From Acidobacteria bacterium RIFCSPLOWO2_12_FULL_66_21 (GTDB taxonomy: Bacteria; Acidobacteriota; Vicinamibacteria; Vicinamibacterales; 2-12-FULL-66-21): a stretch of DNA of 64,000 nt. The translations under genes were made by a program, and so were the position numbers. Positions 1 through 64,000 of the stretch are shown here, piece after piece. Numbering within the stretch: the stretch's first letter is position 1; every line of letters starts with the position of its first letter. Under the pieces are notes generated by a model. That model searched no databases. It had not been told where the DNA came from and saw only the letters and a list, made by a program, of their open reading frames with translations. The stretch is taken from positions 30,163 through 94,162 of the forward strand of contig MELC01000044.1 of assembly GCA_001767455.1 (NCBI GenBank), given 5' to 3'.

Positions 1-54
1 TTGAGGTCTTCCACGATCTCGTCGCGCGCGGCGCTCGCGCCCGCGCGCTTCTTG

Positions 55-606
55 TCAGGTGGCATATTTGAGCTCGTCAATCAGGCATTGACCTTTGCAC
101 ACGCCGCACGTGCGACTCGCCGGGCACGACGCCTGGAATGCGCGAAACTGCCTCAGGAACTGCCGGCTGACTGGCGCGCCCGACGTCAGAAACTGCAGGA
201 AATGCACGAGCCGCTGGCCCGTCGAGTGGCTGATGAGGTGCTCGATCTTGCAGCTGTCGATCTCGGCCTGCGCCTCGGCAATGCCCAACACATCACGCAG
301 GAATGTCTTGACGATGACCCGCTTCGCCATGACCGAGTGAACGACCCTGAGACCCTTCGGCGAGAGCTTGACGAGGCGATGTTCGTCCGTCTGCACCCAG
401 CCGCGCTTCTTGAGTGTTCGCAGGTTGATCGAGACGCTCCCGCGCGTGATGTTCAGGCGGCGGGCGATGTCGGACACGCGCGCCCAGCCCCCGTAGGCCT
501 CCCCCACTTCGTAAATCGCGAGCAGGTGATGTGCGGCGCTGTGCGTCAGCTCGTTGGCTTCGAATTCCTTCCACGTGTCCATGGCGTTGTTTGATATATC
601 ATACAC
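55..606 (-). CDS. DtxR/MntR-family metal-dependent transcriptional repressor
   Basis: 183-aa ORF. Winged-HTH 'WARVSDIARRLNITRGSVSINLRTLKKRGWV' is followed by a DtxR-type dimerisation/metal region 'RVVHSVMAKRVIVKTFLRDVLG...SCKIEHLISHSTGQRLVHFLQFL'. Unusual Cys-rich tail 'CPASRTCGVCKGQC'. Alternative start at 582. Confidence 0.8.
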   Translation of the reverse strand: MYDISNNAMDTWKEFEANELTHSAAHHLLAIYEVGEAYGGWARVSDIARRLNITRGSVSINLRTLKKRGWVQTDEHRLVKLSPKGLRVVHSVMAKRVIVKTFLRDVLGIAEAQAEIDSCKIEHLISHSTGQRLVHFLQFLTSGAPVSRQFLRQFRAFQASCPASRTCGVCKGQCLIDELKYAT

Positions 607-617
607 GCGATTGGGTT

Positions 618-637
618 GTCAAATTATTCACTTTGAC
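618..637. promoter_or_regulatory. Inverted repeat GTCAAA-N8-TTTGAC in an AT-rich patch just upstream of the DtxR-like gene (candidate operator/promoter)
   Basis: GTCAAA (618-623) and TTTGAC (632-637) are reverse complements. They lie 12-31 nt upstream of the repressor start at 606, in a locally AT-rich stretch of a GC-rich genome. Confidence 0.3.
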
Positions 638-679
638 TGGCTCGCAGAACATCGGGCACATCTTCTTGATCTCCTTTGA

Positions 680-1129
680 AGCACGACTCGCACAGCGAGC
701 CGCTCGACGTCCAACTTCCCTAATACACCGGGCACCCGGTTCTCGCTCGTACTGGACATCACGCCGGGGCCGAAAATCCACGTGTACGCTCCGGGCGCGA
801 CCGGGTACAAACCGATCGCGCTGAGCCTCGAACCGCAGCCCGGTGTCGTTCTCAGGGAGACTCACTACCCGAAGTCGGAGGTGTACTTCTTCCAGCCGCT
901 CGACGAACGGGTGCCCGTGTTTCAGCGGCCGTTTCGCGTCGTGCAGGACGTCATGCTCGACGCGTCGCGGGATGGCGCGGCTGCACTTCAGGGGAAGACG
1001 AGCGTCACGATCACCGGCACGCTGAACTACCAAGCCTGCGATGACAAGATCTGCTTCACCCCGAAGTCGGTACCACTCACGTGGACGATTGGCGTGAGGC
1101 CGCTCGACCGCGAGCGGGTGAAGCGGTAG
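680..1129 (+). pseudogene. DsbD N-terminal (thiol:disulfide interchange) domain-like fragment, lacking its 5' end and signal peptide
   Basis: Frame is open from 680 (after TGA 677-679). Translation 'FSLVLDITPGPKIHVYAPGATGYKP...TGTLNYQACDDKICFTPKSVPLTW' matches the DsbD-N/DsbC-like fold motifs (HVYA..., YQACdd.iCf.P). There is no ATG and no signal peptide; the only in-frame start is GTG 782, inside the domain. Confidence 0.5.
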
Positions 1130-1254
1130 TCAAGACTCGAGGCGCACAGGCTCTCGATTGCTACCGCGGCTTCAGAACGGCCATCTGCAATCCGGGGGAA
1201 ATCCGGCGCTTGACTTGGCTGGCCACGGGTCCATACTGAGCCCGATCCGTACCA

Positions 1255-1496
1255 GTGAGAACAACCTGCTTGCGGCGCAGCACAGCGACCTCGCTGGCGG
1301 CTCTGTGGCTGACGACGGCCGCGCCCGCTCAATCGCCGGCGAGCACGGCATCCGCCTTCCGCGCGAATGCGCAGCATACCGGAGCCTTCGACGCACCGGG
1401 CGTCCCACAACTCAACGGCCTCGTCTGGAAGTATCAAATCGAGGGACGGTGAGGGCGGTCGTCAACCGCGGGCGCCGGCTCACCGTAAAGAGCTGA
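1255..1496 (+). pseudogene. PQQ-like/BamB-like beta-propeller protein, N-terminal remnant (signal peptide plus first blade, then frameshift and stop)
   Basis: 'MRTTCLRRSTATSLAALWLTTAAPAQS' is a signal peptide. 'FRANAQHTGAFDAPGVPQLNGLVWKYQIEG' is typical of the start of PQQ-like propellers. TGA at 1450-1452. Propeller-like sequence 'GTVRAVVNRGRRLTV' continues in another frame and stops at 1496. Confidence 0.45.
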
Positions 1497-1534
1497 CCAT
1501 TGTCCCACAGGGACTTGCTGATTCTTCAGGCTCG

Positions 1535-1558
1535 AAACCGCGGGTAGTGGTCAAGTTT
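1535..1558. repeat. Left end of transposon: 8-bp target-site duplication AAACCGCG (1535-1542) plus 16-bp terminal inverted repeat GGTAGTGGTCAAGTTT (1543-1558)
   Basis: Exact reverse-complement match to 4744-4759. The identical 8-mer flanks both ends on the outside. Confidence 0.85.
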
Positions 1559-1598
1559 CAGCCGCGACTACGGAACGAGGATCTCGTAGTCGCGGCTG
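1559..1598. terminator. Perfect 14-bp stem / 12-nt loop hairpin directly inside the left TIR, 3' of the 83-aa ORF
   Basis: CAGCCGCGACTACG (1559-1572) pairs with CGTAGTCGCGGCTG (1585-1598). It lies 12 nt beyond the stop of the minus-strand ORF 1610-1861. No U-tract follows, so it could be a terminator, an insulator or a transposase-end structure. Confidence 0.4.
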
Positions 1599-1609
1599 AT
1601 GGTCCCCTG

Positions 1610-1861
1610 CTAGGCAGCCTTCGGCTGCGCGATCAAGTTGCGGTACGCGTAATTGTCCGGCATCTCGGTAACGAGAATGCGGTCATTGGCGTCCATGTGC
1701 TTGATGCAGTAGTTGGCAATGGCCAGCGGGGTCGAGTTGCTGTGATTGACCGTCCATTCGGACTCCAATACGCGGACCGCGCCGAGGTCAGCCAGCGCCT
1801 GCCAGAGTGGCTTGTAGTCCTTGCCGGGGGTGATCAAGTCGTACGAGATTAGGTAGCGCAT
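1610..1861 (-). CDS. Small (83 aa) hypothetical protein with a predicted ferredoxin-like (Cas2/VapD-like) beta-alpha-beta-beta-alpha-beta pattern; transposon passenger
   Basis: 'MRYLISYDLITPGKDYKPLWQALADLGAVRVLESEWTVNH...DANDRILVTEM' shows alternating hydrophobic strand/helix periodicity like stand-alone Cas2-type proteins. The assignment is tentative. Confidence 0.5.
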   Translation of the reverse strand: MRYLISYDLITPGKDYKPLWQALADLGAVRVLESEWTVNHSNSTPLAIANYCIKHMDANDRILVTEMPDNYAYRNLIAQPKAA

Positions 1862-2108
1862 GGGTCGAGGCCCTCACGGCTGGTTAACGAAAGCCGTTGA
1901 CAGATCTCGACTGAGCGCGCTAATCTTGGGTTGTATTCGTTCCCAATCGAAGCTCGCAAGTCCGGGCGATTCAGTCTGAAGCTGAATCGCCCGTTCTGCG
2001 TACGACCTGCCCGCGCTGGCCGTGCAGCTCAGGCGATCGAATTATACCAGCGTTGACGCCTTTTCTTCGCCCCAAGATTTTGGGGTAGGCGACTCGCCCT
2101 AGCGGATT

Positions 2109-2956
2109 CTAAGCGGCGCGTGTCTCCGTCGCGTCGAGCAGCCCCACGATTTCAGCGATGGACCACACGTGCGACGAGATGCCAGCTTCCATAGCGGGCG
2201 TCACGCGGAGCGTCTGATGCACGCGGCAGAAGTTGTAGTGCATGAAATGTAGCGCGACGGCCGCTTCGTGATTCGCCAGCTTCTTGGAGAAGCCATTCGT
2301 CAGACGAGTGAACCGGCGCATCCCCATCCGCATCGTGAGATTCTGACGCTCGACGTACGACGTGCTGATGTACTTCGGATTCGGGTTGCCTGTTATTACC
2401 TCCGTCGTGCTGCTGAGAATCTTAGCCGGGCTGTACCGCGTCTCGTTCTCAGGCGCGGCCCCGTAAACCTTCGTCAGCATCGCACGTAATCCACGTCTGC
2501 GCCGAATGCATCCTCGACCGCGTTGATGTACACCTTGTGGCCGTCCGTCGTGAGCTGCACGCGCGTGCAAATACGACTCGCCACGTCGTTCATGAACGTG
2601 AACGCCGACCCCGCATCGCGCGAACCTACGAGCCACGACACGATCAACTTGCTGTTCGCGTCGAGCGCCGTCCAGGTCCACACGTCGCCGAATCCGAAGG
2701 TGCCGCGCTTTTCCTCGGGAACGTTCTTCGCCTTCGCGTAGCAGAACTGCCAAATCTCATCGTACTCGATCCGCTTGCTGCGCAGGTCATGCACGGTCTC
2801 CGAGTGATACCGCGCGCACGCATCGCCAAGCTCCGCCAGCAGCTTGAGGATCGTCGGCTTGGAGACGTTCGTCATGCGCGCCGTCGCGCGGACGCTGTTT
2901 CCCTCGACGAGCGCCGCGACAACCGCAACCCGCTTGGCCGTGCTCAGCTTGTTCAT
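2109..2956 (-). pseudogene. IS1-family DDE transposase, split by a -1/+2 frameshift near 2478-2485
   Basis: Two overlapping ORFs (2474-2956 and 2109-2753). HTH 'NSVRATARMTNVSKPTILKLL'. 'EYDEIWQFCYAK', 'LTTDGHKVY' and 'YVERQNLTMRMGMRRFTRLTNGFSKKLANHEAAVALHFMHYNF' are collinear with E. coli IS1 InsB ('EMDEQWGYVGAK', 'MTDGWPLY', '[38 protein letters not shown]'). The frames join at 'GADVDYVRC*' / 'MLTKVYG', and no slippery heptamer is visible. Confidence 0.85.
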
Positions 2957-3080
2957 AAGAGTAATATACTTGAGCGGTCAAGCATTATCAAGTACTGATA
3001 TGCAGTAGTATCCAAGCCGATAATCGAACTGTACTTTCCTTGAAGCGCATGGTACGATCAAAAGGCGAAGGCTTCTGAGA

Positions 3081-3899
3081 ATGGCTCTGCTCAGGGTTCG
3101 GATTGAACTCAAGCGGGACGGCAAAGGCATTGAATTGCCAAAGCTGGCGGAGCTGTCACGAGAAGGCCAAAAACTCCTGCGGATGGTCGCTGAGGACTCT
3201 GAGTTGCCCCAACAGGGCACTTGGGTGGCTCAGGACTTCTACAACCAAGGCATCGGATTCGATGCGCTCTACGAACAAACCGACGTCGATGAGCAGCAGG
3301 CTAATGCGTACCTGCGGTTGCTGGATCACGTCGTGACGGCGGGTCCAGAAAGCAACTGGCACATTCCGGGCGTTCGTCCTGCGACGTTGGTGCAATCAGC
3401 CAGGGTCGCAAAGGTCGCTGGCGAGCATGAGCTGGTACGGCTCGGTGTGTACAACGGCGGCCCTTCCGTGCAATGGAAACCCCTGGCGAAGACCCGCGCC
3501 GAAATGATCATCGAGCATTTCGAGTCGGTTATTGAGTACCGAGGGATGGTGCAGGGGATCATCCACTCGCTGTACAAAGAATCGCAGCCGCCGTATTTCG
3601 ACATCAGAGACATCGCCAGCGGCGACCTGATCAAGTGCTATTACTCTGTGCCTCAGTACCGTGACGTTCACGCTGTCCTGCAACGCCGAGAGGCGGTCGT
3701 TATTGTCGCCGGCTGGATTCGGGCGAAGCGTCTGGACCGCGAGATTCAAGACCTTCGGGTTGAACAAATCCAATCAACCGATCCCCTCAGTCAAAAGCAG
3801 CTTGAGTCTTTCTTTGGGTCGGCGCCAGGATGGACCGGCGATTTGACCACTGATGATTTCATTGAGCGCGCGAGGCGCAGCAGCACTGATGGCGAATAA
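3081..3899 (+). CDS. Orphan 272-aa protein with an antitoxin-like C-terminal tail; putative partner of the downstream PIN nuclease
   Basis: No domain recognised over about 240 aa. The C-terminus 'LESFFGSAPGWTGDLTTDDFIERARR' resembles the 'FGSAKG...DDFD' tails of DUF2281-type PIN-partner antitoxins. The stop overlaps the PIN start by 11 nt. Confidence 0.6.
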   Translation: MALLRVRIELKRDGKGIELPKLAELSREGQKLLRMVAEDSELPQQGTWVAQDFYNQGIGFDALYEQTDVDEQQANAYLRLLDHVVTAGPESNWHIPGVRPATLVQSARVAKVAGEHELVRLGVYNGGPSVQWKPLAKTRAEMIIEHFESVIEYRGMVQGIIHSLYKESQPPYFDIRDIASGDLIKCYYSVPQYRDVHAVLQRREAVVIVAGWIRAKRLDREIQDLRVEQIQSTDPLSQKQLESFFGSAPGWTGDLTTDDFIERARRSSTDGE

Positions 3900-4617
3900 G
3901 CCTCGCGTGTATATCGACTCGTGCTCATACATCGATGTGGCCAAGGGGCGCACAAAAGCCGCGTGGAAGACGGGAGAGGAAGACAGAGCGCAGCAGCTTT
4001 GGTTTATCGAGACGCTGTTGGTAGCGGCGCTCAACGGCGACGTAGAGATCTACGGTTCGACATTGATCCTGGTCGAGTGTCTATTTACCGAAACTCGCGA
4101 AGCGATCCCGGAAGAAACCAAAGAACTCTTCAAGAATCTGCTGTCCGCTGGAAATCCAGTACGCCAGGTTGCCGTTGACCCCTTCATTGCTGAACGGGCA
4201 AGGGATCTTCTGTGGCGCGATGGAATCATGTGTGGAGGGTCAGCAGATCAGGTTCATGTGGCAACAGCGCTGGAACTCCATTGCGAAGAGTTCATTACGA
4301 CCAACAGGAAGAAAGGCCCGCTCCAACCATCTGTCGCGTCACAATTGGTGAAACATGGTTTGCGCGTGATTCTGCCGGATCAAACGCAGTGCATTCCAGA
4401 AGCCTACAAAAAGCCGATTCTTGAGGCGGCCGGAGACTCTATCCGGATTTCCGCCTCCACCGTGCCGACGCCGCCCGTTTCGCAATCTCCTGGCGACGAG
4501 CAGGCGAAAGAGCCCGAGCCCGCGCCACTCCGCCGCGCAATCCGCCTCGGCGGCCCAGAGCCACCGCCGCCGGATTCTTCTCCGACCGATGCTCCGCCCC
4601 CTCGGTCAAAGCGATGA
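3889..4617 (+). CDS. PIN-domain (VapC-like) ribonuclease with a long Pro-rich C-terminal tail
   Basis: Acidic PIN quartet in the expected order: 'RVYIDSCSYID', 'LILVECLF', 'GGSADQVHVATALE', 'EFITTN'. The ATG at 3889 overlaps the upstream stop (ATGGCGAATAA). An alternative ATG lies at 3853. The last ~60 codons are antisense to ORF 4439-4693. Confidence 0.75.
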   Translation: MANKPRVYIDSCSYIDVAKGRTKAAWKTGEEDRAQQLWFIETLLVAALNGDVEIYGSTLILVECLFTETREAIPEETKELFKNLLSAGNPVRQVAVDPFIAERARDLLWRDGIMCGGSADQVHVATALELHCEEFITTNRKKGPLQPSVASQLVKHGLRVILPDQTQCIPEAYKKPILEAAGDSIRISASTVPTPPVSQSPGDEQAKEPEPAPLRRAIRLGGPEPPPPDSSPTDAPPPRSKR

Positions 4618-4693
4618 TCTGCTGAACGGTGTCGAAGGCGATCTCGTTCTCGTCCCTTGTTCGCGTTTTGACTGTGCTTGACCGTTTAGGCAT
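4439..4693 (-). CDS. Small basic protein (84 aa) with conserved 'KNPAAVALGRRGG...ARA..LS..RR.EIAKRAA.ARW' motif, function unknown
   Basis: From memory, the motif recurs in many short bacterial ORFs. Start taken at 'MPKRSS' (4693); the ORF track begins at 4711. Confidence 0.5.
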   Translation of the reverse strand: MPKRSSTVKTRTRDENEIAFDTVQQIIALTEGAEHRSEKNPAAVALGRRGGLRGGVARARALSPARRQEIAKRAASARWRRKSG

Positions 4694-4743
4694 GGACTCA
4701 GTATCGCACATCGGCGAACCGTCCGTCAGCCTGAACGATTTTC

Positions 4744-4767
4744 AAACTTGACCACTACCAAACCGCG
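4744..4767. repeat. Right end of transposon: TIR AAACTTGACCACTACC (4744-4759) plus TSD AAACCGCG (4760-4767)
   Basis: Mirror of 1535-1558. Confidence 0.85.
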
Positions 4768-4842
4768 CCGGTGTTTCCTCCCGATTGTCCGTGGAATTGC
4801 CCCTGTTGCCGCCCGAACACGCGCCGAGTCTTGTGGCCCGTG

Positions 4843-4949
4843 ATCTGCATCGCCGAGGGTAAACCATCCTGTTCCCCACACCGTCTAAGGGGAAGAACAT
4901 AGGAGCCCCGCCGCTATTCCTCGTCCAGGGAACACTGGATCGGCTGGTG
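4843..4949 (+). repeat. 107-bp direct repeat, copy 1: dead duplicate of the padR leader plus the first 17 codons
   Basis: 105/107 identical to 7529-7635. The differences are A4901 vs G7587 (ATG becomes ATA, so the start codon is lost) and G4942 vs T7628. Confidence 0.9.
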
Positions 4950-5017
4950 AAATTCCTCCGCTTCTTGTTCTCGACGAATTTGTCGGAGGTGCTGCTGGTC
5001 CAGTTCGCTGCGGCCTT

Positions 5018-5556
5018 TCACGTAGCACGAGTACCACGGCGGACGATCAGACCTCCGACGACGCCCGACACGATCGACCCGCTCAGGATTCCGACCTTGG
5101 CGGAGTCGAGCAAGCTCGTGCCATCAAAGGCGAGGGCGGCAATGAACAAGGACATCGTGAAGCCGATGCCGCCCAGCCAAGCGCATCCGTGCAACGCCGT
5201 CCAACCGACGCCCTCTGGAAGCGAGGCCAGGCGTAACCGAACTGCGGCCAGCGCAGCCGCGGTGATCCCGAGCGGTTTTCCGACGACAAGTCCGAGGATC
5301 ACCGCAAACGTCACGCTCCATCGTTGATCCACTGATGAACGCTGAGCGATAACCCATGTCCTCCCGCGGCAATGACGATCGTCGTCGCCAGAAGACGATG
5401 GTACGCGTCAGCCCACCCGGAATTGGCCACGATGAGCGCGGCGCACGCGCATGCGACAAGTAAGGCCCCTCCGGCGGCTTCCGTTCGAAAGAATTCTTGA
5501 AAGGGACTCGTTGAGCGGGACGGCGCTTCGCGAGCCCTTCGATTGCTGACCCTCAC
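5018..5556 (-). pseudogene. nhaA: Na+/H+ antiporter NhaA remnant (N-terminal ~75 aa joined out of frame to C-terminal ~100 aa)
   Basis: N-terminal part: 'SPFQEFFRTEAAGGALLVACACAALIVANSGWADAYHRLL...LSLSVHQWINDG'. C-terminal part: 'VILGLVVGKPLGITAAALAAVRL...LHGCAWLGGIGFTMSLFIAALAF'. The junction with frame change lies near 5311-5332. The central ~250 aa expected of NhaA are absent. Confidence 0.75.
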
Positions 5557-6058
5557 ACCGACGTCTCTTCCCAGCCCCGAACCGAATAGAGTAGCGGCCT
5601 GGTCCAGAGGCTCTCGAGACCCTCCAGGATATCGGACGCCCAGTTGAAGACGTTCCGTCCTGCGACCACCTTCCGCATGGCCCGCATACGCGTCGCCTGC
5701 TCCTCGCTCGTCATGTTTATGGCTCTTGCGAGGGCTGCTGCGAATGCATCGATGGCCACAGGCCCTCATTCGCGAAGCCCCCGTAGTACGCGGAGAAGGC
5801 GGGCTCCTCGAGCCACAGACGCCGAAGCACGTACGATGGGCTCTCGGGCGGTACCCGCACCTTGTCGGTCGCATCGACGACCAACCGGTCCGCCGGGCCA
5901 GCCCCGTGGGCGATCCACACGCCACCTCGTTCGCGCATCAGGGCGTCGAGCGCCACGGCGACACCCCCCGTCGCGGCTCTCACCGCAATTCGGCCATCCT
6001 CATCCCGGGTGTGGAGGTACGGCTCACGGTTGGACACGACGATGAGGGGGCGAAGCAC
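5553..6058 (-). pseudogene. otsA: Trehalose-6-phosphate synthase OtsA remnant (N-terminal ~100 aa plus C-terminal ~65 aa, internal deletion with frameshift near 5750)
   Basis: N-terminal part: 'LIVVSNREPYLHTRDEDGRIAV..TGGVAVALDALMRERGGVWIAHG...YVLRRLWLEEPAFSAYYGGFANEGLWP'. C-terminal part: 'IDAFAAALARAINMTSEEQATRMRAMRKVVAGRNVFNWASDILEGL'. The stop TGA overlaps the nhaA GTG (GTGA at 5553-5556). Confidence 0.75.
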
Positions 6059-6070
6059 GTGTACATCGAG

Positions 6071-6409
6071 TTCGCCTGCCTGCGCCAACCCCCGGCGAAA
6101 CAGAATCGGTCCCACGAGCTCGTGAATCGCGATCGACGCGACCAGCATCAGCTGCACCTGGTTGCCCCATCCCGGAAACTCGGTGGCGACGATGGACGCA
6201 AACCCCAGGGTAATCCCGGCCTGAGACACCAGGCCCGTCCACGCGTAGCTCCCGATCGGCTCGGGAAGGCCCGACAGCTTCACGCCCACCCCAACGCCCA
6301 GCCTGATGAACCCGAGTCGGACCGCGGACAAGGCGAGCGCGCTGAGCCCGATGGCGGCCACTGCGTCGAGCCGAAGGGTCGCGCCGACCGCTACGAAGAA
6401 AACCTCAAA
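6071..6409 (-). pseudogene. Cation:proton antiporter (CPA/Kef-type) C-terminal membrane fragment, fused in frame to the otsA remnant
   Basis: 'FFVAVGATLRLDAV...AWTGLVSQAGITLGFASIVATEFPGWGNQVQLMLVASIAIHELVGPILFRRGLAQAGE' corresponds to the last helices of Na+/H+-exchanger family proteins. No N-terminal part is present. Confidence 0.6.
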
Positions 6410-6732
6410 ACAGGGAGCCACCGCTGTACCCGACGCCGCATGGCTTCCCCGTGTGGCGATGGTTCCGCCCCATGATTGCCCACGACCCGACACACCTCGA
6501 TGTTACGAAGCCGGCCGATCGCATCGGCCTTTGCTCGACCGGTGATCACGACGCACGGAAAGAGCTTGCTCGCACGCCTGAGCAATCGTCGCGTGGACGC
6601 ACGCATGGCGGCGTGTGCCGGCGCGTTGACCAGCGGTGCGAGCGTGCCGTCGTAGTCGAACGCCAGCAGGACATTCGACCACGCGAACATCTCAAGCAGA
6701 TCTCGATGACCGCGCTCGCGGCCATTGAGCAC
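6391..6732 (-). pseudogene. otsB: Trehalose-phosphatase OtsB N-terminal remnant (HAD motif I region only)
   Basis: 'LLAFDYDGTLAPLVNAPAHAAM...LFPCVVITGRAKADA...VVGNHGAEP'. Homology ends near 6408 and a stop follows at 6391. The likely start is ATG 6690 or GTG 6732. Confidence 0.7.
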
Positions 6733-7488
6733 AACGACTTCGCCCGCCTTCCCGGTGGCGTGTTCAGAAGGGCGTACGTGCGAGCGTTCGCGGCCGAGGT
6801 GGGGTTGAATGCCGACGAGCTCGTGCGCGAGTATCGCGCGCGATTCGAGACTGAACTACCAGCCGGGCCGCTTTTACGTCACGAAGCCGATTGGAAGCAT
6901 CGTCTTCGTCTCTCTCACCGGTTCCCGGCCGTGTTGGTAACCGCCGTCGGAATATTGATCTGCGGGTGGCTGATCTTGGAGCGTGACCAGGTCCCTGACG
7001 AGGCATCGGACGGGCGAATGCCGAGCGCAGTGGAGGGCGACCTCCCAGAGAACACCGCGCAGACAGACGATTCGGATGGCACGGAGGAGGTCGCCTTCGC
7101 CAAGGCGGCCGTCACCGAGACGGGCGCCCAGTCGTTGCGACTGGAGATTCGACTCAATGGACCGTGCTGGGTCTCCGCCGTGGCAGACGGAGAGCGTGTG
7201 GTCTATCGCCTGATGCAGCCCGGTGAGCGGACGCTGGTTGAAGCGCGCAGCGTGATCACGCTCCGTGTCGGCGACGCAGGCACGGTCGCCTATTCGATCA
7301 ATGGAGCGACAGGCCGACCACTCGGCAGGAACGGCGAGGCCGTCACGGTCCGCATCACCAATGACAACCTTGGAAGTCTGTACGCGGAGCCTGCGAGTGT
7401 GACTCCCACCGAAGGTGCGGCCACGCAAATCGGGTCGGGGCCTGGCCGCAATCTGGCAGCGAATGGCCAACGAGCAGTCGCCACGTAG
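6706..7488 (+). CDS. RodZ-like protein (TM segment plus C-terminal DUF4115); N-terminal HTH apparently truncated
   Basis: 'LAAIEHNDFARLPGGVFRRAYVRAFAAEVGLNADELVREY' is the end of the RodZ HTH region. The TM segment is 'FPAVLVTAVGILICGWLIL'. DUF4115-like 'LRLEIRLNGPCWVSAVADGERVVYRLMQPGERTLVEARSVITLRVGDAGTVAYSING'. The first ~35 aa of a normal HTH are missing, and the 5' end overlaps the otsB remnant. Confidence 0.6.
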   Translation: MTALAAIEHNDFARLPGGVFRRAYVRAFAAEVGLNADELVREYRARFETELPAGPLLRHEADWKHRLRLSHRFPAVLVTAVGILICGWLILERDQVPDEASDGRMPSAVEGDLPENTAQTDDSDGTEEVAFAKAAVTETGAQSLRLEIRLNGPCWVSAVADGERVVYRLMQPGERTLVEARSVITLRVGDAGTVAYSINGATGRPLGRNGEAVTVRITNDNLGSLYAEPASVTPTEGAATQIGSGPGRNLAANGQRAVAT

Positions 7489-7528
7489 ACGATGTGACCT
7501 TCGGATTACTCAGAAACGAGTCGGCGCC

Positions 7529-7635
7529 ATCTGCATCGCCGAGGGTAAACCATCCTGTTCCCCACACCGTCTAAGGGGAAGAACATGGGAGCCCCGCCGC
7601 TATTCCTCGTCCAGGGAACACTGGATCTGCTGGTG
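7529..7635 (+). repeat. 107-bp direct repeat, copy 2 (functional padR leader, RBS and first 17 codons)
   Basis: See 4843-4949. Offset between copies is 2686 bp. Confidence 0.9.
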
Positions 7636-7917
7636 CTCCGGGCACTGGCCTCCGGCGCCATGCATGGGTACGGCATCGCCACCAAAGTGCGCGAGCGTAC
7701 TGGCGGCGTGCTGAGCATCGAGGATGCGGCGCTCTATCAGTCGCTGCATCGGCTCGATCGGCAGGGCCTGGTCGATGCCGAGTGGGGGCCATCGGAGAAC
7801 AACCGCCGCGCCCGCTTCTACACGCTCACGGCAGCCGGGCGGAAGCGCCTGCGTGAAGAGACCGCCAACTGGCGGCGCTACTCGCGCGCGGTGGAAGCCG
7901 TGCTGCAAGACGCATGA
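7585..7917 (+). CDS. PadR-family transcriptional regulator
   Basis: 'QGTLDLLVLRALASGAMHGYGIATKVRERTGGVLSIEDAALYQSLHRLDRQGLVDAEW...RRARFYTLTAAGRKRL'. The stop overlaps the permease start (ATGA). Confidence 0.9.
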   Translation: MGAPPLFLVQGTLDLLVLRALASGAMHGYGIATKVRERTGGVLSIEDAALYQSLHRLDRQGLVDAEWGPSENNRRARFYTLTAAGRKRLREETANWRRYSRAVEAVLQDA

Positions 7918-10559
7918 AACAACGCCCGTTCTGGTACATCCGGCGTCGATCGGTGCAAGCCGAGGTGGACGAGGAGTTGCGCCTGCATCTCGAGATGCGA
8001 GTTGAAGAGCTCCGATCCACCGGGATGCCCGTCGAGGATGCGCGCCGGGAGGCGCTGAAGCAGTTCGGCGATCTCGAGGGAGCGCGGGAGTACTGCCGGC
8101 GGCAGGATGAGGAAAAGGAGAGCGAGATGCAACGATCCCTGATGTTCCAGGACCTCGGGGAGGACATCCGGATTGGCCTCCGGAGCCTGATGCGCGTCCC
8201 CATCCTGTCTCTGACGGTCATCGTAACGGTGGGGGTCGGCATCGGCGCGACCGCGGCCATCTTCAGCGCGATCGACGCCGCGCTGCTTCGGCCGCTGCCG
8301 TATGCGCATCCCGAACGCCTCGTGCGCATCTACACCGATGCGCCGCCGTTCAAATGGCGTTTCTCCGCCGCAGACTACCTCGCGTTTCGCGAGCAGCAGA
8401 CGCAATTCGAAGAGAGCGCCACCTACACCGACAGGACGGTGATTTACAGCGACGGCGTCTCGTCCGACGTGGCGCGCGCACGGGTGGTCTCGTGGGCGTT
8501 CTTCTCGGTGCTCGCCGTCCGGCCCGCGATCGGCCGCGACTTCGCCGAACCGGACGGGCGGCCGGGCACGCCACCGTCCGTCGTGGCCAGTCACGCCTTC
8601 TGGCAGCAGCGTCTCGGAGGCCGTGCGGATGCGATCGGCCGGCCGATCAAGCTGGATGGCGCCGAGCACACGGTCATCGGTGTACTGCCGGCGCTGTCGG
8701 GGCCGCTCGAACGTCGCCAGGACCTGTTCATCGTTCAGCAGTTCACCCCGCCGCGGCGCAAGGGTCCCTTCCTCTATTCGGTCGTCGCGCGGCTCCCCGA
8801 AGGGACGGATCGATCCCTGGCCGCGGGCGAGCTGCGCGCCGTCAACAAACGGATCTTCCCGATGTGGAAGGCCTCGTACCAGGACGACAGGGCCACCTGG
8901 GGCATGGAGGATCTCAAGGGCGCTGTCGTCGGTGACGTGCACGCAATTGCCGGCCTGGCGCTTGGATCTGTGGCGCTGGTGTGGCTGATCGCATGCGCGA
9001 ATGCGTCGAACCTGCTGATCGCGCGCGTGACGAGCCGCCGGCAGGAACTGGCCGTCCGCGCCGCGCTCGGCGCGTCGCGCGGACGCGTCGTGCGGTATCT
9101 CCTCGCGGAGAGCGCCGTGCTCGCCACAGGCGCCGTTGCGCTCGGCGCGGGCGTCGCCTGGGCCGGCGTCCAACTGCTGCAGGGGATGGGCTCGACCTAC
9201 TTTCCACGGACGCAGGAGATGGCGTTGGATACGCGGGTGGTGTGGCTGCTGGCGGGTCTGGCAACCTGCAGCGGACTGATCTTCGGGCTGGTGCCAGCGC
9301 TGCACGGCGTGGGCGGCTCAGTCGATGCATCGTTGCGATCGCTCGGGCGATCGTCAACCGGCAACCTCGCGGTCCGGCGTCTTCGCCGTGCGCTCGTGGC
9401 CGCACAGTTCGCCATCGCGACGCCGCTCCTCATCGCCGCCGGCCTGCTCCTCTCGAGCCTGAATCAGATGAAGAACGTCGACCTTGGGTTCGATCAGCGC
9501 AATGTGATCACCGGATCGATCCGGCTGCCCGCCGCACAGTATCAGGATGCAGGACGGGTACGAGTGTTCTGGGACGAGCTGGCGCGCCGCGTGACCGCGC
9601 TGCCGGGCGTGGCGGGCGTCGCGTTCACCGACGGCTTGCCGCCCAACGGCGCGAGTAATCGCAATAACTTCGATCTCGAGGATTTCCCGACACCTCCAGG
9701 ACAATCGCAGCCAGTCGCCCCGTGGGTGTCGACGACGCCGGAGTATTTCCGGGTGCTGGGTCTCAGGTTGCTCGAAGGGCGGCTGCTCGACGAACGCGAT
9801 GCACTGACGGAGAATCTCGAAACGGTCGTGGTCGATCGCGCGTGGGCGCGGCGCTTCTTTCCTGACGGAAGCGCCGTCGGCAAGCGGTTCCGCGAAGGCG
9901 GATGCACGGCATGTCCGTGGACCAGCGTCGGCGGCGTGGTGAGCGAGGTGAAATACCTCGGCCTCGACAAGCCGGATGACGGCACCGTCTATTGGCCGAT
10001 GCGAGGAACCGAGCGCGGGCTCGATCGGTTTCTCGTGGTCCGCACGCACGCGAGTCCATCGGGCGTATTGCCGGCCCTGCAGCGGGCGGTGCGCGAGATC
10101 GACCCGTCCGTGCCGCTCTCGAAGGTCGCGACGATGAACGATCTCGTCGCGCAATCGCTCGAGCGTCCGCAGTCGCTGTCGTTCCTGGTGGCGGCGTTCG
10201 CGCTCGTGGCGCTCGTGCTGTCGGTCGTCGGCATCTACGGCGTGATGGGGTACTACGTGCAGCAGCATCGGAAGGACATCAGCATCCGCATGGCGCTCGG
10301 CGGCAGCTCCGCCGACGTGCTGCGGCTCGTGATGGGCGACGGCATGCGCGTCGTCATCGCGGGGATCTTCGTCGGCGCGCTCGCCGCGCTCGGCCTGACA
10401 CGATTGATGTCGAGCCTCCTGTTCGGCGTCAGCGCCGCAGACGCGCTCACGTTCGTGACCGTGAGCGCCGGGCTGGCGATCGTGGCGCTCGCCGCGTGCT
10501 TCGTGCCGGCCCGACGAGCGGTCGGTATCCAGCCGGCAGCCGTCCTGCGAAATGACTAG
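7914..10559 (+). CDS. ADOP-family duplicated MacB/FtsX-like ABC permease (881 aa)
   Basis: N-terminal helical region 'VDEELRLHLEMRVEEL' is typical of PadR-coupled ADOP proteins. It has two MacB-type periplasmic plus FtsX 4-TM halves ('VGIGATAAIFSAIDAALLRPLPY', 'IACANASNLLIARVTSRRQELAVRAALGASRGRVV', 'KDISIRMALGGSSADVLRLVM'). Confidence 0.9.
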   Translation: MKQRPFWYIRRRSVQAEVDEELRLHLEMRVEELRSTGMPVEDARREALKQFGDLEGAREYCRRQDEEKESEMQRSLMFQDLGEDIRIGLRSLMRVPILSLTVIVTVGVGIGATAAIFSAIDAALLRPLPYAHPERLVRIYTDAPPFKWRFSAADYLAFREQQTQFEESATYTDRTVIYSDGVSSDVARARVVSWAFFSVLAVRPAIGRDFAEPDGRPGTPPSVVASHAFWQQRLGGRADAIGRPIKLDGAEHTVIGVLPALSGPLERRQDLFIVQQFTPPRRKGPFLYSVVARLPEGTDRSLAAGELRAVNKRIFPMWKASYQDDRATWGMEDLKGAVVGDVHAIAGLALGSVALVWLIACANASNLLIARVTSRRQELAVRAALGASRGRVVRYLLAESAVLATGAVALGAGVAWAGVQLLQGMGSTYFPRTQEMALDTRVVWLLAGLATCSGLIFGLVPALHGVGGSVDASLRSLGRSSTGNLAVRRLRRALVAAQFAIATPLLIAAGLLLSSLNQMKNVDLGFDQRNVITGSIRLPAAQYQDAGRVRVFWDELARRVTALPGVAGVAFTDGLPPNGASNRNNFDLEDFPTPPGQSQPVAPWVSTTPEYFRVLGLRLLEGRLLDERDALTENLETVVVDRAWARRFFPDGSAVGKRFREGGCTACPWTSVGGVVSEVKYLGLDKPDDGTVYWPMRGTERGLDRFLVVRTHASPSGVLPALQRAVREIDPSVPLSKVATMNDLVAQSLERPQSLSFLVAAFALVALVLSVVGIYGVMGYYVQQHRKDISIRMALGGSSADVLRLVMGDGMRVVIAGIFVGALAALGLTRLMSSLLFGVSAADALTFVTVSAGLAIVALAACFVPARRAVGIQPAAVLRND

Positions 10560-10599
10560 CTGGCTCGCGCCGACTGCACCCGCTGCCCGTGGTGTTCCT

Positions 10600-12021
10600 T
10601 CACTTCGTCCGTCCGGCCGCGAGGTCCACATATCCCACCCCGTCGCGGTACGTAATCCGGGTGCCGAACGGCTCTGACAGCCTGATCAAATCGTCGATAA
10701 TCTTTTTTCCCATCTCCGGCTCCGCTGGCATCGGCCGGCCGCGCTCGAACGCCGGCTTCCCGTGGCCCAGCGAGGTCGGGTGAAGCGCCAGCTCCACCAG
10801 CGTCTTGCCCCTGAACCGCGGCACGGCAATCACGGCTTGCCAGATCAGCGGATCGGCGGGGAACCCGCGGCGGTCGCCGTCGTAGCGGCGATCGTTGAAG
10901 TCGGCCACGTGCGCGTCCGCCCCGAGGTTGTACGGCTCGTAATTCTCGCTCGGCAGCCGGAGCAGCGTCTCGTTCTGGAAGATGAAATCGCCGAGGCTGT
11001 AGAGGATTGGCTTGCCCTTGTAGACCTCGATGCCGCGCAGCACGTGCGGGCCATGGCCCACGAACACGTCCGCGCCGCTGTCCACCATCGCGCGCGCGAA
11101 CGTGACGAGGAACTGCGCCGGCACGAGGCGGTCTCGATTCCCCTCGTGCGAGTGGATCGCCACGATCGTGTAGTCGGCCAGTCGCGCCGCGCCCCTGACG
11201 GCGGCGGCGATCTCCTTCAGGTCTCCCTCGTGCGGCGCCGTTCGGATGCCGGGCGTGTCGCCGGCCACCACGCGGGTGCCGAGCACGTTCAGGGATTGTG
11301 GCGCGCCCTGCGGCGCGCTTCCGCCTCGGCCGCCGCCGGCCAGCCCAGACGCCGTGAGCGCCTCGCGCAGCTTTGCCAGCCCGTCCGGCGTCGTCGTGTA
11401 CGTCGTCGTATACCGCAGCGGATTCAAGCCGGGCCGTGCCGGCATGTCGCCGCGGGAGCGCCCGGCGCGGGAGTGGTCCGGGAACGTGGAGGCGACCGAG
11501 ATGAGCGCGACGCGCGCCCTCGCGGCCTCGAGGAACTTCGGCTCGCGTGCCTCGAGGAGACTCTCGCCGACGCCGGCCTGCACCAGCCCGGCCGCGGCAA
11601 CGTGCTTCGTCGTGAGACGCATCCCCTCCACCCCGTAGTCTCCGGAGTGGTTGTTCGCGCGCGACACGAGGTCGAACCCGGCCCAGACCAGTTCCTTCGC
11701 CAGCGCCGGATCGGCGCGCATGTACGTGCCGCCGCTTTCGTTCATCGGGTACGGCTCGTAGTCGTGGAACAGCATCTCGAGGTTGGTGAAGGCGACGTCG
11801 GCGCCGCGAATCAGGCCGATCATCCGGAGGAAGGCCGGTTCCGTGTACACCGAGAGCCGGCGCGTGATGATGGAGTCGCCGGTGAGCGCCATCGAGAACG
11901 CGTCCGCGACAGCCTGGTCGGGAAGGGGCCCGGCAGGCCCCCCTGCCGGCCGCTGAGCGGCCAACAGAGCCGACGAAATCAGCAGCACCGATGCGAGCGA
12001 CACGTGTGTTCGCATTCTCAT
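10600..12021 (-). CDS. CapA-family (PGA_cap metallophosphatase-like) protein, secreted
   Basis: Signal peptide. 'ADVAFTNLEMLF', 'GFDLVSRANNHSGDYG', 'VAIHSHEGN' and 'VFVGHGPHVLRGIEVYKGKPILYSLGDF' match CapA/PgsA-like motifs. Confidence 0.8.
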   Translation of the reverse strand: MRMRTHVSLASVLLISSALLAAQRPAGGPAGPLPDQAVADAFSMALTGDSIITRRLSVYTEPAFLRMIGLIRGADVAFTNLEMLFHDYEPYPMNESGGTYMRADPALAKELVWAGFDLVSRANNHSGDYGVEGMRLTTKHVAAAGLVQAGVGESLLEAREPKFLEAARARVALISVASTFPDHSRAGRSRGDMPARPGLNPLRYTTTYTTTPDGLAKLREALTASGLAGGGRGGSAPQGAPQSLNVLGTRVVAGDTPGIRTAPHEGDLKEIAAAVRGAARLADYTIVAIHSHEGNRDRLVPAQFLVTFARAMVDSGADVFVGHGPHVLRGIEVYKGKPILYSLGDFIFQNETLLRLPSENYEPYNLGADAHVADFNDRRYDGDRRGFPADPLIWQAVIAVPRFRGKTLVELALHPTSLGHGKPAFERGRPMPAEPEMGKKIIDDLIRLSEPFGTRITYRDGVGYVDLAAGRTK

Positions 12022-12202
12022 GACCGGGGCCTCCTCGAGTGTTATTCGGATCTCAATACCGCAAGAGGCTCGCTACCGGGAGCGCGGTGTGCCGGAATAT
12101 ACGTGACCGCCGTCGCGACGGCAAGGAGCCCAAGCGCGAAGCTTTGGGCAGTCGACGTAGCGTGAGGCCAACTTATTCCGCGTCAGCGTGGGATTGCCGG
12201 CG

Positions 12203-12976
12203 CTACCGCCGGGCGCACGTGCTCGTGTGGGCCGCGAGATCGTAGGTGCACCGCGCGGTGGCGCCGTCCACTGTGATCTCGACCTGGACGATGTTCGTCC
12301 CGTTGAACGTCTCCTGGCGACGCGTCGTCACCGTCCGCGTTTCCGAGCCGCGCGTGGTCGTGGTGACGGTCGCATGCACGGTTACGCCCGATAGCGGATA
12401 GGCCGGACCGCCGTCCCGGCTTCTCACCGGAACGACGAGGTCGGTCGTCGCATCATTGATGGACGTGTTCGTGCTCCCCGATGGCGACCTCACGACGACC
12501 GTCCCCTGCTCGCTGCCGTTCAGCGTGTGCGTGGTCGCGCCGGAGCCCAGCCCGGTTGTCGTCATCGTGCCGCGGCGATTCAGCGTCACCGTGGCGTCGC
12601 CTCGCGACGTCGTACCGTTCGCGGTCGTCTCGGTCTTGATGGAGGCGGTGGTCTTCGGGTCGAACGCCGACTGGACGGCGCCCTTCGCGTCGTAGAGGGT
12701 GAACCGCCTCGTGAACGTGATCCCATCCCGGCTTTGATCCGGGCACGTGAACTGCCCTGTTGCCGGATCGAACACACAGGCCCCACGCCCGCCGGCTGTC
12801 TCGGCGCCGTTCACGCTGAACATCGGCGTGTCCGGACTGGCGAGCGGCGGCAGCGTCCCGCTCTGGCTCTGCCCCGTGGACGTCGCGCCGGGCGAAACGG
12901 GACCACTCGCGGAATTCGAACAACCCGTCATCACCAGTGCCAGGAACGCCAGGACGATCAACCGTTTGCCGGCCAT
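12203..12976 (-). CDS. Thr/Gly-rich lipoprotein of unknown function
   Basis: Lipobox 'LALVMTGCSNS' after 'MAGKRLIVLAF'. No recognised domain. Confidence 0.6.
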   Translation of the reverse strand: MAGKRLIVLAFLALVMTGCSNSASGPVSPGATSTGQSQSGTLPPLASPDTPMFSVNGAETAGGRGACVFDPATGQFTCPDQSRDGITFTRRFTLYDAKGAVQSAFDPKTTASIKTETTANGTTSRGDATVTLNRRGTMTTTGLGSGATTHTLNGSEQGTVVVRSPSGSTNTSINDATTDLVVPVRSRDGGPAYPLSGVTVHATVTTTTRGSETRTVTTRRQETFNGTNIVQVEITVDGATARCTYDLAAHTSTCARR

Positions 12977-13061
12977 AACCACCCTCCAGGGCAGACACAC
13001 CTGCCACTCCACGGAAGCTTAGACCAGGGATCAGCCTGGAGGTTACTTCCCGTGGAGGGCC

Positions 13062-13523
13062 CTACTTGTATGCGCCGACGCCGCAAACCTCGCTGCCCAC
13101 CTTGCGCACGAAGCTGACCTTCGGCTCGACTTGCTTGGTAGCCGGGTTCGTCCATCTGTATTCCACCGAGCCGCCGCCCGGCTTGTTGCCCGTGGTCCAC
13201 AGCTCGGTGCCGAAGGCCTTGCCGTCCACGTCCTTCAGCGTGTCGATGTTGGTGCCGACCTGGCTCCGGTCGGCGCCGTGCGCCGTCACCGTCCGGTCGG
13301 TACCGAAGCAGAACACGTAGAGATCGCGATCGGCGAACGGCGCCTTCTTTGCGGTGAAGTCGGCGAGCGCCTGGGCGCGGCCGGCCTTTTCGTAGTGGGC
13401 GATCGCCCTGGTCAGCAGGCCCTGGGCCTCGGCCGGCGTGCCGCGCGTCGGACCGGAGGTCTGCGCGAGAACGGCGGTCGCGCATCCCGCGAGGAAAAGG
13501 GTCACCAGCGATCGGATCCGCAT
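13062..13523 (-). CDS. Periplasmic single-Cache-like (sCache_2-type) domain protein
   Basis: Signal peptide 'MRIRSLVTLFLAGCATAVLAQ'. 'DLYVFCFGTDRTVTAHGA...DVDGKAFGTELW...GGGSVEYRWTNPATKQVEPKVSFVRKVGSEVCGVGAYK'. Confidence 0.65.
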   Translation of the reverse strand: MRIRSLVTLFLAGCATAVLAQTSGPTRGTPAEAQGLLTRAIAHYEKAGRAQALADFTAKKAPFADRDLYVFCFGTDRTVTAHGADRSQVGTNIDTLKDVDGKAFGTELWTTGNKPGGGSVEYRWTNPATKQVEPKVSFVRKVGSEVCGVGAYK

Positions 13524-13867
13524 GGTCTGCTCCTTTCGCGCAGGCAGGGGGCCTGCGAAGTCGGGCAGTGTATCACCGGCACGGCTTACTTGCAGCCTCT
13601 CGACATCCACAGGCCGATCGGTCCCGCGCTCGCGTAAATGACCGCCCCGTACATCGCCACGCGGGCGAAGCCGTCGCTCATCGCCACGTGAATCGCCAGC
13701 GTCGCCCCCAGTACGGACATGGCGCCGTTGACCCCCCACGCCCACGCCAGCACTCCGGGCCGATTATCGCCGTGGCGACGGAAGCGTCAGGGCTGCGGGC
13801 GATCGGCAACCGCGCGAGTTGTTCATTTCAGCACATCCCAAGGGTGTCCGGCAGGCGGATCATCGGG

Positions 13868-15754
13868 GTGGCCGTTATCGCGAGGGTCCGCGACAACCCG
13901 GCCGAGCAACGGAGGAGGAATCTGGACGACACCCTGAAATCCGTGAAGCCCTGGGTCACGTTCGCCGGCGGGGTGCTCATTGTCGCCGTTCTGTACTGGG
14001 CGCAGGCCGTCCTCGTGCCGTTCGCGCTCGCCATCCTGCTCACGTTCGTCCTGACGCCGCCCGTCACCTGGCTCCAGCGGTGGGTCGGCCGTGTTCCGGC
14101 GGTGCTGCTGGCGGTCACGCTGGTCTTCGCGGCGCTCGGTCTCGCCGGCTGGGGTCTGACCCGGCAGATGGACCATCTGGCCGGTGACCTGCCCGGCTAT
14201 CGGGCGAATATCCGGACCAAGATCGCCGACGTGCGTCTGGCGGGCAGGGGCGGCGCGGTCGAGAAGCTGCAGGAAACGCTGGCGGGCATCAAGGCTGACC
14301 TCGACGCGTCGGCGACACCGAGAGGAACGGTGTCGCGGCCCCTCGTGGTCACCTCCAACCAGGTGACGGGTTTTCTGGGCCTGGCGTGGCTCGGGCCCGT
14401 CGTCGGGCCGCTGAGCACGGCGGGACTCATTGCAGCGATGGTCATCTTCATGCTGCTCGAACGCCGCGATCTTCGGGATCGCCTGATCGGGCTGATAGGG
14501 CACGGCCAGCTCGCCACGACCACGAAGGCATTCGACGAGGCCGCCAGTCGCGTCAGCCGGCAACTGCTGATGCAGTCCCTTGTGAGTCTGCTGTACGGCA
14601 TCGCGGTCTTCGTCGGACTGTACTTCCTTCACGTCCCCTATCCACTGGTCTGGGCGACGTTGGGTGCGGCGTTGCGATTCATCCCGTACGTCGGTCCCGT
14701 GCTCGCGGCCGCGGCGCCGATCCTCGTCAGTCTCGCGGCTCTGCAAGGGTGGACTGGTCCAGCGATTGTCCTCGCCTTTTTCGTCGTCCTCGAGCTGTTC
14801 ACGAATCTCGTGCTCGAAACGGCCCTGTATGCCGGGGCGGTCGGCGTGTCGCAGGTGGTGCTGCTCGTGTCCGTCGCGTTCTGGACGTGGCTATGGGGGC
14901 CGCTCGGGCTGCTGATGGCGTCGCCGCTGACCGTGTGCCTCGTCGTGCTCGGCAAGCACGTCCCCGGTCTCGCGTTCGTCGGCCTGCTGATGGACGACAC
15001 ACCGGCGCTCGCATCCGAGTACGGGTTCTATCAGCGCCTGGTGGCGCGCGACCAGAGCGAGGCGGCCGAACTGATCGACAGCCACATCAAGACCGAATCG
15101 CCCTCATCGGTGTACGACGCACTGCTGCTGCCGGCGCTCAGTTATGCCGAGCGTGACCGTGTCGAGCGACGGCTCTCTTCCGAAGAGGAAGCGGCCGTCA
15201 TCGACGCGACCCGGGAGTTGATCTCGGACGCGGCCGGGATGATCCGCCGTCACGCGGAGACGGAGCGACCCGCCGCGGTCGATCCCACGCTTCCGGGACC
15301 GCGCGAGCCGCTGCGCGTACTGGGCTACGCGGTCAATGGTGGTGCCGATGAAGTGGCGCTCGCGATGCTGGCACATCTGCTGGACGATCGGCCAATTGCC
15401 ATGGAGATCACCAGTGTGCGCATGCAGGCGATGGAGCTGGTGTCATTCGTAACAGACCGGAAGTTCTCTGTCGTGTGCTTCGCCGATCTCCCCCCGAGCT
15501 CGTCATCCAAAACGCGGTACCTTGTGAGAAGGCTTCGCTCGGCCGTCCCCGAATTGCGAATCGCGGTAGGCCGATGGGCCCCGGCGGCGCTGGCCGACGA
15601 GAGCCCGCAGGCGCTCCTGGACGCGGGCGCCAATTCCGTCGCCTCTCTGTTGGTCGAGAGTCGGGACTATCTCGGCGGCCTCCTGGAGATGACGCGCCTT
15701 GCAGTCCCGGACACCGCGAATGCCGCGCCAGAAGTCTACGGTGACGCTTCGTAA
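13868..15754 (+). CDS. AI-2E (PerM/YdiK) family transporter fused to a C-terminal B12-binding-like two-part module
   Basis: The membrane domain '[24 protein letters not shown]...[20 protein letters not shown]...' is typical of AI-2E. C-terminal helical cap '[38 protein letters not shown]' plus a Rossmann-like '[23 protein letters not shown]...FSVVCFADL...RIAVGRW'. The start is uncertain (GTG 13868 or GTG 13943). Confidence 0.7.
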
Positions 15755-16128
15755 CGCCGCACGAGGTCGAGCCGTTCCATGCGCGCGAAGTCGGAGTCCA
15801 GCGACCACACGAGGGAGCCGGTTTCCGCTGCGAGCGCCGCGATGAGGAGATCGCCAGACCCGAAGCGCTGACCGGCACCGGCGGCCGTCTCGACCCAGCC
15901 ATCCAGGATGCGCCACGTCTCGTCGGTCGGATACAGCACGGGCAGCGCCGACAGGGCGCGCCGAAGCCGCTTGCGATCCGCCGCGGAAGCGCCGCCGAGA
16001 ATCTCCAGGCGGACCGGCACCGGCAGCGCCACCTCGTCGGCATCGAGCAGTTGCTGGAGCACGCGCGCTTCGGCACCAGCCCCCGATCGAAAGGCCGCAA
16101 TCCAGACCGACGTATCGACAAGGATCAT
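15736..16128 (-). CDS. vapC: Type II toxin VapC (PIN domain)
   Basis: '[14 protein letters not shown]', 'RLEILGG', '[14 protein letters not shown]' and 'SLDSDF'. The start overlaps the vapB stop (ATGA). Confidence 0.9.
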
Positions 16129-16331
16129 CGCGCGGGGCGTGGACGCCGCCGGCTGGCGGGCACGTCAATCTCCAGCCGCACACGGCCCATCAACGCCTTC
16201 AACTCGTCGATCCGCCGGCGGCGCACGAGTTCCCTGAGCGCCATGACGACGGTGTCGGTCTTCGACTTGAAGCCGAGCGTCGTGCGGGCCTCTTCGAGCA
16301 GGTCTTCGGGAAGGTCGAGCGTCGTACGCAT
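16125..16331 (-). CDS. vapB: Type II antitoxin VapB (ribbon-helix-helix/DUF2191-type)
   Basis: '[47 protein letters not shown]'. Confidence 0.85.
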
Positions 16332-16458
16332 ACGAATAATCATCAATCGTATGCCTACAGATGTCAAACCCCAGGCTGAACGTATGACCCAGACGACGGG
16401 GGTCGAGCGCACCTGCTCGACGGCCAGGCGATCGTCCCGGTAGCCAGGTCCGGCTACG

Positions 16459-18126
16459 TCACCTGACACCGTCGCGCCGCAGGCGCTCGCGGTCGATGAC
16501 CCGCCCTCCCTGAATCACCTCGTGAATCCGCCGCACGTGGCGAATGTCGTCGAGCGGGTTGGCACTGAGCAGCAGAAGATCCGCCCATTGCCCCGGCGCG
16601 ATCGTGCCAATCTCGGGCGCGTTGAGCACGCGCGCCGCCGCGCCCGTTGCGGCGACGAGCGCCTCGGCTGGCGAGAAACCGGACTCGACCAGCGCTTCCA
16701 GTTCGTGCTGCACGCCGAGCGGAAACGGGCTGTCCGTGCCGGCGGCGACGAGAACGCCGGCGTCATGGTAGCGGCGCACGCCGGCCTCGAGCCGCTGTAC
16801 CGCAGCGAGGAGAGCCGGACGACCGCGCTGCGCCGCGGCGTCGGTCCCATAGACAGGACGGTATTGCGGCTGAAGGAATGGCGCCACGTCGTCGGCCTGG
16901 AGCAGCGCGGGATCGTCCATCACGCGCACCATGGACAACCTGAGGGCCGCAGTCGGCACGATCCACTCACCGGACGCGCGCGCGAGCGCGACATAGTCAC
17001 CTCGCATCGTTCCGCGGTCGCGGAAGCAGTCGAGCACGTGCTCCGCGCCGTCAATGCCGGCCGCGACAACCGCCAGAATGTGCCCGCAGTGGCCGCTCAC
17101 TGGCATGCCGTAGCGGTGCGCCTCGCGGACGACGGTCGCGGCGCGCTCCCAACCCTGGAATCCCCGCTCTTTGGTGTACGCAGCGCCCATGCCCGCATTG
17201 ATGGCGACCCCCCGCGCGATATCGCCCGCGTCGGACACCATCTGGTTACCGAGCGTGGAATACCCTCCGCCGTGGTGGAACATCGCGCCCGCATAGACGA
17301 TGCGCGGTCCCTCACGCCCACCGGCCTCGACAATGTTCCGAAGGTCCGCCGTTTTCACGCGCTGCGACGCGATGTCGCGGACCGTCGTCACCCCGTTGTG
17401 CAGCCACGACAGCAGCGATGCGTCGTCCCAGATGTGCGCGTGCAGATCGATCAGGCCGGGAACGAGGTATTCGCCGGCGCCGTCGAGCACGCGTATGCCG
17501 GAGGCGTCAATCGAACCAGAGGGAGCGACGCGCGCGATGCGACCGTTGCGCACGAGCACGTCGCGCGGCTCCGACAAAGGCGAGCCGCGACCATCGATCA
17601 CGCGCGCGCCGCGAATGAGGACGGGCCGCGGTGCCGCGCGCACCTGATACTGAAGCGGCCACGGTACCGGCCGGATCGCGCCGTTCGCCGAACGAAGCCG
17701 CAGGCCGCTCGATGACAGGTAGAGGGCGCTGCCGTCGCGCGCGAATCGCGCCTCGACCGCCGGCTCGTCCGACACCGTGGAGGCCCTGCCGTTCAGGCCT
17801 GCGGGTCCGTCGAATGGCGCGCGCCAGAGCAAGTCGTGCTCGACCCACATCGCGTGACCGTCGGCGAGGAGCCGAAGGCTGGCGGGAAGGGACGGGAACC
17901 GCTCGACCGCCTGGCGCGTTGCGTCGAGTCGAATCCACTGCGCGCGCTCGATCGATCCCAACTCCCCTGGCGGCAATTGTGTCGCGACAAGGATTGCGTC
18001 CGAGGCCGGACTCCAGCCGGCCGTGCCCCACGCGGCGGTCGCGACGCCAAGATCGCGCGTCTGATCGACCCGCTCGACGGGTGGTCCCGCCGGATCCACC
18101 AGCCGTAGATGTCCGGCGGTGAACAC
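16459..18126 (-). CDS. Amidohydrolase-family domain, 3' part of a TolB-propeller/amidohydrolase gene interrupted by an in-frame TAG
   Basis: 'VLIRGARVIDGRGS...GRIARV...LDGAGEYLVPGLIDLHAHIW' (HxH metal motif), 'VSGHCGH' and 'AAGTDSP'. The frame is continuous with ORF 18133-19488 except for TAG 18133-18135. Confidence 0.75.
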   Translation of the reverse strand: MFTAGHLRLVDPAGPPVERVDQTRDLGVATAAWGTAGWSPASDAILVATQLPPGELGSIERAQWIRLDATRQAVERFPSLPASLRLLADGHAMWVEHDLLWRAPFDGPAGLNGRASTVSDEPAVEARFARDGSALYLSSSGLRLRSANGAIRPVPWPLQYQVRAAPRPVLIRGARVIDGRGSPLSEPRDVLVRNGRIARVAPSGSIDASGIRVLDGAGEYLVPGLIDLHAHIWDDASLLSWLHNGVTTVRDIASQRVKTADLRNIVEAGGREGPRIVYAGAMFHHGGGYSTLGNQMVSDAGDIARGVAINAGMGAAYTKERGFQGWERAATVVREAHRYGMPVSGHCGHILAVVAAGIDGAEHVLDCFRDRGTMRGDYVALARASGEWIVPTAALRLSMVRVMDDPALLQADDVAPFLQPQYRPVYGTDAAAQRGRPALLAAVQRLEAGVRRYHDAGVLVAAGTDSPFPLGVQHELEALVESGFSPAEALVAATGAAARVLNAPEIGTIAPGQWADLLLLSANPLDDIRHVRRIHEVIQGGRVIDRERLRRDGVR

Positions 18127-18132
18127 GGCGAT

Positions 18133-19488
18133 CTAGTTGCCGTCGGGCGACCAGAGCGCCGCGTCGATGTCCTGCCCTATCGCGGCGAGCACGCGACGTT
18201 CGCCGGTCGTCGCGTTTGCCGCGACGAGGTCGAACGATCGGCCGGGCCGCTCGCGTCGCGTCCACGCGATCTCCTGGCCGTCGCCCGACCAGGTGAGCAC
18301 GTTGTCGCCTGCCTCGGGCGCGGGCCCGAGCGCGTGCGGCTTCGCGCCGACCTCTCCGACCCAGAGGGCGTCGAGGGCGATCATCGCGATGCGTCGCGCG
18401 TCAGGGGACAGTGCGATGCTCGTGAAGCCCTTCGCGGTACGCTTCGATGCGGGTTCCGGAAAGCGCACCGGCCGCAGTGTCCCGCGACGCCGCGCGAAGC
18501 TCACGCGCGCGCGAAACGGAATGGGCGTGGGCGCGCCTCCGTCCGGCGACACGCGCCAGAGCCCACCGTCCGCGGAGTACACGAGGGCGCGGCCGTCGGG
18601 GGTCCAGCGAAGGCGGAACGTGACCACGTCGTCCTGATTGGTGAGCGGCCGTGCCACGCCGTCGCTTGCTTGCACCCAGACCTGCCACCGCTCCTTCGCG
18701 TCGCGCGAGAGAAACGCGAGACGCGAGCCGTCGGGCGACCAGGCCGGTGTCAGGCCGCGTGAGGTGGTCAGCGCCCGCGCGTCGCCGCCATCGGCCGGGA
18801 CTTCCCAAATGCGTCCGTCGCCTCGGACGGCATTCGAGGCCGTGTTGACGAATGCGAGGCGCGTCCCGTCGGCCGACCACGCGGGCGCCCCGTTGCGCGG
18901 CGTGAACCCGGGAAGCCGTGGCGCGGCGGGAAGACCGTCGATGCGCGTGATGCGCTCGGTGCCGCTGTCGATGTCGAGCACGGCGAGGGTGTCGCCGACC
19001 GCGTACGCCACATGGCGGCCGTCGGGCGCCCAGGCCGCTGACGCGTACGCGAAATAGGGGATGGGCCGCGACGCCAGCCGGCGCGCCGGACCGCCGGACG
19101 CAGGCATCACCCACAGCGCGCGTCCACCCGGGCGGTCGCTTTCGAAGATGATGCGCTGACCGTCGGGAGAGATCGCGGGATCGAAATCCTCGGCGGTGTC
19201 GCGGACGGCGTCGGTGATGGCGGCCGCGTCGCCGCCATCAATCGGCACCCGCCAGAGCTGGCCGAGCAGGTCGAAAACGATCCAGCGGCCGTCAGGCGAG
19301 ATGTCGAAGGCCAGCCGCGTGCCTTCGCTCGTTGCGAACGAGACGGTGTCGAACGCGTCGCGGGCCGCCACGGGCGGACCGCCGCGATTCTGACCGAGCG
19401 CGTTGAAGGAGACGACAGCGGAGGGAACGAGAGCGAGCGTGAGCAGCGCGCGCGAGGATCGCATGGTCTGCCTCCGATGCGCGCGCAC
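18133..19488 (-). CDS. TolB-like WD40 beta-propeller domain with signal peptide, 5' part of the same interrupted gene
   Basis: Signal peptide 'MRSSRALLTLALVPSAVVSF'. Eight or more blades carry the 'SPDG..IAF' signature (ISPDGRWIVF, ISPDGQRIIF, WAPDGRHVAY, WSADGTRLAF, WSPDGSRLAF, WTPDGRALVY ...). It ends 'WSPDGN' followed by TAG. Confidence 0.75.
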   Translation of the reverse strand: MRAHRRQTMRSSRALLTLALVPSAVVSFNALGQNRGGPPVAARDAFDTVSFATSEGTRLAFDISPDGRWIVFDLLGQLWRVPIDGGDAAAITDAVRDTAEDFDPAISPDGQRIIFESDRPGGRALWVMPASGGPARRLASRPIPYFAYASAAWAPDGRHVAYAVGDTLAVLDIDSGTERITRIDGLPAAPRLPGFTPRNGAPAWSADGTRLAFVNTASNAVRGDGRIWEVPADGGDARALTTSRGLTPAWSPDGSRLAFLSRDAKERWQVWVQASDGVARPLTNQDDVVTFRLRWTPDGRALVYSADGGLWRVSPDGGAPTPIPFRARVSFARRRGTLRPVRFPEPASKRTAKGFTSIALSPDARRIAMIALDALWVGEVGAKPHALGPAPEAGDNVLTWSGDGQEIAWTRRERPGRSFDLVAANATTGERRVLAAIGQDIDAALWSPDGN

Positions 19489-19717
19489 TGATCATCTCAG
19501 CGCGTCCGACAGTGTTGCTCTCACGGCGCAGGAATTGAGCCGGCGCCCAGTATACGCCGTCAGAAGCGCCGTTGGCACTCTATCAACCCGCTCACCATCT
19601 TCCGCATTCGACAGAGCGCCGAGGACAGGCGGTTCGGGAACCCGTGTCCTGCCGCGCGCGGTGGAAAGGCGGAAGTTAGTGTGAGAATGTGGCTATGCTC
19701 GTACACAACCCCCCGCG

Positions 19718-21277
19718 ATGAGATCCGCCACTGCGCGCCGGCTGCTGATTGCCGCTGCGGTGATGGCGGTCGTCGCCGCGCTCGCGGCTCTCGCGCTTCG
19801 CCAGGCGCTCGGCGGCGATCGCCTGCGCGCCGCCGTCGAGACGCGGTTGTCGGCCATGCTCGGACAGCCCGTCTCCATCGGCCGCCTGAGCGTCGACTTC
19901 TTCCCCCGCCCCTCGCTTGCCGGTGGCAACGTCCGTATCGGAGACGCGCGTGTCGTGGCGCCCCGGTTGGACGTCGACCGCGTCCGCATGCTGCCGCGGG
20001 TGCGATCGCTCTGGACGGGTCATGTGATCATCGAGCAGGTCGAGCTCGACGGATTCATCGCCTCCGTGCTGCGCGATCGTCAGGGCCGCTGGCACGTGCC
20101 CGCGGTCGTTCCGGTGCCGTCGAAGGATGCGAGAGCGGGCGCGGCCGTCCAGCGCGTGCGCGTGGCCAGCGGACGCGTGCGCGTGTTCGACCAGGCGTCC
20201 GGCGACGGCGTCGGCAAAACCGCCAGCATTGACGATCTGCAGGCAGATGCGACGGTCGAGGGCGGCAGCCTGAGGCTCGCTCCAATCACCGGACGGATTG
20301 GCCGCGCGAGGATTTCCGGTGAGGCGAGGACTGACGCCCGGGCTGTCCGTCTGACGTTCGGGGCGGACGCGATCGGGGATGACGATCTGCCGCTGTTTCT
20401 GCGTCTGCTTGGCAGCGACCGTCCTGCGTTTCTCCGATTGGGCGAACCGGCGTCGGTATCCGTCGCCGTCGAAGTGGATCGCGCCTCGTCGGTCATGACC
20501 GGGACGGGCGTGCTAGGTGCACCGCTGGTCCTCCTCGAATCGTTGCGGCTGCAGCGATTCGAAGCACCGTTCGCAATAAAAGGAACGATTCTTCGCTTCG
20601 ATCCGACCGCGTTCGCGATGTATGGCGGCACGCACCGCGGCGCGGTCGCTGTGGATCTCCGAGAGACGCCGGCGGCGTGGACGACGGACAGTCGGGTGAA
20701 CGGTATGAGCGTGGGGGAATTCCTGCGCGCGCTGACCGGTCGCGATCAGGGTCTCGACGGCACGGCGTCGATCGACGCGGCGCTCGGCGGGCGTGTCGGC
20801 GAACCACTCGACCGGACGGTGCGCGGCCGCGCGCATGTCACGGTGACCAGCGGGGTCATCCGCAATTTCCCGCTGCTCGCGACGATCAACCGCGCCCTGC
20901 GGCTCGCCGAACAGGAGAGCGGCGACACGCGATTCGAACGCCTGACGGCGAACGTGATGGTGGCCGCCGGTCACGCCACGACCGACGACCTCGTGCTCGA
21001 GGCCGCCCACGCGCGGGTGGAGGCTGCGGGCCGCATCGGCGCCGACCGCTCGCTTGCGCTCGGCGGCCGGGCGATCGTCGCCGCCGAACATGCGGCACGG
21101 GCTGTCGCGAGCGTCCACGAGATCGCACGGTTGCGCAACAGCCGCGGGGAAATCGTGGTGCCGCTGACGATCTCGGGCACCCTCGACGCGCCGTCGATCG
21201 ACATCGACCTGAAGGCGGCGATCGGCAAGGGCCTGATGGATGAACTGCGGCGCCGCCTGCGCCGAATCATCCGATAG
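19718..21277 (+). CDS. AsmA-family outer-membrane biogenesis protein
   Basis: N-terminal anchor 'RRLLIAAAVMAVVAALAALAL'. 'LSAMLGQPVSIGRLSVDFFPRPSLAGGNVRIGD' and C-terminal 'GEIVVPLTISGTLDAPSIDIDLKAAIGKGLMD' are typical of AsmA. Confidence 0.8.
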   Translation: MRSATARRLLIAAAVMAVVAALAALALRQALGGDRLRAAVETRLSAMLGQPVSIGRLSVDFFPRPSLAGGNVRIGDARVVAPRLDVDRVRMLPRVRSLWTGHVIIEQVELDGFIASVLRDRQGRWHVPAVVPVPSKDARAGAAVQRVRVASGRVRVFDQASGDGVGKTASIDDLQADATVEGGSLRLAPITGRIGRARISGEARTDARAVRLTFGADAIGDDDLPLFLRLLGSDRPAFLRLGEPASVSVAVEVDRASSVMTGTGVLGAPLVLLESLRLQRFEAPFAIKGTILRFDPTAFAMYGGTHRGAVAVDLRETPAAWTTDSRVNGMSVGEFLRALTGRDQGLDGTASIDAALGGRVGEPLDRTVRGRAHVTVTSGVIRNFPLLATINRALRLAEQESGDTRFERLTANVMVAAGHATTDDLVLEAAHARVEAAGRIGADRSLALGGRAIVAAEHAARAVASVHEIARLRNSRGEIVVPLTISGTLDAPSIDIDLKAAIGKGLMDELRRRLRRIIR

Positions 21278-21339
21278 CGCCGAAACGGGACCACGCCGAC
21301 TAATGAGACGAGTCGGGCCGCGTCGATCCGAACCTCGCT

Positions 21340-21497
21340 GGAGATATCCGTGGGTGCGCGTCGGCCGCGTGCCCGCGGTGGGGGAGTCGTTCGAGTTCGA
21401 CGGGCTGATGGTGCAGGTGCTCGAGGCCGAGCGTCGCCGCATCCATAAGGTGCGCTTCCGCCGGGCGGAAGTGGAGCCCGTCAGCGCCGACCGCTGA
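21340..21497 (+). pseudogene. CorC_HlyC transporter-associated domain remnant (C-terminal ~45 aa of a CNNM/HlyC-family gene)
   Basis: 'VGRVPAVGESFEFDGLMVQVLEAERRRIHKVRFRR' parallels the C-termini of the intact paralogues at 61249-62565 ('GRVPESGEQVVIEGVDVEIEVIEGDAV') and 62562-63851 ('GRPAVVGDTVRYERLQFEVTAVKGHGV'). Nothing upstream is homologous. Confidence 0.55.
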
Positions 21498-21532
21498 CGA
21501 GCCCCATCGTTCCATCTTCCAGGTGTTTCCCC

Positions 21533-24500
21533 CTATTTGTTGTGCGGCACACTCACGGTCGCGATCTTCGAGGATTCGTTGCCCGAAGCGTCGCGGCACG
21601 TGACGGTCACGCTGTAGGTCCGGCCGGGGCCGGAGCCGCCGCGCTCGGCGCGGAGATCGGCCGTCAGCGCGCCGGTCCTCGTCCAGTCGGAGGCGGTGTC
21701 GCCGTCGCCGAGGCCGTTTTCCGGCTCGCTGCTCGCGATCCGCGAGATGCTGCAGACCGGCGGGCCCGGCGCGTCGGTCGCGTCGACCGGGAAGCTGACG
21801 CGGACCATCTTGTGGTTCGCCGGCCAGAGTGAGGTCGTGCTCGGCGTCACGCTCGCGATGACCGGTGGCGTGGTGTCGACGATCGACAGCGCTCCTGCCT
21901 TGAACGTGATGGTGTAGTTCGGCGAGCTGATGCCGGACGGCACGACCGGGTAAGTCCCAACGGGACTCGATACGACCGCGGGCGTCCAGAACTCCAGTGC
22001 GCCGGAGAGCGACGACGGGCTATCGCCACCCGCGAAGCCGCTGTAGGAAGCGGTGAACGTCGGATTCGGCGTACCGAATTCGCGCGACGCGTCGTTGGCA
22101 GTCACGACCAGCGGGGCCGGGTCGAGGAGGATGGATCCGCTGCCCGCCGCGGGCAGGTAGTTCGCGTTGCCGGCAAACGACGCCAGCACCGCGTGCGTAC
22201 CCGCGTCGATCGGCGCCGCACTCGAGCCGTCGTAGGTGATTGTCACGGCGCCGAGGTCTTCGCCGAACACGCCATGCACCGAGGCGGTCGTCCCGTGCGG
22301 CGCCGCATCATACGTGAAGGGCCCCGCCGGCGCGACGTCCACATGCGCCGTCGCCGGGGTGATGCTCAACGTCCCATTCGTGAAGGACACGTCGTAGTTC
22401 GCGGCGGTGAGGCCCGACGGGACGATGTCGTACGTGCCGGTATCCGAATGATCGGTGGCGGCCGTCGTGACCTGGAGCCCGCCCTGCAGCTGCGCGGGTC
22501 CTTCGCCGAGGACGAAGCCCGCATACGCAACGCCGAACTCGGGATTCGCGGACCCGTACCGCCTGGTGGCATCATTCGCTCGCACCGTCAGCCTGACTGG
22601 CGTCACCGAGAGCGACCCGTCGACGAACGCGATGGCGTAGTTCAAGGACGTGACACCGCTCGGCGCGACGGAGTAAGCGCCTACCGGGCTGCTCGTCGTC
22701 GCCGGCGTGTTGAATGTCAGCGTTCCCGTCAAGGCGGTCGGATCCTCGCCGCTCACAAAACCGGAGTAAGTCGCAGTGAACACCGGATTGCCGGTGCCGT
22801 AGGTCTTCGTCGTGTCCTCGGCGGCGACGGTCAAGGCCGCCTTCGCAATCGTGAGCGTCGCGGAGGCAGTCGCGGCCGTGTAATTCGTGCTGCCCGCATA
22901 CGAGGCGGTCACGACATAGCTGCCGGCTTGAACCGGAGGTGCGGGCGAGCCGCGGCCGCTCGGGCTCTGCAGGAGCACGGACACGTTGTTGCTTCCCAGG
23001 TTCGTCACGACCAGATCGAGCGCGCCGTCTCCGTCGAGGTCGGTGACGGAGACGCCACGCGTCGAAGACCCCGCCATGTAGTTCGCCGCGGCCTCGAACG
23101 TGCCGTCGCCCCGGCCGATGAGCACGATGACGCTGCGATCGTTATTGGTCGCGAGAATGTCCGGCGCCCCGTCACGATTCACATCGGTCACCGTGATCCA
23201 CATCGTCGCCGAACCGGCCGGCAGATATGCCGGAGGGCCGAATGTCCCGTCTCCATGGCCCAGCCGAACGGCGAGGCCGGCCCAGCTGCCGGTGATCAGG
23301 TCCAGCCTGGCATCGTGATTGAGGTCTGCGATCTCGACGGCTTCGAGACCACGGCTGTCGGGGATGGAGACCGCCGGCTGGAAGGTCCCGTCGGCATTGC
23401 CGAAGAACATCGCCAGGATATCGTTCGGTGGATTGCTCTCGGTCAGGCTCGCCGGAACGACGATGTCGATGATCCCGTCGCCATTCAAGTCTCCGGCGGC
23501 CACGCCCAGAGTGCTTTCGTTGGAGGGCCCTAAAGCGCGTGGCGCCTGGAACGTCCCATCGCCGTTGCCGAGCATGAGGACGGCCCCATGGTAGTAACCA
23601 ACGGTCAAGAGATCGACTTTGCCGTCCCGATTCACATCCAGCGCCCGGATCTGATTTGCTGCAAACCCTCCAGTCGCCGTCGGCCCATTTTGAAACGTTC
23701 CGTCGCCGTTGCCGAGAAGGATGCTGGTGGTGTTCGAATATCCACCGCTCGCGACTGCGAGATCGAGACGACCGTCACCGTTGAAGTCCGCTGCGGCGAT
23801 CGACGACGGGTACTGGCCGACGGTGTACGTCGCCAGCGGCGAGAATCGGCCGGTCCCGTCGCCTTTCAAACTGCTGACCGTGCCATCCGAATGATTGGCG
23901 ACCGCAAGGTCGAACTTGCCGTCCCCGTCGAAATCGGCGACGACCGGCGCACCCATCGGTTGGTTGCCGACGCCGTAATTCACGGCGGCCGCGAATTGGA
24001 CCAGTAACCCACTCGTGCCACTGCCGTAAGTGAACGTCACGGGACCAAGCGATTCGCCCTGCGCGCCGGTCACGGTCGCGCTCCCTGCGTGCGGCTGGCC
24101 ATCGTAGATGAACGTGCCGCCTGTCGCCGAAACCGCCGGCGTCCCCTTCGTGATGACGAGGTCGGCCTCGACCGCCGGAGCGACATAGTTCGGGTTGGTC
24201 AACGTCGCGACGAGATGATGTGTTCCCGCGTTCACCGGCAGGTTGTGCGTACCGTCCTCGTAGGTGACGGAGACACCTGTGAGGTTGGCCGGATCCGTTG
24301 CCACGACCGGCGAGATGCCGGATCCCGTGTAGGTCTGGGTCAGGCGCGACAGCAGGATTTGCGCGGGCGCCTTGATGACCCACAGCAAACCGGTGGCACT
24401 GGACGCCGCGTACGACGAGTCTCCGGCGAAACTCGCCCCGAGCGTGAACGAGCCCGCGTTCGCACCGGCCACCGAAATCCCCGTGGCCGTTGCAACGCCG

Positions 24501-26734
24501 TTCGCGTTCGTCGTCGCGTCAGCGTCGCCGAGATCACAGGTGAAATGCACGCTCTTGCCGGGCACCGGCGTCCCGTTGGATGTCAGCGTCGCCCGGTAGG
24601 TCGCGGTGCCCCCGTAAACTGCGGATCCCAGGACGCTCAGCGACGTCGCCGCCTGCTGTGTGCGGGCGACCGTGTGCGACGCGCTCGTCGTCCGCGTGCT
24701 GATATCGGTCACTGTGACCACGATCGGATTGGAGCCGATCACGAGCGGCACGGATGTCGTGAACGACACTTCCTTCGGCTTCGCGGCGTCGTTCGTGCTG
24801 CTGAAGCTCACGGCAACGCCGTTGACGGCGATCTTGCCGACGCCGGCGTCGTCGTCCGCCGTGCCGGCGACCGTGATTGATGTCGCGTCGGTCGTCGCGC
24901 CGTCTGCCGGCGTGAATGCCAGGCTCGGCGCGGCGGTATCGTAGTACACCGTGCGGGTGTCGGTGTTGTTCTTGGCCGTCGCGTCGGACGCGACGGTGGT
25001 AACCGTGTTGGGGCCGCGCTGCAGGCCGGAGACGGTCGTCCCGAACTGCACTTCATGATCGGCGCCGCCGGTCAGAATCAGCGCCACGGCGGCCCCGTTG
25101 ACGGTGACCGTCTGGACCCCGACGTCATCGGTCGCTTTTCCGCTGACCGTCACGCTCGGCATCGACACGATCGCCTCAGCCGCGGGAGAGGTCATGGTCA
25201 GCGTTGGCCCTCCGACGTCAATCACCTGGGTCGTCCCCGGCACGATCGTCACGCTGATCGGCGCGAGCGTAACGTTCGACCCGTTCACGGTCATGGACGG
25301 AAACACCGAGCACGTCCCGGCGGGTCCCAGGAAGGTGACTTGTCCCTGCGTCACATTGGACACGTAGGTGTTCGCGTACGGGTAGAAGGACCAGAGCGTC
25401 GTTCCATCGACTGTGTAACTGCAGTAGGCGCTCTGCAAGCGTGGGTTCGAAAGGGTCCCACCACCCGCCACGCTCATCGTGATTGTGACTTCACCGAGCG
25501 CCAGATCGATAGCCGGCGTCTTGGTCTCGCCTGCGGCCAGCGCGATGCTCGACGTTGGCCGGTTGTCATAGAAATACAGGCTTGCGCTCAAGGAGGGCGC
25601 GGTGCTCCGGTAGAAGCCCAGGTACACTGCACTTTGACGCCAGGAACCGGGCGCCACGACCGAGTCGAATGTCCTGGCAGCCAGGTTCATTTGCGCGTAG
25701 CTGTACCCGCCCTCGGCAGCGGTCTGATACTGACCCGAATACTGGATCTGCCCCCAATTGAGGTGGGGACTCAGCGTGGGCGCACCCGTGAGCGTCAACG
25801 ACGAGTTGATGAATGCCTGCGGCGCGGCCACGTCTACTGTGACCTCCGTCTGTCCGACCTGCACGGTCCGACTCGGGGAGAAGGCGGAGTTGGGCAGATA
25901 CAAGTACGCCTGATTGTTGTTCGTGTATGCGTACACACCGACGGTGTATTGGCCCGTTCCGAGGCCGTCGAGCAGGTACGCGTGGTTCGCGGGCGGGGGC
26001 GACTGGTAGATGGATCGGTACGTCGGACCGCTCGCATAGGCCGAAATCGCGGTAACGGTCCTGGGTCCGGTGAAATCGATGGTGCCGGCGATCGCATTGG
26101 TCGGCGCCGTTACAGAGAACGAAACATCGAGCGTCTGCCCTGGCGCGATGCTGACGGTCTGATTCGTCAGGTTGACCTGGCGGCCGTCCGTCAAATACGC
26201 CGTGCCGCCGACGGTGATGCTGCTGCCTGGCATCGTGGGAAACATCCATCCGTCCTGCGGACGCGCATTGGTGGTCGCATACGCGCCGTTCTGTGAAGCA
26301 AACACATACGCCGTCGATATCGTTCCGCCCGAGACACTGACGCTCGCGTTGATGTAACCGACCGCCGGGTTGAAGTTCACCTGCCCCGGCGTCGTGGCCG
26401 ACACACTCACCTGAGACGTCGTCGTCTGGAGGTAATCCCGGTACTCGTCGGTATAGACGACCGCGTACGCGTTGAACGTCGCCGCTCCGGATTGAGGAAC
26501 GTTGACCGTCAGCGAATACGTGCCCGACGTCGCGTTGGGCACGACGTTAATCCAGGAGGTGGGACCACCGCTGCTGGGGTAGGCATACACCGTGGCCTGC
26601 TTGATCACGGCTCCGCCGAGACTGATTGAGCCGCTGATGGTGCCGGGAACCAGGATGACGTCTTCCGCGATCAGCCGGAGACCGCCTGAAAGCCCGAGAA
26701 CGGCAAGGAGCACGAGGGTGAGGCGGCGTGTCAT
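21533..26734 (-). CDS. Giant (1733 aa) secreted surface/adhesin-like protein: Ig-like and MBG-type repeats, a seven-repeat FG-GAP/VCBS beta-propeller and a conserved C-terminal domain
   Basis: Signal peptide 'MTRRLTLVLLAVLGLSGG'. FG-GAP repeats: 'DFDGDGKFDLAVAN', 'DFNGDGRLDLAVAS', 'DVNRDGKVDLLTV', 'DLNGDGIIDIVV', 'DLNHDARLDLITG', 'DVNRDGAPDILATN', 'DLDGDGALDLVVTN'. Repeated MBG-like units 'KTYGTGNPVFTATYSGFVSGEDPTALTGTLTFNT' occur four times. C-terminus 'LWPANHKMVRVSF...ENGLGDGDTASDW...LRAERGGSGPGRTYSVTVTCRDASGN'. Confidence 0.9.
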   Translation of the reverse strand: MTRRLTLVLLAVLGLSGGLRLIAEDVILVPGTISGSISLGGAVIKQATVYAYPSSGGPTSWINVVPNATSGTYSLTVNVPQSGAATFNAYAVVYTDEYRDYLQTTTSQVSVSATTPGQVNFNPAVGYINASVSVSGGTISTAYVFASQNGAYATTNARPQDGWMFPTMPGSSITVGGTAYLTDGRQVNLTNQTVSIAPGQTLDVSFSVTAPTNAIAGTIDFTGPRTVTAISAYASGPTYRSIYQSPPPANHAYLLDGLGTGQYTVGVYAYTNNNQAYLYLPNSAFSPSRTVQVGQTEVTVDVAAPQAFINSSLTLTGAPTLSPHLNWGQIQYSGQYQTAAEGGYSYAQMNLAARTFDSVVAPGSWRQSAVYLGFYRSTAPSLSASLYFYDNRPTSSIALAAGETKTPAIDLALGEVTITMSVAGGGTLSNPRLQSAYCSYTVDGTTLWSFYPYANTYVSNVTQGQVTFLGPAGTCSVFPSMTVNGSNVTLAPISVTIVPGTTQVIDVGGPTLTMTSPAAEAIVSMPSVTVSGKATDDVGVQTVTVNGAAVALILTGGADHEVQFGTTVSGLQRGPNTVTTVASDATAKNNTDTRTVYYDTAAPSLAFTPADGATTDATSITVAGTADDDAGVGKIAVNGVAVSFSSTNDAAKPKEVSFTTSVPLVIGSNPIVVTVTDISTRTTSASHTVARTQQAATSLSVLGSAVYGGTATYRATLTSNGTPVPGKSVHFTCDLGDADATTNANGVATATGISVAGANAGSFTLGASFAGDSSYAASSATGLLWVIKAPAQILLSRLTQTYTGSGISPVVATDPANLTGVSVTYEDGTHNLPVNAGTHHLVATLTNPNYVAPAVEADLVITKGTPAVSATGGTFIYDGQPHAGSATVTGAQGESLGPVTFTYGSGTSGLLVQFAAAVNYGVGNQPMGAPVVADFDGDGKFDLAVANHSDGTVSSLKGDGTGRFSPLATYTVGQYPSSIAAADFNGDGRLDLAVASGGYSNTTSILLGNGDGTFQNGPTATGGFAANQIRALDVNRDGKVDLLTVGYYHGAVLMLGNGDGTFQAPRALGPSNESTLGVAAGDLNGDGIIDIVVPASLTESNPPNDILAMFFGNADGTFQPAVSIPDSRGLEAVEIADLNHDARLDLITGSWAGLAVRLGHGDGTFGPPAYLPAGSATMWITVTDVNRDGAPDILATNNDRSVIVLIGRGDGTFEAAANYMAGSSTRGVSVTDLDGDGALDLVVTNLGSNNVSVLLQSPSGRGSPAPPVQAGSYVVTASYAGSTNYTAATASATLTIAKAALTVAAEDTTKTYGTGNPVFTATYSGFVSGEDPTALTGTLTFNTPATTSSPVGAYSVAPSGVTSLNYAIAFVDGSLSVTPVRLTVRANDATRRYGSANPEFGVAYAGFVLGEGPAQLQGGLQVTTAATDHSDTGTYDIVPSGLTAANYDVSFTNGTLSITPATAHVDVAPAGPFTYDAAPHGTTASVHGVFGEDLGAVTITYDGSSAAPIDAGTHAVLASFAGNANYLPAAGSGSILLDPAPLVVTANDASREFGTPNPTFTASYSGFAGGDSPSSLSGALEFWTPAVVSSPVGTYPVVPSGISSPNYTITFKAGALSIVDTTPPVIASVTPSTTSLWPANHKMVRVSFPVDATDAPGPPVCSISRIASSEPENGLGDGDTASDWTRTGALTADLRAERGGSGPGRTYSVTVTCRDASGNESSKIATVSVPHNK

Positions 26735-27147
26735 CGCGCACCTCCATCCCGCGCTACGCGCAAGGTCACCCTCACGTCGTTGCCGTCTCGCTGCCCTTTA
26801 TAGGAAGCCTCCACGATCAGGGGATCGGTCGAAACCCAGAAGCCCTTCTCGAACCTGAATGCCGTCGTCGCGACGACGGTGGCGTCCATGTCGACGTTGC
26901 CGACCTCCACCGATCCCGAGCCGAGCGATCCGGACGCGGGACTGACGAGCCGGAGCTTCACGCCGGTCAGATTCTGGTCGCCGGCGTTGACGACGGTGAA
27001 CCGCAGCGTGCCCTGCACCGTGGGTCCCTGCTCGGCGGCATCGGCGATCACTGCGCTGACGGCAAGCGGTGACTCGGAACGCGCGTTGACGACAAATGGG
27101 CACACGAGGGCGCACATTGCCGCAAGCAGAAGAAATTTGCGCAGCAT
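26731..27147 (-). CDS. Small secreted protein (138 aa, Ig/CARDB-like beta-sandwich suspected), translationally coupled to the giant protein
   Basis: Signal peptide 'MLRKFLLLAAMCALVCPFVVNA'. 'GTLRFTVVNAGDQNLTGVKLRLV'. The stop overlaps the start of 21533-26734 (ATGA). Confidence 0.6.
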   Translation of the reverse strand: MLRKFLLLAAMCALVCPFVVNARSESPLAVSAVIADAAEQGPTVQGTLRFTVVNAGDQNLTGVKLRLVSPASGSLGSGSVEVGNVDMDATVVATTAFRFEKGFWVSTDPLIVEASYKGQRDGNDVRVTLRVARDGGAR

Positions 27148-27189
27148 GGTCAATTCTCCGGCAGGTGACGACAAGGACGAATTGCAGTG

Positions 27190-27411
27190 CGAGTGCATAG
27201 CGACCTTGCGCATCGGTTGAGCTATAGCGCCACGGTCATGCGCGCGTCCGGACGGATCGTGAAATTGAGCTTCGTAACGCGCACGGACCGACTGTCCGAT
27301 CGCAAGCGCCTCGAAGCCGTCCGGAAGGTCAATGCCGCCGGCCGCAATGGAATTGGCGATCGACGCGGGCTGAGCGTGATCGGTGCAGACCGACTCGAAG
27401 TTCTTCATTGC
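27190..27411 (-). pseudogene. Decayed partial paralogue of the 238-aa secreted protein gene (27760-28476)
   Basis: 'MKNFESVCTDHAQPASIANSIAAGGIDLPDGFEALAIGQSVRARYEAQFHDPSGRA' aligns with 'KNFESVYTDSSQPASITNALAADGTALPDGFRSIAVGQSVRARYKLNFDDPSGRA' of the full gene. The upstream DNA at 27412-27490 also matches 28477-28550. Confidence 0.7.
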
Positions 27412-27759
27412 AGCGCGACTCCCGAACACAAGATCAACTACCGGGGCTCGTAGAATAGAAACGACGCCGACGCCGTTCCCGGACATCCCTCAGGAATGAC
27501 GGCAACTCGATGCAGCGGCCACTCCACAAAGTCCGGTTTTCGACAAGCCTTCCCGAACGACTTCGAGAAGGTCCCGCTCACGCTTCGCGATCCCGACGTC
27601 CGTTCCTAACGGTCAGTGTCAGATCGGCCTGAAACGTTTCAGCCTCGCCCTGCGCTCAGGACGCGCTCGCTTGCCTGCTGCAGGTGCTTGACCCGTGAAG
27701 AACGTCGCTGCGTAAACCCTGGAGCAGGGCGGGGCCCGCGCTGGGATCTGAAGACTCGA

Positions 27760-28476
27760 TTAGCGGACGACGGTGATCCGGAAGGGCATCGTGTAGAACC
27801 CCTCGCTGACCGTCACGGCCCGGCCCGACGTGGGCGTCGACACCAGTTCCGCGACGTCGGCGTCGGTGGCTTCGACGATCCAGGTGTTCGTGTCCACACG
27901 GGTGACCGTCACGTCAGTCGATCCCGGATAGACCGCCGAATTGAACCGGACGGTCCACCGCAGCGCGCGGCCGGAGGGATCGTCGAAATTCAGCTTGTAG
28001 CGCGCGCGGACCGACTGACCGACGGCGATGCTACGGAACCCGTCCGGCAGCGCCGTGCCGTCGGCGGCAAGGGCGTTGGTAATAGACGCGGGCTGGCTGC
28101 TGTCCGTGTAGACCGACTCGAAGTTCTTCCTGCACGTGAGGTTCGCCGCGCACGCCGGCGTGCCGAGCGGCGCCGAGAAGTCGACGGTAATGAACCGGCC
28201 GAGCCCGCTCTTGAGCGGAAAGTACAGATCGCCTCCGCTGTTCAGCGTCGGCCCCTGATCGCCAATTGAAGTGCCGACGTACGGACCGGCCGTGTCGCCC
28301 TGGATCCCGTCAGTCGCGAGGCAGTCGGCTTCGAGCGGGCAGCGGAACATCGCCGTCAACGGCGTATAGGACGACGTCTTGGCGGCCTTCTTCTGCGCGC
28401 TCACGGCAACCGAGAACGTCACACAGGTCACCATCAGGGCGGCGGCGAACGGGCGATTCAGTGCGGTCATTTGCAA
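27760..28476 (-). CDS. Secreted protein of unknown function (238 aa)
   Basis: Signal peptide 'MQMTALNRPFAAALMVTCVTFSVAVSA'. No recognised domain. Divergent from the ECF sigma gene. Confidence 0.65.
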   Translation of the reverse strand: MQMTALNRPFAAALMVTCVTFSVAVSAQKKAAKTSSYTPLTAMFRCPLEADCLATDGIQGDTAGPYVGTSIGDQGPTLNSGGDLYFPLKSGLGRFITVDFSAPLGTPACAANLTCRKNFESVYTDSSQPASITNALAADGTALPDGFRSIAVGQSVRARYKLNFDDPSGRALRWTVRFNSAVYPGSTDVTVTRVDTNTWIVEATDADVAELVSTPTSGRAVTVSEGFYTMPFRITVVR

Positions 28477-28618
28477 GCTCCTCCAAGCCCACGACGTGAA
28501 TCACCGGGGCTCACAGACTAGAAACGACGCCGGGCAGGATCCCGGACAACGAACGGAGCGGCGGCGGTGAGGCGATTGTTGCGAAGCTCGGGCGGGAGGG
28601 TTAAGATGCGCCCTTCCA

Positions 28619-29242
28619 ATGAATAACGACGCGCCCGGGCGTGGCGGACCGGCCCCGCACGGCATCCCCGGCGGGCCCGAGTCGACCTTCCACCTCCTGG
28701 AACGGGTGCGCGCGGGCGACCAGGCGGCGCTCGATGCCCTGTTCGCGCGCTACCTCGTGCCGCTGCGCCGCTGGGCGAGCGGGCGGCTTCCCCGGTGGGC
28801 CCGGGACATGTCCGACACCCAGGACCTTGTCCAGGAAACCCTGGTCAATGCGTTTAAGAGAATTGAGGCATTCGATCCACGCGGAGAAGGGGCGCTCCAC
28901 GCCTACCTGCGCCAAGCCCTGATGAACCGCATTCGTGACGAACTGCGGAGATTCGACCGGCGGGGATCCCCCGCCCAACTCGACCCGCAGCAGGCTGACA
29001 CGTCGCCGTCTCCGCTCGAGCAGGCGATCGGCCGCCAGGCAACGGACCGATACGAGCAGGCGCTCGAACGCCTCAATCCGGGAGACCGCGAAGCGATCAT
29101 CGCGCGGGTGGAACTGGGGTGTTCGTACGAGGAGCTCGCGATCGCGCTCGGCAGGCCATCCGCCGACGCGGCCCGCAAGGCCGCGCAGCGCGCGTTGATC
29201 AAACTCGCGGCGGAGATGAAGCGTGCAGACTCAAGCGGCTGA
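28619..29242 (+). CDS. ECF-type RNA polymerase sigma factor (kinase-associated type)
   Basis: Region 2 'LDALFARYLVPLRRWA...TQDLVQETLVNAFKRIEAFD'. Region 4 'REAIIARVELGCSYEELAIALGRPSADAARKAAQRALIKL'. No anti-sigma gene follows; instead a Ser/Thr kinase gene overlaps the 3' end. Confidence 0.85.
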   Translation: MNNDAPGRGGPAPHGIPGGPESTFHLLERVRAGDQAALDALFARYLVPLRRWASGRLPRWARDMSDTQDLVQETLVNAFKRIEAFDPRGEGALHAYLRQALMNRIRDELRRFDRRGSPAQLDPQQADTSPSPLEQAIGRQATDRYEQALERLNPGDREAIIARVELGCSYEELAIALGRPSADAARKAAQRALIKLAAEMKRADSSG

Positions 29243-32117
29243 CGATCAGCAGTTCCCGCCCGACCTCGAGGCCATCGCCGCCGCGATCCTCGACGGCACG
29301 CCCATCGACTGGAAACAGATTTCGCAGGACACCGACCCGGAGCTCGTGCAGCAGCTCCGCGTGCTCGCCGACCTCGTCACGCTGCACAAGAGCCTCTCGA
29401 GCGACAGCGACGTCACCGTCACAGAGACCCGACCGCCCGAGCTCGCGGCCGGCCCCCAATGGGGACCGCTGAAGCTGCTCGAAGTCATCGGCGAGGGAGC
29501 GTTCGGCCAGGTCTTCCGCGCCTGGGATACGCGGCTCGATCGCGAAGTCGCGCTGAAGCTGATGCACGCCCAATCGGCCGCCTCCGACGACGCGGAGGCT
29601 TCGATTCACGAGGGCCGGCTGCTGGCGCGCGTCCGCCATCCCAACATCGTCACGGTGTACGGGGCCGAGCGCATCGACGGACGCGTCGGGATCTGGACCG
29701 AGTTCATCCGCGGGCGCACGCTCGCGTATCTCATGAAGGAGCACGGCCGCTTCAGCGCCCACGAAGCGACCGCGATCGGCATCGACCTGTGCCGCGCCCT
29801 GAGCGCGGTGCATGCGGCCGGACTCCTCCATCGCGACGTGAAGCCGCAGAACGTCATGCGGGAGCAGGGCGGGCGCATCGTCCTGATGGACTTCGGCGCG
29901 GGCAAGGAACGGCGAGTGACGCCGTTCGACTCGGGAACGGACCTCGCGGGAACGCCGCTCTACACCGCGCCTGAGCTCTGGCGCGGCGGTCCGGCGACGC
30001 CGCAATCCGACATCTACAGTGTCGGCGTCGTGCTCTTCTACCTTGTGAGCGGCGCATTCCCGGTGCAGGGAGCGAGCATCGCGGAGATCCAGGAGGCACA
30101 CCACGCCGGCCGCCGGCGCCTGCTGCGCGACGCGAGGCCGGACGCGCCCGACAGCTTCATCGACGTCGTCGAACGCGCGCTGGAGCCCGATCCGTCCAGG
30201 CGATACGAGAGCGCGGGCGCGTTCGAGGCGGCGCTCAAGCGCGCGCAGCATGCGCTGGCGCCATCGGCGTGGCGCCGCCGAATCCTGATCATAGGCGGTG
30301 TTACGGCAGCGGCAGTCATCGTCGTCGCGTTGACCTTCGCCCCGGGGCCGGCTCGGATAGGACAGCTCCTTCGGGCGGGCTTCGGCTCGCCGGGCGGCGG
30401 GAACGCGCCGGCAGTCGACGTGACGTCCACGTCGGTGCGGCAGCTGAAGCTGCCGCCGTTCTCGCTCATGGGCCGTCCGTCGCGCGACGGACGCTTTCTT
30501 CCGTACGTGGACTTCGACGGCCAGCTCTGGATCTGGGAGATCGCAACCGGCCAGTCTCACCAGGTGACGAAGAAGGGGGACCCGCGAGAGTGGACGTGGG
30601 GATCTCTGATGGCTCCCGACGGCAGCCGCGTCGCGTACACCTTTGTGAGACCGGACGGTGTCTACGAGTTGCGCGTGGTCGAGTCCGACGGCCGGTGGTC
30701 GCGTGTCATTCTCCCGGGCGAAACCGGACCCGCCGCCGAGCCTGTGCCGCTCGAGTGGTCACGCGACGGACAGCAGATCCTGTATCGATTGTCGCGCGAG
30801 AACGGAAGCAGTGAGCTGGCGCTGGTCGCGCCGGAAGGCGGAGCGCGCGTCACGCTGGCGTCGTTCCGCAAGGGAACGCCCAAGCACGCGAGCATTTCGC
30901 CGGATGGCCGGTTCGTCGTGTACGACCTGCCGGCGAGCGACCACGCGGCGGAGCGGGATCTCATGATCGTGCCGAGCGACGGCTCTTCAGCACCGAAGCC
31001 GCTTCTCACCGGACCATTCAACGACCAGCTTCCGACGTGGACGCCGCACGGCAACGGGATCTTTTTCGCCAGCGATCGGTCGGGTCAGATGAGCGGCTGG
31101 CTGCTGCCGATGTCAGAGGACAAGGTTGTCGGAGAAGCGACGTTCGTGGCGAGAAATCTCGGCCGCCTGTGGCCGCTCGGCCTGACCGACACCGGCACAT
31201 ATTTCTACGGGCTGCAGGTCGGCGCAGCGGAGGTGTACACCGCGACGATCGACCTGACAGGAGCTACCCCTGCGGGAGCCTCGGTGCGCATCTCGCAGAG
31301 CGTCACGCTCGGGCATATGGGGCCGGCATGGTCACCCGATGGGCGCAGCATCGCCTACGTGGCACTCAAAGGGCAGACGACGCAGGACCGCGACTCGAAC
31401 ACGCTTGTCATCCAGGATGTCGCCTCCGGGACGGCGCGCCACCTCGACACCCCCGCCCTCTCGCACGTCGGCATCGTCGCGCCGCGGTGGTCACCGGACG
31501 GACGTCAACTGCTCGTTCGTGGCAGAGACATCACCAACCGCGCTGGCCTCTACGTCGTGGACGTGCAGACCGGCGCATTGGCGGCGGCGCTTCCCGTTGG
31601 CAACACGAACCGCTATTACTGGTCGCCGGACGCACGCGCGATTGTGTACTTGCACGCCCTCACAACGATCCTGTCGCGGTCGATCGGCACAGAACGCGAG
31701 ACGGTACTGTTCGACGCGGCGGCGCACGATCTGCTGCGAGTCATCTCGTTCGGCCCATCGCCGGATGGCGACGGGTTCGCGCTCTCCGCCATGAAGAAGA
31801 ACCAACGCTGGGCGTTGCTGGTTTACAGGTCTTCCGGCGTCTTGCAGGAGATCTACAGCCCGGACAAGACGCCGATGGTCTTCCAGGGATGGACGCCGGA
31901 CGCTCAGCAGATCCTGTTCACCGTTGTGGGACAGCAACCCCAGCGGCTTCTGAGGATAAACGCCGCCGGGGGAGAACCGGTCGATACGGGACTCGCGATT
32001 CACGGCTTCACCGAGGTGAACTTCGTTTCCCTCAGCCCTGACGGGACGCGCGTCGCCTACACCGCGGGCCAGCCGGGCGTTGAGATCTGGATGATGGAGA
32101 AGTTCCTGCCGCGGTAA
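29223..32117 (+). CDS. Ser/Thr protein kinase with a TM segment and C-terminal TolB-like beta-propeller
   Basis: 'IGEGAFGQVFRAWDTRLDREVALKLM', 'HRDVKPQNVM', 'LMDFGAG' and 'GTPLYTAPE'. TM segment 'ILIIGGVTAAAVIVVALTF'. Multiple 'SPDG' blades (MAPDGSRVAY, ISPDGRFVVY, WSPDGRSIAY, WSPDGRQLLV, LSPDGTRVAY). GTG start overlaps the sigma gene by 20 nt. Confidence 0.9.
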   Translation: MQTQAADDQQFPPDLEAIAAAILDGTPIDWKQISQDTDPELVQQLRVLADLVTLHKSLSSDSDVTVTETRPPELAAGPQWGPLKLLEVIGEGAFGQVFRAWDTRLDREVALKLMHAQSAASDDAEASIHEGRLLARVRHPNIVTVYGAERIDGRVGIWTEFIRGRTLAYLMKEHGRFSAHEATAIGIDLCRALSAVHAAGLLHRDVKPQNVMREQGGRIVLMDFGAGKERRVTPFDSGTDLAGTPLYTAPELWRGGPATPQSDIYSVGVVLFYLVSGAFPVQGASIAEIQEAHHAGRRRLLRDARPDAPDSFIDVVERALEPDPSRRYESAGAFEAALKRAQHALAPSAWRRRILIIGGVTAAAVIVVALTFAPGPARIGQLLRAGFGSPGGGNAPAVDVTSTSVRQLKLPPFSLMGRPSRDGRFLPYVDFDGQLWIWEIATGQSHQVTKKGDPREWTWGSLMAPDGSRVAYTFVRPDGVYELRVVESDGRWSRVILPGETGPAAEPVPLEWSRDGQQILYRLSRENGSSELALVAPEGGARVTLASFRKGTPKHASISPDGRFVVYDLPASDHAAERDLMIVPSDGSSAPKPLLTGPFNDQLPTWTPHGNGIFFASDRSGQMSGWLLPMSEDKVVGEATFVARNLGRLWPLGLTDTGTYFYGLQVGAAEVYTATIDLTGATPAGASVRISQSVTLGHMGPAWSPDGRSIAYVALKGQTTQDRDSNTLVIQDVASGTARHLDTPALSHVGIVAPRWSPDGRQLLVRGRDITNRAGLYVVDVQTGALAAALPVGNTNRYYWSPDARAIVYLHALTTILSRSIGTERETVLFDAAAHDLLRVISFGPSPDGDGFALSAMKKNQRWALLVYRSSGVLQEIYSPDKTPMVFQGWTPDAQQILFTVVGQQPQRLLRINAAGGEPVDTGLAIHGFTEVNFVSLSPDGTRVAYTAGQPGVEIWMMEKFLPR

Positions 32118-32136
32118 TCCGCCAGGCTCCGCCCGT

Positions 32137-34887
32137 TCACCACCCGAAACGGATCCCGGCGCGGAACGTACGGGGATCCAGCCATGCGTTCGGCTCGCCG
32201 AACCGTGCACCCGACACCTCGTTCACGGCATTGACCGTGTCGGAGTTCGGCACACCCTGGTTGCCGACGTTCAAGATGTCGAGAAACAACCCGGCGGTGC
32301 GGTGCGCGCCGCGCACGGCGAACGTCTTCTCGACGCGCACGTCCACCTTGTTGATCGCGTCCAGCCGCCTGGTGCCAACCGGCTCGATGCGGATGCTCTC
32401 CTGCCCCTGCCGCAGACCGCGGATCGTTGCGCGGCGGCCCCATGCCTGCCCGGTCGTGTACCGGTAGAACGCACTGGTGTTGAATCCGCCCCACCATGGC
32501 GCGCGCCAGGTTCCGAGCAGCTTGATCTCGTGCGTGGGATCGAAGGCCGCCCGGCCGAAGGCATTGATGTAGCTGTTCGGATCCGAGAAGCGTCCCGGGC
32601 TGCCAAGGTCGTTGCGCGCCGCGTTCACGTGCCACCGGTTGCCGACCGTGCCGCGGTTCCTGGACCAGGTGTAGGAGGCCTGCATCTGCCAACCGCGCGC
32701 GTAGCGCTTCCGTCCCACGATCTGGACGGCGTCGTATCGATTGAAGGCCTGAGGCGGGTTCGTGTACAGCAGGAACGGACTGCCGGCATTCGTCCGATTG
32801 AACAGGTCGAGCATCCGCCCGTCGTCAGGCGTGCCGGCGAGCCCGTCAGGTCCCGGATCGCGCTTGGTCACGGGCTGGTACACCGAGCCGGTGTCGATGA
32901 GGCCCATGAACGTATCGAACCGGCGGCGGATGTACTGCGCCTGCACCGACAGGTTCGCCGCCAGCTCGCGCTCGACGCCGGCCACCCACTGCCCGACGAA
33001 GGAATGGCGCAGGTGATCGTCGATGGCGAAGGCGTCGACGTCGTTGTTGTTGTGAAACAGCTCCACGAAATCATTCGGCCCAACGACGAGTGCGAAGACC
33101 TCCGGCGTCAAGCCGGTTCGATCGGCCGACATGATGCGGCTCGAGAAGATCGTGTCGTAGTAACGCCCGTAATGCAGGCGCGCGACGGTCCTGTGATTAC
33201 CAGTGACGTCCCACGCGACCCCAAGCCGCGGCGCGAGCGTGTTGGTCGCAAAGACCTGGCCCTTCTGCGGGACGGAGCCGCGATTCCGCTCCGCCCGGAG
33301 CCCCGGCGTCACCGTCAGGCGATCGTTCAACGCCCAGGTGTCGTTTGCGAACACCACCGTTCTGCCCGTTGTGGCGTGACTGATTACGCCTCCCCAGATG
33401 TCCACGGTGTCAGGTTCGCCAAAGTAGTCGAAATAGAAGCGGTCCCCCGGGTACCGGAATTCCGAGATCGCCCGAGTCGTCTCGTATTCGACGCCGGCCT
33501 TTATCTCGTGACTCCGGCCCGGCCCGCTGGTGACGTACCTGGTGATCGTCCCCGCGGTTGAATTCACCGCCGAATCTTGCACGAAGTACTCCCACCCACC
33601 CTGGGTCAGCACCTGCAGGCCGGAGTCGTATCGCGCAGCGGGGCTGAAGCGCGAGTTCGGCTTGCGCGGCTCGCTCGTGGAGCTGGCCGTGTAACCGCCA
33701 TTCCGGATCTCGACGAGCGTGGTCGCGCCGGGAGTCCACGTGGCGTGCACGTTCCAGGTCGCCTGGGGACCGGAGACGGCGTTGGAGACCTCGAACGGCG
33801 TATCGGCACCGATGTACTCGCCGTCAACGCTCCTGCGTCCTCCTTCAACGAACCCATCGACGCGCAGCGCGGGCGTGACGGCGGCCGTGAGATGCGCCAT
33901 GACCTGCAGATCGCGCTCGTCCCTCGATCCTGCTCCGCTGAAACCCGCCGGACGGTCGTTGTGCCTGGAGCGCTGGACGCCGCCAAAGAACCACAGCCGG
34001 TCCTTGACGATCGGCCCGCCAAGCTGTGCGCTCGTGTCCCACCAATCGAGCAGCTCCCGCGAATTGAACGTTTCTTGAAGCTGCTCCGACAGCGCGCCGG
34101 TGTTGTTCGACAGCCATCCGGGCCGCGTCGCCCAGTACTCCGCGAGGCCTGAGAACCGGTTGCTGCCGGACCGCAGGATCGTGCTCCCCGAGGCGCCGGT
34201 GAATCCGCCGTGCTCGGCGCCCGCTCCAAGCGCGACGATGTTGATCTCCTGCACCCAGTTGACGTTGAAGCGCGTCGCCGGGGCCTGGAACGCGGGATCG
34301 GTCGTCCGGGTTCCCTCGACGAGCACCTCGTTGCTCTCCTGGCTCCCGCCGAAAGACACGTTGGCGGTGATGCCAGGCACCAGGTTCAGCAGCCCGTGGA
34401 GCGTCCGGGGCGTTGGCAGGTTGTGCAGCAGGTCCTGATCGAGGCGGGTGGGCACCGCCGCGCTCCGCACGTCGACCATGGGTGATCGTCCGGAAACCGT
34501 GATCGCGTCGGTGACGCTGGCGACTGGAAGCTCGAAATCAATGGTCAGCGTGGCGCCCGCCGGCACCTGAATGTCGCTGCGCCGGACGGGGCGCAGTCCT
34601 GCGTGCGCCGCTGTCACGTGGTACACGCCCGGAGGGAGGCTGGGGAACCGGTACGTGCCGTCAGCAGCGGAGGTCGTCGTCTGCGCTCCACCTATCAACT
34701 GGGAGCCCTCGATCGTGACGGTCGCGCCGGATATGGCGGCCTTCGACGTATCCAGCACGACCCCGGCAACCGTCGACATCAACGCGCTTTGCGCGCGTGC
34801 CGGCACCGGACCGAAGGACAGTCCAAGCGCGAAGAGTACAGCGGCAGACACTTTTTCCCGTGCGGACACCATAGTTCCCTCCCTCAC
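32137..34887 (-). CDS. TonB-dependent-receptor-like outer-membrane beta-barrel with an N-terminal carboxypeptidase-regulatory-like domain
   Basis: Signal peptide. 'VAGVVLDTSKAAISGATVTIEG...ADGTYRFPSLPPGVYHVTA'. Plug-like 'ITVSGRSPMVDV'. Long barrel ending in the aromatic terminus 'AGIRFGW'. Confidence 0.85.
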   Translation of the reverse strand: MREGTMVSAREKVSAAVLFALGLSFGPVPARAQSALMSTVAGVVLDTSKAAISGATVTIEGSQLIGGAQTTTSAADGTYRFPSLPPGVYHVTAAHAGLRPVRRSDIQVPAGATLTIDFELPVASVTDAITVSGRSPMVDVRSAAVPTRLDQDLLHNLPTPRTLHGLLNLVPGITANVSFGGSQESNEVLVEGTRTTDPAFQAPATRFNVNWVQEINIVALGAGAEHGGFTGASGSTILRSGSNRFSGLAEYWATRPGWLSNNTGALSEQLQETFNSRELLDWWDTSAQLGGPIVKDRLWFFGGVQRSRHNDRPAGFSGAGSRDERDLQVMAHLTAAVTPALRVDGFVEGGRRSVDGEYIGADTPFEVSNAVSGPQATWNVHATWTPGATTLVEIRNGGYTASSTSEPRKPNSRFSPAARYDSGLQVLTQGGWEYFVQDSAVNSTAGTITRYVTSGPGRSHEIKAGVEYETTRAISEFRYPGDRFYFDYFGEPDTVDIWGGVISHATTGRTVVFANDTWALNDRLTVTPGLRAERNRGSVPQKGQVFATNTLAPRLGVAWDVTGNHRTVARLHYGRYYDTIFSSRIMSADRTGLTPEVFALVVGPNDFVELFHNNNDVDAFAIDDHLRHSFVGQWVAGVERELAANLSVQAQYIRRRFDTFMGLIDTGSVYQPVTKRDPGPDGLAGTPDDGRMLDLFNRTNAGSPFLLYTNPPQAFNRYDAVQIVGRKRYARGWQMQASYTWSRNRGTVGNRWHVNAARNDLGSPGRFSDPNSYINAFGRAAFDPTHEIKLLGTWRAPWWGGFNTSAFYRYTTGQAWGRRATIRGLRQGQESIRIEPVGTRRLDAINKVDVRVEKTFAVRGAHRTAGLFLDILNVGNQGVPNSDTVNAVNEVSGARFGEPNAWLDPRTFRAGIRFGW

Positions 34888-35053
34888 GCGGTCAATGGGC
34901 GGGTCGGAAGAGGCGATAGCATACCTTCTCGACCCTTGGAGGCGGCGAAATTATCTCTATCACTCAAACGTCGGAAAGCCGGCAACAGGACGCGCCCGGA
35001 CCCATGTTGGGCGTTGAGGTAAGAACTCGCCCGATCCATCGACTACCTCAGGT

Positions 35054-35629
35054 GTGGGTGCAGTACAGTCCATCGACATCCCGGAAATCGGGCTGATGCC
35101 CGCCGAGCGGACGACACAGGACAGGCTTTACGACGAGGCCGCCGGCACCTACGGCGCGGCCCTGGGCCGCCTTGCGCGCGGGTACGAAGTCCATCCCGAC
35201 GCGCGGCGGGACCTGCTGCAGGAGATCCACCTCGCGCTGTGGCGCAGCCTGGCGGGCTATGACGGCCGGTGCTCGCTGCGGACGTGGGTCTACCGGGTGG
35301 CGCACAACACCGCCGCGTCGCACGTCATGCGGCAGCGGCGCGCGCGGCTGCACGGGCTCGTCAATCTCGACGACATCGAGGACCTGCCGGAAGCCGCCGA
35401 CGCCGAGCGCGCGGCGGATCGACGCCTGACCTGGGAGCGGATGATGGCGCTCGTCCATCGCCTCCACACGATCGACCGGCAGGTGATCCTGTCCTACCTC
35501 GAAGGGCTCGATGCGGCGTCCATCGCCGAGATCACGGGTCTCTCGCCCGGCAGCGTGGCGACCAGGATTCACCGCATCAAACACGTCCTGGCCGCTCATT
35601 TCCAGGAAGGAAGCCGCAATGACCGCTGA
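35054..35629 (+). CDS. ECF-type sigma factor
   Basis: 'RRDLLQEIHLALWRSLAGYDGRCSLRTWVYRVAHNTAASHV' (region 2). 'RQVILSYLEGLDAASIAEITGLSPGSVATRIHRIKHVL' (region 4). Alternative ATG at 35096. Confidence 0.85.
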   Translation: MGAVQSIDIPEIGLMPAERTTQDRLYDEAAGTYGAALGRLARGYEVHPDARRDLLQEIHLALWRSLAGYDGRCSLRTWVYRVAHNTAASHVMRQRRARLHGLVNLDDIEDLPEAADAERAADRRLTWERMMALVHRLHTIDRQVILSYLEGLDAASIAEITGLSPGSVATRIHRIKHVLAAHFQEGSRNDR

Positions 35630-36206
35630 GCCTTCGCTCGATCGTGATGCGCAGCAGGCGTGGCAGCAGCAGCCATCGGAGGCGCTCCGCACGTCCGTCG
35701 AAGACCTGCGCCTTCAGACACGCCGGTTCGAACGGCAGATCGCCTGGCGCAATCGACGCGAGTACGCGGCGGCCGCGCTCGCCGCGGCATTGCTGGCGCG
35801 GCTCTTCTGGCACGAGCCGGACACGTTCGTCCGCATCGGCGCCGCGCTGACGATCGCCGGAATGATCTACATCGTCTGGCAGCTGCACGCGCGCGGCGCC
35901 TCTCGACAACCATCAGTCGAACTGGGCATGGCGCCGGGACTGGAGTTCCTCAAGCGCGATCTCGCCCGCCAGCGTGATTTGTTGTCCGGGGTGTGGCGAT
36001 GGTATCTCGCGCCGCCGCTGCCGGGCATCGCGATCGTGTTCATCGCCACCGTGCGCGCACACCCGGCCGGTTCCGGCCGTGCATGGCCGGTCGCCGTTGC
36101 CGCAGCCGCGATCGCAGCGATCTTCGTCGTGGTCTGGCGCTTGAACGTGCGCGCGGCAAGCGGACTCCAGGCCCGCATCGACGAGCTCGAACGGCCAACA
36201 CGGTGA
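35619..36206 (+). CDS. Membrane protein co-transcribed with the ECF sigma (putative anti-sigma factor, no zf-HC2 motif)
   Basis: Overlaps the sigma gene by 11 nt, with an AGGAAGG RBS. Four predicted hydrophobic helices. No recognised domain. Confidence 0.55.
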   Translation: MTAEPSLDRDAQQAWQQQPSEALRTSVEDLRLQTRRFERQIAWRNRREYAAAALAAALLARLFWHEPDTFVRIGAALTIAGMIYIVWQLHARGASRQPSVELGMAPGLEFLKRDLARQRDLLSGVWRWYLAPPLPGIAIVFIATVRAHPAGSGRAWPVAVAAAAIAAIFVVVWRLNVRAASGLQARIDELERPTR

Positions 36207-36223
36207 TCCAGAAAGAGGACCCG

Positions 36224-37321
36224 ATGATCCGCACGTCAGTCGGCGCCTTACTGGCTATCACTTTCATGACGGCGGGCAGCCACGGACAGTCGCGCCCCGC
36301 GACATTGCCTGACTCGGAGATCCAGAAGATCCTCGCCGAGCGGATCGATGTCTCTCACCAGGGCGTGGGGATTGTGGTGGGTGTGATCGACGCCAACGGG
36401 CGTCGGGTGATTGCCCACGGGCGTTCGCGCGCGGCCGATCCGCGACCGCTCGACAGCGACACGATCTTCGAGATTGGATCCGTGACGAAGGTGTTCACCG
36501 CCCTGCTGCTCGCGGACATGGTGCAGCGCGGCGAGGTGGCGCTCGACGATCCGATCTCCAAGTACCTCCCGAGCGGGGTGAAAGCGCCGGAACGCAACGG
36601 CCGCGCGATCGCGCTCGTCGATCTGGCGACGCACACGTCCGGACTCCCGCGCGTGCCGGCCAATCTCAGGCCGGCGACGTTTCAGGACCCCTATGCGGAC
36701 TACACGGCCGAACACCTCGACGCGTTCCTGTCGTCCTACGAGCTGCCGCGCGAGCCCGGGACCAAATTCGAATATTCCAATCTGGGCGGCGGCTTGCTCG
36801 GTTACCTGCTCGCGCGCCGCGCCGGCATGGGTTACGCGGCGCTCGTCCGCGCGCGCATCACGGGCCCGCTCGGGATGACGAGCACGACGGCCGCACGTCC
36901 GGGCGACGAGGATGGGCCGCGCCTCGCGGCGGGTCACAACGCCCAACTTCAGCCGGTGCCCGCGTGGCACTTCGACGTGCTCGCGGGATGCGGCGGTGTT
37001 CGCTCGAACGCGAACGACATGCTGATGCTGCTCGATGCGTTCCTGGGCCGCACGAAGACGCCGCTCGCTCCGGCGATGACGCTGATGCCCACCGTACGCC
37101 GGCCCACGGGACTGGCGGGGGCGCCCGAGATCGCCATCGGCTGGCTCGTCACCAAACCCGGCGCCGCGGAGATCCTCTGGCACAACGGCGGCACGTTCGG
37201 GTATCGCTCGTACCTCAGCGTCGATCTGCGCAACCACGCGGGCGTCGTCGTTCTCTCGAACACCTCCACACCCGCCGGCGTCGACGACATCGGGCGGCAG
37301 ATCCTCCACCCGCGGCGGTGA
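36224..37321 (+). CDS. Serine hydrolase of the beta-lactamase/transpeptidase-like (class C/AmpC-like) family, secreted
   Basis: Signal peptide. SxxK motif in 'FEIGSVTKVFTALLLADMV'. 'YSNLGGGLLGYLL' (YxN-like). 'WHNGGTFGYRSY' (KTG-equivalent region). Confidence 0.8.
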   Translation: MIRTSVGALLAITFMTAGSHGQSRPATLPDSEIQKILAERIDVSHQGVGIVVGVIDANGRRVIAHGRSRAADPRPLDSDTIFEIGSVTKVFTALLLADMVQRGEVALDDPISKYLPSGVKAPERNGRAIALVDLATHTSGLPRVPANLRPATFQDPYADYTAEHLDAFLSSYELPREPGTKFEYSNLGGGLLGYLLARRAGMGYAALVRARITGPLGMTSTTAARPGDEDGPRLAAGHNAQLQPVPAWHFDVLAGCGGVRSNANDMLMLLDAFLGRTKTPLAPAMTLMPTVRRPTGLAGAPEIAIGWLVTKPGAAEILWHNGGTFGYRSYLSVDLRNHAGVVVLSNTSTPAGVDDIGRQILHPRR

Positions 37322-37793
37322 GCCGCGCTCGAATTACTTCGTTTCCCTCTCCGCCAGGTCGTAAATACGCACGCCCCTGGAATGGACCAGCGCGGCCGGC
37401 CGCCAGTCGAGCGTGCCCCACGCGCTGCGTGCCTGGAACAGTGATCGAACGGCACATAGAACAGATACAAGAGGAAGTTTGCGGCGATGACGCACAGCCA
37501 CGTGACGGCGGTGGCCCGCGGCCGGCGTACGCGATTTCCCTCCGCACGTGCCGGCAGAATGAAAGGCGCGAGCAACGCAAGCAGCACGACAGGCGTTTGC
37601 GTCCCGAGCAGCCACCGGGGGTATCGCACGAGGTTGGGCCACGGGTACGCCGAGTGATAGAACTCGCCGTACGTCCCGTACCCGGAGGGGCGTTTGCGGC
37701 CCGTCGTCAGGGATGGCAGGTTAGCTTAAAACGGTTCGGCGCGGCCGGCGCGGCAGACGGTTGTAACTTTCCGGGTGCCACCGGATAGATCAA

Positions 37794-38336
37794 TTGAAGG
37801 GCAGATGGATGACTTCCGGCCCGGACCCGGCCGCACCGCTCGTCGACTTCGCGGGCCTTTACCGCGACCACGCGGCCGACGTTCACCGTTTTGCGCTGTA
37901 CCTCTCGGGCGATCGGGCGCTGGCCGAGGACCTCGTCTCGGACGCGTTCATCCGCGTGTGGACCGCCCGGGATCGCGTGGAACTGAGCACCGTCCGCGGG
38001 TATCTGTTCGCGATCGTCCGGAACCTGTTCCTGCAGCACCTGCGGCGTGAACGGCGTCGCGCTCCGCTCCAGGACGCCATCGAAACCACTGAGGCGGGAC
38101 CGGAAGACCGCGCGAGCGGGCAGAGCAGCTTGCGCGCGGTGCTCGCGGCGCTCGGCACGCTGTCCGAAGTCGACCGTGCCGCGGTGCTGATGCGCGCCGA
38201 CGAGGGCCTGCCCTACGAGGACATCGCGGCGGCGCTCGGGATCTCCACGACAGCGGCCAAGGTGAAGGTGTACCGCGCACGTTTGAAGCTCGCCGAAATC
38301 CTCAAACCGGCGGAGAGCAAGGAGCGAAATCCATGA
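37794..38336 (+). CDS. ECF-type sigma factor
   Basis: 'FAGLYRDHAADVHRFALYLSGDRALAEDLVSDAFIRVW', 'YLFAIVRNLFLQHLRRERR' and 'RAAVLMRADEGLPYEDIAAALGISTTAAKVKVYRARLKL'. ATG 37809 is an alternative start. Confidence 0.85.
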   Translation: MKGRWMTSGPDPAAPLVDFAGLYRDHAADVHRFALYLSGDRALAEDLVSDAFIRVWTARDRVELSTVRGYLFAIVRNLFLQHLRRERRRAPLQDAIETTEAGPEDRASGQSSLRAVLAALGTLSEVDRAAVLMRADEGLPYEDIAAALGISTTAAKVKVYRARLKLAEILKPAESKERNP

Positions 38337-38734
38337 AGGTCACACGCGAGGTGGTCAAGGATCTGCTGCCCGTCTACCTGGCGGATGAGGCGAGCGCCGA
38401 CACGCGCGCGCTCGTCGAAGAGTGGCTGCGCACGGATCCCGACCTGGCCCGCCACGCGGAACAGGCGCGCAGAATCGACCTGCCGGCTGCGCCCGCACTG
38501 CCGCCAACGGCCGAGAAGCGCGCCCTGGATCGGACGCGCCGCCATCTGCGTTGGCGATTCGTGCTGCTCGGAACCGCGATCTACGTGACGACGCTGCCGC
38601 TCAGCGTCACCTTCAGCAAGACTGGCTTCAACGGTTTGCTGATCGACAACTGGCCCGAGCGCGTGGTGATCATGCTGATGGCGATGGGACTGTGGATCGC
38701 CTACTGGCGTGCCTCCCGCCGCGTGCGCATCTGA
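38333..38734 (+). CDS. Putative anti-sigma factor (cytoplasmic N-domain plus two TM helices)
   Basis: ATGA overlap with the sigma gene. 'VKDLLPVYLADEASADTRALVEEWLRTDPDLA' resembles zf-HC2-type anti-sigma N-domains that lack the Cys/His ligands. Confidence 0.6.
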   Translation: MKVTREVVKDLLPVYLADEASADTRALVEEWLRTDPDLARHAEQARRIDLPAAPALPPTAEKRALDRTRRHLRWRFVLLGTAIYVTTLPLSVTFSKTGFNGLLIDNWPERVVIMLMAMGLWIAYWRASRRVRI

Positions 38735-38821
38735 AAAGCGCGAAGAGAGAGTGTCACGATCTTCGTCGGTCGACTCTGAGTCCTCTGGGAGTTGGGAGTT
38801 GGGAGTTGACTGGATCTCCTG

Positions 38822-39454
38822 TCAGTGGCGCGGTAAGCCGCCTGGCTTTGCGGTGGTTGCTGCAGCGGGCGCCGCCGACGTTCGGGCCAGCTCCGAGCCG
38901 TACCTGTAGACGAATGACTTGAATTCGGGATGCAGGAAGTCCGCGCCGAACTTGTACTGCTTCATCTCCTTGAACGCGCGATCGGCGGTCCAGCCGTCGT
39001 GCGTCAGGCGATACACCGCGGTCATCACGCCGGTGCGGTGCCGGCCGCCGACGCAGTGAACGTACACGGGCTGATTGGACGGATCTTTCACGATCTTGAG
39101 AAACGTGTCGATCTGCGCCGCGGTTGGCGGCTGGTGCGTCGTCATGGGGATTTCAAAGTACGCGAGGCCGGCGCGACTCGCCATCGACTGTTCGTGCGTA
39201 TCCGCGTCGTCACTCGTGAGGTTGACGAGCGTCTTGACGCCGAGCGCCGCCAGGTCGGCATAGTCCTCACCCTCGGGCTGTCCGCCCCGATAGTAGGTGG
39301 AATCAACGCGGCCGAAATTCGCGACGTGGATGCTCGCTGCTTCGATCGCCCGCGCCGGCGTCTGCGGCCGAACGGCGCGCGCCGCCGCTGGCGAGGCCAG
39401 GGAAAGGCTGAGGACGAGCGCAGCCGTGTATCTACGCAAGAGGTTTGCAGGCAC
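38822..39454 (-). CDS. Secreted protein-tyrosine/dual-specificity phosphatase-like protein (CX5R)
   Basis: Active-site loop 'VYVHCVGGRHRTGVMTAVY'. Signal peptide after GTG 39454, which is preceded by AGGAAGG. The ORF track extends to 39622 but lacks a better start. Confidence 0.7.
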   Translation of the reverse strand: MPANLLRRYTAALVLSLSLASPAAARAVRPQTPARAIEAASIHVANFGRVDSTYYRGGQPEGEDYADLAALGVKTLVNLTSDDADTHEQSMASRAGLAYFEIPMTTHQPPTAAQIDTFLKIVKDPSNQPVYVHCVGGRHRTGVMTAVYRLTHDGWTADRAFKEMKQYKFGADFLHPEFKSFVYRYGSELARTSAAPAAATTAKPGGLPRH

Positions 39455-39655
39455 TGGACACCTTCCTGAGATCAGAGTGTTGAGATCGCCGCTCCGAGAA
39501 GCGACGACCCTGAGGGGGCAAATCGGGTGCCACTGAGGTCGCGCGGCTGGCGTGCGCGCGCGCCAGAATGCGTCCTCATGGCAGGGCGTTGAGCTGTCCA
39601 CCAGATGAACACCTGGGCGCAAAAGTTGCGCGAGCTCAGGACGGACGACTGAGCC

Positions 39656-40774
39656 TTATCGCTGCAGCGGCCGCGTGGTCTGATCCCAAATGTCAGGGAC
39701 GCGCTGGATGAAGTCGTGCACCGCGGGCACGTTTTCGTAACCCCACCAGATCGAGAACGCGATGAAGCCCAGCCACAACAAGCTGAACATCTGTCCGAGC
39801 CACATGCCTTGCGGCGAGCCATAAGGCACGAATGCGGGGCGGAGCACCGCCGTCACGAGACCGGCCACCACCTGGAAGCACACGACGAGCAGCGGAAAGC
39901 CGAGCCACCACGGTATTCTCGCGGGAAGCGAGTAGCCGAACAGCGCGTGCGTCGAACCGAGCGACACGAACGCGAGGACGAGCACGATCAGCAGCGCGAA
40001 GTTGATCAGGCCGAGGATCGGCGCGGCGACGCCCGCCCACACCTGGGTCCCGTACGCAGCCTGCTCGGGACCGCCCGCAACCCAGCCGCGGTCCCCCCAC
40101 CGGGCATGGCGCCACTGCTGTCTCCACTGGCGGCGCTGTTTCCGCCAATGGCGTTTCCACTCCTTGCTGGTCGTGAATTCGGTGTAGTTGCGCTTCGCCT
40201 GATCGACGAGCTCTTTCGCGGTGGACGGCCGCCCGTGCGCCGCGGCGTGTTCTTCCGACGTCGTCGCGTACGGGGTCACGAACATCAGCGCGCCGTACAC
40301 GAGAAGGAAGACGCCCTTGGTCAGCACCGCCAGGATCACGAAGGCGATCCGCACCAGGGTCACGTCGACGTCGAGGTACGCCGCGAGGCCGTTGCAGACG
40401 CCGCTCAGCATGGCGCCCTCGCGGATCTGGTACAGGCGCTTCGGCGCGCGCTCGTCCTTCTTCGGCGTGTCGTCCGCTGCTTTCTCGTCAGGCTTTGCGG
40501 CGCCGCCAGCTTCGGCCGTGCCCGCGTCGACGGGACCCATCTCCTCGATGATCTGATCGATTTCCGCCGACGCCACCACCGTCTTGTGCGCCGCCAGGAA
40601 CCTTTGGCACTTCTCCGCGATCGCCTGCTCGAGATCCGCGACGATCTCCGCCTTGTCCGGATTGTCCACGAGGGCCGTTTGCGCGCGCTCGAGATACGCC
40701 ACCAGCGCGTCGTACCCGCTTTCCTCGATTTGATAGGCGTTGCCGTTGAGGTTGATGCCGATGACTTTCTGCAT
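39656..40774 (-). CDS. PspC-domain membrane protein
   Basis: 'LYQIREGAMLSGVCNGLAAYLDVDVTLVRIAFVILAVLTKGVFLLVY' is a PspC domain, followed by further TM helices. Lies 2 nt downstream of the padR-family gene. Confidence 0.8.
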   Translation of the reverse strand: MQKVIGINLNGNAYQIEESGYDALVAYLERAQTALVDNPDKAEIVADLEQAIAEKCQRFLAAHKTVVASAEIDQIIEEMGPVDAGTAEAGGAAKPDEKAADDTPKKDERAPKRLYQIREGAMLSGVCNGLAAYLDVDVTLVRIAFVILAVLTKGVFLLVYGALMFVTPYATTSEEHAAAHGRPSTAKELVDQAKRNYTEFTTSKEWKRHWRKQRRQWRQQWRHARWGDRGWVAGGPEQAAYGTQVWAGVAAPILGLINFALLIVLVLAFVSLGSTHALFGYSLPARIPWWLGFPLLVVCFQVVAGLVTAVLRPAFVPYGSPQGMWLGQMFSLLWLGFIAFSIWWGYENVPAVHDFIQRVPDIWDQTTRPLQR

Positions 40775-40776
40775 GG

Positions 40777-41100
40777 CTATCGTCCCAGTTCATCGATCGT
40801 CGTGTTGATGCCTCGCCAGTACTCGTCGAGCTCCGCAAGCTGCGCCGTCCCCTTGTCGGTCAGCTTGTAGTACTTGCGCGGCGGCCCCGCCTCTGATTCC
40901 CGCCACTCGTAGTCCACGAGCCCTTCCCGTCGCATCTTGCTCAGCAGGGGGTACAGCGTCCCTTCCTGCGTCGCGAACTCTGTGGCGCTCAGCCGCTGGA
41001 GCATGTCGGCGACATAGACCTTGTCCGCGGCGACGATCTTCAGGATCAGGAACTCGAGGAGTCCCTTCCGAATCGCCGTGAACTTTTCGTTGACGCTCAT
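40777..41100 (-). CDS. PadR-family transcriptional regulator
   Basis: 'LLEFLILKIVAADKVYVADMLQRLS...GTLYPLLSKMRREGLVDYEW...RKYYKLTDKGTAQL'. Confidence 0.9.
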   Translation of the reverse strand: MSVNEKFTAIRKGLLEFLILKIVAADKVYVADMLQRLSATEFATQEGTLYPLLSKMRREGLVDYEWRESEAGPPRKYYKLTDKGTAQLAELDEYWRGINTTIDELGR

Positions 41101-41109
41101 TGTTCCAAG

Positions 41110-41131
41110 CTACCTTTATAAAAAAAGGTAG
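41110..41131. promoter_or_regulatory. Perfect AT-rich palindrome CTACCTTT-ATAAAA-AAAGGTAG, 10 nt upstream of the padR start; candidate PadR operator
   Basis: The 8-bp arms are exact reverse complements. Flanked by direct repeats GTTCCAAG at 41102-41109 and 41138-41145. Confidence 0.45.
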
Positions 41132-41256
41132 CAGAGAGTTCCAAGGGAGTCAAGATCAGCTTGCAGCCCACAGCTCGTGGCTCGCAGCTCGCTCGGATCC
41201 CGGTTCGACGGCCGTGATACATTCGGCACAATCCGCACATCACGTGGGAGGGCCGC

Positions 41257-42978
41257 ATGCGCTTTTCGGCATCTCTCGTCCTTTTCTTCCTCGCTCTCGC
41301 GGGCGTTGCGGCCGCGCAGGTGCCGCCTCCAATACCACCCCCGCCGCCTCCGACGCGCACTGCACCGTCGCGCGATACATCAACACAGGACAAGGTGGGC
41401 ACGGCCGTACTGGCTGGCCGCGTGACGAGCGCCGACGGGCGGCCGCTTCGGCGGGCGCAGGTTCGCGCCACCGCGCCGGAGCTGCGCGAAGGACGCACGG
41501 TCTCGACCGACGCCGAGGGCCGGTGGCGCCTGAAAGAGATGCCGGCGGGCCGTTACGCGCTCAGCGTGTCGAAAGGCGGATATGTAACGATCGCCTATGG
41601 CCAGCGCCGATCGTTCGAGCAGGGGAAACCGATAGAACTGGCAGACGGGCAAACCCTCGCAAATGTCGACGTCGCGTTGCCGCGCGGCGGCGTGGTGACG
41701 GGACGCATCGCCGACGAGTACGGGGAGCCGCTGACCGGTGTCCGCGTGAGCGCGGTGCGTTATCGCTTCAGCGGGGGTCAGCGCCGCCTGATGGCTGTAG
41801 GAGCGGGCGTCACGACCGACGACATCGGCCAGTACAGGCTCTATGGCCTTTCTCCCGGCGAGTACTACGTCGCCGCGACGCTCGGCGGCATCATCCTGTC
41901 CCTCGACAAGTCGGACGACAAGACGAGCTACCTCACCACCTATTTCCCCGGCGCCACCGCGGTGGCCGACGCCCAGCGAGTGACGGTCCCCGAAGGACAG
42001 GAGGTGCAGGGCGTAAGCTTTGCGCTCGCCGCAGGGCGGGTGGCGAAGGTGTCTGGCACCGCCGTCAGCTCAGCCGGAAAGCCTCTCGTTGCCGGCGCAG
42101 TCTTGATGACAGCGACGAGCGGTGCCACGGAATTCATTGGCGTCGCCAGGCTCACTCCCGACGGGAAGTTTTCGTTTTCGAGTGTGCCGGCCGGCGAGTA
42201 CATGGTGCAGCTCACGACCGAGGTCGACGCCGCAGCCTCGGCGCCGACGACCGGCAGCATGACGGCTGCGGAGGTCGCCGTGTTGCCGCTGACGGTGACC
42301 GGCGCCGACGTCTCCGACATCGCAGTCGTCACGGCGCCGATGGCCGTCGCGAAAGGGCGCCTGACGTTCGACGGAGGGAAACCGCCAGCGGCGAGCCCGG
42401 GCTCCATGTCCGTGACTACAGGTTCCACCTCCGTGCAGGGTGGATCGGTCGGCGGCGGCCAGGTGCGCGTGCGCGAGGACTGGACGTTTGAATCCACCGG
42501 CATCGTGGGCCGCAGGACCCTCCGCACGTTGCTTCCGCCGGGATGGTGGTTGAGGTCGGTGATGTTGAACGGCACCGACGTCACCGACAGCGGGATCGAC
42601 TTCAAACCCGGTGAAACGATCGCCGGGTTCGATCTGCTGGTGACGAACCGGATGGCATCGTTGAGCGGAAGCGTTCTGAACGCGAAGGGGCAGCCGGTCA
42701 ACGACTACGCGGTCGTCGCGTTCGCGTCCGACAGCAGCAAGTGGGGCTACGCGACGCGCTTCGTCCGTAACGGCCGGCCGGATCAGTCCGGTCAATTCCG
42801 GATCACCGGCCTGCCCGGGGAGGATTATCTGGTTGTCGCACTCGATTATCTCGAGCCGGGCGAAGAAAGCGACCCGGAGCTGCTCGAGCGGCTCAGGGCG
42901 CAAGCGACGGCCATCAAGCTTCGCGACGGTGAAGAGAAGACAATCGTCCTGAAGCAACTCGTGACGCGGGGCTCGTAG
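41257..42978 (+). CDS. Secreted multi-domain carboxypeptidase-regulatory-like (CarboxypepD_reg) protein
   Basis: Signal peptide. Repeated 'GRVTSADGRPLRRAQVRA...TDAEGRWRLKEMPAGRYALSV' and 'GRIADEYGEPLTGVRVSA...TDDIGQYRLYGLSPGEYYV' modules. Confidence 0.8.
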   Translation: MRFSASLVLFFLALAGVAAAQVPPPIPPPPPPTRTAPSRDTSTQDKVGTAVLAGRVTSADGRPLRRAQVRATAPELREGRTVSTDAEGRWRLKEMPAGRYALSVSKGGYVTIAYGQRRSFEQGKPIELADGQTLANVDVALPRGGVVTGRIADEYGEPLTGVRVSAVRYRFSGGQRRLMAVGAGVTTDDIGQYRLYGLSPGEYYVAATLGGIILSLDKSDDKTSYLTTYFPGATAVADAQRVTVPEGQEVQGVSFALAAGRVAKVSGTAVSSAGKPLVAGAVLMTATSGATEFIGVARLTPDGKFSFSSVPAGEYMVQLTTEVDAAASAPTTGSMTAAEVAVLPLTVTGADVSDIAVVTAPMAVAKGRLTFDGGKPPAASPGSMSVTTGSTSVQGGSVGGGQVRVREDWTFESTGIVGRRTLRTLLPPGWWLRSVMLNGTDVTDSGIDFKPGETIAGFDLLVTNRMASLSGSVLNAKGQPVNDYAVVAFASDSSKWGYATRFVRNGRPDQSGQFRITGLPGEDYLVVALDYLEPGEESDPELLERLRAQATAIKLRDGEEKTIVLKQLVTRGS

Positions 42979-42983
42979 CCGAA

Positions 42984-43331
42984 TCAGGACTTCTGGACTG
43001 CCTCGCCGCGCACCCAGTCGGCGATGCGCTCGCGCGACCACTCATGGTCGTCGTTGAGGTGCACCATCAGCGCCGCGATGGGCAGGTGCTTGTGACAGCC
43101 CCCGGGGCAATGCCGCACGGTGCTCTCGAGGAAGTCGAACAGGCGCCACACGCGCGGGTGGAAGCCACGCACGTCACGTGGCAGCAGGAAGATGCCCTCA
43201 TACGCGGCGCCGAGCGCGTCCGACCCGCCGTTTTCGCCGAAGTACTCGCCGAAGGATTGCACCGGCCGGCGGCCGACGCCGGTCATGATCGCCTGCGCGA
43301 GATCGGAGGCTTCGTCCTGCACTGCGGTCAT
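42984..43331 (-). CDS. Hypothetical protein (115 aa)
   Basis: Clean ORF with a 'CPGGCHKHLPIAALMVHLNDDHEWSRERIADW' motif. No assignable family. Confidence 0.5.
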   Translation of the reverse strand: MTAVQDEASDLAQAIMTGVGRRPVQSFGEYFGENGGSDALGAAYEGIFLLPRDVRGFHPRVWRLFDFLESTVRHCPGGCHKHLPIAALMVHLNDDHEWSRERIADWVRGEAVQKS

Positions 43332-43395
43332 GGAGCACCTCTCTCTGATCCCATCCTAAACCTCCGCGCGCCGAAGTCAACAGCGTTGGGATCCT

Positions 43396-44352
43396 CTATC
43401 GGGCTGCCGCGGCGCTGTCGAACAGGCCGCTCACGGATTGCCCGACGTGAATGCGCCGAATCGCCTCCGCGAGGAGCGGCGCCACGGACAACACGGTCAT
43501 GTTCGGCAGCCGCTTGCCTGTCGGGACCGGCACGGTGTCGGTCGTCACGATCTCGGAGACGTCGGACTGCGCGCGCAGGCGGTCGATCGCCTTGCCGGTG
43601 AACAGGCCGTGGGTACACGCGACCACGATTCGCTTGACACGGAATTCGCGGAGCCTCTCCAGTATCTCCACGATGGTGCCGCCGTTCGCAATCTCGTCGT
43701 CGAGGACGATGACGTTCTTCCCCTCCACGTGCCCGACGATCGCGTCGATGACGACCCGGTCGTCGCTCAATCGCTTCTTGCTGCCGGCGGCAACGGGCAG
43801 CTTGAGCAGGCGGGCGAGGTGGGACGCCTCCTTTGCGTTGCCGAGGTCTGGCGAGACGATGACCGTGTTGGTCAGCTTCCCGCGACGGAAATGCGCGGCG
43901 AGGACCTCGAGCGCCGTCATGTGATCGACCGGCACGCTGAAGAACCCGTGCACCTGGGGAGAATGCAGGGTCATCGTGAGGACCCGGTTCGCGCCGGCGG
44001 TCGACAGGAGATCCGCGACGAGCCGCGCGGCGATGGAAATGCGCGGCGCGTCCTTCTTGTCCGAACGCGCATACGCGAAATGCGGTATCACGGCGGTGAT
44101 CCGCGCCGCCGAAGCGCCTCGCGCCGCATCCAGCATCAGCAGGAGCTCCATCAGATGTTCCTGCACCGGCGGCACCAGCGGCTGGATGAGGAACACGTCA
44201 GCCTCGCGGCAATTGGCCCCGAGCTGGACGCCGAGACAGTCGTTGCTGAACCGGCTCGTGGTTGACGGGCTGAGGCGAGTCTTTAGACGCCGGCCAATCG
44301 CTTTCGCCAGCTCGGTGTGAGCGCTTCCGCTGAAGACCACAATGCTGTTCAT
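43396..44352 (-). CDS. prs: Ribose-phosphate pyrophosphokinase
   Basis: 'MNSIVVFSGSAHTELAKAI', 'ITAVIPHFAYARSDKK', 'VLTMTLHSPQVHGFF', 'VSPDLGNAKEA', 'VIVLDDEIANGGT' and 'VACTHGLF'. Confidence 0.9.
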   Translation of the reverse strand: MNSIVVFSGSAHTELAKAIGRRLKTRLSPSTTSRFSNDCLGVQLGANCREADVFLIQPLVPPVQEHLMELLLMLDAARGASAARITAVIPHFAYARSDKKDAPRISIAARLVADLLSTAGANRVLTMTLHSPQVHGFFSVPVDHMTALEVLAAHFRRGKLTNTVIVSPDLGNAKEASHLARLLKLPVAAGSKKRLSDDRVVIDAIVGHVEGKNVIVLDDEIANGGTIVEILERLREFRVKRIVVACTHGLFTGKAIDRLRAQSDVSEIVTTDTVPVPTGKRLPNMTVLSVAPLLAEAIRRIHVGQSVSGLFDSAAAAR

Positions 44353-44751
44353 TTCGAGTCCATGGAGGATGCACGCGGGAGCGAGCGCCCCCAATTCAGG
44401 AGGACGTGCAGCACGTCGGGCGGTGCGGTCTCGTCCTGCGGCACGAGCACCAGGAACCGGGTGCGCGCATTATACGTGAGGCGCTGGCGCGCCTGTGGCC
44501 GTCAAGCCCTGACCCCGCGCGGTACGGCGCGAAGTCCTGCCAGATCCGCTGGCAGCGTCGCCGCGTCCACGACGCGCGTGTCCCGCTTCTCCGACTCCCT
44601 CCTTCTCGGTAGACAGCACCACCCTCACAGTCCCACAGTGCGGCCCGAGCGCGGCCGACCACCGGAAGCTCAACCGCAGGGTCTACGCGGATTTCAGCCG
44701 CGAGTGTGGGCGTTACGCGTCCCTTCGACGCGGTCTGTTAGAATGCGGCTC

Positions 44752-46344
44752 ATGACGCCGGACTGTCACCCGGCCAACGGCCCTGCCCTCGACTCCTTCC
44801 CTGGCGACCTCGGACGGGTCATGCACGAGACGCGGCAGCGTTTCGTCGCCACGTTCGGGGCCCGTTGCAACTCCATCCGGATTCTCGTTGACAGCGTGGC
44901 GGCGGACGGCCCGCGGGGGCCGGTGACGGCGCTCAGGCACGTCGTGCATCGACTGAGTGGGCTCGCCGGGACGGTCGGGTTCCCCACGATCAGCGCCCGC
45001 GCCTTCGAGCTGGAACAGCTCGTCGCGGCCGCCGGCGGGGACGTCTTCGACGCGGCGCGCGCGCGCAACACGGTGGAGGCGATGCGCGAGGCCTTCACCA
45101 GGGACCTCGCCGACCCGCCGGCGTGGGCAACGCCGGCGGCAGTCTCCACGGTACGAGGCGCGAAGATCCTCATCGCCGAGGATGAGGCCGACGAGCGAGC
45201 TATCGTGACGGCTTGTCTCGAAAGCGCGGGATACGTCCCGATCGCTGTTTCTTCAGGCGACCTGGTGGTAGACACGGCGCGGGCGGAGAACCCGGCCGTG
45301 ATCCTGCTCGATATCGCCATGCCCCGGCTCGACGGGTACTCGGCGTGCCGGCTGCTCAAGGCGGACCCCGAGCTCGCCGACATCCCGGTGATCTTCATGA
45401 CGACCGGCGCAAATCTCAACGACAGGCTCGCCGGGCTGACGCTTGGGGCTGACGAGTTTTTGAGCAAGCCGGTCGACATGCGCGAGCTGGTCCTGCGAAT
45501 CCAGCTCCTGCTCGAGCGGAGCCGCTCACGCCGTTCGCCGATGGCCCATGAACCCCCTGCCTCGCGGGAGTTGAGCTACGACGCGTTCCTCGCGGTCGCG
45601 AGGGAAGAGATCGCGCGCTCGCCGGCCGCTCTCGCGATCGTCCGCGTCCCGGCCGAGCGCCAGGTGGAGGCTTCCGCCCTCTTGTGCCAGGAGATCCGTG
45701 GCCGCGACGCCATCGGCGCCTACGGGCCGACGCGTCTGCTGATCCTGATGCCGCAGATCGCTGCTGAAGCCGGACGGGATCGGCTCGAATCGGCGGTCGA
45801 TGTACTGACCGCGCGCGGCCTCGGCGGTATCTGCGCGGGAGTCTCCGCCGCTCCGGGCGGCGGAACGAAGACCGCCGAGACGTTGATCGCGGAGGCGGAC
45901 GAGGCGCTGGCGCAGGCGCGGTATCTGGGCGACAAAACGGCCATTTGGAGCGAGCGGCCCCAGCGCCTACTGGCGGCGGCCGCCGCACACACCGTCCTGG
46001 TCGCCGAAGACGATCCAGAGGTGACACGGATCGTCGATGCTCAGATGCGAACGGCCGGCTACAGGACGTTGATCGCCTTCGACGGCGAGCAGGCGCTCGC
46101 CGCCCTGCGCGCCCATGCCCCCGACGTGTTGGTGCTCGATCTGATGATGCCGAAGCTGACCGGCTTCGACGTGCTCACCCAGCTTCGCGAGGTCCCCGCG
46201 CCGCGGCCGCGCATCGTCGTGCTGTCGGCGCGAGGGCGCGAGCAGGACGTGATGCGGGCGTTCGAGCTGGGCGCCGACGACTACATGACGAAGCCGTTCA
46301 ACCCGCAGGAGCTGCTGGCGCGCATCGCTCGGCTGCTCAAGTAG
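44752..46344 (+). CDS. Multi-domain signalling protein: HPt-like, REC, degenerate GGDEF and REC
   Basis: HPt-like 'LRHVVHRLSGLAGTVGFPTISARAFELEQLV'. REC1 'KILIAEDEADER...ILLDIAMPRLDG...SKP'. GGDEF-like region with 'AYGPTRLLILMP' in place of RYGGDEF and 'EADEALAQARYLG'. REC2 'VLVAEDDPEV...LVLDLMMPKLTG...TKPF'. Alternative ATG at 44743. Confidence 0.75.
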   Translation: MTPDCHPANGPALDSFPGDLGRVMHETRQRFVATFGARCNSIRILVDSVAADGPRGPVTALRHVVHRLSGLAGTVGFPTISARAFELEQLVAAAGGDVFDAARARNTVEAMREAFTRDLADPPAWATPAAVSTVRGAKILIAEDEADERAIVTACLESAGYVPIAVSSGDLVVDTARAENPAVILLDIAMPRLDGYSACRLLKADPELADIPVIFMTTGANLNDRLAGLTLGADEFLSKPVDMRELVLRIQLLLERSRSRRSPMAHEPPASRELSYDAFLAVAREEIARSPAALAIVRVPAERQVEASALLCQEIRGRDAIGAYGPTRLLILMPQIAAEAGRDRLESAVDVLTARGLGGICAGVSAAPGGGTKTAETLIAEADEALAQARYLGDKTAIWSERPQRLLAAAAAHTVLVAEDDPEVTRIVDAQMRTAGYRTLIAFDGEQALAALRAHAPDVLVLDLMMPKLTGFDVLTQLREVPAPRPRIVVLSARGREQDVMRAFELGADDYMTKPFNPQELLARIARLLK

Positions 46345-46371
46345 ACGGGACGCCTTCTATTACCAGTCGAG

Positions 46372-47655
46372 TTAGAACCGGAACCCCAACCCGGTCGAGA
46401 GCGAGTACTGCCGCAGGTCACGCCGCTCGACGCGGTCTTCGCGGCTGTAGGAGCCGCGCAGGCGCAGCTCGAGGCGGCCGCGCAGGATGACTGTGGCCTC
46501 GGCCGCACCCACGTCAGAATCGAGCACCTCGAGGTCGTTGCGATTGCGGAGCTCTTCGCGCCACCCGCCCCGGCCGTACCGCAGGCCAACATACGTGCCG
46601 GTGTTCCCGAAGTACCGCCGGAACGATCCGTGATACGAGCGCGATGTGCCCGCCGAATCGGGCAGAACGAAAGCCTGTCCGGTGAACAGCCAGCTCCCGT
46701 AATACTTGCTGAGCGATCCGGCGTAGATGTTGACGCCGCGTCCGAAGCCGAGCCGGCGGAATCCCACCGACCCCTCGAATCCGGCGCCCAGGCTCTGATA
46801 GAGATCCGCCGCATAGCGATATTCCGGATACAGGAGGGCTTTCGGCGAATAGGCGCCGGCCACGTAGGCGTAGGTGCCCGGTCGCAGCCGCGGGTACATC
46901 TCGAACTCGAACTGGTCGTCTTCGATCCCGAACCGTTCCGCGCGCCACCCCTTGAGGAGGATCGATCCAATGGGGGTCGTGCGACCCACGCTCACCTGCC
47001 ATTCCCGCCACGCGACGCGATGGTCGCTGAACGCGTCGTAGGAGGCGCCGACGCGCGCCTGCCAATGACGCAGGCTTTCCCGCAGGCTTCGCCGCATCTG
47101 ATCGCCTTCCGCGTTGCGTGGATCGATCGTCAGCAGGCGCTCGAGCACGTCGCGCGCCTCCTTTGAACGCTTCAGCGCGACCAGGGCGCGCACCCTCGCG
47201 AGCAGGTAATGTGGATCGTTTGGCCGGTTGCGCAAGGCCCGGCGGGCCAGCTCCTCGGCCCGATCGGGATGATGCGACCACAGTTCGACGTTGATCATCG
47301 CCGGCAGCGCGTCGCCGTGCGTCGGGCTCTCGGCGAGGATCGCCTCGAGCTCCCGCCGCGCTTCGTCATAGCGGCCCTCCCAGGACAGGATGGTGCCAAG
47401 CAGGACGCGTGCGTCGATGTCTCTGGGCGACCCGGCCAGATGCTTCTCCAGCAGCTCGATGGCTTCGACGCGGTGGCTCGCGACGGCGAGCGCGCGCGCC
47501 CGCGTCACGACATCGTCCGCCTCCGCCGAAGGCTTCGGCGTGACCTCGCCGACGCGCGGGCGCGAAGGCGGGCTCTGTCCGGCGCCGAGCTGGGCTGCGG
47601 CGCACACCACCATCACCAGCACCGCGCCGACGAGTGTCTGTCGCCGGAAGGTCAT
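46372..47655 (-). CDS. TPR plus YaiO-family outer-membrane beta-barrel protein
   Basis: Signal peptide 'MTFRRQTLVGAVLVMVVCAAAQ'. TPR helices, then a YaiO-like barrel 'WQARVGASYDAFSDHRVAWREWQVSVGR...' ending 'YSLSTGLGFRF'. Confidence 0.75.
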   Translation of the reverse strand: MTFRRQTLVGAVLVMVVCAAAQLGAGQSPPSRPRVGEVTPKPSAEADDVVTRARALAVASHRVEAIELLEKHLAGSPRDIDARVLLGTILSWEGRYDEARRELEAILAESPTHGDALPAMINVELWSHHPDRAEELARRALRNRPNDPHYLLARVRALVALKRSKEARDVLERLLTIDPRNAEGDQMRRSLRESLRHWQARVGASYDAFSDHRVAWREWQVSVGRTTPIGSILLKGWRAERFGIEDDQFEFEMYPRLRPGTYAYVAGAYSPKALLYPEYRYAADLYQSLGAGFEGSVGFRRLGFGRGVNIYAGSLSKYYGSWLFTGQAFVLPDSAGTSRSYHGSFRRYFGNTGTYVGLRYGRGGWREELRNRNDLEVLDSDVGAAEATVILRGRLELRLRGSYSREDRVERRDLRQYSLSTGLGFRF

Positions 47656-47783
47656 CGTGGTCGAGCGTGTGTTCGCATTCGGCAAACCGAGGTACACTCC
47701 TGGAATATCCCTCATGGCGCTGAACCCTGCTGTGCAATTGGGCACACGGGGCGACCCGGGGGCGGCATAACATCCGCTCGTCC

Positions 47784-48854
47784 ATGCTCCGGACCGCCGA
47801 GCTCCTCCGTCAGATCCTGGTCCCTTTTCTCTTGATCGGCGGGTCGCTGCTCGGCGTGCTGCTCGCCTATCTCGTCATCCAGCGCGTGATTCGTGACCTG
47901 GCCGCAAGGCGGCGCCGGATGCTCGTCACGCGGTATCGACCGGTGATCGACGCGATCACACAGTTCGGTCCGACGCCGCAGGCGCTCGATCGGCTCTGCC
48001 GGGCGCCGGCATCGCACCGGTCGATCGTCGCCGGCCTCCTGCTGGCGCCGCTGCGCTCGGCGCGTGGCGACCTCGTCTCGCACGTGCGGCAGGCGGCGGT
48101 GGCGATCGGGCTCATTGACCACTGGCTCGCCGGTCTGCAGGATCGACGTTGGTGGCGGCGCACGGAGGCCGTCAGGGCGCTCGGGTCCGTCGGGGAGCTG
48201 TCGGCGCTGCCAGCCCTCATCCGGGCGCTTGATGACGAGCACGAAGAAGTTCGGGCGGCAGCGGTCGAGGCGGCCGGCCTTGTCGGGGACGCGCGCGCGA
48301 TCCCTGCGCTCCTCGGGCACCTCGCCGACGGCTCGCATTACCAGCGCGCGCGGGTTGTGGAGGCGCTGCGCGTCCTCGGGCCGCCGGTCACGCCTGCCCT
48401 CGTCGAGCTTGCGCGCGCGCGTCCGGACCAGACCCGGCTTGTGGCGGACGTACTCGGGCTGATTGGGACGGTCGCCGCGATCGATCCGTTGCTGCAGTGG
48501 TGCGGAGACTCGCGCAGCGAGGTGCGCGCCGCCGCGCTCGCGGCCCTCGGATCCATCGGTCTCGACGACCGGAGCTATTACTACGCGCTGCGGGCGCTCG
48601 GCGATCGCGATCCGCAGGTGCGCGCCATGGGCGCTCGCGCGCTCGGTCGGAGCTCCCGGCAGGAGGCAGCCTCCTACCTCGCCGAGCGGCTCGACGATGA
48701 ATGGCTGGCGGCGGCACATGCGGCCGCCGCGCTGCGCCGGCTCGGCGCAGCGGGACGCGTCGCGCTCGAAGCCCGTGCACACGACCAGGGACAGGCCGGC
48801 GACCTCGCGCGCCAGATGCTGTGGGAGCGGCAGCCGATCGCCGCTGGGGCCTGA
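47784..48854 (+). CDS. Membrane-anchored HEAT-repeat protein
   Basis: N-terminal TM segment 'ILVPFLLIGGSLLGVLLAYLVI'. Five or more HEAT/PBS-lyase-type repeats ('RRTEAVRALGSVGELSALPALIRALDDEHEEVRAAAVEAAGLVGDARAIPALL'). Confidence 0.75.
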   Translation: MLRTAELLRQILVPFLLIGGSLLGVLLAYLVIQRVIRDLAARRRRMLVTRYRPVIDAITQFGPTPQALDRLCRAPASHRSIVAGLLLAPLRSARGDLVSHVRQAAVAIGLIDHWLAGLQDRRWWRRTEAVRALGSVGELSALPALIRALDDEHEEVRAAAVEAAGLVGDARAIPALLGHLADGSHYQRARVVEALRVLGPPVTPALVELARARPDQTRLVADVLGLIGTVAAIDPLLQWCGDSRSEVRAAALAALGSIGLDDRSYYYALRALGDRDPQVRAMGARALGRSSRQEAASYLAERLDDEWLAAAHAAAALRRLGAAGRVALEARAHDQGQAGDLARQMLWERQPIAAGA

Positions 48855-48856
48855 CG

Positions 48857-50269
48857 ATGCTGAGGCACTACGTCTCGGACGGGCTCGCCCTCCTCGATCT
48901 GGCGATCCTCGGGTACTTTCTCGCCATTAACACCCTCTATCTACTGTTCTGCGTCGTCGCCTACGGGCAGCTTCGGCAGTACAGGCGCCGCTGGACCGGC
49001 CGCGAGCTCGACGCCGTGATGCGATCGCCCGCCACGCCCGCCATCTCGGTCGTCGCGCCGGCGTACAACGAGGAGGCCACCCTCGCCGAGAGCGTTCGCT
49101 CGCTGCTGCTTTTGAACTACCCGCAGTTCGAGGTCATCGTGGTGAGTGACGGCTCGACGGACGGTACGCTCGCGGTGGGCGTGCGCGAGTTCGACCTGGT
49201 GCGGGCGCCGGTGAGCTACGCCCAGCCGATTCACACGCAGCCGGTGCGCGGCATCTACCAATCGCTCGCGCACCCGGAGCTCGTGATGATCGACAAGGAG
49301 AACGGTGGCAAGGCGGACGCGATCAACGCCGGCATCAACGCGGCACGCTATCCGCTCGTCTGCGTCATCGACGCCGACTCGCTGCTCGAGGAACACTCGC
49401 TCAGCCGAACGGTGCTTCCCTTCATCGAGGACCCCGACACGATCGCGGCAGGCGGGATCGTCCGCATCGCGAACGGCTGCCGCGTCGAGCGCGGGCGCGT
49501 GACCGAGGTCAGGCTCCCGCGCAGCCACCTCGCGATGTTCCAGACAGTCGAGTACTTGCGGGCCTTCCTCGCCGGCCGCGTCGCCCAGTCGGCCGTCAAC
49601 GGACTCCTCATCATCTCGGGGGCGTTCGGCCTCTTCAAGCGCGACGCCGTCGTCGAGGTCGGCGGCTTCCGCCCCGATACGATCGGCGAGGATATGGAGC
49701 TCGTCACCCGGCTCCATCGGGTCTACCGGGAGCGCGGCCGGCGCTTCCGCATCGTCTTCCAGCCCGAGCCGACCTGCTGGACCGAGGCGCCCGAGTCGCT
49801 GCGGATGCTCGCCCGCCAGCGGAACCGGTGGCAGCGCGGGACGTTACAAGTGCTCGGCTACCACGCCCGGATGCTGTTCAACCCGCGGTACGGCGTGATC
49901 GGCCTGCTCGCGATGCCGTACTACCTCGTCTTCGAGGCGGCGGGCCCGGTCATCGAGCTCACCGGGTACGTGCTGACCGCGCTGGCGATCCCCTTCGGCC
50001 TGCTCGACTGGCGGTTCGCGGAGCTCTTCTTCCTTGCCGCCGTCGTGTATGGCAGCTTGCTCTCGGTGGCCTCCGTCGCGCTGGAGGAACTGTCCTTCCG
50101 CAGATACCCGAAGGTGACCGATCTCCTGCGGCTCGCCGCGTACGGCGTGCTGGAGAACTTCGGGTACCGGCAGCTCGCGACGTGGTGGCGGATCGTGGGG
50201 ATCGTCGACTACTTCAAGGGCAAGCAGGGATGGGGAACGATGAAGCGGAAGGGGTTTGCTCCGACGTGA
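48857..50269 (+). CDS. Processive family-2 glycosyltransferase (PgaC/IcaA/YaiP-like polysaccharide synthase)
   Basis: 'ISVVAPAYNEEATLAESVRSLLLLNYPQFEVIVVSDGSTDGT', 'NGGKADAINAGI', 'VIDADSLL', 'GEDMEL' and 'QRNRWQRG' (QxxRW). Flanking TM helices. Starts 2 nt after the HEAT gene stop. Confidence 0.85.
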   Translation: MLRHYVSDGLALLDLAILGYFLAINTLYLLFCVVAYGQLRQYRRRWTGRELDAVMRSPATPAISVVAPAYNEEATLAESVRSLLLLNYPQFEVIVVSDGSTDGTLAVGVREFDLVRAPVSYAQPIHTQPVRGIYQSLAHPELVMIDKENGGKADAINAGINAARYPLVCVIDADSLLEEHSLSRTVLPFIEDPDTIAAGGIVRIANGCRVERGRVTEVRLPRSHLAMFQTVEYLRAFLAGRVAQSAVNGLLIISGAFGLFKRDAVVEVGGFRPDTIGEDMELVTRLHRVYRERGRRFRIVFQPEPTCWTEAPESLRMLARQRNRWQRGTLQVLGYHARMLFNPRYGVIGLLAMPYYLVFEAAGPVIELTGYVLTALAIPFGLLDWRFAELFFLAAVVYGSLLSVASVALEELSFRRYPKVTDLLRLAAYGVLENFGYRQLATWWRIVGIVDYFKGKQGWGTMKRKGFAPT

Positions 50270-50310
50270 ACCCGCGCGCCCGCCCTGAGCGAGAGAAGTG
50301 AGTCGAAGGG

Positions 50311-50688
50311 TCAGGGGTTGAGCTGCGATTCGACGAGCGCCCGCACGTCCCCCGGCAGCGTGCGGGGATCGAACGGCTTGATCAAGACGCCCGCCGCTCC
50401 AAGAGCCCTCAGGCGCTCGACCTCGACCCGCATGGCCTTGGCCGTAAGGAAGATCACCGGGGTCGCGGCCGTGGCAGGTTGCGAGCGGAGCGCCGCCAGC
50501 GTCGCAGAGCCGTCCATCACCGGCATCATCATGTCGAGCAGGATCACGTCGGGCTGCTCGTTCTGGGCTTTGCGCACACCCTCGGCGCCGCCGGCGGCCT
50601 CGACCACCTCCATGCCGCCCAGGCGACTGAGGCTCAGCCGCGCAATCGACCGGATGTCCGCGTCGTCGTCGATGATCAAGACCTTCAT
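50311..50688 (-). CDS. Single-domain (CheY-like) response regulator
   Basis: 'MKVLIIDDDADIR...VILLDMMMPVMDG...VIFLTAK...IKPFDP'. The start overlaps the kinase stop (ATGA). Confidence 0.9.
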   Translation of the reverse strand: MKVLIIDDDADIRSIARLSLSRLGGMEVVEAAGGAEGVRKAQNEQPDVILLDMMMPVMDGSATLAALRSQPATAATPVIFLTAKAMRVEVERLRALGAAGVLIKPFDPRTLPGDVRALVESQLNP

Positions 50689-53555
50689 GATCGCGTGCCC
50701 GTATCTGTGCCGTGCGCCAGCGGAATCCGCCGCAGCTCCACCACCAGCCGTCGGAAATCCCCGTCGGAGCCCTTGGACTTGGTGAGAAAGCGCGTCGGGC
50801 CCAGGCGAAGGCGCCCGCGCTGTTCCTCCGTGAGGTCGCGACCTGTGTAGACGAGCACCGGAATGTCTCTCAGCTCGGGTCGCTGACGCATGGCGTCCAC
50901 GACATCGAAGCCGTCGCGTTCCGGGAGCCCGACGTCGAGCACCATGAGCGCGGGCGGCTCGGTCTCGGCCACTCGAATCGCCTCCTTGCCGGTTGTCGCG
51001 GTTCGGACCGCGATCCCTTCCCGCGAGAGCTGGCGCGCCATGACGTCGAGCAGTGTCAGGTCGTCCTCCACGAGCAAGACGTAGCGGGCCTGCGCGGCGA
51101 CACGACCCCGCTCCAGGCCATCGCGAATCGCCGCCAGCAGTTCGCGGCTGTCGACGCGTTCCGGGAGAAAGAGCACCAGGCTGTCCGACAACGCCTCGGG
51201 CGACACCACGAGTGGGCTCCCGAACAGAATCACCGGTATCGCCTCGAATGCTGGTTCCTGTCTGACGCGCGCGAGCAGCGCCGAGTCGCTTTCGAGCAGG
51301 ATAACGGCGACGTCGCCGCCCTGGAGCACCGCCCACGCAGCGTCCGCGTCCGGCACCGTGATGACGGCGTAGCCGGCCTGCGTGATCACTTCTTCGAAGG
51401 ACCTTCGGCACTCGGCGTCGTCGCCGCAGACCAGGATCGCGCGGCCGAGCCGCGGCGCGACAGGCCTGGGCGTAGTCGCGACCCGAAACCAGAAGGTGCT
51501 GCCGCCTCCTTCCTCGCTCTCGACGCCGATCGTGCCGCCATGCTGATCGATGGTCGACTTGCAGATCGCGAGCCCCAGGCCTGTGCCTCCCTTCTCACGC
51601 GCGTCGGACGTTTCGACCTGCCGGAATCGCTCGAAGATGGCCCGACGGTAGGCCGCGGGAACGCCTCGGCCGCGGTCCGTGACCCTGAACTCGACCCAGC
51701 CTTCTCCAGGCTGGACGCCGATCGTCACCACACCAGAGGGCGGCGAGAACTTCACGGCGTTGGACAGCAGATTGACGAGGACCTGCACGATCCGATCGGC
51801 GTCGGCCCAGATCGTCGAGGAGACCTCGGACGCTTCGATGGTGATGCCGTGCTCCCGTGCGAACGGCCCCACCGACTCGATGGCGCGGCGCAGGACCGAC
51901 TCGGCGGAGACCTGCCCGAACTGCAGCTCGATCTTGCCGGTCTCGAGCCGCTCGAGATCGAGGATGTCGTTGATGAGCGCGATCAGCCGAACCGCGTTGC
52001 GCTCGGCGATGGCCACGACCTCGACGACTTCGTCGGACAGCGCGCCAACCGCGCCCGAGGCCAGAAGGCCGAGCGACCCTCTGATCGACGTGAGCGGTGT
52101 CCGCAACTCGTGGCTCACCGTTGAGAGGAACCCCTGCTTGAGCCGTTCGACGTCCTTGAGCCGCTCGACCGTCTGCTCGGCGACGAACTTGGCGTTTTCC
52201 AGTTCGACGTTCTTCTCCTGGAGCATCTGCTCGATGTGTTTGCGCTCCGTGACGTCGCGCGCCGCCGCGAACACCCCCTGCAGCGTCCTGTCCCGGTCGT
52301 AGAAGGTGGTCGCATTGTAGGAGACCACCGTGGTCTTGCCGTCCCTGGCGCGCGCGGTGAGTTCATAGTTGGTGACCTTCTTCTCGCGCAGCACCAGTTT
52401 GATGGCCGCCTCGGCCCGCGCCGGATCGGTGAAGTAGTTCTTGAACGGCGCGCCGATCAGCTCGTCCCGCGTGCACCCGGTGAGCGCCTCCATCTGCCGG
52501 TTGACGTCGGTGATGATACCGGCCGGGTCGGTGGTCATTATCGCATCGATGTTGGACTCGATGAGCGAGCGCGTGTAGAACTGCTGATCGCGCAGGCGCT
52601 GATCGAGCTTCTGCTGCTCGGCTTCGACCCGCTTGCGCGCGGTATTATCGGTGCCAATCAACAGGTAGCCGATGATGGCGTCCTGCGCGTCGCGCAGCGC
52701 CGTGACCGACACGATGGCTGGAAAGCGGCTCCCATCCTTCCGGATGTAAGTCAGTTCGTAGATGTCCTCGATCCCGCGCGAGGCCTTGAAGACCAAGGCC
52801 TCGAAGCCCGGCGTGATCGTGGTAGCCAGCTCGGCGCTCAATGCTTCGGCACGCGCGATCACTTCCTGCGGGTCGGAAATGTCGGCCGGCGTGATCTGGT
52901 TCATCACTTCGGCGGCCGTGTAGCCCAGCATCCGCTCGGCGCCGACGTTGAAGATCTGAATGACGCCCTTCTCGTCGGTGGCGATACTCGAGAAGTTGGC
53001 GCTGTTGAAAATCGCGCTCTGCAGGGCCCCCGCCTGGAGCAGCGCCTCTTCCGCCCGCTTGCGCGCGGTGTTGTCGGTGCCAATCAGGAGATAGCCGATG
53101 ATGGCGTCCTGCGCGTCGCGCAGCGCGGTGACGGACACCACCGCCGGGAAGCGGCTCCCGTCCTTGCGGATATAGGTCAGTTCGTAGATGTCCTCGATGC
53201 CACGGGAGGCCTTGAACACCAGGGCCTCGAAGCCCGGCGTAATCGGGGTGCCGAGCTCGACGCTGAGCGCCTTGGCGCGCGCGATCACCTCCTGCGGATC
53301 GGAAATGTCGGCCGGGGTGATTGTGTTCAGTACCTCGGCGGCCGTGTAGCCGAGCATCCGCTCGGCGCCGACGTTGAAGATCTGAATGACACCCTTCTCG
53401 TCGGTCGCGATACTCGAGAAGTTAGCGCTGTTGAAAATCGCTTTCTGCAAGGCCCCGGTCTTGAGCAGAGCCTCTTCGCGTCGGACCTGAACAACGACAT
53501 CCACCGCGCCGGCAGCTTCGTCGGCAATGGCAGGATCGTAAGTGTGAGCGGACAT
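50685..53555 (-). CDS. Hybrid sensor histidine kinase: three PAS domains, HisKA, HATPase_c and two REC domains
   Basis: 'FLSTVSHELRTPLTSIRG' (H-box), 'LLSNAVKFSP', 'VTDRGRGVP' and 'GGTGLGLAICK'. REC domains '...VAVILLESD...' and 'VLLVEDDLTL...MVLDVGLPERDG...TKS'. ATG 53555 is preceded by GGAGG. Confidence 0.9.
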   Translation of the reverse strand: MSAHTYDPAIADEAAGAVDVVVQVRREEALLKTGALQKAIFNSANFSSIATDEKGVIQIFNVGAERMLGYTAAEVLNTITPADISDPQEVIARAKALSVELGTPITPGFEALVFKASRGIEDIYELTYIRKDGSRFPAVVSVTALRDAQDAIIGYLLIGTDNTARKRAEEALLQAGALQSAIFNSANFSSIATDEKGVIQIFNVGAERMLGYTAAEVMNQITPADISDPQEVIARAEALSAELATTITPGFEALVFKASRGIEDIYELTYIRKDGSRFPAIVSVTALRDAQDAIIGYLLIGTDNTARKRVEAEQQKLDQRLRDQQFYTRSLIESNIDAIMTTDPAGIITDVNRQMEALTGCTRDELIGAPFKNYFTDPARAEAAIKLVLREKKVTNYELTARARDGKTTVVSYNATTFYDRDRTLQGVFAAARDVTERKHIEQMLQEKNVELENAKFVAEQTVERLKDVERLKQGFLSTVSHELRTPLTSIRGSLGLLASGAVGALSDEVVEVVAIAERNAVRLIALINDILDLERLETGKIELQFGQVSAESVLRRAIESVGPFAREHGITIEASEVSSTIWADADRIVQVLVNLLSNAVKFSPPSGVVTIGVQPGEGWVEFRVTDRGRGVPAAYRRAIFERFRQVETSDAREKGGTGLGLAICKSTIDQHGGTIGVESEEGGGSTFWFRVATTPRPVAPRLGRAILVCGDDAECRRSFEEVITQAGYAVITVPDADAAWAVLQGGDVAVILLESDSALLARVRQEPAFEAIPVILFGSPLVVSPEALSDSLVLFLPERVDSRELLAAIRDGLERGRVAAQARYVLLVEDDLTLLDVMARQLSREGIAVRTATTGKEAIRVAETEPPALMVLDVGLPERDGFDVVDAMRQRPELRDIPVLVYTGRDLTEEQRGRLRLGPTRFLTKSKGSDGDFRRLVVELRRIPLAHGTDTGTRS
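52626..53471 (-). repeat. Tandem 423-bp (141-codon) duplication encoding two near-identical PAS domains
   Basis: 52626-53048 vs 53049-53471. For example, 'catccgctcggcgccgacgttgaagatctgaatgac' occurs at both ~52930 and ~53353. The protein copies differ at only about a dozen of 141 positions. Confidence 0.85.
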
Positions 53556-53735
53556 ATCCCAACCTCCGTTGAGTCCTTCACAGGTCTTTCGAGGCCGATC
53601 ACGCGGCCCGGGTCGCGAGAGGATGGTCGCTCGGCGCTGGCCGACTATGACTGATCCCGGCATTCGCCGCTGTGCAATCCGGCACAGCACGACCCCTCGC
53701 GTGTGCCCGGCTTCAACGCGGCAAGCGCCGACAGG

Positions 53736-54842
53736 CTACTTCTTATGTGTGATCCGATAAATCGCGCCCGCCGCGTCGTCGGCGACGAGCAGCGCCCCGT
53801 CCGGCATGACCAGGACGTCGGCGGGGCGTCCCCAGGCGCTGCGGCCCTGCAGCCATCCTTCCGCGACGGGCGTGTAGGTCGCCGTCTTGTTGCCGTCGAC
53901 TTTCACCATCATGACGCGGTAGCCGATGGGGGTCGAGCGGTTCCACGAGCCGTGCTCCGCGATGAAGATCTGGTTCCGGTACTCGGGCGGGAACATCTGT
54001 CCGGTGTAGAAACGCATGCCGATTGCCGCCACGTGGGGACCGAGCTTTCGCGCGGGGGGCTCGAACTCGCCGCACGCGCGCTTCGATCCGAACTCAGGGT
54101 CCGCGAAGTCTCCTCCATGGCAGTACGGGAAGCCGAAGTGCATGCCCTTGCGCGGCGCGCGGTTCAACTCGTCGGACGGCACGTCGTCGCCGAGATTGTC
54201 GCGGCCGTTGTCGGTGAACCACAGCTCGCGGGTGGCTGGATGCCAGTCGAATCCGACGGTATTGCGGATGCCGCTCGCGAACACCTCGAGGCCGCTGCCG
54301 TCCGGCTTCATCCGCATGATTGAACCGAACCGCGGATCGTCGCTCCGATCGCAGATGTTGCAGGGCGCACCGACCGGTACGTACAGCATCCCGTCGGGCC
54401 CGAACGCGATGAACTTCCATCCGTGATGCCGCTCGGTCGGGAACTTGTCGTTGACGACGACCGGCTCGGGCGGGTTGTCGAGGCGTGACTCGATGCCGTC
54501 GTACCTGATCACGCGGCTCACTTCGGCGACGTACAGCGAGCCATTTCGAAACGCCACGCCGCTCGGCATGTTGAGCCCGTTCGCGATCGTGACGAGTCGA
54601 TCCGCCTTGCCATCGCCATTGCCGTCGATGACGGCGTGGACCTTCCGCGCCGAGCGGCTGCCGACAAACAGCGTTCCTTTGTCGCCGAGCGCCATCTGCC
54701 GCGCGTTCGGGACGCCGGTCGCGTAGACGTCGATGGAAAAGCCCGGCGGCAGGTTGATGCGATCGAGCGGCAGCCTCGATTCAGAGGGTGCCTGCCCGGT
54801 GGCCAGCGCAACAAGCCCGACAGTGACAAGCGATCTCCACAT
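53736..54842 (-). CDS. PQQ-dependent soluble sugar (aldose/sorbosone) dehydrogenase family protein
   Basis: Signal peptide 'MWRSLVTVGLVALATG'. 'MPSGVAFRNGSLYVAE', 'HHGWKFIAFGPDGMLYVPVGAPCN', 'GIRNTVGFDWHP...LWFTDNGRD' and 'HFGFPYCHG'. Confidence 0.8.
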   Translation of the reverse strand: MWRSLVTVGLVALATGQAPSESRLPLDRINLPPGFSIDVYATGVPNARQMALGDKGTLFVGSRSARKVHAVIDGNGDGKADRLVTIANGLNMPSGVAFRNGSLYVAEVSRVIRYDGIESRLDNPPEPVVVNDKFPTERHHGWKFIAFGPDGMLYVPVGAPCNICDRSDDPRFGSIMRMKPDGSGLEVFASGIRNTVGFDWHPATRELWFTDNGRDNLGDDVPSDELNRAPRKGMHFGFPYCHGGDFADPEFGSKRACGEFEPPARKLGPHVAAIGMRFYTGQMFPPEYRNQIFIAEHGSWNRSTPIGYRVMMVKVDGNKTATYTPVAEGWLQGRSAWGRPADVLVMPDGALLVADDAAGAIYRITHKK

Positions 54843-54890
54843 AAGATGGAATCGTAAGCCACAGCGACTGCAGAATCCATATCGATATCG

Positions 54891-56087
54891 ATGAAGATTC
54901 ATCCGGCCCTTCTGCTCTGTCTTGCCGAGGCGCTCAGCATGGCCGGTTTCTCCGTCTATCCCGCGCTGCTGCCGGAGCTTCGCGCTGAGTGGGGGCTCAC
55001 CAACACCGCCGCGGGGCTGATCGGCGGCGCGTTCTTCGGCGGCTACATGATCGCGGTGCCGCTGCTCGTCGGTCTCACGGACCGCGTGCCGGCCCGCCGC
55101 GTGTATCTCGCGGGCTGTCTCCTGCTCGCCTGCGGATCGGTCGGGTTCGGGCGGATCGCCGGCGGGGTCCGGGGCGCCGTCCTGTTCCAGGCAATCACCG
55201 GCGCCGGCCTCGCCGGGACGTACATGCCCGGGCTGAAGGAGCTCTCCGACAGTGTCCGCGGGCCGCGCCAGTCGCGCGCGATTGCGTTCTACACATCCAC
55301 GTTCGGCATCGGCACGAGCCTCTCCCTGCTCTTCGCCGGAGCCGTCGCCGACCGGGCGGGGTGGCGCGAGGCGTTCGCACTGTCGGCCATCGGTCCGATC
55401 GCGGCGGCGGCGCTCGTCGCCGCGGGCCTCCCTTCATCAGGCCCCACCCACGGCATGCCGGCGGCGCGCCGCCTGTTCGACTTTGCGCCGGTCTACCGCA
55501 ACCGGGCCGTCATGGGCTTCATCCTTGGATACTCCGCGCACTGCTGGGAACTGTTCGCGCTGCGGTCGTGGATGGTCGCCTATTTCGCGTACGTCGCGGC
55601 CACCCATGCCGCATGGCCGCGCGGCTGGACGGGACCGGCGCTCGCGGCGGCGATCAACCTGCTGGGCCCTCCGTCGAGCATTCTTGGCAACGAGGCCGCG
55701 GCGGGCCGGAGGAAGCAGACGATTGTCGTGCTGATGCTGGCGTCAGCGGCGGCCGGTTTCGCAACCGGATGGGGCGCCGCGCTGGGCGTGACGCTGGCAA
55801 TTGCGCTGGTGGCGATCTATTTCGTGGCGATCATGAGCGACTCGGCCGCGCTCACGGCCGGCATGGTGGAGGCCGCCGATCCCGCCGCACGCGGTGGCGC
55901 GATGGCCCTTCATTCATTCGGCGGGTTTGCGGCCGGGTTTCTCGCCCCGCTCGTGTTCGGGGTCATGCTGGATGCGGGCGGCGGCGCCCAGTCCGCGGTG
56001 GCCTGGCGGCTCGCCTTCGGCGGCGTAGCCCTCGTCGGCGTGACCGGGGCGCTGACGGTCCGCCGGATGGCAGGCCGGGTGCGGTAG
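54891..56087 (+). CDS. MFS transporter
   Basis: Twelve-TM pattern. 'GLIGGAFFGGYMIAVPLLVGLTDRVPARRV' (MFS motif A region). Confidence 0.8.
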   Translation: MKIHPALLLCLAEALSMAGFSVYPALLPELRAEWGLTNTAAGLIGGAFFGGYMIAVPLLVGLTDRVPARRVYLAGCLLLACGSVGFGRIAGGVRGAVLFQAITGAGLAGTYMPGLKELSDSVRGPRQSRAIAFYTSTFGIGTSLSLLFAGAVADRAGWREAFALSAIGPIAAAALVAAGLPSSGPTHGMPAARRLFDFAPVYRNRAVMGFILGYSAHCWELFALRSWMVAYFAYVAATHAAWPRGWTGPALAAAINLLGPPSSILGNEAAAGRRKQTIVVLMLASAAAGFATGWGAALGVTLAIALVAIYFVAIMSDSAALTAGMVEAADPAARGGAMALHSFGGFAAGFLAPLVFGVMLDAGGGAQSAVAWRLAFGGVALVGVTGALTVRRMAGRVR

Positions 56088-56135
56088 ATCGGCAAGAACC
56101 CGAAGCACCCTTTTCATTGGCGTTTCCGTCTAACC

Positions 56136-56249
56136 GTCCATTTCGGGGGTCTGACCCCAGTTTGGCCGCCGCATGCACATTTCGGGGTCAGACCCCGTTT
56201 CGACCGTCGCGTGCACATTTCGGGGTCAGACCCCGGTCTGGAGGCCCGC
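56136..56249 (+). repeat. Three tandem ~38-bp repeats, each containing the palindrome CGGGGTC(A/T)GACCCC
   Basis: Units at 56136-56173, 56174-56211 and 56212-56249. The first 24 nt of units B and C are identical (TGCACATTTCGGGGTCAGACCCCG). Unit A carries the complementary centre (GGGGGTCTGACCCC). The array ends at the RBS (GGAGG 56240-56244) and the TTG start of the permease. Confidence 0.85.
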
Positions 56250-58694
56250 TTGAGCAGTCTGCTGCAGGATCTTCGCTATACCCTTCGCGGCCTCCGCAAG
56301 AGCCCCGGGTTCGCGACCGTCGCGATCCTGACGCTCGCGCTCGGCATCGGCGCCAACACCGCGATCTTCAGCCTGGTCAACGCGGTCGTGCTCAGGCCGC
56401 TCCCGTACCCCGAACCGCAGCGGCTGATGTTCATCACCAGCCAGTTTCCGACGCTGGGGTTCGACCAGTTCTGGGTCTCCGCTCCCGAGTTCCTCGAGTT
56501 CGGCCGCCGCAACCAGGCGTTCGAGGCGGTGGGCGGCTACACCGTGCGCGCCGCGAACCTCGGCACCGACGTGCCGAGCCGGCCGGTCACGGCACTCGTC
56601 ACGCACGAGCTGATGCAGGCACTCGGCGTGCCGCCGATCCGCGGGCGGGCCTTCACGCTCGCCGATACGCTCCCGAATGCCGAGGACGTCGCCATCCTCT
56701 CTTCTGAGCTCTGGCAACGCGCGTTCGGGGAAAACGAGGCCACGATCGGCCAGGTTGTCGTCATCGACGGCGTGAAGACGCGGATCGTCGGCGTCATGCC
56801 GCGCGCGTACGACATCCACGATCAGAAAGTCGAACTGTGGCTGCCGCTCACGATCGATCCGGCGAACCCCGGCAACCGCGGCGGACACTTCCTGTATCTC
56901 GTCGGCCGTCTGAAGCCGGACATCACGCTGGCGCAGGCGCGGGCCGATCTCGAGTCCCAGCTCACGACGTGGAAGGACGTCGCGCCCGACAGCCACACGC
57001 CGAATCCGACCCGCCACCGCATTCGGATCGACCCGCTTCAGGAAGACATGATCGGCGCGGTCACGCGTCCGCTCTGGATCCTGCAGGGGGTCGTCGTCTT
57101 CGTTCTCCTCATCGCGTGCGCGAACCTCGCGAACCTGCTCCTGGCGCGCGCCGACTCGCGGCAGCACGAGTTCGCCGTCCGCACGGCGCTCGGCGCCGGT
57201 ACGGGACGGCTGCTGCGACAGTTCCTGACCGAAGGGGTGGTCCTGTCGATTGCCGGCGGCGCACTGGGGGCCGCCGCGGCGGCGCTGGGCCTCCGGCTGC
57301 TCGTCGCGACGCACCCTGACAGCATTCCTCGGTCGCAGGGGATCGGTGTCGATCTCACGGTTCTGGCCTTCACGCTGGCGATCGCCGTCGTCACCGGCGT
57401 ACTCTTCGCGCTTGCGCCGATGCTCCACCTCCGGCAGGCGAGCGTAAGCGGCTCGCTGAAAGAAGCGGGAGCGCGGACCTCGTCGCGTTCGGCGAAGGCC
57501 AGGCTGCGCGGCGGCCTCGTGATTGTCGAGGTCGCGCTCGCCGTGATCCTGGTCGTCGGCGCCGGACTGCTGCTGCGCAGCTTCTGGAACCTGATGAACG
57601 TCGACGCCGGCTTCAGCCGCTCGCAGCTCACCACGTTCCGTCTCGTCCTGCCGGCCGCGCTGTATCGTGACGGTCAGGCCAGGGCGAGCTTCTTCGATCG
57701 GCTCGTGACGAAACTCGGGGAGCTGCCCGGCGTGGAAAGCGCGGCCGCGATGAGCGGCTTGCCGCCGCTCCGGCAGGTCGACGCGAACGACACGCAGTTC
57801 GAAGGCGTCCCGCCGCCGCCCGCCGGTCCGATCCAGAACGTGGACTACTACCAGATCGTCACACCGGGCTATCTCGACACGATGGGCATTCCGCTCGTCA
57901 ACGGCCGCGCGTTTCGTCCGGAAGACGCGACGGGTGCGCCGATCCTGCTGGTGAACGAGACGCTCGCGAAGGTGTTCTATCCAGGCCAGGATCCCATCGG
58001 CCGCCGGATGCGTCCGGGCGGCCCGCCGAACGCGCCGTGGTTCACGATCGTCGGCGTGGTGAAAGACGTGAAACAGGGGGGTGTCGGGACCAAGACCGGC
58101 ACGGAACTCTACCTGCTCGCGGAACAACTGCCCGCCGTCGCTGGCTTCGGCGTCGCCAACATGAACCTCGTCGTGCGCTCGTCACTGCCGTTCGAGTCGC
58201 TCGCGCGCAACCTGCGCGACACGGTCCGCGCGATGGACCCGACGCTGCCGCCCGCGAACATGCGCTCGATGGACGACGTGTTCTCCGAGTCAGTCGCGCG
58301 GCCCCGCTTCCTCGTGCAGGTGCTCGGGATCTTCGCGGCGCTGGCGCTCGTGCTGGCTGCCGCCGGCACCTACGGCATCCTCTCGTATCTCGTCAGCGAA
58401 AGACGGCAGGAGATTGGCATCCGGATGGCGCTCGGCGCCACACCGGAGAGCGTCCTGCGCCTCATCATGCGTCAGGGTTTGACGCTCACAATCGGCGGAC
58501 TCGTCGTTGGACTCGCCGGCGCGTACATCTTGACGCGCCTCATGCAATCACTCCTGTTCCAGGTTCAACGGGCCGATCCGCTGACGGTTGCGGCGGTCGC
58601 GGTGTTCGTCGCCGCCGTCGGGTTTGCAGCCTGTGTCTTCCCGGCACGGCGCGCGACGATGGTCGACCCGGTCCGTGTGCTGAGGAGTCAATAG
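56250..58694 (+). CDS. MacB/FtsX-like duplicated ABC permease (ADOP-type, no PadR-coupling N-domain)
   Basis: '[50 protein letters not shown]', '[30 protein letters not shown]' and '[21 protein letters not shown]'. The TTG 56250 start is preferred over ORF-track 56211, which would translate the repeat array. Confidence 0.85.
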
Positions 58695-58696
58695 CC

Positions 58697-61117
58697 ATGT
58701 CCGGAGACGTGCGATACGCGCTGCGGTCATTCCTGAAGACACCGGGCCTCGCGGCGGTAATCGTCCTGACGCTTGCCGTCGGCATAGGTGCCAATACGGC
58801 CATCTTCAGCGTCGTCAACACGCTGCTGCTCCAGCCGCTGCCGTACACGGATGCCGATCGCCTCGCCGTCATCTGGGAGCACAACCTGCCGCGCGACAGA
58901 AAGAACAACGTGGTGTCCCCGGGAAACTTCATCCACTGGCGCGAGATGCAGCACAGCTTCGTCGATCTCGCCGCGGTCAGCGGCATGCAGTCGCTCAACC
59001 TGAAGGTCACGCTGACCGGCGCCGGCGAGCCGGAGGAAGTGCCGGTGCAGGCGGTATCCGCGTCGTTCTTCCCCCTGCTCGGCGTGCAGCCCGCGCGGGG
59101 CCGTGCGTTCACTGCGGAAGAGGACCGCCCGCAAAGCCGCGTGGTCGTGCTCGGCGATCGTCTGTGGCGCCGGCGGTACGGCGCCGATCCCTCGATCGTC
59201 GAGAAGACCATCACGATACAGGGAGCCCCGTACACGGTCGTGGGTGTGATGCCGTCAGGATTCTCGTACCTGGACAAGAGCATCGAGCTGTGGATTCCGA
59301 TCGGCTTCCCGGCGGACGCGCGGACGCCGCGCGGGCGATGGCTCAACGTGGTCGGACGGCTGAAGCCGGGCGTCACTTTCGAGCAGGCGCAGGAGGACAT
59401 GAAGCGCGTCCACGCGGAGCTCGCGCGCCAGTATCCGAACTTCAACACCGGCTGGACCGCACGGGTGGTGCCCCTTCGACAGGAGCTCACGGGGGACGTG
59501 CGTCCCGCGCTGCTCGTCCTGCTCGGTGCAGTCGTGTTCGTGCTGCTCATCGCATGCGCCAACGTCGCGAACCTGCTGCTCGCCCGCGCGACGTCACGGC
59601 AGCGCGAGCTGGCCGTGCGCGCGGCGCTCGGCGCGGGGCGTGGCCGCATCGTGCGCCAGTTGCTCGCCGAGAGCCTCGTGCTGGCCACCTCTGGCGGTGC
59701 GGCCGGCCTGCTGCTCGCGTGGTGGGCCCTGCGGGTGTTCCGAACGGTTGCCGCCGCGAATCTGCCCATCCAGCGGCTCGAGGCTGTCGGTCTCGATTGG
59801 CGGGTCGTTGCCTTCACCATCGGGGCCTCACTCCTGAGCGGGGTCTTCTTCGGGCTCATTCCGGCGCTCACCACGTCCGGCCCAGTGCTGACGGAGGCGT
59901 TGAAGGAAGGCGGGCGTTCAGGCTCCGCGTCGCGAGGTCACCGGATGCGGTCCGCGTTCGTCGTCCTGGAAGTGGCGCTCGCGCTCGTGCTCCTCGTCGG
60001 CGCGGGGCTACTCGTGCGCTCGTTCGCCAGGCTCCTCGATGTGGACCCCGGCTTCAATCCGGCGCACACGATTACGATGCGCGTTTCACTCCCGAGCACG
60101 CGGTACCGCGAAGACGAATCCCACGTCCGGTTCTTCCAGCGTCTGTTCGAGCGCATCGACGCCCTGCCGGACGTGCAGGCATCCGGCGCAGTGAGCTTCC
60201 TTCCACTGGCGGGCACCGGCGCCGCCACGGGGTTCCACATCGTTGGACGTCCGACACCACCACGCGGAGAAGAACCGGTGTGCGACGTGCGGGTCGCCGC
60301 GAGCCAGTACTTCACGGCGATGGGCATCACGCTTCTGAGAGGCCGGCTCTTCGACGAACGCGATCCAAACGACTCGAGGAACCGCGTCGTCATCAACGAA
60401 ACGATGGCGCGCCAGTACTGGCCGAACGAAGACCCGCTCGGCAAGCGCGTGCGCATCTCGTGGAATGACGATCGCGAGGACGAGATCGTGGGCGTTGTCT
60501 CCGACGTTCGGCAGACGAGCCTGGACACCAAAGCACGCGCCACGACCTACTGGCCGTATCCGCGATTCCCGTACGGCACGATGACCCTTGCGATTCGCGC
60601 AGGCGGCGATCCATCGCCGCTCGCACGTGCCGTGACGACGCTCGTGCACGAGCAGGATCCGCAGCTCGCGGTGGCCGCCGTCAAGACGATGGACGACGTC
60701 GTCGCCGACTCAGTCGCAGATCGACGTTTGACGATGGTGCTGCTCGCCTTCTTTGCCGCGGCGGCCCTGATGCTGGCCGCAGTCGGCGTGTACGGCGTGA
60801 TCGGGTACATGGTGACGGAGCGAACGCGTGAGATTGGCATCCGCATGGCGCTCGGCGCGCAGCCGGGCCGCGTGCTGACGATGGTGGTCAGCCGCGCGCT
60901 TCTCCTGACGATGGGGGGAATCGCGCTTGGTGCGGCAGGCGCGCTCGCGCTCACCGGGCTGATGACGAAGCTGTTGTTCGACGTGAAGCCCGCGGACCCG
61001 GTGACGTTTGCCGCGGTGGCCGCGCTCCTGGCCCTCGTGGCGCTCGCCGCGAGCCTTGGTCCCGCCCGCCGCGCCACGCGCGTCGATCCGGTGCTGGCGC
61101 TCCGCACCGACGCCTGA
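58697..61117 (+). CDS. MacB/FtsX-like duplicated ABC permease (second tandem paralogue)
   Basis: '[50 protein letters not shown]', '[30 protein letters not shown]' and '[21 protein letters not shown]'. The ATG lies 2 nt after the upstream stop, with a GAGGAG RBS. Confidence 0.9.
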   Translation: MSGDVRYALRSFLKTPGLAAVIVLTLAVGIGANTAIFSVVNTLLLQPLPYTDADRLAVIWEHNLPRDRKNNVVSPGNFIHWREMQHSFVDLAAVSGMQSLNLKVTLTGAGEPEEVPVQAVSASFFPLLGVQPARGRAFTAEEDRPQSRVVVLGDRLWRRRYGADPSIVEKTITIQGAPYTVVGVMPSGFSYLDKSIELWIPIGFPADARTPRGRWLNVVGRLKPGVTFEQAQEDMKRVHAELARQYPNFNTGWTARVVPLRQELTGDVRPALLVLLGAVVFVLLIACANVANLLLARATSRQRELAVRAALGAGRGRIVRQLLAESLVLATSGGAAGLLLAWWALRVFRTVAAANLPIQRLEAVGLDWRVVAFTIGASLLSGVFFGLIPALTTSGPVLTEALKEGGRSGSASRGHRMRSAFVVLEVALALVLLVGAGLLVRSFARLLDVDPGFNPAHTITMRVSLPSTRYREDESHVRFFQRLFERIDALPDVQASGAVSFLPLAGTGAATGFHIVGRPTPPRGEEPVCDVRVAASQYFTAMGITLLRGRLFDERDPNDSRNRVVINETMARQYWPNEDPLGKRVRISWNDDREDEIVGVVSDVRQTSLDTKARATTYWPYPRFPYGTMTLAIRAGGDPSPLARAVTTLVHEQDPQLAVAAVKTMDDVVADSVADRRLTMVLLAFFAAAALMLAAVGVYGVIGYMVTERTREIGIRMALGAQPGRVLTMVVSRALLLTMGGIALGAAGALALTGLMTKLLFDVKPADPVTFAAVAALLALVALAASLGPARRATRVDPVLALRTDA

Positions 61118-61248
61118 AGAGAACCCGTTGGACCCATAGAACCTCAAGAATTGGTGAATCGGCGAATTCACGAATTCACGGATTTCAGCCTGCTGAACGA
61201 CCACGGCTGCGCTGCACGTCTGCTGCCCCGTGGTACGATTCCCCTGGC

Positions 61249-62565
61249 ATGCTGCTGGCGTGGACGATCATCGTCCTGCTGATTCTCCTGACGGCGCTCT
61301 ACGTCGCCGCGGAGTTCGCGGCCGTCAGCGCGCGGCGCAGCCGGTTGAGGCGGATGGCGGAAGACGGCCACCTGCTGGCGGCGAGAATCCTTCCCGTCCT
61401 GCAGGACGGGCGCGCGCTCGATCGCTACATCGCCGCGTCGCAGGTTGGCATCACGTTGTCGAGCCTGATCCTCGGCGCGTACGGCCAGGCGACGATTGCT
61501 CCGCGGGTCGCGCCCTGGCTCGAGTCGCTCGGCGGCATGGACGAAGCCGCCGCCACATCGACGGCCGCCGCAGCCGTACTGATCTTTCTCACCACGCTCG
61601 CCGTCATCCTCGGCGAGCTCGTACCGAAGTCGCTGGCGCTGCAGAACCCCACCCGGGCCGCGATCTTCACGGTGCTGCCGATGCAGTGGTCACTGTACGC
61701 GTTCGCGCCGTTCATCGCGGTTCTCAATGGAAGCGGTGTCGGGCTGCTGCGGCTGCTCGGCGTCCCCGCCACCGGCCATCGCCACGTGCACTCGCCCGAG
61801 GAGATCGAGCTGCTGATTGCGGAGAGCCGCGACGGCGGCCTGCTCGAGCCGCTCGAGCAGGTCCGGCTCCACCGGGCACTGCGGCTGGGCCTGCGGACGG
61901 CGGGCCAGTTGATGGTGCCGCGCGCGCGCCTCGCCGGCATCGAGGCGGACACGCCCTTCGACGAGGTGCTGCGGCTCGTCGCCTCGAATCCCTACAGCAG
62001 GCTGCCGGTGTATCGCGGCTCGCTCGAGAACGTCATCGGCATCCTCCACACGAAGGACGTCGTCGCCGCGTACGTGCATGGCGGAGCGTCCGGCATTGCC
62101 TCGCTGCTGCGGCCGATCGTCCGCGTCCCGGACTCGATGGCCGCCGACCGCCTTCTCGCGTTTCTTCGCGAGCGCCGGAGCCATCAGGGCGTCGTGGTCG
62201 ACGCGGCAGGCGCGGTCGTCGGACTGATCACGCTCGAGGACGTCGTCGGCGAGCTGCTCGGCGGCGTGGCCGACGAGTTCAAAGGGGCACAGCTTCAAGC
62301 GATCCGCCTGTCGGATGGACGACTCCGGATACCGGCCATGATGCGGCTGGACCAGGCGGCCGCCCTTGTCGGAGCACGATGGCAGGGGACACCCGACACC
62401 GGCGTCGGGAGCTACGTCGTCCAAGCGCTCGGCCGGGTGCCGGAGTCCGGCGAGCAGGTGGTGATTGAGGGCGTGGACGTCGAAATCGAGGTCATCGAGG
62501 GCGACGCGGTCATGACGATCATCGCCGGCCGGCGCCGCCTGCCGGAGGAGGATGGCGCGCGATGA
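61249..62565 (+). CDS. CNNM/HlyC/CorC-family transporter (DUF21, CBS pair, CorC_HlyC)
   Basis: 'LLTALYVAAEFAAVSARRSRL', 'LVPKSLALQNP', 'MVPRARLAGIEADTP', 'SRLPVYRGSLENVIGILHTKDV' and 'GLITLEDVVGELLG'. Confidence 0.9.
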   Translation: MLLAWTIIVLLILLTALYVAAEFAAVSARRSRLRRMAEDGHLLAARILPVLQDGRALDRYIAASQVGITLSSLILGAYGQATIAPRVAPWLESLGGMDEAAATSTAAAAVLIFLTTLAVILGELVPKSLALQNPTRAAIFTVLPMQWSLYAFAPFIAVLNGSGVGLLRLLGVPATGHRHVHSPEEIELLIAESRDGGLLEPLEQVRLHRALRLGLRTAGQLMVPRARLAGIEADTPFDEVLRLVASNPYSRLPVYRGSLENVIGILHTKDVVAAYVHGGASGIASLLRPIVRVPDSMAADRLLAFLRERRSHQGVVVDAAGAVVGLITLEDVVGELLGGVADEFKGAQLQAIRLSDGRLRIPAMMRLDQAAALVGARWQGTPDTGVGSYVVQALGRVPESGEQVVIEGVDVEIEVIEGDAVMTIIAGRRRLPEEDGAR

Positions 62566-63851
62566 CCGCCCTGCTGATCATCACCGCCTTGATCCTGCTC
62601 AACGGCGTATTCGTCGCCGCCGAGTTCGCCATCGTCGGCGTGCCGCGCGCCGCGATCGACCGCCGCGCCGCCGAGGGGAACGCCCTCGCGAAGGCGGTCC
62701 AGGCGGTTCTCGACAACCCTCGACAACAGGATCGGTACATCGCGACGGCTCAGCTCGGTATCACGGTCGCGAGCCTCGGTCTCGGCATGTATGGAGAGCA
62801 CGTGGTGGCCGACAGCGTGTACCACCTGCTTGGCGCAACGGGGCTCCCCGCGTGGGTCGTCTCCCACGGTCTCGCCAGCGTCCTCGCCGTGGCGACGCTC
62901 ACCTACTTCCACATCGTCGTCGGCGAGATGGTTCCCAAGTCGCTCGCGCTGCAGCGCGCGGAGCAGATGGCGCTGTGGATCACGCGGCCGATGCTGTGGC
63001 TGAAGAACGTACTCTTTCCGTTCGTCGTCGCGCTGAACGGCATCGGCAACCTGGTGCTCCGTGGCATGGGCGTCAACCGTCAGTTGCAGAACGCCGACCA
63101 GTACTACACGCCGGAGGAGCTGCAGCTCGTCGTGCAGGAGAGCGAAGAGCTTGGCGCGCTGCGAGCCGAGTCAGGCCAGATGCTGCAGGAGCTCTTCGAG
63201 TTCGGCGATCTCACCGCGGGGGAGGCGATGATTCCGCGGGTGCGCATCTCGGGCATTCCGCTCGGCGCCAGCCCGGCCAAGGTGCGCGACATCCTCGGAG
63301 CGTCGCCGCACACGCGCTTTCCCATCTACGAGGGAGATACCGATCACATTCTGGGCATCGTCCACATCAAGGACCTCCTGCGCGTGCTGCTCGGCAACCA
63401 GGCGATCAGCCTGACGCATGCGCGGCCGGTTCCGCTCGTCCCCGAGACCGCTCCGCTCGATTCCGTGCTGGCCATCATGCGGCGCGAGAAGACGCAGATG
63501 GTGATTGTCATCGACGAGCACGGCGGCACGGCCGGAATCGTCACGCTCGAGGACCTCTTCGAGGAGGTCGTCGGTGAAATCGAGGAGGGACCCGTGGGCG
63601 CGCCGCATACCTATCGCGACGCGCAGGGGCGGCTGCGCGTACCGGGGACGCTGCGCGTGGACGAGCTCGGCGGCCAGTTCGACCTGGATCTCGAGCACGA
63701 GGACGTGGACAGCGTCAGCGGCCTCGTCCTGACGCTGCTCGGGCGTCCGGCGGTCGTGGGAGACACCGTGCGGTACGAGCGCCTGCAATTCGAGGTGACG
63801 GCGGTGAAGGGGCACGGCGTCGAGGAATGCGCCGTGTCTCTCGTGGAGTAG
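62562..63851 (+). CDS. CNNM/HlyC/CorC-family transporter (paralogue, ATGA-coupled)
   Basis: 'LLNGVFVAAEFAIVGVPRAAI', 'MVPKSLALQRA', 'MIPRVRISGIPLGA', 'TRFPIYEGDTDHILGIVHIKDL' and 'GIVTLEDLFEEVVGEI'. Confidence 0.9.
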   Translation: MTALLIITALILLNGVFVAAEFAIVGVPRAAIDRRAAEGNALAKAVQAVLDNPRQQDRYIATAQLGITVASLGLGMYGEHVVADSVYHLLGATGLPAWVVSHGLASVLAVATLTYFHIVVGEMVPKSLALQRAEQMALWITRPMLWLKNVLFPFVVALNGIGNLVLRGMGVNRQLQNADQYYTPEELQLVVQESEELGALRAESGQMLQELFEFGDLTAGEAMIPRVRISGIPLGASPAKVRDILGASPHTRFPIYEGDTDHILGIVHIKDLLRVLLGNQAISLTHARPVPLVPETAPLDSVLAIMRREKTQMVIVIDEHGGTAGIVTLEDLFEEVVGEIEEGPVGAPHTYRDAQGRLRVPGTLRVDELGGQFDLDLEHEDVDSVSGLVLTLLGRPAVVGDTVRYERLQFEVTAVKGHGVEECAVSLVE

Positions 63852-64000
63852 CTGTCGTCGCCTTCCTCCGAAGGCTCTAACCAGCCGGCAGACCGGCTTC
63901 TCGGCGCCCATCCTGCTGCACCGGCTTCACGACGACGGTGGCCAGCAGGTAACCGTGCCTCCGCACGGCAGGGACGTGGCGATCGAGGAACACGAAGGGG

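Follow-up and report, generated by a model that had tools for sequence, protein, structure and literature searches.

The question raised by this locus is how the beginning of a single gene came to stand twice, on either side of 2579 bp of broken genes, in a genome assigned to an uncultured Acidobacterium of soil and aquifer. An earlier note on the sequence offered integration of a circular DNA and segmental duplication with later decay as possible sources of this arrangement. The window referred to below is the whole stretch of 64,000 nucleotides that was analysed.

The two copies of the padR start

Positions 4843-4949 and 7529-7635 form a direct repeat of 107 nt that is identical at 105 of 107 positions, with perfect blocks of 58 and 40 bp, with a start-to-start distance of 2686 nt. 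The first 58 nt occur at only two sites in the 64 kb window (none are expected from shuffled sequence). The downstream copy (7529-7635, plus strand) contains the leader motif CACACCGTCTAAGGGGA with its ribosome-binding site, the ATG at 7585 and codons 1-17 of an intact padR (7585-7917, plus strand), whose reading frame opens with MGAPPLFLVQGTLDLLV and which scores 131.7 bits against TIGR03433 (cutoff 101.8) and 7.8e-20 against Pfam PadR. An intact gene for the ADOP duplicated permease follows (7914-10559, plus strand; TIGR03434, 766.5 bits, cutoff 622.3). Both members exceed the curated NCBIfam cutoffs, and the downstream pair is a genuine acidobacterial-type padR-ADOP.

The upstream copy (4843-4949, plus strand) is a dead leader with 17 codons. 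One mismatch, A4901 against G7587, turns the start codon at 4899-4901 from ATG into ATA; the other, G4942 against T7628, changes codon 16 from CTG to CGG. Past 4949 the similarity between the copies ends completely. Since relatives in the padR alignment carry ATG and CTG/CTC/TTG at these positions, both substitutions are derived on the branch of the upstream copy. The earlier description of the repeat thus holds in each of these respects: the duplicate is present, its upstream member has ATA for ATG and diverges after 4949, and its downstream member is the start of a functional padR. Beyond the joint 4949|4950, probably a deletion joint, a 58-bp spacer (4950-5007) separates the padR stub from the nhaA 3' flank; nothing homologous to it was found in relatives or in the rest of the window, save for one exact match of 19 nt to a TonB-receptor gene of contig L041.

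That the repeat was collapsed or chimerically joined during assembly is scarcely credible. The source is metagenomic, and among the related contigs L051 has been shown to be an adapter chimera. However, 9 contigs from 8 samples contain an exact match to the upstream copy plus 30 nt of unique sequence at either end, 11 contigs contain one to the downstream copy and its flanks, and 7 contigs from 6 samples have both copies. These come from several assembly sources (MEGAHIT k141 assemblies, ANAN16 scaffolds and the NCBI MAG GCA_001767055.1), and two variant contigs that are 99.7-99.8% identical to the window also carry the sequence. With 107 nt against an assembly k-mer of 141, the repeat is short enough for single k-mers to span each copy plus both flanks, and two fixed positions distinguish the copies.

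The broken operon between the copies

Relatives of this genome (loci L011, L036 and L037) carry an intact operon with the order otsB-marR-PDZ-hyp-CPA::otsA-nhaA, together with a divergent rodZ. The product of the intact CPA::otsA fusion is 915 aa long and has the domains Na_H_Exchanger and Glyco_transf_20, nhaA lies directly downstream of this gene in L036 and L037, and intact RodZ is about 293 aa long. Every fragment between the repeat copies is colinear with these relatives, with order and orientation kept, at 78-96% nucleotide identity. For example, window positions 5516-5754, 5753-6404, 6405-6702 and 6672-7450 correspond to L011 positions 2113-2351, 3320-3971, 8373-8670 and 10066-10843, respectively.

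Reading from the left, the 3' fragment of nhaA (5008-5322, minus strand) covers Pfam positions 284-373 of 374, extends 10 bp beyond the stop and is 78-81% identical to L035-L038. The 5' fragment of nhaA with its upstream spacer (5318-5521, minus strand) covers Pfam positions 2-61, and 775 bp between the two pieces are absent, the deletion being out of frame. There follows the 3' end of CPA::otsA with downstream sequence (5518-5754, minus strand; OtsA positions 426-472; 91-92% identity to L011 and L036), on whose nhaA side 73 bp of intergenic spacer are absent. A middle piece of the same gene (5753-6404, minus strand) comprises the antiporter C-terminus and OtsA positions 3-107 and is 84% identical to L011 3320-3971 and L036 5151-5802; at the joint 5753/5754, with microhomology TG, 968 bp of otsA are absent, again out of frame. 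The next piece is the 5' fragment of otsB (6405-6702, minus strand; positions 2-71 of 235; 93-96% identity to L011 and L036), and the joint 6404/6405 lacks 4404 bp, a stretch with the remainder of otsB, marR, the PDZ gene, a gene for 392 aa and the N-terminal part of the antiporter. Last comes rodZ without its first ~33 codons but with 40 bp of native 3' flank (6698-7528, plus strand; open reading frame 6706-7488), at 87% identity to L011 and 80% to L014; its joint with otsB lacks about 1395 bp including a 220-aa gene and has the microhomology AGATC. These profile matches to NhaA, OtsA, the antiporter, OtsB and RodZ confirm that, as had been noted earlier, only truncated or internally deleted genes lie between the copies.

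Comparison with the relatives shows 5008-7528 to be the wreck, probably still in its native place, of a chromosomal cluster comprising the minus-strand operon, the gene for 220 aa and rodZ in divergent orientation. About 10 kb shrank to 2.5 kb through four large deletions (775, 968, 4404 and ~1395 bp) and the 73-bp spacer loss. The operon-deletion junctions have microhomology of 0-5 bp, which points to illegitimate recombination or replication slippage. A tblastn search of the 64 kb window for parent copies of all fragments returned only the fragments themselves, and the protein collection holds no intact RodZ at 90% identity or above; within the RodZ cluster the otsB|rodZ junction is present in each of the 8 members, and MEGAHIT contigs cross the 0.8-kb rodZ piece unbroken. 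Downstream of the wreck, synteny with L011 does not resume.

The decay is recent, since there are no in-frame stops in ~770 codons and dN/dS of the fragments against intact orthologues is low (0.09-0.33, and 0.58 for the short nhaA N fragment). A 72-bp segment (6577-6648) is deleted in some members of the population: the protein variant P0126 lacks the corresponding 24 residues, and contig L005 begins with 13 nt that match 6564-6576 and then continues at 6649. This sixth deletion is polymorphic, which shows that the decay is still under way. Contig L051 was considered as a further structural variant and rejected, as an Illumina adapter lies inside it.

These data bear directly on the proposal in the earlier note that the geometry reflects Campbell-type integration, in which a circular plasmid, phage or other element with 107 bp of padR homology would have entered by a single crossover and then decayed. 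The succession of repeat, insert and repeat is what such an event would leave. Nevertheless, the insert is native rather than foreign DNA, because it is colinear with the chromosomal operon of relatives (78-96% nucleotide identity), has host-like GC (62-67%) and shows no similarity to plasmid and phage records. It contains no integrase, replication or mobilisation genes, and contig L050 has the same insert without an adjacent padR leader. We therefore regard Campbell-type integration as close to refuted and give it only the slightest probability.

The earlier note had also taken a nearby transposon as the mark of a recombination hotspot, which the structure of the element does not support. This IS1-like transposon with cargo genes (1543-4759, minus strand) lies outside the scar and is mentioned for context only. 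Its termini are perfect 16-nt inverted repeats (GGTAGTGGTCAAGTTT / AAACTTGACCACTACC), and the 8-bp target duplication AAACCGCG is intact on both sides, at 1535-1542 and 4760-4767; the element is a simple insertion, and the neighbouring joints are not its product. There are two overlapping transposase frames, and the transposase region 2474-2956 matches the IS1 model NF033558 with E 1.6e-15 and 57.5 bits, below the cutoff of 100, so the element is better described as IS1-like than as a close IS1 member. Its GC content is 54-60%, against 62-70% in the surroundings. Between the end of the target duplication (4767) and the start of the repeat lies a spacer of 75 bp, and a search for its origin found no match anywhere.

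Which copy of padR is parental

Evidence on the direction of the duplication comes from L050, a contig of a close relative, which has all wreck junctions in common with the window and only 3 differences across 5051-7229, is about 12% divergent in the tract 7230-7528, and then departs into unrelated sequence exactly at 7528|7529. Homology to the rodZ 3' flank ends at 7528 in L050 and at 7520 in L014, and the padR leader begins at 7529. It should be noted that L050, on which the direction argument is based, is one 2.5-kb contig, itself recombinant, with a tail of 50 nt. On the best reading of this single short contig, the left edge of the downstream copy is a rearrangement joint, which makes the dead upstream copy the probable parental site of padR.

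The reading that we favour, and hold to be moderately probable, is a non-functional scar in two layers, a wrecked native operon overlain by a segmental duplication, after which a deletion cut short the parental copy of padR. In the starting state, padR-ADOP would have stood at the left site, directly following the left flank that ends at 4842. A segmental, tandem-type duplication from 4843 into the rodZ 3' flank would have placed a second padR-ADOP to the right of rodZ, with the joint 7528|7529. One deletion would then have removed the parental padR from codon 18 onward (joint 4949|4950), and another the distal duplicated material beyond ADOP, leaving the second synteny break that is seen right after ADOP at 10560-10615. 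The surviving stub would have drifted (ATG to ATA, CTG to CGG), and the net result would be a padR-ADOP pair shifted across the wreck by duplication and deletion with a 107-bp footprint left behind. The earlier suggestion of a segmental duplication followed by decay accordingly stands in part: duplication and decay fit, but the debris would be a native operon wrecked in situ by at least five deletions rather than material brought in between the repeats. Against the duplication model is the cost that, besides a duplication, it needs two or more further large deletions of which there is no other sign. Microhomology is absent from the joints 7528|7529 and 4842|4843. No relative or strain was found to have the parental arrangement (left flank-padR-ADOP-...-nhaA), the strain contigs all being in the derived state, and the favoured model's prediction of ADOP beside nhaA in relatives was not borne out; what follows nhaA on its 3' side in L037 and L038 is a toxin-antitoxin pair and an RCC1-like gene.

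A possible though unlikely alternative reverses the direction, with rodZ-padR as the native order and the upstream copy as a 107-bp piece of padR 5' sequence that was copied across the wreck. The copy could have arisen as a templated patch at a deletion joint through template switching, or through tandem duplication of the segment from the nhaA 3' flank to padR codon 17 (joint 4949|4950) with subsequent deletion of the first unit. The region is demonstrably rich in illegitimate-recombination events, one or two of which would suffice, and padR stands beside the left flank in no relative. On the other hand, it is unusual for a templated patch in bacteria to reach 107 bp and to have its source kilobases away. 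Homology between the window and L050 extends to 7528 and is gone from 7529 on, and L014 homology likewise stops at 7520; under the reversed direction, a break at the repeat edge would be chance only, at roughly a few percent within +/-5 nt.

It is also conceivable, but quite unlikely, that padR-ADOP is a mobile or copy-prone cassette that was inserted independently at two nearby sites, the left one having been deleted to its first 107 bp. ADOP and PadR are annotated as an expanded paralogous family (TIGR03433, model type 'paralog', and TIGR03434), and the live pair is bounded by synteny breaks at both edges. More than 10 genomes have orthologous pairs, at 81-90% amino-acid identity, in unrelated contexts: an ADOP relative was found at 20 genome loci, and at 11 of these the padR-ADOP pair is complete, but none has either flank of the window. 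Such a loss of flanking synteny is, however, expected for any small operon at this divergence, and the pair has no target duplication or recombinase, nor were terminal repeats found around it when looked for. Furthermore, an all-against-all comparison of 12 padR-ADOP loci showed homology only from about -20 to -40 relative to the ATG through to the ADOP stop codon, whereas the repeat extends 56 bp upstream of the ATG, so that the repeat edge does not match a cassette end. The position -56 as a shared cassette boundary was rejected on the same comparison. At the right edge, contig L041 of a close relative, found through PGA_cap homologues, has a PGA_cap gene that is 92-94% identical to the one nearby but a TonB-receptor gene in the place of ADOP; this contig is short, and L040 and L042 are uninformative.

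A functional reason for the stub is very unlikely. It might have been retained as a decoy PadR operator or as a second promoter into rodZ'-padR-ADOP, with ATG to ATA selected because it silences a 142-codon junk frame. The conserved leader motif is still intact there, the junk frame (4899-5327) is open, and one of the two substitutions falls on the start codon, a chance of ~5% (3 of 107 positions, two substitutions). Yet constraint is undetectable in 107 bp of a locus that is 99.7-100% identical across strains, the leader has no sigma-70-like promoter, its fold is ordinary (z = -0.5, no better than shuffles), and its status as a leftover explains the stub fully. A search of the leader for RNA elements gave no Rfam family above threshold.

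RecA-dependent loss of the 2686-bp unit through the repeats could still occur. If the crossover fell in the initial 58 bp, padR would remain functional; if it fell past 4901, padR would lack its start codon. The precise excision envisaged in the earlier note is thus mechanistically possible, but no excised, single-copy allele is present in any contig with the left-flank gene or PadR. JGI metagenome contigs were scanned twice with exact patterns for this allele, and both scans were empty, the left-flank positive control among them; the left flank is absent from that collection, so these scans have no power.

Relation to known systems

A deletional bias in the decay of bacterial pseudogenes and operons was reportedly described by Mira, Ochman and Moran in 2001, and the wreck resembles such cases in that genes colinear with the intact ones of relatives are cut by short-microhomology deletions, without remaining selection and in an ongoing manner. 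It differs in that four deletions of 0.8-4.4 kb and a 73-bp loss fall within one 10-kb cluster, several genes keep both ends and have lost the middle, and point-mutational decay has barely begun (no stops, low dN/dS). Short-junction tandem duplications remodelled by deletions are said to be known from Salmonella lac amplification and the gene-amplification models of Kugelberg, Reams and Roth. Likenesses to these are the direct copies, the end-to-start joint without long homology and the trimming of the unit by later deletions; here, however, only a 107-bp remnant is left, the parental single-copy state is not seen, and the outcome is relocation of a pair rather than amplification. With a Campbell-type integrant the locus shares an insert flanked by direct repeats of a gene 5' end, one copy being dead, but differs in having native DNA in ancestral order, without element functions or extrachromosomal relatives.

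Like other acidobacterial padR-ADOP pairs (TIGR03433/TIGR03434), the live pair has overlapping stop and start codons and a leader motif common to its orthologues; unlike them, it has a 98%-identical 5' stub ~2.7 kb upstream, which is direct evidence of recent duplication or relocation of the pair. A search of the literature on ADOP found nothing relevant. A broader proposal, which we consider rather unlikely, is that padR-ADOP spreads and relocates in Acidobacteria by recurrent duplication and deletion, the stub marking the parental site here. If true, this would be a concrete mechanism for the large expansion that the ADOP family has undergone and the locus a rare snapshot of it; as a weaker addition, leftover leader stubs may act as decoy PadR operators.

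The scar is ordinary in kind but unusually well resolved, and it says nothing fundamentally new on mechanism. It offers a nucleotide-resolved example of operon loss in which several large microhomology deletions preceded the build-up of point mutations, a further deletion still segregating, and under the favoured reading it illustrates movement of a gene pair by duplication and loss of the parental copy. For annotation, 4843-7528 is best treated as pseudogenic remnants, neither a mobile-element integration site nor a set of small genes; several assemblies call open reading frames of 53 to 338 aa in this debris.

The 107-nt repeat across assemblies

The direct repeat described in the earlier note is borne out, with positions 4843-4949 and 7529-7635 lying 2686 nt apart and matching at 105 of 107 nucleotides. 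As that note had also claimed, the start codon of the upstream copy is destroyed, A4901/G7587 converting the padR ATG to ATA, and similarity to padR is absent beyond 4949. The second difference, G4942/T7628, leaves the upstream copy with CGG rather than CTG as codon 16. The first 58 nt of the repeat have no further occurrence in the 64 kb, and shuffled sequences give none. The downstream copy opens a 110-codon ORF (7585-7917; start MGAPPLFLVQGTLDLLV) that scores above the curated cutoff of the acidobacterial PadR model and overlaps the start of an 881-codon gene (7914-10559), which passes the model for the acidobacterial duplicated permease (ADOP). Relatives have ATG at the first variable site and leucine (CTG, CTC or TTG) at the second, and both substitutions therefore arose on the upstream copy.

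At least 23 public contigs encode PadR, and the same goes for the 115-aa protein from the left flank (up to 4842). The contigs compared were MEGAHIT k141 assemblies, ANAN16 scaffolds and the NCBI MAG GCA_001767055.1, and include two variants 99.7-99.8% identical to the window; the relatives carry the labels Vicinamibacteria or Vicinamibacterales. Together with 30 nt of unique sequence to either side, the upstream copy was recovered exactly in 9 fetched contigs (8 samples); the downstream copy, likewise with flanks, occurs in 11 contigs, and 7 contigs from 6 samples contain both. A k-mer of 141 is longer than the repeat, so that either copy is spanned by single k-mers, and this, together with the exact flanked copies in contigs of 8 samples, rules out an assembly artefact. 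One contig, L051 (ERZ4903070 k141_2430612), was rejected as a variant of the locus, being an assembly chimera in which an Illumina TruSeq adapter (1-62) is fused to window 6248-6724, with a methyltransferase-like N-terminus on the adapter's other side.

The perfect blocks within the repeats measure 58 and 40 bp, making it plausible that the 2686-bp unit is lost through RecA-dependent recombination; the padR ATG would survive a crossover before 4901 but not one after it. No excised allele was found in the contigs with PadR or the left-flank protein, whose consensus is blind to rare variants. It is very improbable that the upstream stub has a function of its own (as a decoy operator, a read-through promoter or the selected start loss of a 142-codon junk ORF), for which promoter, RNA-family and fold searches offered no support. 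A leader motif, CACACCGTCTAAGGGGA, lies at 7547-7590 and 4861-4904 and is identical or differs by 1-3 nt upstream of padR in five aligned orthologues (L015, L017, L018, L024 and L029). A small hairpin (TTCCCC...GGGGAA) in the leader spans the ribosome-binding site and shows a possible compensatory change (TCTCC/GGAGA in L015, ACTCC/GGAGT in L017); the leader folds no more strongly than shuffles (z = -0.5).

Remains of a probably native operon between the copies

Pfam and NCBIfam matches agree with the earlier reading of the interval as truncated or internally deleted genes. The minus strand carries NhaA positions 284-373 followed by NhaA 2-61, OtsA 426-472, an antiporter C-terminus fused to OtsA 3-107, and OtsB 2-71, while the plus strand carries a RodZ gene without the first half of its helix-turn-helix. 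Searches with RodZ returned intact homologues of about 293 aa, the closest of which (contig L011) is 87% identical. Upstream of rodZ, on the opposite strand, L011 encodes a 220-aa gene, otsB, marR, a PDZ gene, a 390-aa gene and a 915-aa Na_H_Exchanger::Glyco_transf_20 fusion. Two further contigs found via the NhaA fragments, L036 and L037, have the same operon, in which nhaA directly follows the fusion.

Every fragment is colinear with these loci at the DNA level, with order and orientation kept and 78-96% identity. Window 5008-5322 corresponds to L036 8367-8053, 5318-5521 to 7277-7081, 5518-5754 to 7007-6771, 5753-6404 to 5802-5151 and 6405-6702 to 746-449, with 775, 73, 968 and 4404 bp missing between successive pieces; about 1395 bp (measured on L011) are then missing before 6672-7450, which corresponds to L011 10066-10843. 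When the junctions were aligned, microhomology amounted to 0-5 bp (AGATC at otsB|rodZ and TG inside otsA, for example). This colinearity indicates that the debris is probably the in-situ wreck of a native cluster of about 10 kb. Campbell-type integration of a circular DNA, which the earlier note had offered to explain the geometry, is scarcely credible given what the insert contains: fragments of a probably native operon with host-like GC (that of the neighbouring IS element differs) and no plasmid or phage similarity found.

Against intact orthologues, the fragments have dN/dS values of 0.09-0.33, or 0.58 in the case of the short N-terminal nhaA piece, and about 770 codons contain no in-frame stop. 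Most of their history therefore passed under selection, and the deletions are recent. No intact copy of the wreck genes is present within the 64-kb window. The otsB|rodZ junction is present in 8/8 members of the RodZ product's 90% cluster. One member is without a further 24 residues and contig L005 has the corresponding 72-bp deletion (6577-6648), indicating that deletion is continuing in the population.

Several smaller observations concern these genes. Scaffold L007, elsewhere almost identical to the window, has 10 differences in 76 bp at 5661-5736 (the otsA 3' fragment), 3 of its variant bases agreeing with relatives, which points to a short tract of recombination or to a scaffold of mixed strains. 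Several relatives have nhaA split into two or three ORFs (L036 7045-8357, L037 2408-3579, L039 7100-8348), and none of the best 120 NhaA matches reaches 300 aa, some of them coming from contigs 100-300 kb long; the gene may be in decay throughout the clade, or long-read indel errors may contribute. In another Acidobacteriota genome (L034 5888-6838), an intact padR stands beside an ADOP gene reduced to residues ~2-101 and 774-881, its ends kept and its middle lost like nhaA and otsA in the window. A sub-threshold Rfam match to the Burkholderia sRNA BTH_s1 at 6502-6741 (minus strand; 30 bits, the gathering score being 74) overlaps the 5' fragment of otsB and probably reflects coding-sequence similarity.

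Joints and the proposed duplication

Contig L050 (2.5 kb, from another sample, ERZ27254843) aligns with window 5051-7528 through all wreck junctions, with 3 differences in 5051-7229 and about 12% divergence in 7230-7528, a recombination tract, and from 7529 onward has a 50-nt tail unrelated to the window. Homology to the more distant L014 stops at 7520. Together these ends mark the left edge of the downstream copy, 7528|7529, as a rearrangement joint that sets the rodZ 3' flank against the padR leader. A further break, at 10560-10615, follows the live pair: L041, with 92-94% identity in the PGA_cap gene, has a TonB-receptor gene in the place of ADOP. The unassigned 58-bp spacer right of the stub contains a 19-nt exact match (4987-5005) to L041 3162-3180 in this TonB-receptor gene, which adjoins PGA_cap in that close relative; inverted relative to synteny, the match could be chance or a tiny captured fragment.

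As the most likely course of events we infer a segmental, tandem-type duplication starting at 4843 and ending in the rodZ 3' flank, which would have placed a second padR-ADOP pair to the right of rodZ and created 7528|7529. A later deletion would have taken the parental copy of the pair from padR codon 18 onward (joint 4949|4950) and another the distal duplicated material past ADOP, both removals being of the type documented five times at this locus; the stub would then have gained its two substitutions. The feature is a well-resolved, ordinary product of known processes. Of the earlier proposal of duplication followed by decay, both processes fit, with the debris probably the native operon's own wreck in place. 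The parental arrangement, with a full pair at the left site, was not encountered among the relatives and strain contigs compared.

Derivation of the upstream copy instead, by a templated patch or a small tandem duplication with its joint at 4949|4950, is unlikely, since it would leave the break of L050 at the repeat edge to chance. Less probable again is a mobile padR-ADOP cassette: the pair has no terminal structure, and the repeat edge at -56 exceeds the limit of -20 to -40 for inter-genome homology around padR-ADOP.

The IS1-like transposon and other repeats

The 3.2-kb IS1-like transposon at 1543-4759 ends in perfect 16-bp inverted repeats, and its 8-bp target duplication, AAACCGCG, is intact (1535-4767 as a whole). 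The insertion was a simple one, into DNA that was already dead, and the joints are not its work; the notion that it marks a recombination hotspot is not supported. Its transposase is encoded by two ORFs (frameshifted), and its cargo comprises an 83-aa ORF, a 272-aa ORF without a Pfam match, a PIN-domain ORF and a 90-aa ORF; the element has 54-60% GC against 62-70% in the surroundings. To its left lies an abruptly ending 65-codon ORF (1255-1452) that has the look of a PQQ-type beta-propeller protein's signal peptide and N-terminus; this may be a further gene stub, in which case the gene-loss zone may reach about 1130. Elsewhere, the window contains a 300-nt direct repeat at 52613-53338 (84% identity, spacing 426), two tandem 38-mers at 56146-56221, and two further ADOP paralogues at 56300-60900 with 67-73% nucleotide identity to the ADOP gene studied here over short repeated segments (95-202 nt).

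Follow-up and report, generated by a model that had tools for sequence, protein, structure and literature searches.

Bacterial pseudogene decay under a deletional bias is said to have been described by Andersson & Andersson and by Mira, Ochman & Moran, reportedly for remnants in Rickettsia and Mycobacterium leprae. The locus analyzed here resembles such remnants in that an unneeded operon has been inactivated and eroded by deletions, leaving ordered fragments where relatives are intact, but its host is a free-living groundwater Acidobacterium with a large genome rather than a host-restricted organism with a reduced one, and the damage consists of five deletions ranging in size from 77 nt to 4.4 kb; small indels and stop codons are absent, and one boundary has templated insertions. 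MMBIR/FoSTeS, which yields complex, discontinuous rearrangements with microhomology (Hastings et al., 2009; PMC2621351), offers a second comparison: it shares with our locus clustered breakpoints, discontinuous retained segments, microhomology that is short or lacking, and a junction carrying a short copy templated by sequence close by, whereas here the net result is nearly pure deletion, one junction is blunt, and a single event is a proposal. Finally, the fragments are homologous to the E. coli-type proteins OtsB (PF02358), OtsA (PF00982), and NhaA (PF06965). Unlike in the E. coli type, the OtsA of this lineage is naturally fused to a C-terminal-facing CPA (PF00999) domain in a protein of ~900-1000 aa, otsB lies ~3 kb upstream of the fusion gene with two other genes between, and otsB, otsA, and nhaA are all incomplete in the window, by which we mean the whole 64-kb stretch of DNA that was analyzed. 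A literature search found neither this locus nor a CPA::OtsA fusion described.

Positions 5018-6732 are very probably what is left, real but no longer functional, of an operon for trehalose synthesis and sodium/proton antiport. The remnant is ordinary pseudogene decay via illegitimate recombination, neither an assembly error nor a new system, and its origin in a single template-switching event is possible. Alignment to intact syntenic loci shows that the locus has shrunk from ~9 kb to 1.7 kb through at least five deletions, to which we refer as R, A, B, D, and C. The ancestral order, intact in loci L019, L018, and L015, is rodZ divergent from otsB, a PDZ gene, a 391-aa gene, the natural CPA::OtsA fusion gene, and nhaA. 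L019 encodes RodZ, OtsB (250 aa), a PDZ protein (428 aa), the 391-aa protein, and a 1044-aa ORF (PF00999+PF00982), and its nhaA starts with MTAEPQESRSTSPFQEFF; in L015, otsB and rodZ are both intact and head to head. Intact orthologues occupy the syntenic position in L019, L018, L015, and L022-L024 and in 80/80 metagenomic loci, all 80 with an undeleted otsA, and L018, L019, and L015 co-occur with the carrier of the remnant, their operon undamaged. The six minus-strand pieces recognized from the letters alone are borne out by Pfam and by DNA alignments to these relatives, and the suggestion of multiple independent internal deletions in a dispensable osmoprotection/ion-homeostasis locus is supported, the five deletions being placed by syntenic alignment. 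The pieces are 83-97% identical in DNA to the relatives' intact genes, far above chance, and the five retained blocks keep their ancestral order and orientation. Homology to functional genes is partial in every piece, both in Pfam coverage and in tblastn with full-length relatives: the fragments cover 15-25% of their folds (Pfam), and the GT20 and NhaA domains lack ~320/473 and ~220/374 profile positions, respectively. No second copy of otsA, otsB, or nhaA lies within the 64-kb window.

A suspicious chain of this kind might instead be an artefact of a chimeric or collapsed contig, as the sequence-only reading had allowed. That explanation is close to refuted, and we regard it as very improbable. 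The remnant sequence is 100% identical in at least seven independent metagenome assemblies, which come from different samples and three pipelines (MEGAHIT k141, JGI, and NCBI MAG) and whose contigs were reached by look-up through padR. Identity is 100% over the 5.2-kb stretch 2800-8000 in L001, L002, L003, and L006 and over 3267-9000 in L017; the sequence is the same across every junction in L001, L002, L003 (NCBI MAG GCA_001767055.1, Acidobacteria bacterium RIFCSPLOWO2_02_FULL_67_36), L006, L009, and L017, and L004 and L008 span it in part. In the original Anantharaman scaffold, L007, the layout is unchanged and identity is 99.4%. At NCBI, the fragment ORFs appear as proteins under two accessions, OFW09998.1 and OFW22745.1. 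The contig is not chimeric because the identical sequence recurs in independent assemblies, and a de Bruijn graph could not have crossed the junctions without spanning reads, because only 0-5 nt are shared there; the shared k-mers required for graph chimeras are absent. Assemblers do struggle near the remnant, in that contigs L005 and L010 end at 6649, L007 has a 10-N scaffold gap at 6710, and L016 and L098 are mosaics of co-occurring strains, but the contig breaks are explained by coexisting relatives 96% identical to the otsB piece, L019 and L024 coming from the same sample as L005.

Exact deletion ends were placed at the junctions, which were checked for microhomology along the lines suggested by the sequence-only reading. 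The decay reaches past 5018-6732 on both sides, and on the right it has truncated rodZ (6706..7488, plus strand), from which the promoter and the first 33 codons, with most of the HTH, are gone. The truncated gene matches only profile positions 21-62 of HTH_25, plus RodZ_C (Pfam), and its ATG at 6706 is an ACG-to-ATG change relative to L015, whose intact RodZ begins MEQRATDIGSRLRHAREQRGLTLRDIANITKIST; L015 was the one locus returned by a RodZ scan of genome contigs. Junction R (6698..6702) joins truncated otsB head to head to truncated rodZ. Window positions 6405-6702 align with L015 852-1149 and 6682-7375 with L015 2425-3113, so that ~1.29 kb is absent relative to L015 and the starts of both genes are removed; the microhomology, AGATC, lies within a ~25-nt imperfect repeat. 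The otsB fragment (6405..6702, minus strand) retains residues ~7-110 of 250, including the HAD motif FDYDGTL, without a start codon or the C-terminal half, and matches PF02358 at profile positions 2-71 of 235 (E=4e-7); it is 96.3% DNA-identical to L019 1312-1609. Its abutment on the antiporter, first placed near 6408, is confirmed at 6405|6404, where junction A (6404..6405) passes from otsB codon ~110 to the C-terminal part of the CPA domain with 0 nt of microhomology. Relative to L019, 4402 nt are absent here, comprising the 3' half of otsB, the PDZ gene, the 391-aa gene, and the N-terminal ~430 codons of CPA.

The next block (5754..6404, minus strand; 651 nt) is one contiguous piece of the natural fusion gene, running from the last ~115 residues of the Na+/H+ exchanger (6404-~6063) in frame into the first ~102 residues of GT20 (~6062-5754), and it aligns without gaps to L018 6012-6662 at 96.8% identity. 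The earlier observation that the antiporter fragment is in frame with OtsA-N thus stands, but the position near 6070, taken at the time for a junction, is a natural domain boundary and no junction, because the two pieces form a single fusion-gene block that is contiguous and in frame in 80/80 metagenomic relatives; ORF 4699-7833 of L019 likewise unites PF00999 and PF00982. The antiporter piece has no Pfam match of its own and is 90-97% DNA-identical to the C-terminal part of the relatives' PF00999 domain, and OtsA-N matches PF00982 at profile positions 3-107 of 473 (E=2e-6). Junction B (5753..5754) marks the loss of 969 nt from within otsA, breaks the frame, and has 1-2 nt of microhomology; the spacing across this site is a constant 969-970 nt in all intact relatives. 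This places at 5754|5753 the out-of-frame jump to the OtsA C-terminus that had been noticed near 5750. The OtsA C-terminus (5553..5753, minus strand) comprises ~66 codons and the native stop (5553-5555), matches PF00982 at profile positions 426-472 of 473 (E=3e-5), and is 92-93% identical to L018/L019 7632-7868.

Beyond the OtsA stop, the first 35 nt of the otsA-nhaA spacer are kept (5518..5552, minus strand; L019 alignment), and junction D (5517..5518), a 77-nt deletion relative to L019 with the microhomology TCC (3 nt), has removed the remaining spacer, the nhaA ATG, and the first 7 codons. The GTG that overlaps the OtsA stop and had been read as the NhaA start is therefore spurious, the native ATG having been lost with these 77 nt at 5518|5517. 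The N-terminal nhaA fragment (5317..5517, minus strand) spans codons ~8-75 (...STSPFQEFF...HQWINDG) and matches PF06965 at profile positions 2-61 of 374 (E=1e-12), with 87% identity to L014 1067-1269 and 93% amino acid identity to residues 8-75 of P0219. Junction C (5316..5318), an internal nhaA deletion of ~0.7-0.9 kb, out of frame and with ~2-3 nt (GG) of microhomology, confirms the proposed jump between the NhaA pieces near 5320 and sets it at ~5317. The nhaA C-terminus (5018..5316, minus strand) retains ~98 codons and the stop (5018-5020); it matches PF06965 at profile positions 284-373 of 374 (E=3e-29) and is 82% identical to L014 1737-2034. An exact-protein look-up of the 104-aa NhaA-C ORF gave no match because gene callers took another start. 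P0141 and P0230 are also internally deleted NhaA genes, but their deletions differ and are unrelated, and the contig of P0146 (L100) offered no useful synteny for the region downstream of nhaA.

What tblastn shows to be retained is OtsB residues 7-110, fusion residues 435-658 from mid-gene plus the last ~66, and NhaA residues 8-75 plus the C-terminus. The impression that termini were kept and cores lost holds to the extent that two blocks contain a true terminus, but these are only 2/5, and no clear terminus-sparing rule follows; the pattern is weakened because the CPA::OtsA fusion and the 77-nt deletion are now recognized. Genuine short protein families, which short-only homologues had first suggested and which the sequence-only reading had named as a possible refutation, are not supported: the short database matches are contig-end pieces of full-length genes or frameshifted genes from long reads.

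The left boundary is a compound junction made of a P-type cation ATPase fragment and a copy of the 5' end of padR. The ATPase fragment (4949..4999, plus strand; 51 nt, KFLRFLFSTNLSEVLLV) has 90% identity to L012 17101-17151 and is inverted relative to its orientation in L012, whose gene carries PF00702/PF00689 (Pfam). The padR duplicate (4843..4949, plus strand; 107 nt) includes the padR upstream region and the first 17 codons. It has 2 mismatches in 107, one of them turning ATG into ATA, and sits 2.6 kb from its parent copy (7529..7635, plus strand), the promoter region and 5' end of the intact padR (7585-7917). Next to the remnants, the low-GC island is a transposon that inserted cleanly: it is IS-like, spans 3217 bp, encodes a DDE transposase (weak Pfam matches of IS6/IS1 type), and has perfect 16-bp inverted ends, with an 8-bp target duplication, AAACCGCG, preserved on both sides (1535-1542 and 4760-4767). 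Apart from a weak Cas2-like match, PADLOC detected no defence system in the island. With this element so close to the remnants, 80-250 nt from their left edge, intramolecular transposition of the kind that causes IS-mediated adjacent deletions might seem a candidate source of the damage. We consider it scarcely credible as the cause and reject it because the target-site duplication is intact: with both 8-bp copies present, the insertion was clean and no flanking deletion has followed, and no deletion junction adjoins an IS end.

Pairwise dN/dS between the window and its closest intact relative is 0.23, 0.20, and 0.09, compared with 0.05-0.17 among the intact genes themselves, and the window branch carries 6 synonymous and 5 non-synonymous substitutions, counts that are small for judging whether selection has relaxed. 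Alignment to relatives reveals no small indels or stop codons inside the retained blocks. Because dN/dS is only mildly raised and the blocks are free of such lesions, the decay appears young relative to the sequence divergence. Deletion has taken the native start from each of otsB, the CPA gene, nhaA, and rodZ, and the frame is broken at junctions B and C; judged from its sequence, the remnant is predicted to be incapable of OtsA, OtsB, CPA, or NhaA activity, because each block is without a start codon, promoter, or frame partner. It could still be argued that the pieces are functional and kept by selection, whether as novel proteins, short or chimeric (such as the 234-aa CPA-C+OtsA-N ORF), or as a regulatory RNA, since each block keeps an open frame, dN/dS relative to the closest relatives is still <0.25, and gene callers and NCBI annotate the pieces as hypothetical proteins. 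We find this highly improbable: the low dN/dS is probably inherited from the functional ancestor, the window branch has 6 synonymous to 5 non-synonymous changes, native starts, ribosome-binding sites, and promoters are all gone, the fragments make up only 15-25% of their folds, and the arrangement is conserved in no diverged lineage, 80/80 relatives being intact. Neither tRNA nor Rfam scans of positions 1-12000 gave a match.

We suggest that the operon first ceased to be under selection, after which deletions R, A, B, D, and C built up in a short period, probably through several events. RecA-independent illegitimate recombination is pointed to because the deletion ends share only 0-5 nt, and replication slippage, template switching, or end joining could each have produced them. 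As reconstructed from relatives 83-97% identical, the microhomologies are AGATC (5 nt) at R, 0 at A, 1-2 nt at B, TCC (3 nt) at D, and GG (2-3 nt) at C, and at least eight junctions cluster between 4842 and 6702. Among ~100 related loci there is no trustworthy intermediate haplotype with a subset of the deletions. Two candidates were set aside. L098 has B and D but lacks A; compared block by block, it consists of three segments that match different populations perfectly, and it probably arose by chimeric assembly or very recent recombination. L016 has R, A, and B in common with the remnant, but 48 nt past R it changes over to a rodZ that is 20% divergent. Shattering and religation (chromothripsis-like) was likewise rejected, 5/5 blocks keeping order and orientation, for which the calculated chance under random rejoining is ~1/3840.

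The spectrum of lesions is unusual for slow pseudogene decay, with five deletions of at least 77 nt and zero small indels in the remaining 1.7 kb, and the compound left junction with its templated 107-nt copy looks replicative. Given these two features, a single complex event fits as well as several. All junctions, including the padR copy and the ATPase piece, may then stem from one serial template-switching rearrangement of the MMBIR/FoSTeS type that would have skipped forward along the operon, a proposal that we hold only tentatively and think rather unlikely. In its favor, the five blocks are unchanged in order and orientation and free of small indels, the breakpoints fall within ~9 kb, the microhomologies are short (0-5 nt), and the left junction holds a templated insertion copied from 2.6 kb away beside another short piece of foreign sequence; with 2/107 mismatches, the padR copy has diverged to an extent compatible with the blocks' divergence since inactivation, reliable intermediates are missing from the ~100 related loci, and complex, discontinuous events with microhomology are what the MMBIR model predicts (PMC2621351). 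However, microhomology is nil at junction A and just 1-2 nt at B, L098, if real, would have B and D present with A absent, the same outcome is explained by neutral deletions, one after another, in an operon already dead, and one end-state haplotype cannot show simultaneity. That the whole scar is one MMBIR-like replication-restart event with serial template switching, subsequently fixed in a wild population of an uncultured Acidobacterium, we judge unlikely.

The reading that we prefer, a real operon remnant left by illegitimate recombination, has consequences for annotation and for the biology of the organism. The hypothetical proteins deposited from this locus, OFW09997.1 and OFW09998.1 among them, are pseudogene fragments. 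As a lesson of method, a suspicious fragment chain can be real, and it is the mixing of strains, rather than any error in the long contig, that explains the contig breaks and mosaic short contigs nearby. The remnant does not reveal a new kind of system, and it is usable for studying natural deletion mechanisms; if the single-event reading were true, it would be a natural bacterial counterpart to the rearrangements of human copy-number variants and of starved E. coli. It shows, well resolved down to single bases, how deletions with little microhomology have rapidly eroded an operon in a free-living bacterium whose community still includes intact reference alleles. At the locus examined, this population has lost otsB, CPA::otsA, and nhaA, whereas its neighbors in the same samples keep the operon, and this loss may bear on metabolic and osmoadaptation inferences drawn from the MAG.

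The chain of gene fragments at 5018-6732 is the pseudogene scar of an operon for osmoadaptation, shared across the population and made by illegitimate recombination, and represents no new system. Three-frame reading of the minus strand recovers all six pieces described in the sequence-only reading, and each Pfam-matched piece is only part of its family profile: positions 2-71 of 235 in Trehalose_PPase, 3-107 and, in a different frame, 426-472 of 473 in Glyco_transf_20, and 2-61 and, in a different frame, 284-373 of 374 in Na_H_antiport_1 (NhaA). The antiporter piece alone has no Pfam match; its DNA is 90-97% identical to the C-terminal end of the PF00999 domain in relatives. Together these matches are far beyond chance and bear out the six-piece chain. 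The chain is also genuine sequence and no artefact, contrary to the suggestion that the contig might be chimeric or collapsed. A look-up of the neighbouring PadR protein gave 23 contigs. L001 (ERZ4903185, 84 kb), L002 (ERZ27254836), L003 (NCBI GCA_001767055.1, MEKV01000041.1, from "Acidobacteria bacterium RIFCSPLOWO2_02_FULL_67_36"), and L006 match window 2800-8000 at 100% identity, L009 differs from it by a sole 1-nt indel, and L007 is 99.4% identical; L017 (JGI 3300025322) is 100% identical to window 3267-9000. The joined sides have at most 5 nt in common at every junction, so graph assemblers needed spanning reads to create the junctions. In NCBI, the fragment ORFs are filed as hypothetical proteins, in two accessions.

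The ancestral arrangement is visible in intact relatives. L019, from the same sample as the window-type contig L005, carries RodZ (opposite strand), OtsB (250 aa), a PDZ protein (428 aa), a 391-aa protein, and a 1044-aa ORF (4699-7833) with PF00999 at residues 173-534 and PF00982 at residues 559-1025, followed by a spacer of about 110 nt and, where the contig ends, the nhaA start MTAEPQESRSTSPFQEFF. In L015 (MEKT01000103.1, Acidobacteria bacterium RIFCSPLOWO2_02_FULL_65_29), otsB and rodZ are both intact, head to head, with about 1.2 kb between them. Searching metagenomes with the 234-aa ORF gave 80 loci (L018-L097, 52-94% identity). All 80 have the antiporter and OtsA as a single-ORF fusion, CPA::OtsA, in which antiporter-C passes into OtsA-N without a break or change of frame; OtsA-C follows at a constant spacing of 969-970 nt. 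Since L019 has a single ORF and all 80 loci are contiguous, the transition at about 6065, originally read as a junction between two fragments, is a domain boundary in a natural fusion gene; no account of this PF00999-PF00982 fusion turned up in a full-text search of the literature.

Alignment of the window to these relatives bears out multiple internal deletions and places five, each checked for junction microhomology. Deletion R (6698-6702, microhomology AGATC) removed about 1.29 kb, comprising the first ~6 otsB codons, the first 33 rodZ codons, and all the DNA that separated them. Deletion A (6405|6404, no microhomology) took 4402 nt relative to L019: the remaining otsB, two genes, and about 430 CPA-domain codons. 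Deletion B (5754|5753, 1-2 nt) took 969 nt of the otsA interior, out of frame, and deletion C (~5317, GG) about 0.7-0.9 kb of the nhaA interior, also out of frame. Deletion D (5518|5517, TCC) is smallest: compared with L019, the first 35 nt of the otsA-nhaA spacer survive, and the 77 nt lost are the next 53, most of the spacer, plus the first 8 nhaA codons (the ATG and seven more). The GTG overlapping the otsA stop, previously taken as the NhaA start, is therefore not one, the true ATG having been lost in deletion D. The blocks kept cover residues 7-110 of OtsB, 435-658 and about 981-1044 of the fusion protein, and 8-75 plus the last ~100 of NhaA; only two include a true gene terminus, so the proposed rule that termini are kept and cores lost largely dissolves. 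Three bases past junction R, the truncated rodZ has an ATG at 6706 where L015 has ACG (Thr34), possibly a new start codon that rescues translation of an HTH-less RodZ. In other lineages, the NhaA protein P0230 (L014:1043-1969) has a different internal deletion ('...GLEIK' to 'AGLILLLL...') plus a frameshift, and P0141 lost its core in frame, differing from the window deletion; the group may be undergoing repeated nhaA decay.

Gap-free alignments to the closest intact relatives span 651, 298, and 236 nt at 96.8%, 96.3%, and 92.8% identity, with pairwise dN/dS of 0.23, 0.20, and 0.09 against 0.05-0.17 among intact genes, and the window branch carries 6 synonymous and 5 non-synonymous substitutions. 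Most divergence therefore predates inactivation, and these comparisons suggest that the decay is comparatively recent. L098 (P0248), a candidate intermediate, combines an intact CPA N-terminus with junctions B and D. It is a three-parent mosaic whose first block is about 12% divergent from L018, the second identical to L018, and the third identical to the window; most probably, co-occurring strains were joined in it, either as a chimera or by very recent recombination. L016 has R, A, and B in common with the window and a 20%-divergent rodZ allele from 6753, 48 nt past junction R. In L007, 10 of 12 mismatches fall within 76 nt of OtsA-C (L007:5761-5836, window 5661-5736). The abrupt blocks of divergence in L007, L016, and L098 come either from chimeric assembly of strain mixtures or from homologous recombination that is frequent among co-occurring Acidobacteria; strain mixtures probably lie behind L098, L016, the contig breaks at 6649 in L005 and L010, and, in L007, the N-gap at 6710. 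Random shattering and religation is excluded, as order and orientation are preserved in all five blocks. Two histories fit that arrangement: deletions one after another in an operon already dead, or serial forward template switching of the MMBIR type (PMC2621351). We consider it unlikely that a single such event produced all the deletions.

To the left of the nhaA stop (5018-5020) lie an 18-nt flank, a 51-nt P-type ATPase fragment (4949-4999, plus strand, KFLRFLFSTNLSEVLLV) that is 90% identical to L012 17101-17151 and opposite to it in relative orientation, and a 107-nt copy (4843-4949) of the region upstream of padR together with the first 17 codons of the gene (parent 7529-7635), with two mismatches, one destroying the ATG. 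This compound junction looks like a templated insertion. Further left is a 3217-bp transposon-like element (1543-4759; GC about 55%, flanks about 65%). Its terminal inverted repeats GGTAGTGGTCAAGTTT are 16 bp long and perfect, and the 8-bp target-site duplication AAACCGCG at 1535-1542 and 4760-4767 is intact, which indicates clean insertion. It encodes a DDE transposase split in two ORFs (2474-2956 and 2109-2480; weak IS6/IS1-type matches), a weakly matched Cas2-like ORF (83 aa, 1610-1861), a 272-aa ORF of no family, a PIN-domain ORF (3853-4617), and a 90-aa ORF (4439-4711); the passenger genes make it larger than is usual for an IS. As maker of the deletions it is ruled out: its target duplication is intact and none of the deletion junctions touches its ends.

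The window has other repeats. Three paralogous duplicated-FtsX/MacB-type permease genes lie at 7585-10559, 56211-58694, and 58037-61117; the first (7914-10559), the only one checked for these features, has PF12704+PF02687 twice and a padR gene upstream, and the other two are inferred from 67-73% DNA repeats. Adjoining the permease ORF that starts at 56211, on its upstream side, are two tandem 38-nt units (56146-56221, 82% identical), each with a palindrome-like GGGGTC(T/A)GACCCC, which may be an operator or terminator-like element. Two 300-nt direct repeats (52613-53338, 84% identical, 426 nt apart) inside the minus-strand ORF 50685-53690 probably reflect a protein domain repeated internally.

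Annotation should treat the fragment ORFs as pseudogene remnants and leave this otsB/CPA::otsA/nhaA locus out of the capabilities of this MAG. Single-event template switching is the most interesting, if unlikely, of the remaining readings. The locus also offers a clean natural case of an operon eroded rapidly by multiple deletions while intact alleles are present in its community.

Follow-up and report, generated by a model that had tools for sequence, protein, structure and literature searches.

An in-frame TAG codon interrupts a gene for a probably exported two-propeller amidohydrolase in the window (the whole stretch of DNA analysed, 64,000 nucleotides in length). In all likelihood, this codon arose through a very recent nonsense mutation, in which a G-to-A transition at position 18134 converted TGG (Trp) to TAG; the mutation is segregating, and the gene that carries it is most likely a nascent pseudogene. 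The stop, the ancestral codon, a coexisting intact allele and the lack of further decay were all observed directly.

Read on the minus strand, this region is tcg ccc gac ggc aac TAG atc gcc gtg ttc acc, a string identical to the one from which the original prediction had derived 'SPDGN*IAVFT', with the TAG at 18133-18135 and in frame. Translation of 16459-19488 yields 1009 sense codons and this single internal stop, which is codon 444 from ATG 19464 and codon 452 from GTG 19488. The polymorphic base, window position 18134, is A on the coding strand of the window and G in the intact allele. As previously claimed, the ORFs 18133-19488 and 16459-18126 share a reading frame; the accompanying claim that TAG alone separates them needs a small correction, as two sense codons (ATC GCC) also precede the listed downstream ORF, the frame itself being open immediately after TAG. 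The gene and its parts are as follows.

16459..19464, minus strand: whole ancestral gene, 1001 codons plus stop, intact as P0123 in sister contigs
19471..19475, minus strand: Shine-Dalgarno sequence GGAGG before ATG 19464, assigned from the anti-SD duplex energy
19393..19464, minus strand: probable Sec-type signal peptide (MRSSRALLTLALVPSAVVSFNALG, cut before Q), judged by eye from the translation
18136..19464, minus strand: upstream fragment P0121, 443 aa, with the signal peptide, propeller 1 and approximately the first 100 residues of propeller 2
18133..18135, minus strand: nonsense codon TAG, read from the sequence; TGG in orthologues and in the intact allele
18124..18126, minus strand: GTG, first possible restart codon, 6 nt past TAG; upstream sequence CCGACGGCAACTAGATCGCC
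16459..18132, minus strand: downstream part, 557 sense codons plus TGA, with the remainder of propeller 2 and then the amidohydrolase domain
16498..17469, minus strand: Amidohydro_1 domain, assigned with Pfam (residues 222-545 of the downstream translation)

The ancestral product, in which a signal peptide is followed by two PD40/tricorn-like beta-propellers and then an amidohydrolase domain, is probably an exported protein, its signal peptide having been recognized by eye; in the structural model of an intact orthologue (P0001, pLDDT 92), the corresponding N-terminus forms a helix of low confidence. ATG 19464, which is preceded by GGAGG, is a likelier translation start than GTG 19488, the anti-SD duplex energies being -9.5 and -3.2 kcal/mol, respectively. 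Pfam places PD40 repeats before the stop and Amidohydro_1 after it: the N-terminal 600 residues contain PD40/tricorn-like repeats (PF07676, E = 7.5e-33), and the residues HxH, K, H, H and D are conserved in the C-terminal domain (PF01979, E = 3.5e-20). On identical contigs, the gene calls also include Tricorn_N and Tricorn_2nd. The conserved residues H683, H685, K773, H800, H817 and D919 (numbered from GTG 19488), which, going by what is generally known of the superfamily, presumably form the metal site, are all intact in the window allele. In the P0001 model, the stop falls inside propeller 2, approximately 170 residues before the amidohydrolase domain; the domain limits of the upstream fragment, taken from the strand pattern of this model, are approximate. 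An export signal is lacking from the downstream part, from which gene callers annotate a 555-aa product.

The fused translation matches proteins of approximately 1000 aa with 95-100% of the length covered (E = 0; 38-81% identity), and more than 100 such collinear single-protein homologues bridge the stop position. Because of these matches, and because PD40 repeats lie upstream of the stop and Amidohydro_1 downstream, the continuity of the two parts is not a matter of chance. In 119 homologues, the residue at the stop position is W in 35, H in 34 and Y in 34, and the position is interrupted in none. The three closest homologues (76-81% identity) have W there, and the codon in two orthologues (L087 and L088) is TGG. 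A scan of species-representative genomes returned only distant relatives (at most 40% identity). None of the more than 100 full-length homologues is split at the TAG point, so orthologues are not routinely encoded as two genes broken here, and the uninterrupted frame that the window allele lacks is present in the sister allele P0123. Domains, homologues and the Trp of the closest relatives thus agree with the earlier proposal of a single ancestral gene carrying a nonsense codon. That proposal also located the TAG correctly within an 'SPDGxxIAF' blade motif, but its description of the position as variable does not apply to this blade, where W, H or Y is found.

These homologues constitute a family of propeller-amidohydrolase fusions, annotated as 'amidohydrolase family protein' or 'Tol biopolymer transport system component/imidazolonepropionase-like amidohydrolase', with named matches in Gemmatimonadota and Pyrinomonadaceae (Acidobacteriota) assemblies. 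The family and the window gene have the Pfam set PD40, Tricorn_N, Tricorn_2nd and Amidohydro_1 in common, and the invariant residues are kept; the window allele differs in having TAG in place of the family's aromatic residue. A literature search on the family found no characterized member and nothing relevant; a solved structure covering the full length was likewise not found. The C-terminal 390 or so residues of the intact-orthologue model resemble the folds of the Cc2672/Sgx9260 prolidase/ochratoxinase group of peptide-bond amidohydrolases (PDB 3mtw, 3mkv, 3feq/3n2c, 2p9b, 2qs8, 8ihq and 4c60), with target-normalised TM-scores of 0.71-0.78 and E-values of 1e-19 to 1e-21. This group is matched in sequence as well, but at only 20-25% identity, and its members are stand-alone enzymes of approximately 400 aa, whereas the window gene encodes a fusion; the NCBIfam cut-offs for the amidohydrolase group were missed (111 bits against 500). 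PD40-type SPDG blades also occur in the tricorn protease (1k32) and TolB, and the two consecutive propellers of the window protein match the Tricorn_N and Tricorn_2nd models. An identity as either protein was rejected: the Foldseek match to 1k32 reached a TM-score of only 0.21 at 14% identity, and the score against the TolB equivalog TIGR02800 was 109.4 bits, below the cut-off of 343.15.

The intact 1001-aa allele is present in three public assemblies, and its proteins P0123 and P0124 fall in the same 90% cluster. The three contigs, L089, L090 and L091, have TGG at the stop codon position and differ from the window at only 2 of 10047, 2 of 5308 and 3 of 5321 nt, respectively, always including the G/A difference at 18134; their neighbouring genes match those of the window, with an AsmA-like gene upstream and VapB-PIN downstream. 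The TAG allele was recovered on 21 contigs from more than 10 assemblies (ENA, JGI, Logan and NCBI), making the nonsense allele the commoner of the two among assemblies (21 against 3 contigs), a preponderance that speaks against a strongly deleterious mutation. Samples behind the TAG contigs include SRR3990171, JGI 3300025311 and 3300025325, and the ERZ272547xx-548xx and ERZ49031xx runs; those behind the TGG contigs are SRR3989307, JGI 3300025327 and ERZ27254869. Some TAG contigs bear linked SNPs of their own and thus represent separate read sets; another, L096, has the 20216 C variant in common with the TGG contigs. Besides 20216, SNPs lie at 23182, 18969 and 17101. The TAG allele therefore sits on slightly different backgrounds, indicating that it has existed for long enough to spread, to recombine or to become mixed in consensus assemblies. 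Neither allele was matched when the JGI metagenome collection was scanned for exact patterns; JGI contigs of both were recovered through protein look-up, and the scanned collection evidently does not contain them. Since TAG recurs in more than 10 assemblies and the intact allele lies two to three bases away, TGG/TAG is, on these sequences, a real segregating polymorphism within one near-clonal environmental population. Recent pseudogenisation had been among the options originally considered, with TGG as one of several possible ancestral codons; the orthologous TGG and the near-identical intact TGG allele now single it out.

Apart from the stop, no signs of decay could be seen in the window allele, whether judged by dN/dS, lineage-specific N/S, invariant residues or deviations at conserved columns. 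None of the 68 invariant residues has been lost, and none of the predicted metal ligands. Deviations at near-invariant columns (4 of 122) equal those of the intact P0001, and those at columns conserved to at least 95% (2 of 127) are like those of intact relatives. Lineage-specific N/S was 36.5/112.5 in the window lineage against 46.8/95.2 in the sister lineage, and no non-synonymous excess was found in the window gene.

Normal termination at TAG should yield a 443-aa exported fragment made up of propeller 1 and part of propeller 2. The amidohydrolase portion would be left untranslated or, at best, be translated through weak re-initiation with no export signal. Since termination at TAG would strand this part, the window allele is most likely a loss-of-function allele; this reading, and the fate of both fragments, are inferred from the position of the stop inside propeller 2. 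Some near-cognate read-through of UAG may take place at a low level, as may termination-reinitiation at the GTG that lies 6 nt on. With the intact version still in the same population, the event is most likely an ordinary, very young gene-inactivating mutation involving no special coding signal.

The frequency of the nonsense allele invites other readings. Its presence in most assemblies, on more than one linked background, could reflect a spreading adaptive loss in this natural subsurface population. It could also reflect re-purposing of the gene, whose product might be an exported fragment of propeller alone or a cytoplasmic amidohydrolase made by re-initiation, or an allele kept functional by appreciable UAG read-through. 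Taken together, we consider these outcomes unlikely.

Slimmer still is the chance of a functional split gene, in which re-initiation at GTG 18126 (or another start) would supply a useful cytoplasmic partial-propeller amidohydrolase, possibly together with the exported fragment. In its favour, termination-reinitiation is known in bacteria over distances such as the 6 nt between the stop and the GTG, the amidohydrolase domain is intact, as are its predicted metal ligands, and the 555-aa product is called by gene callers. However, GTG 18126 has no Shine-Dalgarno sequence (-2.1 kcal/mol, whereas good starts in the window reach -9.5 to -12). The product would have no signal peptide and would begin with approximately 165 residues of incomplete propeller, making it likely to misfold, and none of the more than 100 homologues is split here. 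Independent internal initiation was likewise rejected for want of a good Shine-Dalgarno sequence, the best candidate being a TTG at codon 56 (-7.1 kcal/mol), within the propeller remnant.

Programmed or tolerated recoding, by which a suppressor tRNA, pyrrolysine, a reassigned code or a stimulatory context would still yield the full-length protein, is highly improbable. It would account for a common TAG allele in an otherwise perfectly kept gene, but a young mutation 2-3 nt from the intact allele explains the missing decay equally well. The A that follows UAG is not known to form the strongest termination context in E. coli, and the 103 nt from the stop onward fold slightly better than shuffled sequences (MFE -46.6 kcal/mol, z = -1.81; 10 of 200 shuffles fold equally well), although such a z-score is unremarkable in coding sequence of 70% GC. 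No relative has a stop at this position, where W, H or Y stands instead. TAG is moreover a normal terminator in the window: it ends approximately 20 of 46 coding-like ORFs, and the other same-frame ORF pairs parted by TAG (at 53736 and 56085) join unrelated families, namely GSDH with a PAS-histidine kinase and an MFS protein with MacB. Reassignment of TAG was rejected on both counts. A suppressor tRNA was rejected as well: ARAGORN found no CUA-anticodon tRNA in the 64-kb window, reporting only a doubtful tRNA-Ala(GGC) inside a coding gene, and no Rfam element was found. The read-through option of the original prediction thus receives no support. Hardest of all to credit is the remaining option, a sequencing or assembly error for a true TGG: metagenome consensus sequences may include errors and three assemblies of the same population do have TGG, but TAG recurs across different pipelines (MEGAHIT k141, JGI, Logan and the NCBI genome) and on several contigs with their own linked SNPs, as a random substitution error would not.

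The recent nonsense mutation that we favour implies no new coding rule and no new system. The case is like ordinary bacterial nonsense pseudogenes and loss-of-function alleles in its single-base change from sense to stop, its surviving intact allele and its lack of secondary decay, and unlike them in one point, the nonsense allele being the one most often assembled. For annotation, the called 443-aa and 555-aa genes are halves of one gene and should be labelled a disrupted allele or pseudogene, not two proteins. More broadly, the locus offers a clean example of a putative loss-of-function SNP caught with both alleles coexisting in an uncultured population, and the TGG/TAG site could serve to follow strain dynamics between samples.

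On the minus strand, positions 18105-18150 include tcg ccc gac ggc aac TAG atc gcc gtg ttc acc, and the ORFs meeting at this stop (18133-19488 and 16459-18126) share one frame. Translation of 16459-19488 gives 1009 sense codons with a single internal stop (…ALWSPDGN-stop-IAVFTAGH…), confirming the codon and common frame of the original prediction. PD40 beta-propeller repeats lie 5' of the stop (E = 7.5e-33) and an Amidohydro_1 domain lies 3' of it (E = 3.5e-20); matches to TolB and to named amidohydrolase equivalogs score far under the cut-offs. The gene most likely starts at ATG 19464, preceded by GGAGG, rather than at GTG 19488, and its N-terminus resembles, by eye, a Sec signal peptide.

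With X standing in for the stop, the fused translation retrieved 3122 homologues (E ≤ 1e-10). The best 120 of these are nearly all single proteins of ~1000 aa (query coverage 95-100%, identity 38-81%) with both propeller and amidohydrolase Pfam domains. None of the 120 is split at the stop position, so a break routinely present in orthologues, the observation named beforehand as speaking against a single gene, was not encountered. Because the homologues are single proteins carrying both domains, the two ORFs are one gene; the domains and these collinear full-length homologues uphold the predicted order of signal peptide (by eye), propeller and amidohydrolase. Alignment with 119 homologues gives the motif W-S-P-D-G-x-[W/H/Y]-[IL]-A-F around the stop, with S, D and G invariant. 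The stop column itself holds W (35), H (34) or Y (34), with W in all three closest relatives (P0001-P0003, 76-81% identity), which answers the question of which residue orthologues carry there. The DNA of these relatives reads TGG where the window reads TAG, so one G-to-A transition accounts for the change, and outgroup comparison of the sequences shows TAG as the derived state.

Exact half-products of the TAG allele occur in ENA, JGI, Logan and NCBI assemblies, the 443-aa upstream product in 21 contigs and the 555-aa downstream product in 15. TAG was read in all 15 fetched TAG-allele loci, with 0-10 positions differing from the window along 1.5-13.7 kb of sequence; several of the loci carry private SNPs and therefore derive from separate read sets. 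A one-off sequencing or assembly error, one of the options first raised, is ruled out by this recurrence across databases and read sets.

Two intact 1001-aa proteins fall into the same 90%-identity cluster as both half-products. By eye, the only departure of P0123 from the fused translation of the window, read from ATG 19464, is a Trp in place of the stop; P0124 shares this Trp and has one more change, D→Y. Their contigs (ENA ERZ27254869, Logan SRR3989307 and JGI 3300025327) share the window's gene neighbourhood, with an AsmA-like gene on the upstream side and VapB-PIN on the downstream side. Against the window they show 2 base differences in 10047 nt, 2 in 5308 nt and 3 in 5321 nt. Since the difference common to all is window 18134 (G versus A on the coding strand), this position is a segregating TGG/TAG SNP in one near-clonal natural population. 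Two shorter proteins in the cluster, P0126 (396 aa) and P0127 (489 aa), have unrelated C-terminal tails and lie on contigs of 1.8-2.5 kb; they have the appearance of assembly artefacts (contig-end or chimeric) rather than extra alleles. The nonsense allele was assembled more often than the intact one (21 contigs versus 3) and is found with either variant at linked site 20216. The C variant there is paired with TGG in two contigs (L090, L091) and with TAG in another (L096), a pattern that points to recombination, recurrent mutation or a consensus of mixed strains. Candidate causes of the TAG excess together with this linkage are clonal expansion, hitch-hiking, recombination and mixed-strain consensus. 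SNPs also segregate among same-population assemblies at 20216, 23182, 18969, 17101 and 14506-14926.

Neighbouring genes and other loci in the window
16125-16343, minus strand: VapB antitoxin, directly downstream of the interrupted gene
15736-16128, minus strand: PIN-domain VapC toxin, 4-nt overlap with the VapB antitoxin
21354-21497, plus strand: orphan ORF of 47 aa (64 aa in one assembly), from gene calls on identical contigs
7914-10559, 56211-58694 and ~58700-61117, plus strand: three MacB_PCD/FtsX permease paralogues in 64 kb
29223-32117, plus strand: Ser/Thr protein kinase of 964 aa with C-terminal PD40 propeller repeats
47712-48782 (minus) and 47784-48854 (plus): mirror-image ORFs of 356 aa each

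The VapB and VapC genes (15736-16343, minus strand) adjoin both alleles. The orphan ORF, whose sole match is a CorC_HlyC domain, sits between a 1733-aa FG-GAP/MBG gene and the AsmA-like gene (19718-21277, plus strand), and may be a remnant of a CNNM/CorC-type gene (compare the intact pair at 61249-63851). Antisense within the AsmA-like gene, ARAGORN places a 90-nt tRNA-Ala(GGC) (20919-21008, minus strand); this is probably a false positive, as Rfam at its gathering threshold reports no tRNA there. The second and third permeases are in tandem, and ORF 58037-61117 probably has a true start further downstream, because it overlaps the end of the preceding gene. No PD40 protein besides this kinase and the amidohydrolase fusion turned up in the window, and the two are not paralogues. 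Both mirror-image ORFs have coding-like GC3 (0.80-0.84).

Across 57 homologues, the window gene keeps all 68 invariant columns, including six conserved His/Lys/Asp residues (HxH, K, H, H, D) that we take to be a predicted metal site. It differs at 4 of 122 near-invariant columns, the same count as intact P0001, and at 2 of 127 columns conserved at ≥95% (0-3 in full-length intact relatives). Its dN/dS against P0001 is 0.19, with similar values for the two sides of the stop (0.22 upstream, 0.17 downstream), and the N/S of window-lineage-specific substitutions (36.5/112.5) is no higher than that of the intact sister lineage (46.8/95.2). The gene is pristine but for the TAG. This lack of decay, together with a separation of 2-3 nt from the intact allele, means that the nonsense mutation is very young.

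Some full-length product is possible through basal near-cognate read-through. Termination-reinitiation alone could also restart translation at GTG 18126, 6 nt past the TAG, as originally proposed, but this start has no Shine-Dalgarno (-2.1 kcal/mol versus -9.5 to -12 for good starts in the window). The product would indeed have no signal peptide, in line with the proposal, and would open with ~165 residues of incomplete propeller. Programmed read-through, likewise proposed, is supported by nothing. TAG ends ~20 of 46 coding-like ORFs (TGA 21, TAA 5), a rough figure from a crude GC3-based gene set that includes some shadow ORFs; among them are the FG-GAP/MBG gene, the AsmA-like gene and MacB-type permeases. 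The two other long same-frame ORF pairs flanking a TAG, at 53736 and 56085, join unrelated families (GSDH with PAS-histidine kinase; MFS with MacB). On both counts TAG is an ordinary terminator in this organism, and its use as such is unusually frequent across the window. The 64-kb window contains no CUA-anticodon tRNA and no Rfam element, the RNA 3' of the stop has only a slight folding advantage over shuffled sequences (z = -1.81), and the stop is not conserved in the 119-homologue alignment.

Modelling of the intact orthologue P0001 with AlphaFold2 (57-sequence alignment, mean pLDDT 92, pTM 0.91) gave an all-beta region spanning roughly residues 38-608 and, from roughly residue 616 onwards, an alpha/beta domain. 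The stop corresponds to W445, directly ahead of strand 446-450. From the strand pattern and Tricorn_N and Tricorn_2nd Pfam matches, it can be read as lying in the second of two propellers, ~100 residues after that propeller begins, with approximate boundaries. In fold (TM to target 0.71-0.78) and in sequence, the C-terminal domain resembles stand-alone peptide-bond amidohydrolases, namely Cc2672 Lys/Arg carboxypeptidase, Sgx9260-type prolidases and ochratoxinases; the propellers match tricorn protease weakly. From these resemblances we infer that the intact protein would be an exported hydrolase with propellers that gate the entry of peptide-like substrates. No characterised member of this fusion family is apparent in the literature.

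The window thus carries a nonsense allele of recent origin, most likely a nascent pseudogene, that coexists with its intact parent; the TGG relatives and the intact TGG allele bear out the suggestion of recent pseudogenisation from a codon one step from TAG. In annotation, the two calls should be merged into one disrupted gene, belonging to a propeller-amidohydrolase family that is widespread but uncharacterised. The predominance of the nonsense allele among the assembled contigs is the sole mildly notable feature.
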